In this document: positions 1 to 32,000 of the stretch, piece by piece
Layout: each line of letters starts with the position of its first letter
Position numbering within the stretch: the first letter of the stretch is position 1
Source of the DNA: Geotalea uraniireducens Rf4
GTDB taxonomy: Bacteria; Desulfobacterota; Desulfuromonadia; Geobacterales; Geobacteraceae
Length of the DNA stretch: 32,000 nt
Direction of reading: 5' to 3'
Assembly (NCBI RefSeq): GCF_000016745.1
Contig: NC_009483.1
Coordinates: 3,210,001 to 3,242,000 of the forward strand
Translations under genes and position numbers: made by a program
The notes under the pieces: model-generated
Told to the model about the DNA's origin: nothing
What the model saw: the letters and a program-made list of their open reading frames with translations, nothing else
The model's database searches: none

Positions 1-309
1 TGCGACATCGTCATAAACCGTCGGCATGAAGAGCTGATCGTCCGGGTCCTGGAAAACCATCCCAACCGTGCGTCGAATCTCCGGCAGGGTTGCCTTGTTC
101 ATGGGGAAATCGCCGATGCGGATCTCACCAGCGGTCGGGGCCAGATAACCGTTGAGATGGAGCAGAAGGGTCGATTTACCCGCGCCGTTGGCGCCGATGA
201 TCGCTACGGACTCACCATGGGTGATTCTGAAGGAGATGTCACTCAGGGCTGCCGTGCCGTCGGGATAGACGTGGCGAAGATTTTTGACCTCTACAATATG
301 ATGACTCAT
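1..309 (-). CDS. cbiO: ECF-type Ni/Co transporter ATPase component (CbiO/NikO), first 103 codons; the gene runs off the window start
   Basis: My translation of the minus strand from the ATG at 309 gives MSHHIVEVKNLRHVYPDGTAALSDISFRITHGESVAIIGANGAGKSTLLLHLNGYL..., with Walker A GANGAGKST. An ATGA start/stop overlap joins it to cbiQ at 306-309. Confidence 0.85.
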   Translation of the reverse strand, partial: MSHHIVEVKNLRHVYPDGTAALSDISFRITHGESVAIIGANGAGKSTLLLHLNGYLAPTAGEIRIGDFPMNKATLPEIRRTVGMVFQDPDDQLFMPTVYDDVA

Positions 310-1118
310 CGGGATATTCCTGTGACAAGCGATCCCAGAAGCTGCGAGGCGTTCTGGAGCCGCAAGGTGATGAAGAGTGTTGACCAGCAAAGCAAAAAGA
401 GGTGTTCTCTTCTGCCGAAGCGGAATTCATGGCGCGTGTGGAATTCGCCGGTGAAACCTCGCGCCAGCATGGCCATATGGATTCGCTCTGCCCGCAGCCA
501 GGTTCTGAGCAGGAGATGCCCAAGCAGGGAGCCATAGGTTTTCATGCCCAGCCCCTTGTTGCCGAATGAGCGGAGGGCCCGTGCCCGCGACGCCCGCCCG
601 CCTTCCTCGGTGAGAACGAAGATGTAGCGGTAAAGAAAAAGGAGCTGCACGGCAAACGCCGCCGGCATACCCAACCTTTCCAATGCCCGGCAGATGGCGG
701 GGAAGCCGGTTACGGCCAATAGAATTATCGCAGCCCCGACGGTGAGAGCGGCTCGAACCACGATAGAAGCACAGGAAATCCAGCCACCGGTTATCCCCAA
801 TGGACCTAGCTGGACCAGCACTTCCCGGTCGAAAACCGGGTTGAATATGGCGACTACCAGGGCAAAGGGACAGAGAAGTGCGATTTTCCTGGCAATATAA
901 CCGGCAGGAAGATTGCCGAGCCCGATAATAACCGCCGGGAAAATGAAAAAGGGAACCATGGCGGTCAGCTCATATTTGCCAAAGGAAACTACGGTCACGA
1001 TAAAGACGAAGGTCACCAGAACCTTTGCTCGCGGATCGAGGCGATGGATCGCCGAATCCCCGGTTGCCAGGCTGTCCAGACGCTTGAAATCCAGTAGTAC
1101 CCCATCAATGGATAACAT
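306..1118 (-). CDS. cbiQ: ECF transporter transmembrane (T) component CbiQ/NikQ
   Basis: 270-aa polytopic ORF lying between cbiM and cbiO. It carries the Arg-rich coupling segment (GGRASRARALRSFG) typical of ECF T components. Confidence 0.85.
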   Translation of the reverse strand: MLSIDGVLLDFKRLDSLATGDSAIHRLDPRAKVLVTFVFIVTVVSFGKYELTAMVPFFIFPAVIIGLGNLPAGYIARKIALLCPFALVVAIFNPVFDREVLVQLGPLGITGGWISCASIVVRAALTVGAAIILLAVTGFPAICRALERLGMPAAFAVQLLFLYRYIFVLTEEGGRASRARALRSFGNKGLGMKTYGSLLGHLLLRTWLRAERIHMAMLARGFTGEFHTRHEFRFGRREHLFLLCWSTLFITLRLQNASQLLGSLVTGISR

Positions 1119-1130
1119 AAGCTCTCACAA

Positions 1131-1162
1131 AACGAGGGAGAGCCAACGGCCCATCCCTCGTT
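1131..1162 (-). terminator. Intra-operon stem-loop between cbiM and cbiQ (possible partial terminator or attenuator)
   Basis: The minus strand reads AACGAGGGA-14 nt-TCCCTCGTT followed by TTGTG. The stem is 9 bp and sits in the 77-bp cbiM-cbiQ spacer. Confidence 0.3.
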
Positions 1163-1195
1163 TCCGGTTCTCCTGCAACTCCGGCATTCGGCTCA

Positions 1196-2242
1196 TCAGG
1201 CCGCCTTGTTGCGCTTCTTGAGGAGAAATCCGCTAAAGAAGGCAAGCGCCAGGGTCATCAGTGTGCCGACGATCCCCGCGATACTGGTGCCAAGGTTGCC
1301 CTCCGCCTCTTTTTTCTTCTCTATTGCAGGATTCTCCCCTTTGTTCTTTGGCTCAACAGGCTTTTTAAATGAATAATCAGGCAGGAAAGCGGATTTTTCC
1401 TGGATAGCGGCCAATGCTCCGTGCAGTCCATGTTCCGGTCCTTGCAGCTCTTCTTTGCCCGTTACCCTGGCAATGGCCCATTCAAGGCCATCCGGGTCTT
1501 TCGAGGCAAACCAGGAGACTCCACCGCCGGTGAGGATGGCAGCAGCCAGGAAAGCAAGCAGCACGTTGCGCACCGGATGGTTCCCGATGGGACGGACTTC
1601 CATGGCTCCATGCATGATCTCGGGCCGGGCCTTGTACACGAACGACACCACCGCAACGGTCACAAACCCTTCCACAATCCCGATCGCCAGGTGAATTGGC
1701 TGCATAAGGAGTGCAAACGTGGTGAACGGCAGTGCAGAAATACCGGAGAATAAAGTTTCCAGAACGACGCTGAAAGATCCCAACTGTAACCCGACAACGG
1801 CAGCTATCAGGGTTGCCATTGTCAGACGCTTTTGATCAGGGTTGCTGCCAAGTATTTTTTTATAGACAAAAGGATAGGTAATAAACGCGGGGAAAAAGCC
1901 CATGTTGAAAATATTGCAGCCGAGGGCCAGCAGGCCGCCATCGGCAAAGAAAAGCGCCTGGACAACGAGCACCGAAGCAATGGTCAGAAAAGCGGCGCAG
2001 GGGCCGAGCAGGATCGCCAGCAGTAGACCTCCACCCAAATGGCCGCTGGATCCGGTTGCCGGAATTGTGAAATTGATCATCTGCGCGGCAAAGAGGAATG
2101 CACCGAGCACCCCCATGAGCGGCGCCTTGCGGTCATCCAGCTCTGAACGGACCTTTGCTGAACAATATGCGATGGCGCCGGCTGAAGCCGCCCACATGGT
2201 CACACCAACCGCGGGGGAGAGAAGCGCGTCTGCCATATGCAT
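1196..2242 (-). CDS. cbiM: Ni/Co ECF substrate-capture component CbiM/NikM fused to a C-terminal PDGLE (CbiN-like) domain
   Basis: N-terminus is MHMADALL (the Met-His N-terminus characteristic of CbiM/NikM) on a multi-TM body. The C-terminal part contains KDPDGLEW (PDGLE motif) plus a final TM segment. GGAGG lies 8 nt upstream of the ATG. Confidence 0.85.
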   Translation of the reverse strand: MHMADALLSPAVGVTMWAASAGAIAYCSAKVRSELDDRKAPLMGVLGAFLFAAQMINFTIPATGSSGHLGGGLLLAILLGPCAAFLTIASVLVVQALFFADGGLLALGCNIFNMGFFPAFITYPFVYKKILGSNPDQKRLTMATLIAAVVGLQLGSFSVVLETLFSGISALPFTTFALLMQPIHLAIGIVEGFVTVAVVSFVYKARPEIMHGAMEVRPIGNHPVRNVLLAFLAAAILTGGGVSWFASKDPDGLEWAIARVTGKEELQGPEHGLHGALAAIQEKSAFLPDYSFKKPVEPKNKGENPAIEKKKEAEGNLGTSIAGIVGTLMTLALAFFSGFLLKKRNKAA

Positions 2243-2282
2243 GGTTGTAGCCTCCGCAATAACTGCTCATCACCAGGAGAGG

Positions 2283-2309
2283 GTAGCACGATTATAATTT
2301 TAGTAACAC
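2283..2309 (-). promoter_or_regulatory. Candidate metalloregulator (NikR-like) operator overlapping the predicted transcription start of cbiM
   Basis: The minus strand reads GTGTTAC-13 nt-GTGCTAC immediately downstream of the -10 box. It resembles a NikR signal I recall being proposed for delta-proteobacteria (GTGTTAC-N13/14-GTGATAC), but I cannot verify that recollection here. Confidence 0.3.
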
Positions 2310-2314
2310 AAATA

Positions 2315-2342
2315 GTTATAAAGAGTTGGTGCCGCATGTCAA
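2315..2342 (-). promoter_or_regulatory. Sigma70-type promoter of the cbiM-cbiQ-cbiO operon
   Basis: The minus strand reads TTGACA-16 nt-TATAAC, about 70 nt upstream of the cbiM ATG. Confidence 0.5.
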
Positions 2343-2421
2343 CATATTTTTTAGACTTGGGGTTCGAGCATGTCATGTCGTTCGGGGGGAGCAGAAAAGT
2401 CCAACAGGCTGGATAACGCAG

Positions 2422-2453
2422 AAAAAAAAGAGAGGTGAGCAGCCTCACCTCTC
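2422..2453 (-). terminator. Rho-independent terminator for a minus-strand transcript arriving from the right
   Basis: The minus strand reads GAGAGGTGAG-GCTG-CTCACCTCTC (10-bp GC-rich stem) followed by eight T. It sits just upstream of the cbiM promoter. Confidence 0.7.
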
Positions 2454-2471
2454 TTTCTCATCCTTATTAGT

Positions 2472-2626
2472 TAGTTTCCATCCGGAAACGGTTCTTTTCC
2501 GCCCTGGCGGTGTCAATCTTCAGGCTTGCTTGTGCGGCGTACCGATGTACGCCTCCGCGCAATCCCTCGATTTCCTTGCCAGGACGAAAAAATCCCTCGT
2601 TTCCGAATTGGAAACCAACAGTGTCA
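2472..2626 (-). repeat. Copy 1 of a ~155-nt structured repeat (possible sRNA/3'-UTR module or MITE); copy 2 is at 22316-22471 in inverted orientation
   Basis: Hand alignment of the reverse complement with 22316-22471 gives about 8 differences, including one 1-nt indel. Both ends carry GTTTCC-N4/5-GGAAAC mini-hairpins, and the centre carries GGCGTAC-ATCG-GTACGCC. Confidence 0.7.
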
Positions 2627-2656
2627 CATCCGGAGTTTCCGGATGGACACTAGTTA

Positions 2657-2716
2657 TTAACAGGGATGAACAACTGCGCTGCCTACGATTTTAGGAGTGA
2701 CGTAGCTACGTTTCAT
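2657..2716 (-). CDS. Hypothetical 19-aa small ORF (MKRSYVTPKIVGSAVVHPC)
   Basis: The ATG is preceded by GAAAGGAGGTG with a 5-nt spacer, the best Shine-Dalgarno I saw in the window. A TAA stop is followed by a stable hairpin, repeat copy 1 and the T8 terminator. I recognise no homologue. Confidence 0.3.
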   Translation of the reverse strand: MKRSYVTPKIVGSAVVHPC

Positions 2717-3231
2717 CAGAGCACCTCCTTTCTTTGATGTGCATATAAGTCATCTTTGTCTGCTTCTCTCCGGTTAAGTTGAAGGTGGTGATATATGGTA
2801 CTTGCGCTGCTCATGGATTTTTATATTTTGGCCATGGTCGGCTTAATAAAAGTGCAATAAATATACCGACTTCCCCGGGCACTGGGGATGGGGTCTTCAA
2901 AAGACAAATACGCAGAGCCGCACCCTTCGTTAAAACACATTAAACATTGACGAATCACAGGTCAGGACAGCCATGATTATTTATGACCGACAACCGGCTA
3001 TCAAATGCGTAAGCCTGGTAATCACGCTTACGTCGACACAGGGAAGGAACGAATTGTCAGCCTTCAAACGATGTCACCCCTGCGATTTCACCAGATGGGT
3101 CGATGCGAACAATCTGCTCCAACCTTGTTTCAAGCCGGACGAACGCAAAGTTATTTCTTTTAATATAGACAACTCTCAGATAGAATACGGTAATTTACGA
3201 TCGATACCGACGGGATTGGAGAAAAGACTTG

Positions 3232-4161
3232 ATGCGACCAGGAATGATGACCATCTACCGCACCAGCATATACTTCATGCTGACATCCATTGTTTTCTCG
3301 ACTCTCCTATTGTCCGGCTGCAAAGACACGAAAAAAAGACCGGTCATGCGTATCGGTTACATGAATTGCAACAACGAGCAGGAAACAATGCAGCGTTTTC
3401 TCCCCCTGACCCGCTATCTGTCGGAAAAGCTCGACGTGGAATTCGTCGCTGTGCCGGTGGATACCCACGATTTTGAGAAGCGGTTCCGCGACGGAGAATT
3501 CACTTTTACCCATACCAATTCACTCATCTACATCATCCTCCGGGAAAACTACAAACTGGGATTGATCGCGTCGGACAAGCGCGGCAATTTCGGCGCCCGC
3601 ACCGGCGGCGCCATCATCGCCCGCAAAGGTAGCGGCATCACCAAACTGTCCGATATTCGGGGCAAGCGAATGGTCTTCGGGCCGATGCTGGCCCCCACCG
3701 GTTATCTTGCCGAATACGACCTGATGCTGCGGTCCGGCATCGACCCCGAGAAGGATCTGGCCTATTATGCCATCCCGTCCGGTTCATACAAGCATGAAAA
3801 GCTTGTCTACGGTGTCCTGTTCGGTCAATATGACGTTGCCGCGGCGCCTCTCCTCGATCTCGAAGTCATGACGCGGGAAGGGAAAATAGCTCCCGATGAT
3901 TTTGTCATCCTGGCGCAAACGCCCATCATCCCCTACTGCACGTTCGGCGCTGACAGCAAAACCGACCCGAAACTGATAGCCAAATTCCGCCAGGCCTTAC
4001 TGGATCTTAAACCTTCGGATACCGTCGAGATCAACGGCGAACGGATCAAAGTCCTCAAGGCCGCATGGGCCGACGGTTACGAAGAGCTGTTGGACAGCGA
4101 CTACAACACCATCCGTGACATGGCCCGACGGGTCAATATGCCCCCCTATCAGAAGTATTGA
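3232..4161 (+). CDS. PhnD-family (phosphonate/phosphite-type) periplasmic substrate-binding lipoprotein, with no ABC partner genes nearby
   Basis: The signal peptide ends in the lipobox LLLSGC. The body (RIGYMN...THTNSL...GKRMVFGP..PTGYL) is typical of the PhnD/Phosphonate-bd fold. The first ATG is at 3232; the ORF track starts at an in-frame TTG at 3229. Confidence 0.8.
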   Translation: MRPGMMTIYRTSIYFMLTSIVFSTLLLSGCKDTKKRPVMRIGYMNCNNEQETMQRFLPLTRYLSEKLDVEFVAVPVDTHDFEKRFRDGEFTFTHTNSLIYIILRENYKLGLIASDKRGNFGARTGGAIIARKGSGITKLSDIRGKRMVFGPMLAPTGYLAEYDLMLRSGIDPEKDLAYYAIPSGSYKHEKLVYGVLFGQYDVAAAPLLDLEVMTREGKIAPDDFVILAQTPIIPYCTFGADSKTDPKLIAKFRQALLDLKPSDTVEINGERIKVLKAAWADGYEELLDSDYNTIRDMARRVNMPPYQKY

Positions 4162-4167
4162 GGCAGC

Positions 4168-4713
4168 ATGTTTAAGGACAGGTTCGATAGGCTGCTCTGG
4201 CTTCTGCTGGCCGTGGCAATAACAGCCCTGCTGATTCTACTGGGAACACACTCGCCCGGCGGCGGCAACGACCGTTCTGCAACCGGCCTGAACAAGGCGC
4301 TGGAGCGGGAAATGGCTTACCAGGCACGGGTGGCGCTGCTGCAGAAGCTCTACGCCCCTGTTGAGAATCTGTGCAAAAGCGGTGACCTCCAGGGGGCGCT
4401 GTTCAGACTTGATGAACTGGCCCGCACCTATCCAGGCGAGGCGCACAGTCATATATTAAAAGGAGAGATCCTCCACCAGCTGGGCGCCAGGGAAGAAGCT
4501 ATCGCCAGTTACGTGCAGGGAATCAAGCTCAGCGGCGATTACATCGACAAGAAAAGCCCCCTTTCCAGACATGACGACATTCGCCGCCTGGTCGATGAAG
4601 GGTTGAAAGATATCGGCGGCCGCGCCAAGGCAAATCCCGGCAACGCTTCGCTGGCTGCTGCCATGAAGAACGTCTATTACCTGCAAAGCCGTCTGGCCGG
4701 CGGTTGTGAGTAA
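4168..4713 (+). CDS. Membrane-anchored TPR-like protein
   Basis: An N-terminal TM segment (LLWLLLAVAITALLILLG) is followed by TPR-like helices (GEAHSHILKGEILHQLGAREEAIASYVQGIKL). GAGG lies 4 nt upstream, and 6-nt and 2-nt gaps separate it from its neighbours. Confidence 0.65.
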   Translation: MFKDRFDRLLWLLLAVAITALLILLGTHSPGGGNDRSATGLNKALEREMAYQARVALLQKLYAPVENLCKSGDLQGALFRLDELARTYPGEAHSHILKGEILHQLGAREEAIASYVQGIKLSGDYIDKKSPLSRHDDIRRLVDEGLKDIGGRAKANPGNASLAAAMKNVYYLQSRLAGGCE

Positions 4714-4715
4714 CC

Positions 4716-5780
4716 ATGAATCTGCGAGATCGCCATTTTTGGATCATATTAGCAACCGGCGCCCTTCTGGGAACGCTCGGCGTTTTGCTGGCCGTTTGGG
4801 GGAACCCGGAGAATTCAGGGATCTGCGTCTCCTGCTTCATCGAAAACAGCGCCGGTGCGCTCGGTTTTCATGATAACCCGCGTATGCAGTACCTGCGCCC
4901 GGAACTGATCGGTTTTGTGCTCGGTGCAGCTGTAAGCGCCATCGCCGCCCGCGAATTCCGCTCACGAGGCGGGAGAGCGCCGCTGCCGAGGCTTGTTTCC
5001 GGAATCTTCCTGATGGTGGGCTGTGCAGTATTTATCGGCTGCCCGATCAAGCTTTTTCTCCGCCTGACTGCCGGCGATCTTACCGCAGCGGCCGGGGTAA
5101 TCGGCCTGGTGGCGGGAGTTTGGGCAGGTCTCCGGGGGCTTTCCAATGGCGTTGAGCTGGGGACTCACCAGCGGGAACAAGGGGGGAGCGGCCTGCTGGT
5201 TCCTGTATTTTTCGCGCTGCTGCTTGTATTCCTGATCTTCCGTCCCGGCTTTGTACTCTCCTCCGACAAAGGAAGCGCCGCCCAATACGCTCCATGGGCA
5301 ATCTCCCTGGGTGTCGGCCTGCTGCTCGGAGCCCTGGCCCAGCGCAGCCGCTTCTGCATTACCGGCAGCGTGCGCGACGCCATGCTCATGGGGCTGAGAT
5401 CTTACATGCCATGGGGATTCCTGGCTTTCTGCGGCGCGGCGGTGATGTTCAACATCAGCTCCGGCCGCTTTCACCCTGGCATGTTCGGGCAGCCGGGCTC
5501 CCATCCGGACCATATCTGGAGCTTTCTCGGCATGGGCCTGGTCGGGTGGATCTCGGTAATAATCGGCGGTTGCCCGTTTCGACAGTTGATCAAGGCCGGC
5601 GAGGGGGATGCGGACGCGGGGCTGGTAGTGCTGGGGATGTTCATCGGTGGAGCGTTGGTGCAATCCTGGGGCATAGCAGCCACGGCAGCAGGGGTCTCAT
5701 TTTACGGCAAAGTGGCGGTCCTTGCCGGTTTCACGTTTATCCTGGCAACGTCTCTGCTCTGTCGCGAACGGATAGCGTAG
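4716..5780 (+). CDS. yedE: YedE/YeeE-family membrane protein (sulfur/selenium transport family)
   Basis: Polytopic 354-aa ORF with the Cys-containing re-entrant motifs of the family: GICVSCF, FIGCPIKL, SRFCITGS, IGGCPFRQ. Confidence 0.8.
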   Translation: MNLRDRHFWIILATGALLGTLGVLLAVWGNPENSGICVSCFIENSAGALGFHDNPRMQYLRPELIGFVLGAAVSAIAAREFRSRGGRAPLPRLVSGIFLMVGCAVFIGCPIKLFLRLTAGDLTAAAGVIGLVAGVWAGLRGLSNGVELGTHQREQGGSGLLVPVFFALLLVFLIFRPGFVLSSDKGSAAQYAPWAISLGVGLLLGALAQRSRFCITGSVRDAMLMGLRSYMPWGFLAFCGAAVMFNISSGRFHPGMFGQPGSHPDHIWSFLGMGLVGWISVIIGGCPFRQLIKAGEGDADAGLVVLGMFIGGALVQSWGIAATAAGVSFYGKVAVLAGFTFILATSLLCRERIA

Positions 5781-5819
5781 CAAATTCCCATCCATCCTGA
5801 ACATATCATTTACCTCCAT

Positions 5820-7109
5820 TTACACATTACGTGCAACATCGGAACGATAACGCAGGGTATAGGCAAGGATCGATACCATTAATCCCAGTATGGAAAGCGC
5901 CGCCAGTAGCGTGTAAACCGCGTCAACCCCCTTGCTGTCGACTATGTAACCTCCCACCAGTGTGGCAATAGACCCCATTCCCATAATAAAGAAGAAGTTC
6001 CAGCCATACCCTTTGCCGTAGGATCTTTTTGCGGTATAGGAAGCAATGAGAGAGTTCTGAATCGGCTGCCAGCCGTAAAAGACCAGAGTAAAGACAATAC
6101 TGGCAACGATCAAAGAAGTATTGGTGTAACGGCTTATATAGTACGCGGCCGGTATGACAATCAGGTAGATGCCGATATGGACCAGTTCCGGGTGCCGGGC
6201 TCTGTCGGAAAGGTAGCCGCCAAGCCACTGGCCGAAGATCCCCAGTGTAAGTATCGCCGAAGTCAGCATTCCGGCGACCATGACCGGCTGGTCGGCGGTG
6301 GATACGAAATTGATCTCCTGCTGGAACAGGGCCGGAAAGAATGTCAGAGACCCCCGATAAACGAAGCCGAACAGGATCGACCCGCCGTAAAGAACCAGCA
6401 GCGCTACGGGAATCTTCGAAACTGGCGGTGTGACTGCCGGCTCCGCAGCAGTCGACGCTTCCGCACCGATTGTGACGGCGCCGCTCGCGTTGGACAGGGG
6501 GCGGAACGGCCGCCAGGAAAGAATTCCCATCAGGTCGGCCCGCGACCACTCATTCTCCCCGTCAATGACGGTTATCTGGACAACGAAGGCAAAGATGAGC
6601 CCCAATATGCCGAAGGCAATGTACGCGGCTCGCCAGGTATCGAACAACATCACCATTGTTCCGGCAAAGAGAGGAGCGAGGGAAAGCCCCAGGTTGCCCA
6701 ATATCCCGTGAAGACTCAGCGCCTTACCTTTTTTTGCGATGTGGTGAGCGATAAGAGAAAGACCGGACGGGTGATAGATGCTTGCCGTAAGCCCAAGGAG
6801 CGCATAGGCAAAACCGAAGCTCCAGCTCCCCGGCGACAGTCCGACAAGTATGGCGGAGATCGCCATTCCCCAAAGGCCTAAGACCAGCATCTTCTTGGCG
6901 CCAAGCCGGTCAGCCATGATGCCTGCAGGGATGGAGCCTACACCAAAAAGGCAGTATCCCACATTTATGATGGCCCCGAGGGCAAAGAAGCCGAGGGACT
7001 GATCGCCGGCCAGCACCACGAGAACCGCAGGGAGCAGGGTCATATAGCCGTGATTTACGCCGTGCGACAAACTGGCAAGCCAGGCTACTTTCCGTTCGTT
7101 GGCATTCAT
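5820..7109 (-). CDS. MFS transporter, last gene of the seven-gene operon
   Basis: 429-aa ORF with about 12 TM segments and MFS-like loop motifs (GIMADRLGAKK). ATGA overlap with the upstream gene at 7106-7109. Confidence 0.85.
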   Translation of the reverse strand: MNANERKVAWLASLSHGVNHGYMTLLPAVLVVLAGDQSLGFFALGAIINVGYCLFGVGSIPAGIMADRLGAKKMLVLGLWGMAISAILVGLSPGSWSFGFAYALLGLTASIYHPSGLSLIAHHIAKKGKALSLHGILGNLGLSLAPLFAGTMVMLFDTWRAAYIAFGILGLIFAFVVQITVIDGENEWSRADLMGILSWRPFRPLSNASGAVTIGAEASTAAEPAVTPPVSKIPVALLVLYGGSILFGFVYRGSLTFFPALFQQEINFVSTADQPVMVAGMLTSAILTLGIFGQWLGGYLSDRARHPELVHIGIYLIVIPAAYYISRYTNTSLIVASIVFTLVFYGWQPIQNSLIASYTAKRSYGKGYGWNFFFIMGMGSIATLVGGYIVDSKGVDAVYTLLAALSILGLMVSILAYTLRYRSDVARNV

Positions 7110-8086
7110 TGTCCCGCCTCTTTGACCCGCTCTTTCAGGAACGGCTCCACCAGGATGCTTGCCACGGACGGATCAGAATGCCGATCATAGATAAGCTCGT
7201 TGATCTTATCCCGGCTGGTGGTGCCGAACCAGTTGTTGCGAGCATCCACATCCACGTTCTGCTCATCGGCTATGGCCAGATTATATTCTTTGTTGTCGTA
7301 GATGTTGTTTCCGGCGATGCGGACACCTGCCGACTTATAGAAGTATATTCCCTTCAGGTTTTCGGATATCTCGTTGCCGGTTATCTCAGCGGTACTCTGC
7401 TCCTTGGGCCAGATGCCGAAGAATTTGTTGTCGGTAATGGTGTTGCGGGTGATCACGGCGCGGGAACTGCGGAAGGTGATTCCCCCCTTGTTGTTGTGGA
7501 TATAATTAAAGTTGGCGGATATATCCGCAGGCCGTCCGAACCAGGGAACTCCCGGCGCTTCTTCTTCCTTCTTGACGCTGATGGCGACGGCGTTCTTGGT
7601 GAATTCATTGTGGTCAATGCGAGCGCTGGCGCCATGGGCGTGGATGCCGTTGTAGGCGAAGAGTATCTTGCAGTACTCGATCACATTACCGTCGCCGCCA
7701 AGGAGATTGATGGCCCCCCAGTCAGCCGGCTTTGCATCCCGCTCCGCAGAGGTAAAGACGATGATGTTGTCTTTCGTTCCCCGGGCGATGAGCCGCCCTT
7801 GCACGATAAGCTCCGCCTGCGGGTAATAGGGGGAGTCGATGCCGAACATGTTGCGATCGCTCTTTTCATCAATTCTGACGAACTTCACGGTCGTGCCGGG
7901 GGCAATCGTCAGGGTGACGCCGGCGGGAACGAAGACGTCGCCGGTTACCTTGATGGTCCCTTGCCAGACCGTATCCTTCTGAATGGTGGTCTTGCCGATC
8001 TCAACCCCTTTATCGGTACAGCCTGACAGGGGAAAGAGCAGGCTCAAGAGCAGTGCGGAAAAGATGGTTCGTAAGAGCGACGTCAT
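7106..8086 (-). CDS. NosD-like right-handed parallel beta-helix lipoprotein (single module)
   Basis: Lipobox FPLSGC. The entry motif is DTVWQGTIKVTGDVFVPAGVTLTIAPGTTVKF, followed by repeated N/G-rich beta-helix turns (ITRNTITDN, ITGNEISEN, IAGNNIYDN). The C-terminus is NNWFGT...ILVEPFL. Confidence 0.75.
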   Translation of the reverse strand: MTSLLRTIFSALLLSLLFPLSGCTDKGVEIGKTTIQKDTVWQGTIKVTGDVFVPAGVTLTIAPGTTVKFVRIDEKSDRNMFGIDSPYYPQAELIVQGRLIARGTKDNIIVFTSAERDAKPADWGAINLLGGDGNVIEYCKILFAYNGIHAHGASARIDHNEFTKNAVAISVKKEEEAPGVPWFGRPADISANFNYIHNNKGGITFRSSRAVITRNTITDNKFFGIWPKEQSTAEITGNEISENLKGIYFYKSAGVRIAGNNIYDNKEYNLAIADEQNVDVDARNNWFGTTSRDKINELIYDRHSDPSVASILVEPFLKERVKEAGQ

Positions 8087-8649
8087 CAGCGCTTTCCTCC
8101 TGCCTGGGCACGTTTTTTCCGGATATTTTGCAACGCTGCCAGGACAATTTTCTTCTTGCCGTTTTCAAGTTCCCGGTTGACTCCCCGCTGCAGCAGGAGG
8201 CTATTCACCGCCAGGGCTTCCCGGTAGCACTTTTCCGCCACTGCGAGGTTGCCCAGTTGCTCATGGGCGAATCCCAATCCGTAATGAACCATGGTGTCCT
8301 CACGGCGCAAGACTATGGCCTTCGTGAACCATGCCACAGCCTCCTTGTAGTTGCCGGTTTTACAGCTCACCAGCCCCATGCCGTCGTGAGCATCAAAATC
8401 GCGGGGAGATACCTTCAGCACCTCGCCGAACTGCCATGCGGCCTCACCCAGTTTGTTCTTCCGATAGAGGACGATCCCCAGCTTATTGCGTGTCTGGATA
8501 TCCTTCGGGTTGATCTCCACGACAATCCGGTATTCGGTCTCAGCCACCGAATCAGGGAGAAATCCGGTTTCGGGGTGGGCGCTGCTCACCGCGGGAAGGG
8601 CCAGGAGCAGGGCGCCGGCAAGAGATATGAAGCGGCAAATTCTGTTCAT
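8086..8649 (-). CDS. Periplasmic TPR repeat protein
   Basis: A signal peptide (ALLLALPAVSSA) is followed by TPR units (NKLGIVLYRKNKLGEAAWQFGEVLKVSP, HDGMGLVSCKTGNYKEAVAWFTKAI, HYGLGFAHEQLGNLAVAEKCYREAL). Start and stop overlap the neighbouring genes on both sides. Confidence 0.7.
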   Translation of the reverse strand: MNRICRFISLAGALLLALPAVSSAHPETGFLPDSVAETEYRIVVEINPKDIQTRNKLGIVLYRKNKLGEAAWQFGEVLKVSPRDFDAHDGMGLVSCKTGNYKEAVAWFTKAIVLRREDTMVHYGLGFAHEQLGNLAVAEKCYREALAVNSLLLQRGVNRELENGKKKIVLAALQNIRKKRAQAGGKR

Positions 8650-9470
8650 TTCACACCAAAGTGGGTCAAGGAGGAGTACAGGGTAACACCCCCGATAAGG
8701 GTAACGAGCGCGGCACTGGCAAAGGCGACCTTCGGCGCATAGCGTTCCGTGTCGATGAAGCGGCTGGTGGCCCGGACTCCATTGACAACGGCAAGGCCGA
8801 TGGCAACAAGGGATGCGGCCAGTCCCAGACTGAAAATCAGCACCAGAACAAGCCCCTTGCCGATATCACCCACCGACGCAGAAGCAAGGAGGATTGCCAG
8901 GGCAGCCGGACAGGGAACAATGCCGCCGGAAATGCCGAGTAGAATCAGGCCGGTCAGGCCTAACTTCTGGTCAACGCCGTGTCCGTGGTTATGGCCGTGG
9001 TCGTGGTTGTGTCCGTGGTTATGATCATGGTCATCGCCATGATTGTGCGTATGGCCGTTGCCATGGGAATGACCGTGGTCGTGGCCGTGGTGATGGTGCC
9101 CCCCTCCGAACAGGTGGAAGTGGCCATGGGCACGTGACGGATCACGCATACCGATCCAGCGCGACCTTAGCATCCAGAGACCGATGCCGAGGATGATGAT
9201 GCTCGATACGATGCCGAGATAGCCGTGGAGTTCCTGATCAGTAAAGTAGCGGGAAGACGCCTTGGCAAGCAGTCCGAGAAGGATGATGCTGAACGAGTGG
9301 GTAAAGGTCACGACCAGACCGAGAATCACGGCGTCGATGCTCCTTCCCCGGGAGGCGACAAGATAGGCCGCAACAACAGACTTCCCGTGTCCGGGTTCAA
9401 GGGAATGGGCGGCGCCCAACAATAAAGCGGCACTATAGATACCGAACATGCCGAAGCTACTTACATCCAT
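8646..9470 (-). CDS. rcnA: RcnA/NicO-family nickel-cobalt transporter with a long His-rich loop
   Basis: The motifs HSLEPGHGKS and GGIVPCPAAL match my memory of E. coli RcnA (LHGLEPGHSKT, GGLIPCPAA). The central loop is HGHFHLFGGGHHHHGHDHGHSHGNGHTHNHGDDHDHNHGHNHDHGHNHGHG. I chose the ATG at 9470 (GGAG 5 nt upstream); the longest ORF starts at 9593 but would overlap the upstream gene by 137 nt. Confidence 0.85.
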   Translation of the reverse strand: MDVSSFGMFGIYSAALLLGAAHSLEPGHGKSVVAAYLVASRGRSIDAVILGLVVTFTHSFSIILLGLLAKASSRYFTDQELHGYLGIVSSIIILGIGLWMLRSRWIGMRDPSRAHGHFHLFGGGHHHHGHDHGHSHGNGHTHNHGDDHDHNHGHNHDHGHNHGHGVDQKLGLTGLILLGISGGIVPCPAALAILLASASVGDIGKGLVLVLIFSLGLAASLVAIGLAVVNGVRATSRFIDTERYAPKVAFASAALVTLIGGVTLYSSLTHFGVK

Positions 9471-10383
9471 AAAATCTCCTGAAAAAAGCAAATATAGCGC
9501 CAAGCCCCATAACGGCAAATCCGCTGAATACATAAGGACGGCCCGGGTCTCTGACAATCTGTATCCCGGCAAAAGGCCTTCCGTTTTCGTCACTGCCTGT
9601 CAGGGTATTATAGAAATAGAGCCCCTGCCACCTGAAAGGTCCGTTCACTTCCGCCGTACCCGCCGCAAGAGTCTTATCCTTATCCGAGAGATGAAGATCG
9701 ATCCAACACCTTTTCAGGATAGGGCTCTGATACGACACCAGTTTAAATTCATAGGGGAAATCCGCGGGAAGGTTGTTCATCCCGGAGGTATCGGCAGTGC
9801 CCATTACCCGGCCCTGCCTGTAAACTGTGAGATTGAGATTGAGACCGGCCGGATCAAAGGCACCGGCGGCAACCCGGTAGTCGCCCAGCTTGAAACTCTC
9901 GCCGGTACGGAGGGTAAAGAGAGCGAATTTTTCGTTACCGCGCAACACCCCTACCCGTACAGGTACCGGGTAAAACTCTCGATTTATCCGCTTGACGGCA
10001 AGCTCCATACCAAGCGGAACATCCTGCTCCCTGTCCCAGCGGTAAACCTGATCAACGGAGGACCCTTCATAAATATTGACCGTGGCCACATAGCCGAATG
10101 AGGTGACAATACAGCCCGCCAGAGTCAGCAACACCCCCCCATGCAGAATCAGGGTAGATTTTGCCAGGGTCTTCCACCGCCGCAAGGTGCAACAGAGAAG
10201 GTTTAACGCAAACAATCCGATCAGCCCAACAAACGGGGGACTGGAATAGATAGCTTTCGATTCGGTGAAGGACCCGGGAATCGCGGCCAGACATATTGCA
10301 ATAAACAGCGCAATAGCCAGTTCGGTGGAAGCTAGATATTTTGCTACAGTTATATACATCTGCTTGGGAGACAAACGCGACAA
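9457..10383 (-). CDS. ResB-like (cytochrome c biogenesis Ccs1-like) membrane protein, short form, with no ResC/CcsA partner
   Basis: The N-terminus (YLASTELAIALFIAICLAAIPGSF), second TM (LFALNLLCCTLRRW), His-containing third TM (LILHGGVLLTLAG), beta-rich periplasmic part and C-terminal TM all match the ResB layout. The start is a TTG at 10383; an ATG at 10359 is the alternative. Confidence 0.55.
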   Translation of the reverse strand: MSRLSPKQMYITVAKYLASTELAIALFIAICLAAIPGSFTESKAIYSSPPFVGLIGLFALNLLCCTLRRWKTLAKSTLILHGGVLLTLAGCIVTSFGYVATVNIYEGSSVDQVYRWDREQDVPLGMELAVKRINREFYPVPVRVGVLRGNEKFALFTLRTGESFKLGDYRVAAGAFDPAGLNLNLTVYRQGRVMGTADTSGMNNLPADFPYEFKLVSYQSPILKRCWIDLHLSDKDKTLAAGTAEVNGPFRWQGLYFYNTLTGSDENGRPFAGIQIVRDPGRPYVFSGFAVMGLGAIFAFFRRFYGCK

Positions 10384-10510
10384 AACCTTTCATTCCGAAT
10401 CTACGGTGCGACCACGAACAGCTTTTTCTTAAAGTACCGCGTGCAACCGTTAACGGCAAGCACCAATTCTTCGGCTGCCTGCGTATCACCGCCACAACCT
10501 GCCATAGCGT

Positions 10511-11218
10511 TTATTTTAATGTTATTTCAACGTCAATTGCCATATCTATTTTGCCGGGAACCAGGGACAGAGCCCTGCCCGGCGAAACAGCCCGACCCGG
10601 TGGAAAAACCGTTGCCGAGCCAAGGAAATAATTGCCTGGTGGGAGATACAGGACATAACGCCCTGTTTCATCCGTCCAGCCTGAGATGTAATCCGGCAAT
10701 TGCGCTATCTCTTTCCCCCGATGGGCAATCACGTAAGCATTTGCAACCGGCGCGCCGCTGCCGTCCAGTACACGGCCGCTTATTTTCACATGGTCATCCC
10801 TGGTTCGGTGCTTGTTCCGGGCCACTTCCCGGATATCGGCAACAGTGAAATCCTGCTCTGCAACCCGCTCCGCAGGGGGCTCGATCACCACCGGTTCGCC
10901 GGAATGCCTGGTCCCCAGCAAAAGCGGACCGAACTTCACACCTTGCCTGACCCTTGCCACAGCCCAGTATCTCCCCACCGGCAGCTCGATAGCGTATTGT
11001 CCGTCCCGGTCCGTCTTGGGGGTAATGAATTCGGCGGGGCGCCTGGTCTTTGCGCTGTCGTAAATGAAAACCTCGGCCCCCTCGACCCCCTGGCCGGCCG
11101 GATCCAGCACTTTGCCGCGCAGGACGAAAGTCTCGCCGGCCAAGGCGTTGGACCAGTCAAAAACTGCGGCTGCTGCGACGGCAAGAATCATTATGACGGC
11201 CAACCATTGCCGTTTCAT
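10511..11218 (-). CDS. Secreted protein with two carboxypeptidase-regulatory-like (transthyretin-like) domains
   Basis: A signal peptide is followed by two internal repeats: LRGKVLDPAGQGVEGAEVFIY...TDRDGQYAIELPVGRYW and ISGRVLDGSGAPVANAYVIAH...TDETGRYVLYLPPGNYF. Confidence 0.6.
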   Translation of the reverse strand: MKRQWLAVIMILAVAAAAVFDWSNALAGETFVLRGKVLDPAGQGVEGAEVFIYDSAKTRRPAEFITPKTDRDGQYAIELPVGRYWAVARVRQGVKFGPLLLGTRHSGEPVVIEPPAERVAEQDFTVADIREVARNKHRTRDDHVKISGRVLDGSGAPVANAYVIAHRGKEIAQLPDYISGWTDETGRYVLYLPPGNYFLGSATVFPPGRAVSPGRALSLVPGKIDMAIDVEITLK

Positions 11219-13701
11219 TGTCCCACCGCCTGACCTGCGGATATCGGCTTCTGAAGGAACGGCTCATACAGGATGATGCCGATTCCCGGCTCTTTTCGCC
11301 CGTCGAACAGGGTTTCGGCCGGATCTCCCCCGCCCCACCAGTTCTCCCTGGCGTTCACGTCTTCATTGTTAAAATCGCCGACCCTGATATTGTAGCCGCT
11401 GTTGGCAAACAGGTTGTTCTTGCTGATGGTCAGCCCGCCCCCCTTTTCTCTGACGAACACACCGGTTTCATTCCTCGTGATGACATTTTCAGTGAAGATG
11501 CCGTTGCCCATGTAGGAACGGATGCCGATGGTGTTGTCCGTAAAGAGGCAACGGGTGACCGTTACCGGACCGCTGCGGAAGCGCATCCCGCCGTAGTTGC
11601 CATGGATGCTGCTATCCGACAGGGACAGGTTGGTGAAGTGACTGTGAACCCCCCACGTTGCGTACTCAAAGACCGCGTAGGCAATGGCGCTGTTGTTGGC
11701 ATGCTCCAGCAACACCTCATCCCAGGCGCCGGCTTCCTTTTTCTGCAACGAGGTAAACGTGATCTCACGCGTTTTTTCTCCCCTGGCGAGAAGTTTGCCG
11801 TTGACTGCCAGACCGGCGCCTTCTGCAAACTTAATCTTTGTTCCCGGCAGGACCGATAGCGTCGCATCTTTTCCAACATCAAGCTTGCCGGTCACGACGA
11901 TCGCCCCTTCCCAGGTGGTGGAAACAAGCACATCCCGCAGCGGCCATACGTAGGGTAGCGGCGTCTGCATTGCACCGTCATGGGTGACTTTGCCACGCAT
12001 CGGCTCATCAGAGCGGTCCAGGATAACCCGCTCCGCATCCGCCCCGCCCCACCAGTTTGCCGGCGCATCCACGTCGTTTTTTCCTTCCAGATCAATGGCG
12101 TAGAGACCGTTGCGGACGAAATTGTTACCGGTTATCAACCCGGAAAAAGATATAATTCCCATGCCGCGTTCGCCGTTACCGGCAATCTGGTTCCCCCTGA
12201 TGCCGGCCCTTACATCCTGAACGCTCATCCCGTTAATGCCGTTATTGCCGATAAAATTATCTGTGATCTCTATGTTGTCCGCATTTTTCAGAGAAAAACC
12301 GGCTTCGGTATTATTGGTGATAACGTTACGGCCAAAACTGCCGTAATAGGCGTCAGCCACCAGCAACCCGAACCGGTTGCCGTCAAACAGGTTCCCTTCC
12401 ACGACCGCCGCGCCTTCCCGCAGCCGCAGACCTTCCTTCAGATTTCTGAGGAACCTGTTGCCCCTCACCTGAATGTCGTTCCGGAAAAAATTTCCCCCCA
12501 GGTAGTTGTTACTGACGACATTGCCGGCAAAATCCACCTCGGAATCCCTTCCCTGGATACCGCTTTTATTGCCGTACAGCCAGTTACCGCGCATTGTCAC
12601 CGTCGATTCCTGGAACTGGATCGCCCGGTAATTGTTTCTCAGTACCGAACTTATGACCGCCACGTTGGAGAAGTGAAAATGCAGTCCTCGATAGGCGTCC
12701 TCTATCTGACAATACTCCAGCAGGTTCTGGGCCCCATCGCTGTTCATGATATTGATGGCGTCCCAATCCCCCTGCCGCCCGGTTTTCCCGGCGGAGCGGA
12801 AAATGATCGGCGCTTTGGCATTCCCCTTGGCCAGCAGGAGCCCCTGGATCAACAGACCGTTTTCGCCGATGCCGTCACCGTTGGTATCCCTCTTCCCGAA
12901 CTCGACGATTGTTCCCGGCATTATCACAAGCCTGCTTCCATCCGGCACCCGGATAATCCCCTTCACCTCTATCCGCCCCTGCCAAATGGTATCGCCAAGC
13001 AGCACCTCATCCCCATAAATCCGGGCGACTGCCGGCCCCGCTCCGCTTGTGTAAGACCTCTCTCCGGGGTGTTCCCTGAAACTGCCCGTATAAAAGTCCT
13101 TTTTCCGGTTGTCCCTGACTGTGCAGTCACGACTGTCAACCTTTGCCTCCTTATAGAGAAAGAGGCCGTAGTCGTTGTCCGTAATCAGGCAGGCAGTAAC
13201 CGTCAGACTGCTCTTTGCGCCCAAGGCGGTAATTCCGTAACGGTTTCCCCTGAGTTCCGAATCTGCCAGATGGACCGTACCGTCAACGACATAAAGGGCA
13301 GACTCGGCATGCATGATCCGACAAGACCGGAGGTCGGCGCGGCCGCCATCAACGATGATACCGGCCCAGTTCCCAGCCTTATTTTCCCCGGCTGAGCTGA
13401 ACAGCACCGGCGACTTTGCGGTCCCCTCAACCTTGAGGGTTCCCCGCACCGTAATCTCCGTAAGCGGCGACATGTACTCGGGATCGGTCTTGGTGCTCTC
13501 CGACGTGGCCACCCGGACAACCGTCCCCGGCCTGATGATCAGGGTAACGCCGGCCGGCACCAGGATATCGTCCTGAAGCGCAACCTCGCCCTGCCAGACC
13601 GTATCCCTGGTGATCACCCCGGCAGCGGCAAAGGTTGGAAACAGAAGGCAGAGTGCAATGATGAGAAACCTGATTGTCTGAATAGAGAATTTGATGGTCA
13701 T
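11215..13701 (-). CDS. Large secreted protein with three NosD-like parallel beta-helix modules, first gene of the operon
   Basis: The ATG at 13701 gives MTIKFSIQTIRFLIIALCLLFPTFAAAG (signal peptide). There are three entry motifs (DTVWQGEVALQ..., DTIWQGRIEVKG..., TTWEGAIVVTGK...). Each is followed by beta-helix turns, and the last two modules end in NWWGG... The longest ORF (GTG at 13803) overlaps the predicted -10 box. Confidence 0.75.
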   Translation of the reverse strand: MTIKFSIQTIRFLIIALCLLFPTFAAAGVITRDTVWQGEVALQDDILVPAGVTLIIRPGTVVRVATSESTKTDPEYMSPLTEITVRGTLKVEGTAKSPVLFSSAGENKAGNWAGIIVDGGRADLRSCRIMHAESALYVVDGTVHLADSELRGNRYGITALGAKSSLTVTACLITDNDYGLFLYKEAKVDSRDCTVRDNRKKDFYTGSFREHPGERSYTSGAGPAVARIYGDEVLLGDTIWQGRIEVKGIIRVPDGSRLVIMPGTIVEFGKRDTNGDGIGENGLLIQGLLLAKGNAKAPIIFRSAGKTGRQGDWDAINIMNSDGAQNLLEYCQIEDAYRGLHFHFSNVAVISSVLRNNYRAIQFQESTVTMRGNWLYGNKSGIQGRDSEVDFAGNVVSNNYLGGNFFRNDIQVRGNRFLRNLKEGLRLREGAAVVEGNLFDGNRFGLLVADAYYGSFGRNVITNNTEAGFSLKNADNIEITDNFIGNNGINGMSVQDVRAGIRGNQIAGNGERGMGIISFSGLITGNNFVRNGLYAIDLEGKNDVDAPANWWGGADAERVILDRSDEPMRGKVTHDGAMQTPLPYVWPLRDVLVSTTWEGAIVVTGKLDVGKDATLSVLPGTKIKFAEGAGLAVNGKLLARGEKTREITFTSLQKKEAGAWDEVLLEHANNSAIAYAVFEYATWGVHSHFTNLSLSDSSIHGNYGGMRFRSGPVTVTRCLFTDNTIGIRSYMGNGIFTENVITRNETGVFVREKGGGLTISKNNLFANSGYNIRVGDFNNEDVNARENWWGGGDPAETLFDGRKEPGIGIILYEPFLQKPISAGQAVGQ

Positions 13702-13801
13702 ATCCGTGAGGGGTATCCTGAGACTCAACGCAATACAGACAGCGACAAAAAAACGAAAAAGTCTTTCGATGCACAAGCAGGCGTCGTTACCTAACTTTGT
13801 C

Positions 13802-13830
13802 ACTATAACTTATCTTAATAACAAAGACAA
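13802..13830 (-). promoter_or_regulatory. Candidate sigma70 promoter of the beta-helix/RcnA operon
   Basis: The minus strand reads TTGTCT-17 nt-TATAGT, about 100 nt upstream of the ATG at 13701, in the AT-rich spacer after actE. Confidence 0.4.
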
Positions 13831-13916
13831 AATAATTTGCCCCAATCTTGACGCCCGTAAATCCATAGGCCGACCAGATCAAGGTGGCCGTGCAGGCAGG
13901 AGGAAACCCGGCCCTC

Positions 13917-14372
13917 CTATTTGCGGGTCCGCAGGAAATTGACCAGACTCCACCGCTCCCGCGGCATAAGCTTGTCCTGGAATGGGGGCATGCGGCCGAA
14001 GCCGAAGGTGGTCGCCTTGAAGATATCGGAGTCGCTCAGGCTCTGCAGCAGGTCATGGTCGAGGCCGGGCGGAGGAGGAGAGAGCTTTAGCCCGACCGGG
14101 CCGCGCCGGTCCGAAGTGTGGCCGTGGCACATGGCGCAATTGATATCGAAGAGCGTTTTGCCCTGCGCAATTGATGCGGCAGTCGGGGCGACAGGATTTT
14201 GCAGCACGGCCTCTCGCGAGACGATCTCCTTGCCGGAAATCGGCACGCTGCCTGCGGGCGTGGCCGGAACCGGCGCCTTATAGGCCTTGTAGGAAGGCTG
14301 CTCGTCCATCCACAGGGCCGCCGTCAGCAAAGGTACAGCGGCCAGAATGACCAGTTTCGCAATGCCTTTCAT
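13917..14372 (-). CDS. actE: ACIII-like monohaem cytochrome c subunit (ActE-like)
   Basis: MKGIAKLVILAAVPLL is a signal anchor. There is a single CAMCH haem motif and a downstream Met (GFGRMPPF). ATGA overlap with actD at 14369-14372. The longer ORF (to 14552) adds only an Arg-rich, non-protein-like extension. Confidence 0.75.
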   Translation of the reverse strand: MKGIAKLVILAAVPLLTAALWMDEQPSYKAYKAPVPATPAGSVPISGKEIVSREAVLQNPVAPTAASIAQGKTLFDINCAMCHGHTSDRRGPVGLKLSPPPPGLDHDLLQSLSDSDIFKATTFGFGRMPPFQDKLMPRERWSLVNFLRTRK

Positions 14373-14953
14373 AGCGTCGCCTCTGCGATGAGCCTGATGG
14401 CGCCGGCTTCCCTCATGATCTCCTCCGCCAGGCTTTTCTGCTCTTTGACGGGAACGGAGGCGATGGTGCCAATGCACTCTCCCGGCGTTGTTCCGCGCCC
14501 GCATGCCACAATCTCTCCGCCGGCGTGGGCGGTAACGCTTATGCCGATGCACCCCTCGGCGATTGCCGGGTCATAGAGGCGTTTTCCCAAGGGAGGAAGC
14601 CTCATTTCCAGGAACATCCCCACCATGGTGCCGACAATGGCGAAGAGCATGGTCAACTCGAAGGTGACGATGCCGGTCGGGTAAAAGGCGATGATCGGCT
14701 TGTCGCCGGTCTGCACCGGATAAAGCCAGGCGGTGCCGGCGGCCAGGAGAAAACCGGCGACCACGCCGACAATGCCTCCGGCCAGGGCCAGCCAGCGGAA
14801 CCACGAACGCCGGTCGGTCTTAACCAGCACGCCGTCCGGATAGGAAACGGAGGTGAGCGAGGTGATCTGCGCTTCCGTGAACCCTGCCCTGAGCAGCCCC
14901 TCCACCCCCCTACCCGCACTCTCGATATCCCTGAAAATCCCGAGGATCTCCAT
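14369..14953 (-). CDS. actD: ACIII-like subunit ActD (DUF3341-type membrane protein)
   Basis: MEILGIFRDIESAGRGVEGLLRAGF... is followed by two TM helices, as in ActD. GGAGGAA precedes the ATG at 14953, 4 nt after the actC stop. Confidence 0.7.
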   Translation of the reverse strand: MEILGIFRDIESAGRGVEGLLRAGFTEAQITSLTSVSYPDGVLVKTDRRSWFRWLALAGGIVGVVAGFLLAAGTAWLYPVQTGDKPIIAFYPTGIVTFELTMLFAIVGTMVGMFLEMRLPPLGKRLYDPAIAEGCIGISVTAHAGGEIVACGRGTTPGECIGTIASVPVKEQKSLAEEIMREAGAIRLIAEATL

Positions 14954-14957
14954 ATGA

Positions 14958-16376
14958 CTATTCCTCCCCCGCGACAGTCGGCACCTCGGCGCGGCCAAGC
15001 GGGACACGAGCCTCGCGAACTTCAAGCTCCCGCACGTCGGTCACCGCCACAATCGGAAACAGCTTGGCAAAGAAGGTGTAAAGCAGGGCAAAGCCGGCCA
15101 GAGCAGCGATGTTGACGGAGATCTCCACCCACGAGGGGCGGTAGCTCCCCCAGATGAACGGCATGTTCTTGTGGGAAAGCGATGGCACGATGATCAGGAA
15201 ACGCTCGATGAACATGGCGACGTTGACCAGCAGGGAAACAGACAGCATCACCCCGATGGAACGCCGCAGCCTCTTGAAGCACATTGCCGTGATCGGCAGC
15301 AACGAGTTGCCCACAAGCATCAAGAGCAGCAAGAAGGTATATTTGTTTGCCATGAAGCTGAAGACCTCCCACTCGATCGGTTCATGGGCGTACCAGGTGG
15401 TCTGGACCTCGACGAAGTAGGCATAAGACCAGAGGAGCGAGATGACCAGCAAAATCTTCCCCATGTTGTCGAAGTGGAGCGGGGTCAGGTACTCCTCCAG
15501 GTGGAATGCGCGACGGATGATGATCATCAGGGTGATCACAGCGGCCACCCCGGAGAGAATGGCTCCGATGACGAAATAAGGGGGAAAGATGGTGCTGTGC
15601 CAGCCGGGGACCACGGTGACGGCGAAGTCCCAGGCGACTATGGAGTGCACCGAGACAGCAACCGGGATGATCAGGGCCGCCATCAGGGTCGAGGCCTGGT
15701 GGTAGACCACCCACTCGCGGGCCGTTCCCCGCCACCCCATGGCCAGGACGGTATACAGTTTCCTCCGCCAGCCGTGCGAACGGTCCCGGACCACCGCCAG
15801 GTCGGGGAGCATCCCCAGGTAAAGAAAGATACTGCTGCCGATGATGTAGCTCGTGATCGCCGTAACGTCCCACAGAAGCGCCGAGCGGAAATTGGGCCAG
15901 AGCCCCCGCTGGTTGGGATAGGGTATCAGGTAGTAGAAGATCCAGTTGCGCCCCAGGTGGATAAGCGGAAAGAGGCCGGCCACGGTGATGGAGAAAACTG
16001 TCATCGCCTCGGCGGCACGCAGGATCGGCCGGCGCCAGTTGGCCCGGGAGAGGCGCAGGATGGCCGAGACCATGGTCCCGGAATGGGAGAGCCCGACCCA
16101 GAAGACGAAACCGGTGATGTAGAAACCCCACATGACCGGCCGGTCCTTGCCGGTCACGTACATGCCGTGCGTCACCTGCCAGGTGAAGGCGAACAGGCCC
16201 CAGGCCACCACTGCGCCGAGAAAGAAGGCGAGCAGATACCAGCGCCGGGTCGGGGGGCGCAGCGAGGAGAGGAGCTCGTCGTTCAGCTGTCCGACGGTTT
16301 TGGTCTCATTAGTCGCATGGGTCCCATTGGTCTTATGGGACTCATGCGACGAATATGACTCATGGGACTCAGACAT
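14958..16376 (-). CDS. actC: NrfD/PsrC-like quinone-interacting membrane subunit (ActC-like)
   Basis: 472-aa ORF with about 10 TM segments of NrfD-type sequence. It has an unusual Ser/His-rich N-terminal tail (SESHESYSSHESHKTNGTH). An 8-nt overlap joins it to actB2. Confidence 0.85.
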   Translation of the reverse strand: MSESHESYSSHESHKTNGTHATNETKTVGQLNDELLSSLRPPTRRWYLLAFFLGAVVAWGLFAFTWQVTHGMYVTGKDRPVMWGFYITGFVFWVGLSHSGTMVSAILRLSRANWRRPILRAAEAMTVFSITVAGLFPLIHLGRNWIFYYLIPYPNQRGLWPNFRSALLWDVTAITSYIIGSSIFLYLGMLPDLAVVRDRSHGWRRKLYTVLAMGWRGTAREWVVYHQASTLMAALIIPVAVSVHSIVAWDFAVTVVPGWHSTIFPPYFVIGAILSGVAAVITLMIIIRRAFHLEEYLTPLHFDNMGKILLVISLLWSYAYFVEVQTTWYAHEPIEWEVFSFMANKYTFLLLLMLVGNSLLPITAMCFKRLRRSIGVMLSVSLLVNVAMFIERFLIIVPSLSHKNMPFIWGSYRPSWVEISVNIAALAGFALLYTFFAKLFPIVAVTDVRELEVREARVPLGRAEVPTVAGEE

Positions 16377-17082
16377 GCTCCCTGCCCCCTCCCTTGAGGT
16401 AATAGACCGAAGGGTGCGTACCCAGATGCTCCAGCAGCCTAAAGCGGCGGGGGCTGCGGGAGAGCCGCGCCACCCGGCTCTGCGGATCGGCCATGTTGCC
16501 GAAGACGATTGCCTCGGCCGGACAGGTCTGGGCGCAGGCCGGCTGCACCTCGCCGTCGCGGACCATGCGTCCTTCCCCCTTAGCCTCTTCCTTGGCCCGG
16601 CGGATGCGCTGGACGCAGAAGGTGCACTTTTCCATCACCCCTCTGGAGCGCACCGTGATGTCCGGAGAGAGCTGGTTGTCGAGAGGCTTCGGCCAATCAT
16701 GGGGGTAGAAGTTGAAAACCCGCACGGCATATGGACAGTTGTTGCCGCAGTAGCGGGTGCCGACGCAGCGGTTGTAGACCTGGCCGTTCAGGCCGTCGGG
16801 GTTATGGTAGCTGGCGTAGACCGGGCAGACCGGCTCGCAGGGGGCATCGTGGCAGTGCTGGCAAAGCACCGGCAGGAAGCGTACCCGCACGTCCGGGTAT
16901 TCCCCCACCCAGAAACGCTCGATGCGCAGCCAGTGCATGTCGCGCCCCTCGGCAATCTCCTTTTTATCACAGAGCCCCACGTTGTTCTCAGCCTGGCAGG
17001 CGACTACGCAGGCGCCGCAGCCGGTGCAGCGGTCGAGGTCGATGACCATTCCCCATTTGTATGGACTCGTCATTTTTTCCAT
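16369..17082 (-). CDS. actB2: 4Fe-4S ferredoxin-type subunit (ActB2 / NrfC-like)
   Basis: Cys clusters CTGCGACVVAC, CQHCHDAPCEPVCP, CVGTRYCGNNCP and CTFC...C...CP are typical of four-cluster NrfC/PsrB proteins. Confidence 0.85.
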   Translation of the reverse strand: MEKMTSPYKWGMVIDLDRCTGCGACVVACQAENNVGLCDKKEIAEGRDMHWLRIERFWVGEYPDVRVRFLPVLCQHCHDAPCEPVCPVYASYHNPDGLNGQVYNRCVGTRYCGNNCPYAVRVFNFYPHDWPKPLDNQLSPDITVRSRGVMEKCTFCVQRIRRAKEEAKGEGRMVRDGEVQPACAQTCPAEAIVFGNMADPQSRVARLSRSPRRFRLLEHLGTHPSVYYLKGGGREHV

Positions 17083-17140
17083 ATGACCTTCTATCTTTTG
17101 GCAAACAAAATCTCTGAACCGCCCGCTCCTTTCAGTCGCT

Positions 17141-17286
17141 CAAGACGCAAAGTACGCAAGAAAAGACAAATACTTTTCAGAGACAAAGTCTTTGCTTTGG
17201 CACAAAATCAGGCGAAAAGCATTTCGCCTTTGCTTTGCTTTCCTTTGCTTTCCTTTGCTTTCCTTTGCATCTTTGCGTCTTTGCGG
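17141..17286. repeat. MITE-like hairpin element in the actB1-actB2 spacer, built from GCAAAG-type short repeats
   Basis: The left arm is AAGACGCAAAGTACGCAAGAAAAG and the reverse complement of the right arm is AAGACGCAAAGATGCAAAGGAAAG. A 10-bp unit TCCTTTGCTT occurs 3 times in tandem (17241-17270). There is an inner hairpin GGCGAAA-AGC-ATTTCGCC. Confidence 0.6.
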
Positions 17287-17314
17287 TTCAAAGGTTTCTT
17301 GAATATCCGTTGGT

Positions 17315-19510
17315 TTAAATCTCGATCAGCTCGCTCCGGTAGCTCCCCTGCGGATGCCCGGCCGTCACCAGTTCCCCCTTCTCCGAGATCCGGGTCAGCC
17401 TCACCCGGGTGGCGTGCCAGGCCGGCCGGGTCTCCGTTCCGTCAGTTATCAGCGCCAGCAGCACGAGGGGATTCGAACCCCGGCCCCGGGCATAGCGTCC
17501 CATCCCCCGGTGCCCCTGCCCGAGAGGGATCGCCACCATGTCGGGGCGGATGCCGGGGTAGATCACCGCCGGCAGACGCATCGCACCTTGGGGAGAGGTT
17601 ACCTCCACCAGGTCGCCGAAGCCGATCCCCATCTCTGCGGCGGTGCGGGGGTTGATCTCGACCCAACTATCCCAGACCACGGTGGTCATCGGGTCGGGGA
17701 GCTGCTGCAACCAGGGAAGCGGCGCGCCTCTGCCGTCATAAAAAGCGATAGAGGGATATACCAGCAGATGCAGCGGAAACCGCTTCTCATCCCCGGCAAA
17801 CCTGGGTTCGGCCGGGTTGGGGAGGGATGAACCGGGTGCCCGGCGATACCCCTTCTCCTGGCCTTGGCGAGTTTCGAAGAGCCCCCCCTGCCGGAGGAGC
17901 TCCACCCACACCGTTTCGAAATCCCTCCGCGCCGCACGGCCGACCCGCTTTTCCATCGTCCCCTTCAGCATCTCCTGATACGATTGGTAGGGGAACGCCG
18001 CCGTCTTCCCGCCCAGTTTGTCGGCCATAGCCATCAGCACATCGGGGAACTGGCGGGTGTCAAAGAGGGGCGTCACCACCGGTTGCATCAGCCCGATCAC
18101 CCTATCCCGGGTGCCGGCCAGCGGGATCACGTCTCCCCAGCTCTCCAGAGCAGCGTGGTCCGGCAGGATCAGATCGGCCTGTAGTGCAGTGTCGTCCATC
18201 AGTGAGGAGAAGCTGACGATGAACGGCACTCGGGCCAGTGCCTCCTGGAAACCGGTGGCCGGTGGAATGGCATGGACCGGATCACCGTGGATCATGGCCA
18301 CCCGGAATCGGCCATCGCGCATCGCCGCGACCAGGGAAAGGAGCTCGGTAAATGAGTTTTCCGGGCCCACGCGCGACCCTCCGTCCGGATAGACCCCTCC
18401 TGGCCGGTTCAGGTTCCCCACCAGCAGATTCAGCATCTGCACGGCGCGGACTGCATCCGGGCCGTTGCTCTGAAAGGCAACCGTCTCCCCGGCCATGGCC
18501 AGCGCCGGGCGGGTGGTGGCAAACTCCCGCGCCACCTCGGCTATTATCCGTTGCGGCAGGCCGGTCTGTTCCGCCACCCGGGGAAGATCGTACGCTTCCA
18601 GCCGCCTCAGCAGTTTCTCCGTCTGGAGCCCGTTCACCGCAAGGGAACCTGCGTCGGAAAGAGACTCGGCCAGGATCAGCCTGGCCATGCCCAGGGCCAG
18701 TGCTCCTTCGCTTCCCGGCCGGGCCGGCATCCAACGGTCGGCCGAGGCGCCGGTCAGTGACATCCTGCCGCCGACGTAGGTAAAATGACCGCGGACCGTA
18801 TCCCGCCCCTGGCGCATCCGGCCGAAGGCGTAACCGTACTGGACCGGCGACAGGTGGTGCTCCACGAAATCAGCACCGAAGCTGAGAAGATAACGGGTCT
18901 CGGCCACGTCGTACCAGGGGAGGCCGGGCTGGCCGAAGCTCCGGCGGGTGGCCGTGCGGAGCCAATCGGGACCGAGGAGATCAAAGGAGAGATGATGGGG
19001 CGAGCCGAAGACGCGCATGAAGCGCGTTGTCAACTCCACCAGGGTGCCGTTCAGCTGTGGCGTCACCAGAGCCAGACGGTCGGTTGCCTTTTCCCGTTGC
19101 AGTGCCCTGAGTTGGCCTGCAAGCAGTTCCAGCGACTCTTCCCAGGAAATCCGCGTGAATGCGCCCGAACCGCGGGGCCCGCTCCGCTTGAGCGGCTGCG
19201 GCACCCGGTCGGGATGGTAAAGCTCCTGCAGAACGGCCTGCCCCATGGCGCAGAGTTTTCCCCTGTTAACCGGATGGGCGGGATTCCCCTCGATTTTCTT
19301 GGCCCGCCCCTCGGACACCCGGACCAGGATGCCGCAGCCGGCCGGGCAGAACCGGCAGGAACTGGCGTAGTAATCGGCTTTACCGGGTGTCACCCCCTCG
19401 TCGGGCGGGACCAGGTAGGGAATCAGTTTCTCGTTTCCCGACTGGCACCCCGAAAGCACGGTACCGGCGGCCGTCATGCCACTGAGCTGCAAAAATGTTC
19501 GCCGTTTCAT
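17315..19510 (-). CDS. actB1: Tat-exported molybdopterin-oxidoreductase-fold subunit (ActB1-like)
   Basis: The ATG at 19510 gives MKRRTFLQLSGMTAAGTVLSGC (twin-arginine signal). The N-terminal motif CRFCPAGCG...C(AMG) is of the MopB FS0 type, on a ~730-aa MopB-like body. Confidence 0.85.
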   Translation of the reverse strand: MKRRTFLQLSGMTAAGTVLSGCQSGNEKLIPYLVPPDEGVTPGKADYYASSCRFCPAGCGILVRVSEGRAKKIEGNPAHPVNRGKLCAMGQAVLQELYHPDRVPQPLKRSGPRGSGAFTRISWEESLELLAGQLRALQREKATDRLALVTPQLNGTLVELTTRFMRVFGSPHHLSFDLLGPDWLRTATRRSFGQPGLPWYDVAETRYLLSFGADFVEHHLSPVQYGYAFGRMRQGRDTVRGHFTYVGGRMSLTGASADRWMPARPGSEGALALGMARLILAESLSDAGSLAVNGLQTEKLLRRLEAYDLPRVAEQTGLPQRIIAEVAREFATTRPALAMAGETVAFQSNGPDAVRAVQMLNLLVGNLNRPGGVYPDGGSRVGPENSFTELLSLVAAMRDGRFRVAMIHGDPVHAIPPATGFQEALARVPFIVSFSSLMDDTALQADLILPDHAALESWGDVIPLAGTRDRVIGLMQPVVTPLFDTRQFPDVLMAMADKLGGKTAAFPYQSYQEMLKGTMEKRVGRAARRDFETVWVELLRQGGLFETRQGQEKGYRRAPGSSLPNPAEPRFAGDEKRFPLHLLVYPSIAFYDGRGAPLPWLQQLPDPMTTVVWDSWVEINPRTAAEMGIGFGDLVEVTSPQGAMRLPAVIYPGIRPDMVAIPLGQGHRGMGRYARGRGSNPLVLLALITDGTETRPAWHATRVRLTRISEKGELVTAGHPQGSYRSELIEI

Positions 19511-19541
19511 AGCGGCCTCACACTTCAGATTCCACAATCTT

Positions 19542-19687
19542 TGCCACAGAGTCACAGAGACACAGAGGGATCACAGAGATTTCTTTAGAATTGACAACCT
19601 GAATCTTTAAGTTCATTCATAAATTTTAAAGACCAACCTCTTGTAATTACTCATGGTTTCTCTCTGAGTCTCTGTGTCTCCGTGGCA
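19542..19687. repeat. MITE-like hairpin element in the actA-actB1 spacer, built from CACAGAG-type short repeats
   Basis: The left arm is TGCCACAGAGTCACAGAGACACAGAGGGA and the reverse complement of the right arm is TGCCACGGAGACACAGAGACTCAGAGAGA. They flank an AT-rich core of about 90 bp. Confidence 0.6.
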
Positions 19688-19704
19688 GAATTGAAGGATT
19701 TAAG

Positions 19705-20220
19705 TCATTTATGACACGTCCAGCAGTCAATGCTGGCTTTGTGCTGTCGATGACAGTTCAGGCACCACCCCATCTTGAGCTCGGCAGATCGGGCGACACG
19801 TTCCATGGCGGCCACCTCGTCGTGGCAGACGGTGCAGGAGAGTCTGGCGCGGATGTGCATCATATGCGGGAAGTAGACGTGATCCGGCAGGCTGTAGACC
19901 CTGACCCAGGGTATTGGCTCCCGTTTTTCCCAGTACAACATCAGCTTCTTTATTTCCGGTGCGTCAGGGGAGATGAACAGATGACAGGCCCGACAGTCCG
20001 CCACCGCCGGGATGCCGGCAACGGGTGACTCAGGGGCGTAGCGATGACAGAAGAGGCAATGGATGCCGTTGTCGCCGGCATGCACCTTATGGCTGAAAGC
20101 GAGCGGCTGTAACGGAGAGCGGTCCCGCATATCCAGCGGCAGATAGTACATCAAAGCCAAGCCGGCAACAACAACGCCCGCAGCGAAGATCAGCCCGGCA
20201 ATAAGCCACGATATTTTCAT
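19705..20220 (-). CDS. actA: Membrane-anchored pentahaem cytochrome c (ActA-like)
   Basis: The ATG at 20220 gives MKISWLIAGLIFAAGVVVAGL (anchor). There are five CXXCH motifs: CLFCH, CRACH, CTVCH, CLNCH, CWTCH. Confidence 0.8.
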   Translation of the reverse strand: MKISWLIAGLIFAAGVVVAGLALMYYLPLDMRDRSPLQPLAFSHKVHAGDNGIHCLFCHRYAPESPVAGIPAVADCRACHLFISPDAPEIKKLMLYWEKREPIPWVRVYSLPDHVYFPHMMHIRARLSCTVCHDEVAAMERVARSAELKMGWCLNCHRQHKASIDCWTCHK

Positions 20221-20282
20221 GCTGTTCACCAGAAATCGACCGGGAAAATGACGGTCAGGATGAACCACGTTCCGCTCTGTCT

Positions 20283-20310
20283 ATATTAACAGGCATTTAC
20301 CTGCTGTCAA
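20283..20310 (-). promoter_or_regulatory. Sigma70-type promoter of the act operon
   Basis: The minus strand reads TTGACA-16 nt-TAATAT, about 60 nt upstream of the actA ATG. Confidence 0.55.
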
Positions 20311-20566
20311 AAACCGACGAAACGAGGAGCCTGCGCTAACCGGCATGGAGGCGAGGATTCAGGAAATTTCAGGGGTGGACAGCCGGCTCCCCCCCCAAAA
20401 AACTTGTCTTTGTCCTCACCCAGGGTAACCCGGACGAAACACTCTTCGCCGAGTGTGCTTAACTTTCATGCTGACTTCTCCGTCGTTCTGTTCCGGCCAC
20501 CCGCTGCAAAATGCTCGCCTCCGGCGCGGTGTTGACTACTTTCGTGTTAACATGGATGCCCCTTCC

Positions 20567-22267
20567 TCAGAACTTCTCGAACTGGTCATCGATGGCGGCA
20601 TCACCCATATTGAAAGCCACCCCCTCTGCGCCCACCGCCTTTTTCATCGCCGCGCCGTGGTCCAGATGGGTGATCTGTGTGACTTTGCCACTGCGGACCG
20701 CCTTCGTTGCCGGCTTTGCCGCCTGTGCAGGCAGACCGGCCATCGCACCCCGCCCCTGTTCGTCCACCCGGAAGAACGCGATTGCGCTCTGGAGCTGTTC
20801 GGCCTGGGAAGCGAGCTCCTCGGCCGTGGAGGCCATCTCTTCGCTGGCAGAGGAGTTCTGCTGGATCACCTGGTCGAGCTGCTGGATTGCCTTGTTGATC
20901 TGCTCGGCGCCGGTATCCTGCTCCCGGCTGGCGGCAGAGATCTCCTGCACCAGTTCGGCGGTCCGCTGGATGTCCGGCACCATCTTGGTCAAGAGCTCTC
21001 CGGCCCGTTCCGCCACATCGACGCTGGAGGCGGACAGCTCCGATATCTCCGCGGCCGCCTTCTGGCTCCTTTCGGCCAGTTTTCTCACCTCGCTCGCCAC
21101 TACAGCAAACCCCTTGCCGTGCTCCCCGGCCCTCGCCGCCTCGATGGCCGCGTTCAGGGCCAAAAGGTTCGTCTGCCTGGCGATCTCCTCGATGATGCCA
21201 ATCTTGCCAGCGATATCCTTCATGGCGTGGACCGTCTGCTCGACCGCCTTGCCGCCTGCCCTGGCGTCGGAGGCGCTCTTGACGGCGATCTTCTCGGTCT
21301 GAAGGGCGTTGTCGGCGTTCTGCCTGATGTTGGAGCTCATCTGCTCCATGCTGGACGACGCCTCCTCGGCGGCGGCCGCCTGCTCGGAAGAGCCCTGGCT
21401 CATCTCCTCGGAGCCCGAGGAGAGCTCCTGAGAGCCGGAAGCCACATTGTCGGCCGCGGACTGCACGTTGACGACCACATCCTTCAACTTCTCCACCATG
21501 TTCCCCATGGCGGCCAGTAACTGGCCCGTCTCGTCTTTGGTGTTTGACTCAAGCACTACCGTCAGGTCACCGGCGGCCAAGCGGTTGGCGACCTCCACCG
21601 CTTCCCGGAGAGGCCGGGATATGATGCGGGCTATGAACAAGCCGAGACCTATCGCAACAGCCACCCCGAAGCAGAGGATCGTCAGCATCAGCGTAGCGGC
21701 CTTTCGGGCCTCGGCTTCGTTTTCAATATCCTTCTTCCTGGCAAGTTCAACCTTCATATCCCCCAACTTGTCCATCAAGGTTTCGAGCTCTTTGGCCAGC
21801 CCGGCCGCTTCCGGACTGCGCATATAGGTAACGGCCTCCTCATCCTTGTCCGCCATGGCCAGGGTTATGATTTTTTCCCGAACAGGCTCGTATTTAGCTA
21901 TCAGACCCTTGAGGGATTCGTACTCCTTCTTCAACTCCGCGTTCTTCACTGTCTTTTCAAAGGTTGCCAGCCCATCGTCGACCTCCTTATCCAGTTCCTT
22001 GATGAGAGCCACACGCTTGTTCTTCTCCTCGATGGTTTTATCGAGAATCAGATCCCGCAGGTTCACGCGAGTCCTTTGAAACGGTACCGCCGTATCGAGC
22101 AGCACCATGAGAGGTTCGGTGTTCATCTTGTACATTGCCGAAGCCGATTCTTCTATCTCATTGATCTTGAGAATCCCCAACACGCCGACACCCACGGCTA
22201 TCAGGGCCAGCAATGTGAAGCCAATGACGAGTTTCTTGCCGATTTTCAGATTGTAGAACCATTTCAT
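20567..22267 (-). CDS. Methyl-accepting chemotaxis protein (four-helix-bundle sensor, HAMP, MA domain)
   Basis: The ATG at 22267 (AAGGAG upstream) gives [22 protein letters not shown] region follows the second TM. The highly conserved signalling hairpin is [41 protein letters not shown]. Confidence 0.9.
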
Positions 22268-22315
22268 TTCCCGACTCCTTTCGTATCCGATTGGTAAAAA
22301 GACCATTTTGCATCT

Positions 22316-22471
22316 ATCACACTATTGGTTTCCAATTCGGAAACGAGGGATTTTTCGTCCTGGCAAGGAAATCAAGGGATTGCGCGGAGGCGTACATCGG
22401 TACGCCGCACAAGCAAGCCCGAAGATTGACGCCGCCAGGGCAAAAAAGCACCGTTTCCGGATGGAAACTAA
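22316..22471 (+). repeat. Copy 2 of the ~155-nt structured repeat, between the MCP start and the end of the response-regulator gene
   Basis: See copy 1. The plus strand here equals the minus strand of 2472-2626, apart from about 8 differences. Confidence 0.7.
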
Positions 22472-22593
22472 ATATTCTCTTCGGCCCGCCGACATATGGA
22501 TAAATAGGAGGATTACGCAAAACCAATGCAAAATGATTTACGCTATGAATAGGAAAAAGTAGTATGGAGGGGGGGATGGGTACGGCAACGCTG

Positions 22594-22620
22594 TGTGGCT
22601 GCCCGATCAGGGCAGCCACA
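22594..22620 (-). terminator. Stable hairpin after the response-regulator gene (terminator-like, no U tract)
   Basis: TGTGGCTGCCC-GATCA-GGGCAGCCACA, an 11-bp perfect stem 12 nt downstream of the stop at 22632. Confidence 0.4.
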
Positions 22621-22631
22621 GAGGGCCGTCC

Positions 22632-23282
22632 TTATTCGATCGAGGTCAACCCTTCGCGAACTGCGTACTTGGTGAGATCCGCTACGTTGAACAAGTTGAG
22701 TTTCTTCATGACGCTCATACGCTGAACCGCGACGGTCTTGATGCTGACTCCGAATGTGAACGCGATCTCCTTGGTGCTGTTGCCGTTGGCAATGAGCTGA
22801 AGTACTTCCCGTTCCCGTTTGGAGAGTTGGACGCAGGAATCGCTGGAATTCGCATCGGCACCCTTGGTATAGTCCCTGATGACCAGGGAGGTGATTTGCG
22901 GACAGAGGTAGGGCTCCCCCGACGCCACGGTATGGATGGCCCCTACAAGTTCCTCGACGGCACAGTCCTTGAGCAGATAGCCTGTGGCGCCCGCCTTGAA
23001 AGTTTCCATTACGCAGGCGCGATCCAGAACCATCGACAGGACAAGAGTCCTGACATCGGGATGGGCCGCCACGATCTGCCGTATCGCCTCGATGCCATTC
23101 ATCTCCGGCATGGTCAGATCCATGACGACCACGTCAGGGAGGAGCTCATCGGCCTTGCGGATCGCTTCCCGACCGTTGGCCGCCTCAGCCACCACTTCAA
23201 TTGTATGTTCCAGCGCCAGGATGGCCTTCAATCCCTTCCGCATGATCTTATGATCGTCCACCAACAACACCCTGATATTCAT
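22632..23282 (-). CDS. NarL/FixJ (LuxR-type HTH) response regulator
   Basis: The ATG at 23282 (AGGAGG upstream) gives MNIRVLLVDDHKIMRKGL...VVVMDLTMPEMNG (REC domain). The C-terminus is LSKREREVLQLIANGNSTKEIAFTFGVSIKTV (LuxR HTH). Confidence 0.9.
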   Translation of the reverse strand: MNIRVLLVDDHKIMRKGLKAILALEHTIEVVAEAANGREAIRKADELLPDVVVMDLTMPEMNGIEAIRQIVAAHPDVRTLVLSMVLDRACVMETFKAGATGYLLKDCAVEELVGAIHTVASGEPYLCPQITSLVIRDYTKGADANSSDSCVQLSKREREVLQLIANGNSTKEIAFTFGVSIKTVAVQRMSVMKKLNLFNVADLTKYAVREGLTSIE

Positions 23283-23368
23283 TGGACCTCCTGTTCGTAT
23301 CTCCCGGCTCACTCACCGGCTCCCTTTTCAGCTCGTGATGTCGAGGATTATGCCACGGTATGAAGTAT

Positions 23369-26062
23369 TCACCCTGCGAGACCGGCGCGGATCGCAGCCG
23401 CCAATTTTTGGAGACACACCGGCTTTGGCAGGAAGACGACGTTTAGTGCATCGATGGCTGCATGGTCGATGATGTCGTCGGTGTAGCCGCTCGTAAGGAT
23501 AACCGGCAGATCCGGTTCTTGCAGCCGTATCTGCTCGATGGCCTCCCTACCGGTCATGCGCGGCATAATCAGGTCGAAGACCGCCACCCGGATTTCATCG
23601 CGATGCGCCTCGAAGACCTCCAGCGCCTCTACCCCGTCGGCTGCGGTCAGGACCGTGTAGCCATACAGTTCCAGTATTTCGCGGGTTATCCTCAGCACAT
23701 TCGGATCATCATCGACCAGGAGCACGGTCTCATTGCCATGAAGTCCCGCGGTTTTCGAGTCGGGCGAATGGTTCGGCGGCATTTCTCCCTCGGAAATCGG
23801 CAGGTAGACCCTGAACATCGCGCCTTTTCCCGGCGCGCTTTCCACAGTGATACGGCCGTTGTGATTACCGACGATGCCGAAGGCGATGGAAAGCCCCAGA
23901 CCGGTCCCCTTGCCCGTCTCCTTGGTGGTGAAGAACGGTTCGAATATCCTTCCGACGGTTTCCTTGTCCATTCCGACCCCGTTGTCCATAACGGTGACGA
24001 GACCGTAGCTTCCCGGCGGAACAGTCACTCCGCCTGTCACGACCGCTTCGCGCACCTCCACCAGCGCGGTGGCCACATGTATCCTTCCGCCGGAAGTGAG
24101 GGCATCCCGCGCGTTCACCATCAGGTTGATCAAAACCTGTTCGATCTGGACCCGCTCAGCGAACACCGAAAGCCGGTCGTCGCAAAGCCCGAAGGTAAGG
24201 GTGATGTCCGACCGCAGCAACCGTGATATGCTTTTTTGCAGATTCGCGACGATCAGGTTGAGGTCGTCATAGCGCTTCTGCGGTTCGTGCTTGCCGCTGA
24301 AGGCCAGCAGGCTTCTGGTCAACTCCGCTCCCCGCTTCACGGAATTGGAGATTTCCAGGGCGAACGCAACCCTCCGTTCATCGCCCTTGAGGGATAACCG
24401 CAGCAAATCGGCATAGCCGCCGATCACGGTGAGAAGATTGTTGAAGTCGTGGGCCACGCCTCCGGCCAGGGTACCGATGGACTCCATCTTCTGCGCATGC
24501 AGCAGTTGGGCCTCTGTCTTTCGCAACGACGTGATTTCCCGTGTGATGGAGAGGACGCTCGCCACATCTCCCTCCGCGTCGAACTCGGGCACGAAACGGA
24601 CCTGGAAATGGCGCATCTCACCGCCGGAATCCTTCCACGACAATTCGAGCTCCTGCGAAACGCCCCGGTCGAGCACCTGTTCCACGGCGCCCTGCACCTG
24701 CAGGCCCACCTCCGGGGTGGCCACGGATGCCTCGGTGGGGGTTCTGCCGGTCAGGTTATCTGCGGATTGGCCAGCCAGCCATTCCAGGGCCGGATTGACG
24801 TAGACGCGGCGGCAGAGACGGTCGTAGCGGGCAATGGCATCGGGCGAGTTCTCCACCAGGGCGCGGAACTCCTCGGCCCTGATGCGCCGAAGGATTTCCT
24901 CGCGCTTGCGCTCGGTAATGTCCATGAACGACATCAGCGCATGGTTCCGTCCATCGAGCGAAACCGCCTCCACACCGTAAAGCAGCCACGCCTCCGTCGC
25001 ATCCCCTCCCCATCCGAGCCGTGGAACGGTTGCCTCGCCGCGGGCGGACAGCCCGCTTCTCGATACCTCCTGCAGGGTGCGCATAAGACCGCATGAATCG
25101 CAAACCGGGGAGTTGCCGCACCCCTGGGGTTCCGAAAGGGCGTTGGCGCATTTCAGGATCGTGCCGCAGCGCTTGTCGGGTAGAGCGTCGTAATCGATGC
25201 AGTATTCCCGGAATGCCGAGTTGACCCGCACCGCTTCCATCCGGTCGTCGACCAGCAGCATGGGCATCGGCGTCGCGTCGAAAACGGAGCTGAGATTGTC
25301 CCGCTCGGCCATGAGTGCAGCGGCGTCGGCGTCGATCCTGCGGAAGCCGAGCCGGATCCCCCCAAGCCCCATCAGCCAGGTGGCGGCTATGATGGCCACG
25401 TGAATCACGTTGCTTCGGAGCGCGGCCCGCTCAAGCCCGGCCGTCGGGATGGCGATGCTGATGCCGCCGCGCACAGCGCCTTCCCGGTATCCCTGGGCCG
25501 CATGGCATTTCAGGCATGTTTTTTCGCTATTCAACGGGCGCATGTAGCGGTAGACCGGCTTTCCGTCCATGACCATGAATTCCCCGAACTCCGCCAGCCC
25601 AGCCTCGAAAGCCGCCAGGGCGCGGGCTTCCCAGGGGTCCGGCGCGTTTTCCGGGCGGATCGATTTCAGGCTGGTGATATGCCCCTGGGGGGCGTTGGCG
25701 GACGATTGGCCGATCTCGAAGATCTGCCGGGTCATATAGGCGGGATTCATGAGGGTCAGGCGCCTGCCCGACGGGGTGGTGATGTCCCGCTCCGGGACCT
25801 TCAGCCAGGGGTTGGGAGGTGTTTTGTCGGATACGGGAACATAGACGCCGCCATGTCCGGCGGCCCAGCGGCGGAAGACAAGGTCTTTTTCGATGCACGC
25901 CCGCGCCGTGGCCAGGGCGTTGGAGGTCTTGAACTCCTCGTTGTCGCTGCATTCCCAGATGGCAGTGATAATAGCGAGGACGGTCCAGGCAAGGATCGCG
26001 GCGAGGCGGAGGCGTCTGATCGGGAATTTCCCGGGGGATTGGGCAGGTTCATTTGATTGCAT
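23369..26062 (-). CDS. Hybrid sensor histidine kinase: TM, periplasmic CXXCH (DUF3365-like) domain, TM, Cys-rich PAS-like region, PAS, HisKA, HATPase, REC
   Basis: CLKCH lies in the inter-TM segment. The H-box is [12 protein letters not shown], the G-boxes are DNGVGM and GTGLGLS, and the C-terminal REC is [11 protein letters not shown]...[12 protein letters not shown] chose the ATG at 26062 (GAGG 8 nt upstream); the longest ORF starts at 26104. Confidence 0.85.
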
Positions 26063-26133
26063 GGTGATTTCCTCGTCGGACGGAGGGTGCAATTGCGCCG
26101 TCATTGCCTGGCCATGCCGCTTGCAATAAAGAT

Positions 26134-26290
26134 TTAGTAAGTTTGAAGTTATTTTCTGCGCTTTTTTAGTACGTTAAAAATGATTTCTGCGGCTTTTATG
26201 CAGAAATGATTTTGTGAACGTACTTATCCCGTTTATTGGGGCTGGCAGAAAATAACTTCGTTAACGCACTTATCCTGTTTATCAGGGTTA
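26134..26290. repeat. Nested palindromic repeat; expanded copy of the element also found at 31786-31863
   Basis: TTAGTAAGTTTGAAGTTATTTTCTGC pairs with GCAGAAAATAACTTCGTTAACGCACTTA. The loop holds an inner palindrome (ATTTCTGC-N8-GCAGAAAT). There are two tandem variants of GT(G/T)AACG(T/C)ACTTATCC(C/T)GTTTAT(T/C)(G/A)GGG. Confidence 0.5.
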
Positions 26291-26375
26291 ACGGGAGAAT
26301 ATGTATCTCATTAATTCGTTCTTGACATGCTGCGATTTTCGGAAGGAAGAGGTAGGGAAAACCCTAATGAAGGAT

Positions 26376-26418
26376 GAATTATGAAGTATGAAATTTCATT
26401 CTTCTTACTTCATAATTC
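26376..26418 (-). terminator. AT-rich perfect 13-bp inverted repeat just after the second response-regulator gene (terminator-like)
   Basis: GAATTATGAAGTA-17 nt-TACTTCATAATTC, with an inner ATGAAATTTCAT palindrome. It lies 11 nt downstream of the stop at 26430. Confidence 0.35.
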
Positions 26419-26429
26419 ATAATTTATGT

Positions 26430-27074
26430 TTAATCGATGGAGATCAGGCCGATACGTACCGCGTAGGTGGCGAGTTGCGCAATGCTCTTCAGTCCGAGCT
26501 TTTTCCTGATGTTCATACGGTGGATCTCAATCATCTTGATACTGACGCCGAGCGTAAAGGCGATTTCCTTGGTGTTATATCCCTCGGCAGTGAGCTTCAG
26601 CACTTCCCTCTCGCGTTTGGTAAGTACAGGAGCGATCTGCTGAGAGGCGGAACCGGGAGCGAACCCCTTGATCATGATTTCCGTGGCGCCGGCGCAAAAA
26701 TAGGGCTTTCCCGCGAATACCGTCCGTATGGCCGCCACCAGTTCCTCGGCTGCGCAGTCCTTGGCTAGATACCCCCTGGCTCCGGCCTCCAGGCTTTCGA
26801 GGACGCAATTCCTGTCCAAGAGCATGGACAGCACCAGGACCCTGATACGGGGATTTTTCGCCATGATACGCCGTGTCGCCTCAATCCCTCCCATATCCGG
26901 CAGGGTCAGATCCATCACCACCACATGGGGTGAATGTACCAGGGCCTTTTCGACGGCTTCCCTGCCGCCGGAGGCTTCGGCCACGACGTCGATGTCCCCC
27001 GCGCAGCCCAGGAGGGAGACCAATCCATCCCGCATGATTTTGTGGTCGTCGACCAGAAGCACTTGTATGGTCAT
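26430..27074 (-). CDS. NarL/FixJ (LuxR-type HTH) response regulator, paralogue of 22632-23282
   Basis: MTIQVLLVDDHKIMRDGL...VVVMDLTLPDMGG (REC domain), then LTKREREVLKLTAEGYNTKEIAFTLGVSIKMI (LuxR HTH). GGAGAA lies upstream. Confidence 0.9.
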   Translation of the reverse strand: MTIQVLLVDDHKIMRDGLVSLLGCAGDIDVVAEASGGREAVEKALVHSPHVVVMDLTLPDMGGIEATRRIMAKNPRIRVLVLSMLLDRNCVLESLEAGARGYLAKDCAAEELVAAIRTVFAGKPYFCAGATEIMIKGFAPGSASQQIAPVLTKREREVLKLTAEGYNTKEIAFTLGVSIKMIEIHRMNIRKKLGLKSIAQLATYAVRIGLISID

Positions 27075-27149
27075 GGTTGTTCTCCGTGAGGTTAAATGGT
27101 GGATTTTGAATTTTGGATTATGGAATTTATGCCTTCATACATTCATAAT

Positions 27150-28706
27150 TCACAATTCATCATTGTTTTTAGTCAGCGGCATCCCGATTGTCACGCAGGT
27201 ACCGGCTCCCGGCGACGATTCAACGTCGAACGCGCCTCCGAGATGGATGATCCTGCGCCGTATGTTGAAAAGGCCGAAGCCGCCTCCCTTCCTGGTTAGG
27301 CTCTCTTCGATGGCATCCGGATCGAATCCGATCCCGTCATCCTCGACCCTTATGACGATCCTGCCGCATTCACGGCCGACCGCGACCAGCGCGGTGTCGC
27401 TCTCCGCATGTTTGGCGACATTGATGAGCAGTTCGCGGACAGCGTGATAAAGCACCGACCGCATCTCTTCCGTCAACGGCTTTTCGCTCGTATCATCCAC
27501 GAACGACACCCGCAGGCCGTAATCCGTCTCCATCTGTCTTCCCAGCCATTTCAGCGCCGCTTCCAGGCCACCGCTCTCCAGTATGGGCGGGCTGATCATA
27601 TGGGTAAGAAATCGCACGCGCTGGATCATGCCGCCAAGTATCTCCCGCGTATTGCCGAGAATACCGGCTTCCTCGTCCGTCAGCGGCATCTTTGCAAGCA
27701 TCCCCAGCTTGATCCGGGCGAGGACGAGGTCCTGCCCGATGTTGTCGTGGAGCTCGGCGGCGATGCGCCGCCGTTCCCGCTCCTCGGCCAGGGAAAGCTC
27801 CACCGTCATGTCGGACAATCTCTGCTGTTTGGCGCGCAACGCCTCCTCGGCGCGCTTGCGCTCGGTCATGTCCTGGGCAAGCACGGCTACGCCGATGACG
27901 TCTCCGGTCTCAGTATTGATGGGACTATGTGAGACATGAAAATATTTCCGCGTGCGGAGTTCTTCACCCGAATACGCTTCCTCCATGAGCTGTTCGCCAG
28001 CCAATGCCCGATCCAGGTTGCGCTTTGCGATCTCCCGATCCGCCGTCACGGTCATATAATCCAACAGACATTGACCGATTTCTATTTCCGCGCCGTAGAT
28101 TGCTTGCATGGCTACGGCATGTCCCTTGTTGAAGCTGGTGTAACGATATTGCCGATCCACGGAAAAGACGAGCGCATTGGCACTGTCGATGATGCTGCGC
28201 AAGATGGAGTATTGTTCTTTTAGCGCCTCCTCGGCCCGTTTGCGCTCGGTGATGTCGCACCATATGGTCAGCGCGCTGACCACCTCTCCGTTGGCGTCGA
28301 ACTCGGGGATCGCACGCACGAACCAGCAATTTTCCATCCCGTCCTTTGTCCAGATGAGATCGATTTGGGTTGCAACGCCGGTTTCCATAACTTCTTTGAG
28401 ACGTTGCGTAAAAGAGACCGCCATCGGCGCCAATTCGGTCGAGAGCTCGACCGGACTCTTGCCGAGAACCTCATTCGATGAGAGGCGGTTTACCCTCTCG
28501 AAGGTAGGATTCACATAGATGCGTCTGCATTCCCTGTCATAGCGCACAATAACGTCCGGCGAGTTTTCCGCCAGGGTGCGGAATTCCCGTTCGCGTTTTA
28601 GCAGCTGCTCCTTCGCGCACTTTCGTTCGTCGATGTCGCGCACCAGCGCCATGGCGTGCCAGTGGTCTCCCGTCAGGTATTTGCAATCCATCAATATCTC
28701 ACTCAT
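27150..28706 (-). CDS. Cytoplasmic multi-PAS sensor histidine kinase of the HisKA_3 (NarX/DegS-like) type
   Basis: Repeated PAS ends (DIDERKCAKEQL, DITERKRAEEAL, DMTERKRAEEAL). The H-box is AAELHDNIGQDL and the ATPase motifs are VEDDGIGF and GGGFGLFNIRRR. No TM segment. Confidence 0.85.
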   Translation of the reverse strand: MSEILMDCKYLTGDHWHAMALVRDIDERKCAKEQLLKREREFRTLAENSPDVIVRYDRECRRIYVNPTFERVNRLSSNEVLGKSPVELSTELAPMAVSFTQRLKEVMETGVATQIDLIWTKDGMENCWFVRAIPEFDANGEVVSALTIWCDITERKRAEEALKEQYSILRSIIDSANALVFSVDRQYRYTSFNKGHAVAMQAIYGAEIEIGQCLLDYMTVTADREIAKRNLDRALAGEQLMEEAYSGEELRTRKYFHVSHSPINTETGDVIGVAVLAQDMTERKRAEEALRAKQQRLSDMTVELSLAEERERRRIAAELHDNIGQDLVLARIKLGMLAKMPLTDEEAGILGNTREILGGMIQRVRFLTHMISPPILESGGLEAALKWLGRQMETDYGLRVSFVDDTSEKPLTEEMRSVLYHAVRELLINVAKHAESDTALVAVGRECGRIVIRVEDDGIGFDPDAIEESLTRKGGGFGLFNIRRRIIHLGGAFDVESSPGAGTCVTIGMPLTKNNDEL

Positions 28707-29017
28707 CACCCCACCGAGGGAGCCTTCTCCCGGAGGGAAATACTTTAATGAATAAACAAAGTGGATATTCGCGCATATGGCACGAGTTTATCAAGTATTA
28801 TCTTGCGAAATGTCTGTTCCAAAACAGTCGTTAGATATTCCATGAATCGGGTAGACCTGCCCCCTTCTTCCTTTTCTTCCCCTATTCTTTCCCACTGGCG
28901 GAAATTGGCCAAAACTGGTGGCAAGTTTTAGCCAACAAGGCACATAATTCGCAGTTTATACCAGCTTATCGCGATATTTACCCAAACATTTCGAGCAGTT
29001 GCGTAAAGGCTTTAGAT

Positions 29018-29033
29018 TGGCATTCATATTGCT
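29018..29033 (+). promoter_or_regulatory. Sigma54 (-24/-12) promoter candidate for dctP
   Basis: TGGCATTCATATTGCT against the consensus TGGCACG-N4-TTGCW. GG and GC have the correct spacing. It lies about 170 nt upstream of the dctP ATG. Confidence 0.5.
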
Positions 29034-29201
29034 AAAACATTATTTCATAAATAGCAGCAAGGATAACCGCTACCACCGGTTGACTACCTGAAGATGCTTA
29101 ATTCATATGTTAACCGGCAATAGAACGTCAATCGAAATTCACAACCTGACTGCAATTCAGACATCGAAAGCAGATGTCAATAACTCACAAAGGAGTTCCA
29201 A

Positions 29202-30197
29202 ATGAAACTGAAAGCATTGCTCACATTCGCCCTCTTGACCGCATTCTCTTCAACTGCACTGGCCGCCCCCATCGTCATCAAGTTCAGCCATGTTGTTGCC
29301 CAGCACACCCCCAAAGGACAGGCCGCTGATTACTTCAAGAAGCTGGCCGAAGAACGCACCAAGGGGCGCGTGAAGGTCGAGGTTTACCCCAACAGCCAGC
29401 TCTACAAGGACAAGGAAGAGATGGAGGCCCTGCAACTGGGCGCAGTCCAGATGCTGGCCCCTTCACTGGCCAAGTTTGCCCCGCTGGGGGTCAAGGACTT
29501 TGAGGTATTCGACCTCCCCTTCATCTTCGACAACTACACAGAACTGCATAAGGTCACCCAAGGCCCGGTCGGCCAGAAATTGCTCAAGAAACTGGAGCCC
29601 AAGGGGATTATCGGACTTTCCTACTGGGATAACGGCTTCAAGGTGATGAGCGCCAACAAGCCGCTCAAGACCCCGGCTGATTTCAAGGGGCAGAAACTCC
29701 GCATCCAGTCCTCCAAGGTGCTCGATTCCCAGATGCGCTCCGTAGGGGCCAATCCCCAGGTGCTGGCCTTCTCCGAGGTATATCAGGCCCTGCAGACCGG
29801 CGTCGTCAACGGCACCGAGAATCCCCCCTCAAACCTCTACACCCAGAAGATGCACGAAGTGCAGAAATACGTGACACTTTCCGACCACGGCTACCTTGGC
29901 TACGCCGTCATCGTCAACAAGAAGTTCTGGAATGGTCTGCCGGCCGACATACGCACCATCCTGGAAGGCGCCATGAAGGATGCCACCAAGTATGCCAACG
30001 AAATTGCCAAAAAGGACAACGATGAGGCCCTCGCTGCCGTCAAGAAATCCGGCCGGTCACAGCTGATCGCCCTGACCCCCCAGGAGCGGGCAGCTTGGAA
30101 GAAGTCCATGGACAAGGCCCACAAGGAACATACGGGGCGTATCGGCGCCGACCTGGTGAAAGAGGTTTACGCAGCCACCGGCTACAACCCGAACTAA
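29202..30197 (+). CDS. dctP: TRAP transporter substrate-binding protein DctP
   Basis: The signal peptide ends in ALA. The body (IKFSHVVAQHTPKGQAA..., NGFKVMSANKPLKTPADFKGQKLRIQ, ALQTGVVNGTENP) is typical of DctP-type C4-dicarboxylate binding proteins. AAGGAG lies upstream. Confidence 0.9.
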   Translation: MKLKALLTFALLTAFSSTALAAPIVIKFSHVVAQHTPKGQAADYFKKLAEERTKGRVKVEVYPNSQLYKDKEEMEALQLGAVQMLAPSLAKFAPLGVKDFEVFDLPFIFDNYTELHKVTQGPVGQKLLKKLEPKGIIGLSYWDNGFKVMSANKPLKTPADFKGQKLRIQSSKVLDSQMRSVGANPQVLAFSEVYQALQTGVVNGTENPPSNLYTQKMHEVQKYVTLSDHGYLGYAVIVNKKFWNGLPADIRTILEGAMKDATKYANEIAKKDNDEALAAVKKSGRSQLIALTPQERAAWKKSMDKAHKEHTGRIGADLVKEVYAATGYNPN

Positions 30198-30222
30198 CGA
30201 TCTACTGAGGCTCCATCAGTGC

Positions 30223-30254
30223 AGGCCGCTGCGGCCACCGCAGCGGCCTTTTTA
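30223..30254 (+). terminator. Rho-independent terminator after dctP
   Basis: AGGCCGCTGCGG-CCAC-CCGCAGCGGCCT (12-bp stem) running into a T tract. Confidence 0.75.
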
Positions 30255-30267
30255 ACGACCTTTTTAG

Positions 30268-31785
30268 TACTACTCCGACACATAGCTTGATATAATCTGT
30301 TTCATGTGATAATCTCTGCGAATGACAACAGAGATCGTTTTCCCCGGCATCGAAGAATATATGGCTCCCTATTATGGCTATTTCCATCGGTCAGAGAGCC
30401 GTGAACTGGCAGAATGTTACTTGGCCGGCCTGCTCATGGACGGTGAGCGCAAGTCAGTTGAACCCATGTCAGAGAAGGTAAACGCATCTGAACGAAGTAT
30501 GCAGCGCCTCCTTTCGACTGCCAAATGGGACGATCAACTTGTTGCTGAGCAATTCCGCCGTTCCATGCTTGACGTCACTTCCGACCCGCAGGGGATCCTG
30601 GTTCTTGATGATACCGGGTTCCCTAAGAAAGGGTACGACAGTGTATGTGTTGCCCGGCAATACTGCGGTGCATCAGGCAAGACTGACAACTGTCAGATTG
30701 GCGTAAGCATGACGTATGTCGGCAGAGATGTCGCCTGGCCATATGCCATGGAACTGTTCGTCCCGGAATCCTGGGATCAGCAAAATGATGATTGCACCGC
30801 AAAGCGTAAAAAGGCTCACATGCCGGAGTCAGTGCACCATAAGTCAAAATGGCGCATGGCACTTGATTTTGTTGACCTGGCCCGAAAAGACAATGTTCCC
30901 CATCGTGCAGTCCTTGCTGACAGCTGGTATGGCAACATTCCGGAGTTTCGCAAGGAGCTTGAGTCCCGCAGTGAAAATTACATCCTGGGAGCTTACTCCA
31001 ACACCCCGGTATTTCTTGAGGAGCCGGTCTTTGAAATTGCGCCAGTCAAAGAGCATAAGCGAGGGCGTCCACGAACTCGCCCTAAGGTAGTCTCCACAAA
31101 CCCCGAACCGGTCAAGCTGTCGGTACTGGGCGAAAGCATTGCCGATGATGCATGGCAACGGCTAGAATTGAGGCTCAATTCCAAGGACAAGCCACTTGTT
31201 GCAGAGGCCGTCTCAATGAGAGTGTGGCCGGCTCACGGATGGCGGCAGGGCAATCATCATGAACAAGTCTGGCTCCTGATAGAGCGCCGCCCCCTGAACC
31301 TGGGTGGATACGAGCTTCGCTATTTCTTCAGCAATATGCCGCAGCATCTGGCAACGATTGACCTTGCCCGCCTCTACCATGAACGTTATTGGATAGAGCA
31401 TGGCTATCAACAGCTAAAGGAAGAGCTTGGCCTTGATCACCATGAAGGGCGCTCATGGAGCGGATGGCATCGACATGTGCTCCTGACGTCCCTGGCATAT
31501 GGCTATCTGACACTGTTGCGTTTGCAGCAAAAAAAACAGAAGAGTGCGACAGCGCGGAGCAACTGGATTCAGAAAAAATCGACACTGGCCAACGACGCTT
31601 TGTTCTGAAAACCAAACACCTGGAAAAGTGGCGCCATCGTTGCTGTTCTCTTCGTTCCTCTGAGCGATGGAGGCGGAGGCAACGACTCAAAGGCATGCCG
31701 TCCTTGCCTGACATCAGGCATCAGATTGCAAAGCTTCTGGTGCGAATATTGAAATGTTAAAGAACTATATGTGTCGGAGTAGTAT
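30268..31785 (+). mobile_element. IS701-family insertion sequence (1518 bp) inserted between dctP and dctQ
   Basis: Perfect 17-bp terminal inverted repeats: TACTACTCCGACACATA at 30268-30284 and its reverse complement at 31769-31785. They are flanked by direct TTAG at 30264-30267 and 31786-31789. The element holds a single transposase ORF. Confidence 0.85.
30322..31608 (+). CDS. IS701-family DDE transposase
   Basis: The N-terminal region is YFHRSESRELAECYLAGLLMDGERKSVEPMSEKV. The catalytic region is VLDDTGFPKKGYDSVCVARQYCGASGKTDNCQIGVS ... LADSWYGN ... YWIEHGYQQLKEELGLDHHEGRSWSGWHRH. This is the pattern I associate with IS701/DDE_5 transposases. Confidence 0.85.
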   Translation: MTTEIVFPGIEEYMAPYYGYFHRSESRELAECYLAGLLMDGERKSVEPMSEKVNASERSMQRLLSTAKWDDQLVAEQFRRSMLDVTSDPQGILVLDDTGFPKKGYDSVCVARQYCGASGKTDNCQIGVSMTYVGRDVAWPYAMELFVPESWDQQNDDCTAKRKKAHMPESVHHKSKWRMALDFVDLARKDNVPHRAVLADSWYGNIPEFRKELESRSENYILGAYSNTPVFLEEPVFEIAPVKEHKRGRPRTRPKVVSTNPEPVKLSVLGESIADDAWQRLELRLNSKDKPLVAEAVSMRVWPAHGWRQGNHHEQVWLLIERRPLNLGGYELRYFFSNMPQHLATIDLARLYHERYWIEHGYQQLKEELGLDHHEGRSWSGWHRHVLLTSLAYGYLTLLRLQQKKQKSATARSNWIQKKSTLANDALF

Positions 31786-31863
31786 TAGTAAGTTAGAAGT
31801 TATTTGTTGCGCTTCACCAGCAAAAAATAACTTCGTTAACGCACTTATCCCGTTTATCGGGGC
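31786..31863. repeat. Compact copy of the palindromic repeat seen at 26134-26290, directly upstream of dctQ
   Basis: TTAGTAAGTTAGAAGTTATTTGTTGC-GCTTCACC-AGCAAAAAATAACTTCGTTAACGCACTTATCCCGTTTATCGGGGCT. The last 29 nt nearly repeat 26260-26289 and 26214-26243. Confidence 0.5.
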
Positions 31864-31876
31864 TAGGAGAACCCCC

Positions 31877-32000
31877 ATGAAATACCTCGACCACCTTGAG
31901 GAAATCATCATCACCTTCCTCATCGGCGCTGCGACCTGCATTATTGCTGTCGCCGTAGCGCACCGCTATTTATCGGGCATTCCCATCCCCGGTATGCAGG
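31877..32000 (+). CDS. dctQ: TRAP transporter small permease DctQ, N-terminal 41 codons; runs off the window end
   Basis: My translation from the ATG at 31877 (AGGAGA 6 nt upstream) gives MKYLDHLEEIIITFLIGAATCIIAVAVAHRYLSGIPIPGMQ. This is the short cytoplasmic start, first TM and the R-Y segment usual for DctQ, and the position after dctP fits. Confidence 0.65.
   Translation, partial: MKYLDHLEEIIITFLIGAATCIIAVAVAHRYLSGIPIPGMQ

Follow-up and report, generated by a model that had tools for sequence, protein, structure and literature searches.

The window, i.e., the whole 32-kb stretch of Geotalea uraniireducens DNA analysed here, carries on its minus strand seven genes, g1 to g7, which form a real, tightly coupled operon with its own promoter. 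The corresponding ORFs extend over positions 11215-13803 (g1), 10511-11218 (g2), 9457-10383 (g3), 8646-9593 (g4), 8086-8649 (g5), 7106-8086 (g6), and 5820-7109 (g7). The likely initiation codon of g1 is the ATG at 13701, giving a product of 828 aa, since its orthologues measure 820-835 aa and the gene call in the related locus L051 is also of 828 aa; that of g4 is likely the ATG at 9470, since the gene calls of loci L051, L053, and L057 result in an identical 14-nt overlap with g3. Five of the six junctions overlap when read directly on the DNA: ATGA at 11215-11218 (g1/g2), 14 nt at 9457-9470 (g3/g4), ATGA at 8646-8649 (g4/g5), TGATG with one shared nucleotide at 8086 (g5/g6), and ATGA at 7106-7109 (g6/g7); the sixth, between g2 and g3, is a 127-bp gap (10384-10510). 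The sequence-only reading of this DNA had described these seven ORFs, five overlaps, and gap, all of which were confirmed by direct reading; its domain labels for the seven products were borne out in Pfam and NCBIfam model searches, and the absence of nosZ, nosF/Y, and resC that it reported holds across the 32 kb. Signal peptides and topology of the cluster proteins were assessed by eye.

A candidate sigma-70 promoter lies on the minus strand at 13802-13830 (TTGTCT-17-TATAGT); the match reported earlier is indeed there, with 9/12 positions agreeing, though such matches are not rare in the region (9 seen for 5.1 ± 2.2 expected). The position of this promoter and its conservation are better evidence than the motif itself, the block being kept both in L005 and in L051, where the gene cluster found upstream in the window is absent. 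The fold of the operon 5' UTR is not significant (z = 0.2). That upstream cluster, 6.7 kb long (13842-20556), is Qrc/ACIII-like and lies on the same strand, 113 bp away from the operon; the QrcA, QrcB, and QrcC models give 87, 297, and 259 bits, each below its own cut-off, and the cluster further encodes NrfD, ActD, and a cytochrome c.

Presence was counted in 53 non-redundant related loci anchored on g3; statements on neighbouring genes are based on eleven annotated loci, and eight contexts come from searches in which g6 was the only query. The first gene, g1 (11215-13701, minus strand), codes for a secreted protein made of three right-handed beta-helix modules, with Pfam matches to Beta_helix (1.1e-35) and NosD (3.8e-25). 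It was found in 48/53 loci (GSU2911 in G. sulfurreducens) and is very highly conserved; at least 95% conservation was observed at 232 of its 828 residues among 45 orthologues, with C331/H341/H343 and H686/H688 (E-Y-C-x-I-E-x-A-Y-x-G-L-H-x-H) as conserved motifs. The product of g6 (7106-8086, minus strand) is a single-module beta-helix lipoprotein with an LSGC lipobox and, again, Beta_helix and NosD matches; alignments identify it as a paralogue of g1 module 3. The C...HxH motifs recurring in g1 are common to g6, where C139 and H149-x-H151 are encoded at 7634-7672, and their conservation suggests candidate Cys/His-x-His sites in both proteins.

The sequence-only reading had drawn a functional analogy with NosD, which did not withstand closer comparison. 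With the NosD model TIGR04247, the cut-off of which is 300 bits, scores of 24 and 34 bits were obtained; no NosD was retrieved from the PDB by a profile combining g6 with the g1 modules, and NosD is absent from the top 50 Foldseek results for the AF2 model of g6 (pLDDT 91), where polysaccharide epimerases and lyases rank first. Going by these scores and searches, “NosD-like” is a generic beta-helix label only.

The second gene, g2 (10511-11218, minus strand; 49/53 loci), encodes a secreted tandem transthyretin-like protein, matched by CarboxypepD_reg in two stretches (5.7e-18); a weak resemblance to DUF4198 recurs among its orthologues, and paralogues are found upstream of g1 in 23 loci, often after a gene for a protein of about 665 aa with a g6-like match. 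In the gap that follows g2, 47/53 relatives carry the gene of a 185-aa OpuAC-like lipoprotein, x185 (GSU2909); the 127 bp are thus explained by the loss of x185 in the clade of the window. No x185 remnant was detected in the gap by tblastn, and the region is about 92 bp longer in the window than in L051.

The ResB match of g3 (9457-10383, minus strand; 8.6e-12) covers only 34 residues of a short CcsB/ResB-like membrane protein with four transmembrane helices and a periplasmic beta domain. The g3 profile retrieves CcsBA structures from the PDB (25vk at 2e-7, 7s9y at 6e-4), and the AF2 model (pLDDT 87) matches 7s9y in Foldseek at E 2.4e-12. H81 (10141-10143) and C65 are invariant, H81 being aligned with a conserved histidine in the N-terminal transmembrane region of the CcsB half; g3 has the fold of CcsB and keeps its transmembrane histidine.

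Next comes g4 (8646-9470, minus strand), an RcnA-like NicO porter (6.8e-13) with the signature motifs HSLEPGH and PCP, which reaches 150.6 bits with the NCBIfam nickel/cobalt efflux subfamily, for a cut-off of 195. The His-rich loop reported for this porter was confirmed: it comprises 53 residues (8976-9134), in a protein counting 28 His in all, and is kept in all 12 g4 orthologues examined. The 14-nt overlap with the ResB-like gene is present in 6/6 loci with gene calls, and in five further loci no more than about 10 nt separate the start of the RcnA-like gene from the point where the g3 match ends. It is followed by g5 (8086-8649, minus strand), which encodes a secreted protein with a TPR match, and the order g3-NicO-TPR recurs in annotated Geobacteraceae and Nitrospirota loci. 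The NicO porter cassette comes after the core genes in 11/53 loci; in 36/53, this place is taken by an ArsP_1 permease carrying a CAC (CxC) motif, accompanied by a His-rich cupin. The g5 gene accompanies the NicO cassette: of the 12/53 loci that contain it, only one is without NicO. In five loci other than the window, genes for CbiM/CbiQ-type Ni/Co uptake are encoded no more than 10 kb away. The metal-handling component suggested earlier is plausible, and is strengthened by the recurring g3/g4 coupling, the conserved His loop, and the replacement by ArsP_1 and a His-rich cupin.

The last gene, g7 (5820-7109, minus strand), encodes an MFS transporter (MFS_1, 7.6e-36). It is found in only 5/53 g3-anchored loci; outside Geobacteraceae, an MFS gene is the regular partner of g6, with g7 orthologues (46-48% identity) directly after g6 in L054 and L055 and MFS genes in the same place in L057, L059, and L060. 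Facing g7 across a 39-bp spacer is a convergent plus-strand unit (3229-5780), the last gene of which, d3 (4716-5780), encodes a YedE-family putative selenium transporter (TIGR04112, 403 bits for a cut-off of 200). YedE is almost exclusively found in SelD-containing organisms and is a predicted selenium transporter (Lin et al. 2015, PMC5322559). It is present in 38/53 loci and in 8/8 g6-anchored loci; indeed, d2 and YedE are encoded alongside g6 in all eight of these independent contexts, directly upstream in six.

The d2 gene (4168-4713, plus strand) codes for an N-terminally anchored, helical (TPR-like) protein ending in AGGCE-COOH, with Cys180 of this motif at 4705-4707. No NCBIfam family matches d2, and Pfam gives weak TPR matches only. 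The C-terminus AG[GS]C[EG] is shared by 44/44 full-length orthologues of the fetched loci, by 118/120 database matches, and by 44/52 short representatives at 50% identity; of the eight exceptions, one has AGSCGS as its terminus, and the other seven stop at a different point, apparently through truncation. The motif is invariant down to 25% identity, and its cysteine might be called “carrier-like”, by motif analogy only. The first gene of the unit, d1 (3229-4161, plus strand; 40/53 loci), encodes a PhnD/PtxB-like periplasmic oxyanion-binding lipoprotein (Pfam Phosphonate-bd, 1.5e-47), with PDB matches to PtxB (1e-9) and ArrX; the TtrS sensor domain and a putative selenate SBP are matched weakly, and no ABC partner genes were found near it.

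A small ORF, MKRSYVTPKIVGSAVVHPC*, lies further on at 2657-2716 (minus strand) and is preceded by the Shine-Dalgarno sequence AGGAGG. Its product is a member of a conserved family of “…VVHPC” peptides of 19-20 aa (19 aa here), to which no NCBIfam model matches. In 15 relatives, the peptide ORF is the first gene, directly upstream of g1; its three codon positions vary in the ratio 16/16/43, and almost all copies have a hairpin on their 3' side. Extra copies are located ahead of transthyretin-like paralogues and of the genes of about 665 aa with a g6-like match. Most relatives also encode the GeoRSP radical-SAM trio (PqqD-family, radical-SAM/SPASM, and SPASM proteins; TIGR04302-04304), which occurs in 43-46/53 loci, usually after the permease cassette, and is not found in the 32-kb window.

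Taken together, what the window shows is a local, trimmed form of a larger envelope cluster, widely conserved, modular, and as yet uncharacterised, which is built around the putative selenium/sulfur channel YedE, secreted beta-helix proteins, and exchangeable metal transporters. It is found in Geobacteraceae, some Nitrospirota, and other Thermodesulfobacteriota, and represented in G. sulfurreducens by GSU2901-GSU2911. Its constant core across the 53 loci consists of g1, g2, usually x185, and g3; the PhnD-like d1, the anchored d2, and YedE complete the cluster. The operon boundaries proposed earlier were therefore too narrow, as the convergent YedE unit and the peptide gene belong to the same conserved cluster, and the idea of a fixed stoichiometric unit has to be abandoned, the exact seven-gene composition occurring in only 4/53 loci. 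Other phyla have a minimal set, g1-g2-d2-YedE-g6-MFS (L055, L059); L054 shows d2-YedE-g6-MFS, and L057 a 14-gene version entirely on a single strand. The minimal clusters of other phyla lack both the metal cassette and g3, so metal supply is not essential to the core function. Judged by such comparisons across loci, YedE, not the Ni/Co porter, is the most widely conserved partner. That the operon fits no characterised system, as first stated, agrees with the literature, in which we found no paper on the cluster or its gene names; the locus tags GSU2901-2911 are absent from searchable text.

We tentatively propose, with slightly less than even confidence, that this YedE-containing cluster provides a periplasmic selenium/sulfur relay and a metal supply to the beta-helix proteins. 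The system would handle chalcogen species at the periplasmic face, selenium or possibly sulfur, the latter being considered because YedE-family proteins also carry thiosulfate. The YedE channel would work with the oxyanion-type binder d1 and the anchored d2, whose C-terminal cysteine may act as a SoxY-like carrier; g1 and g6, through their putative Cys/His-x-His sites, and the transthyretin-like g2 would be the periplasmic binding or processing parts. The g3 protein would pair with a swappable metal transporter, His-loop RcnA-like here, ArsP_1 CxC permease with a cytoplasmic cupin elsewhere, to supply or remove a transition metal needed by the periplasmic proteins. Finally, the MFS transporter may move a small molecule, one candidate being the Cys-terminal peptide or a derivative.

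This peptide is also central to another explanation, which we consider unlikely: the cluster would make, export, and handle a small modified peptide or peptide-derived cofactor. The “…VVHPC” precursor would be modified by the GeoRSP PqqD/radical-SAM/SPASM enzymes and exported via the MFS transporter or via the ResB-like protein and the permease; the beta-helix and transthyretin-like proteins would process or use the exported product, and whatever this product binds would come from YedE and the metal permease. The codon-position pattern pointing to conservation at the protein level, the strong Shine-Dalgarno sequence, the hairpin, the position of the peptide at the head of the operon, much like pqqA and mftA, the copies before other genes, and the frequency of the GeoRSP trio all speak for such a pathway. 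Yet in the clade of the window both the peptide and the periplasmic genes are retained with no GeoRSP genes within 32 kb, the flanks fetched for the minimal-cluster loci outside Geobacter did not contain the peptide, which never adjoins a PqqD gene, and GeoRSP has no known modification chemistry.

Beta-helix folds being mostly carbohydrate-active, one may also think of envelope glycan processing, with g1 and g6 as epimerase- or lyase-type enzymes acting on an exopolysaccharide or surface glycan and the transporters incidental. Whether compared by sequence or by fold, g6 finds its best PDB matches in AlgG/AlgE mannuronan epimerases, its nearest folds, as well as a GH87 glucanase, polygalacturonases, and the RbmB lyase; these matches are, however, weak (E ~4e-4, TM ≤0.53), and the catalytic DPHD motif of AlgG is not retained, g6 having AIADEQ in its place. 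The eleven annotated loci are devoid of genes for glycosyltransferases, Wzx/Wzy, or polysaccharide export, and the conserved partners of the cluster are YedE, metal permeases, and radical-SAM enzymes. We consider this explanation very improbable.

Dedicated haem or reductant handling for nearby multihaem cytochromes by the ResB-like g3 and a DsbD_2-like NicO protein would agree with the predicted fold and histidine of g3, with a DsbD_2 match of g4 (6.9e-7), and with the giant multihaem cytochrome genes upstream of g1 in 12 loci. It is nonetheless very improbable: the annotated loci encode no WWD-domain CcsA/ResC partner, g4 possesses one Cys where CcdA has a pair and is interchangeable with an ArsP_1 permease, the cytochrome neighbours are missing from most loci and from the clade of the window, and g3 is missing altogether from minimal clusters.

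The interpretation first put forward, a Nos-like Ni/Co or metallocofactor assembly module maturing the upstream ACIII-like complex, drew on the shared strand and short spacing and on the His-loop porter; in its favour, one could add that no terminator-like site was found in between and that remnants of the complex lie upstream of g1 in L005. The comparative data already contradict it, and we consider it highly improbable. L051 lacks the complex although it is collinear on both sides at 96-97% identity, with homology resuming at 13841, just upstream of the operon promoter; in L005, kinase genes have been inserted into the complex and break it up, and it is missing from every other locus, and the NosD model scores lie far below their cut-off. 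The ACIII-like cluster being an indel that leaves the promoter region in place, the operon does not serve the complex and, on this comparative evidence, is independent of the Qrc/ACIII-like genes. Least probable of all is the alternative, raised at the same time, of an ordinary stand-alone rcnA Ni/Co efflux determinant amid unrelated hypothetical genes, which the efflux-subfamily match and His-rich loop of g4 would suit, but which its score under the curated cut-off, the recurrent 14-nt overlap with g3, and the recurrent g3-NicO-TPR order contradict.

Several known systems share traits with this cluster. Like NosDFY/NosL, it encodes a periplasmic right-handed beta-helix protein with a Pfam NosD match together with membrane transport parts, but it lacks nosZ, nosF, nosY, and nosL, and g1 differs in being made of three modules and in its conserved motifs. 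The g3 protein resembles CcsBA/ResBC by its CcsB transmembrane core, transmembrane histidine, and beta-rich periplasmic domain; it differs by its size (~300 aa instead of 450-540 aa), the lack of CcsA/ResC, its coupling to a NicO or ArsP_1 permease, and its absence from minimal clusters. With RcnA, g4 shares the NicO fold, motifs, and loop; it is, in contrast, below the family cut-off, coupled to a ResB-like protein within a cluster of 10-15 genes, and found with neither RcnR nor RcnB. The CAC motif of the alternative cassette resembles the CSC motif proposed to bind metal in the SO_0444/SaoE permease family (bioRxiv 10.1101/2022.07.06.499078). The 19-20 aa ORF leading the operon and the PqqD-family, radical-SAM/SPASM, and SPASM proteins of most relatives evoke pqqA-E, mycofactocin mftA-F, and the NCBIfam “GeoRSP system”, although the window is devoid of the three GeoRSP genes. 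In SoxYZ, the sulfur carrier has a C-terminal GGCGG swinging arm; d2 likewise ends in a glycine-rich tail with a penultimate Cys (AG[GS]C[EG]-COOH), predicted to face the periplasm, but it has no sequence or predicted-fold relation to SoxY, being TPR-like with an N-terminal anchor helix instead of Ig-like, and no Sox enzyme genes lie nearby. YedE-YedF/SirA-like systems are predicted to handle selenium, and the annotated loci contain no YedF or SirA gene. As in YeeE-YeeD (thiosulfate uptake) and YedE-YedF, YedE (TIGR04112) is paired here with a small conserved-cysteine protein; d2 is, however, membrane-anchored and helical, with its cysteine at the extreme C-terminus and not in a TusA/SirA fold, and the cluster adds a PhnD-like binder, beta-helix proteins, and an MFS transporter.

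The seven minus-strand genes at 5820-13803 are one variant of a larger conserved cluster, and not the fixed unit that the sequence-only reading had taken them for, their exact set being present in only 4 of the 53 related loci that we compared. The operon itself is as that reading drew it: its ends coincide exactly with consecutive minus-strand ORFs in the ORF table, and reading the junctions confirmed the overlaps at 11215-11218, 8646-8649 and 7106-7109 (all ATGA) and at 8086 (TGATG). The 14-nt overlap at 9457-9470 holds if the fourth gene starts at ATG 9470, a start called identically in three relatives (L051, L053 and L057, L numbers designating related loci); the first gene most likely starts at ATG 13701, giving 828 aa, in agreement with the lengths of its orthologues and with the gene call in L051. 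Every domain label was reproduced by Pfam and NCBIfam HMM searches of the operon proteins: three Beta_helix/NosD modules in the first protein (g1), two CarboxypepD_reg domains in the transthyretin-like g2, a ResB match of 34 residues only in g3, NicO and a Ni/Co-efflux subfamily in g4, TPR in g5, a single Beta_helix/NosD module after an LSGC lipobox in g6, and MFS_1 in g7. As for the promoter proposed at 13802-13830, its hexamers are present, but comparable matches are common in the region. Folding revealed no significant structure in the g1 5′ UTR (z = 0.2), and the converging stop codons of the YedE and MFS genes have no terminator-like hairpin between them. An Rfam scan of the whole window at gathering thresholds returned no match; in particular, g1, g4 and cbiM are preceded by neither a NiCo nor a cobalamin riboswitch.

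The 53 non-redundant loci, mostly from Geobacteraceae with several Nitrospirota MAGs, were collected by a profile scan for the ResB-like g3, taking one genome per species, and by look-ups of single homologues; all component proteins were then mapped onto them by tblastn, and most of the absences counted here fall at contig ends. The triple beta-helix gene g1 was found in 48/53 loci and g2 in 49/53, followed in 47/53 by a gene for a 185-aa OpuAC-like lipoprotein (x185) that lies between g2 and g3. The gene downstream of g3 encodes either a NicO protein or an ArsP_1 permease: the permease, which has a CAC motif and comes with a His-rich cupin, occurs in 36/53 loci, and the RcnA-like NicO in 11. 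Beside these, the TPR gene g5 is present in 12 of the 53 loci and the MFS gene g7 in 5; g6-like matches appear in 19, some of them paralogues upstream of g1. The GeoRSP trio (PqqD, radical-SAM and SPASM proteins) is found in 43-46 loci, and the PhnD-like binding lipoprotein (d1), an anchored Cys-tailed protein (d2) and YedE in 38-40. The clade made of the window, L051 and L005 has lost x185, which accounts for the 127-bp gap between g2 and g3; no GeoRSP genes lie nearby, and the YedE unit (3229-5780) is inverted and converges on the MFS gene. Within that gap, about 92 bp (10417-10507) are not in L051; they sit at the x185 site of other genera, with no detectable similarity to x185 or to the rest of the window.

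In G. sulfurreducens PCA, the g1 orthologue is GSU2911, and the rest of the cluster was placed at about GSU2901-2910 by consecutive accession numbers; GSU2890/2891 were also considered as cluster orthologues and ruled out, being a true ResB/ResC pair. A ResB-like homologue at L012 10001-10918 (58% identity) stands without its usual neighbours and thereby departs from the synteny. Between 1 and 6 kb upstream of g1, 23 loci carry a paralogous tandem transthyretin-like gene of about 280 aa (e.g., L007, L011, L016, L029, L034, L042 and L044), preceded in several loci by a gene for a protein of about 665 aa with a g6-like beta-helix match, often with its own copy of a small peptide gene described below; the beta-helix/transthyretin pairing looks like a repeated module. 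In loci of the L014-L037 type, the space of about 600 bp between the SPASM gene and d1 (e.g., L026 15604-16243) holds a gene for an FmdE-like protein. This putative metal-binding part of some versions of the cluster contains the motif HGHxCPG and, at its C-terminus, CxxC pairs.

We also searched for g6 homologues without reference to synteny and then looked up their gene context in eight further loci. G. pickeringii and Geomonas (L053, L058) have a complete NicO-type cluster, and a Nitrospirae MAG (L057) carries on a single strand the order g1-g2-x185-g3-NicO-TPR-d1-d2-YedE-g6-MFS-PqqD-rSAM-SPASM. Others are smaller: g1-g2-d2-YedE-g6-MFS in two Thermodesulfobacteriota MAGs (L055, L059) and, with extra paralogues, in L060; d2-YedE-g6-MFS in a Desulfobulbaceae locus (L054); and d2-YedE-g6 in a delta-proteobacterial MAG (L056). 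The d2 and YedE genes thus accompany g6 in all eight contexts, and directly precede it in six. Judged by gene content, the deepest conserved partner is YedE, and not the nickel porter; from the same eight contexts, the ResB-like protein, the metal cassette, d1 and GeoRSP are therefore additions in Geobacteraceae and Nitrospirota.

The window YedE (4716-5780, plus strand, as are d1 and d2) scores 403.3 bits against TIGR04112, for which the cut-off is 200, and so belongs to this family, which has been reported as confined to SelD-containing organisms and predicted to move selenium (Lin et al. 2015, PMC5322559). The d1 protein (3229-4161) is similar to binders of phosphite, phosphonate and arsenate. 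The d2 protein (4168-4713; 181 aa) is TPR-like by weak matches, with no detectable relationship to the other small TPR-like protein, g5. Its N-terminus is a hydrophobic anchor, and its last residues are AGGCE-COOH in Geobacteraceae and AGSCG-COOH elsewhere. All 44 full-length orthologues from the loci have this AG[GS]C[EG]-COOH tail, even at 25% identity; so do 118 of 120 database matches and, among proteins clustered at 50% identity, 44 of the 52 short representatives, the eight exceptions being seven that end elsewhere and look truncated and one that ends in AGSCGS. The carrier arm of SoxY is likewise a Gly-rich C-terminal tail that bears the carrier cysteine. The single Cys in such a tail is common to both proteins, a resemblance of motif that we treat as analogy only: the weak TPR matches and the N-terminal anchor of d2 do not point to a SoxY fold, and neither a SoxZ partner nor other Sox genes were found in the window or the annotated related loci. 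A gene for a sensor kinase with a Tll0287-like domain (23369-26104, minus strand) lies near the cluster in the window and in L051, and a 50% identical sensor domain adjoins the minimal d2-YedE-g6-MFS cluster of the Desulfobulbaceae MAG (L054 3895-5763); this kinase may be a regulator of the cluster.

Among the membrane proteins, g3 was said to be ResB-like with no resC partner, and this is borne out: no adjacent or fused CcsA/ResC with a WWD domain was found in the window or the annotated related loci. The g3 profile matches the CcsBA structures 25vk (2e-7) and 7s9y (6e-4). In the N-terminal transmembrane part of the CcsB half, the conserved LxxH histidine, which we take to be the haem ligand “TM-His1” of CcsBA, is aligned with the invariant H81 of g3. 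Its AlphaFold model (pLDDT 87) matches 7s9y in Foldseek with an E value of 2.4e-12 and a probability of 1.00. Profile and model together indicate that g3 is a genuine CcsB/ResB-fold protein, with a predicted transmembrane core, the conserved His and a periplasmic beta domain. The description of g4 as an RcnA-type porter stands in part: the signature motifs and the His-rich loop are there, but the NF007454 score of 150.6 bits is below the cut-off of 195. The motifs AHSLEPGHGK and GGIVPCPAAL contain the HxxEPGH and PCP signatures, presumably equivalent to those of E. coli RcnA; the loop, put at about 50 residues, measures 53, with 28 His in the whole protein. The His loop is kept in 12 orthologues, each cluster-linked NicO having 20-25 His per 50 residues. 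In the window, the cluster is adjoined by CbiM(PDGLE)-CbiQ Ni/Co ECF uptake genes (306-2242, minus strand), which have the sigma-70-like sequence TTGACA-17-TATAAC at about 2310-2343; CbiM/CbiQ genes also lie at most 10 kb from the cluster in L015, L022, L047, L056 and L051, adjacent to a NicO gene in L056. This proximity, with the lack of a cobalamin riboswitch before the window cbiM, is a weak hint at nickel or cobalt.

The likening of the two beta-helix proteins to NosD fared less well. Both share a motif, E-Y-C-x-I-E-x-A-Y-x-G-[LIV]-H-x-H, and g1 is unusually conserved, 232 of its 828 positions being at least 95% identical. The scores against the NosD family TIGR04247 are 23.7 bits for g1 and 33.6 bits for g6, far from the cut-off of 300. 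A profile built from the aligned g6 and g1 modules retrieved from the PDB, at E values up to 1, only alginate epimerases and a pectate lyase, and no NosD. The g6 protein, modelled with database homologues, gave a generic right-handed beta-helix (pLDDT 91) whose 50 best Foldseek matches are carbohydrate-active beta-helices and tailspikes, NosD not being among them; its nearest solved folds, with weak scores, are those of alginate epimerases and further enzymes acting on carbohydrates, and the DPHD motif of the epimerases has not been preserved. The absence of nosZ and nosF/nosY noticed in the 32-kb window holds; nosL is missing there too, and none of these genes occurs in the annotated related loci. 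Family score, gene company and closest structures thus all speak against the NosD analogy.

The proposal that the operon serves the ACIII-like complex encoded upstream of g1 is contradicted by the relatives. The six upstream genes do encode a complex of the Qrc/ACIII family (QrcA-, QrcB- and QrcC-like proteins, below curated cut-offs, with NrfD, ActD and a cytochrome c), and L051, a groundwater contig, is collinear with the window at 96-97% identity from the two-component and chemoreceptor genes through cbiMQO; it lacks, however, 13842-20556, so that g1 comes directly after the chemoreceptor gene. This 6.7-kb stretch is a presence/absence polymorphism of the whole Qrc/ACIII-like cluster between the two, and homology restarts at 13841, just upstream of the candidate promoter. 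In L005 (86% identity), the complex is reduced to fragments interrupted by two PAS-kinase/response-regulator genes, and the promoter block is kept there too; no Qrc/ACIII-like genes occur in any other related locus. Because of these two comparisons and the conserved promoter block, the operon has its own promoter region and outlives the loss of the complex, which appears to be tied to it neither functionally nor evolutionarily.

A small gene is also part of the system: an ORF of 19-20 codons encoding MK[KR]xxYxxP[RK][IV]VG[SN]AVVHPC before its stop, with a strong consensus Shine-Dalgarno sequence, lies at most 220 bp upstream of g1 in 15 loci (L001 6029-6091, L007 6006-6068, L013 6000-6062, L053 2728-2790 and others); the copy in the window (2657-2716, minus strand) has cbiM on one side and d1 on the other. 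Extra copies precede the paralogous transthyretin-like genes and the genes of about 665 aa with a g6-like match, and in L012 a copy lies 2.6 kb from the lone ResB-like gene, on the opposite strand. Its variation is concentrated at third codon positions (16/16/43), which shows that the ORF is translated, and a GC-rich terminator-like hairpin lies 3′ of nearly every copy. The peptide matches no NCBIfam model and was not found within the fetched flanks of the non-Geobacter minimal loci. Like pqqA and mftA, it is a first gene followed by a hairpin, and this likeness makes it a candidate GeoRSP substrate; it may be such a substrate or a regulatory leader peptide. The GeoRSP trio (TIGR04302/04303/04304) reaches 174, 669 and 506 bits in L001, above the curated cut-offs; the window, where tblastn found no match to the trio, keeps the peptide with no GeoRSP nearby. 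PqqD has no conserved small ORF beside it in any of the loci, and a 59-aa ORF before PqqD in L057, considered as a precursor peptide, is in fact the split-off C-terminus of the MFS protein. The window has two copies of a MITE-like element, about 185 bp long and bounded by 18-nt terminal inverted repeats (2469-2654 and 22319-22474; 95% identical, in opposite orientation), one of them, absent from L051, between the peptide gene and its terminator; further copies occur in L012 and L042, and a DDE_5-family transposase gene (30322-31608, plus strand) lies near the window end.

What emerges is a conserved modular envelope cluster made of a YedE channel, a Cys-tailed anchored protein, secreted beta-helix and transthyretin-like proteins and an MFS protein, to which the Geobacteraceae and Nitrospirota versions add a ResB-like protein and, coupled to it, one or the other of two metal-type permeases. 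We hold this structural and evolutionary description with high confidence; the mechanism that follows is tentative, and we would give it somewhat less than an even chance. The system would handle selenium, possibly sulfur, on the periplasmic side of the membrane, where chalcogen species would pass to or from YedE by way of d1 and the cysteine of d2. In the periplasm, g1, g6 and g2 would serve for binding or processing, perhaps with the help of a metal at their Cys/His-x-His sites; the source of that metal would be the His-loop porter, or the CxC permease and its cupin. A bolder version, which we consider improbable, is a trans-envelope trace-element system where Se (or S) would pass by a thiol relay from the binding protein to a swinging C-terminal Cys of d2 and on to YedE; the ribosomal 19-aa “…HPC” peptide, matured by GeoRSP in most species, would be a diffusible thiol or metal-chalcogen cofactor, exported by the MFS protein or the ResB-like/permease pair and used by the beta-helix proteins. 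If true, bacteria would have in this system their first known machinery dedicated to acquiring and trafficking selenium that includes a component derived from a peptide.

The cluster bears on how bacteria specifically acquire and traffic selenium, the role of YedE having so far been a prediction of comparative genomics. It links YedE to a defined set of partners in the periplasm (a binding protein for oxyanions, two beta-helix proteins and an anchored protein whose C-terminal Cys is invariant), as well as to interchangeable metal transporters and a radical-SAM peptide system; it also provides the orphan GeoRSP system with a candidate substrate, the small peptide, and points to a CcsB/ResB-fold protein recruited to operate without CcsA. 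Each prediction is testable, since the cluster is present in the genetically tractable Geobacter sulfurreducens (GSU2901-2911). Should the function prove mundane (e.g., a detoxification island), the value would not go beyond the annotation of about a dozen “hypothetical” families.

Only two pieces of the cluster, YedE and GeoRSP, bear curated names, each functionally uncharacterised. The GSU2901-2911 tags do not occur in the searchable literature; searches on GeoRSP, on YedE in Geobacter, on NosD with ResB in Geobacter, on NosD in G. sulfurreducens and on GSU2888-2897 returned nothing relevant, nor did we find the cluster described as a unit. Several known systems can be set aside: a Nos system, since the family scores and gene company fail; a system II cytochrome synthase, since CcsA is missing; a canonical rcnA determinant, given the sub-threshold score of a gene that is embedded in the cluster and coupled to its neighbour; and a Sox system. 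With these systems excluded and no earlier description found, we place the cluster, on comparative-genomic grounds, outside the known kinds of system.
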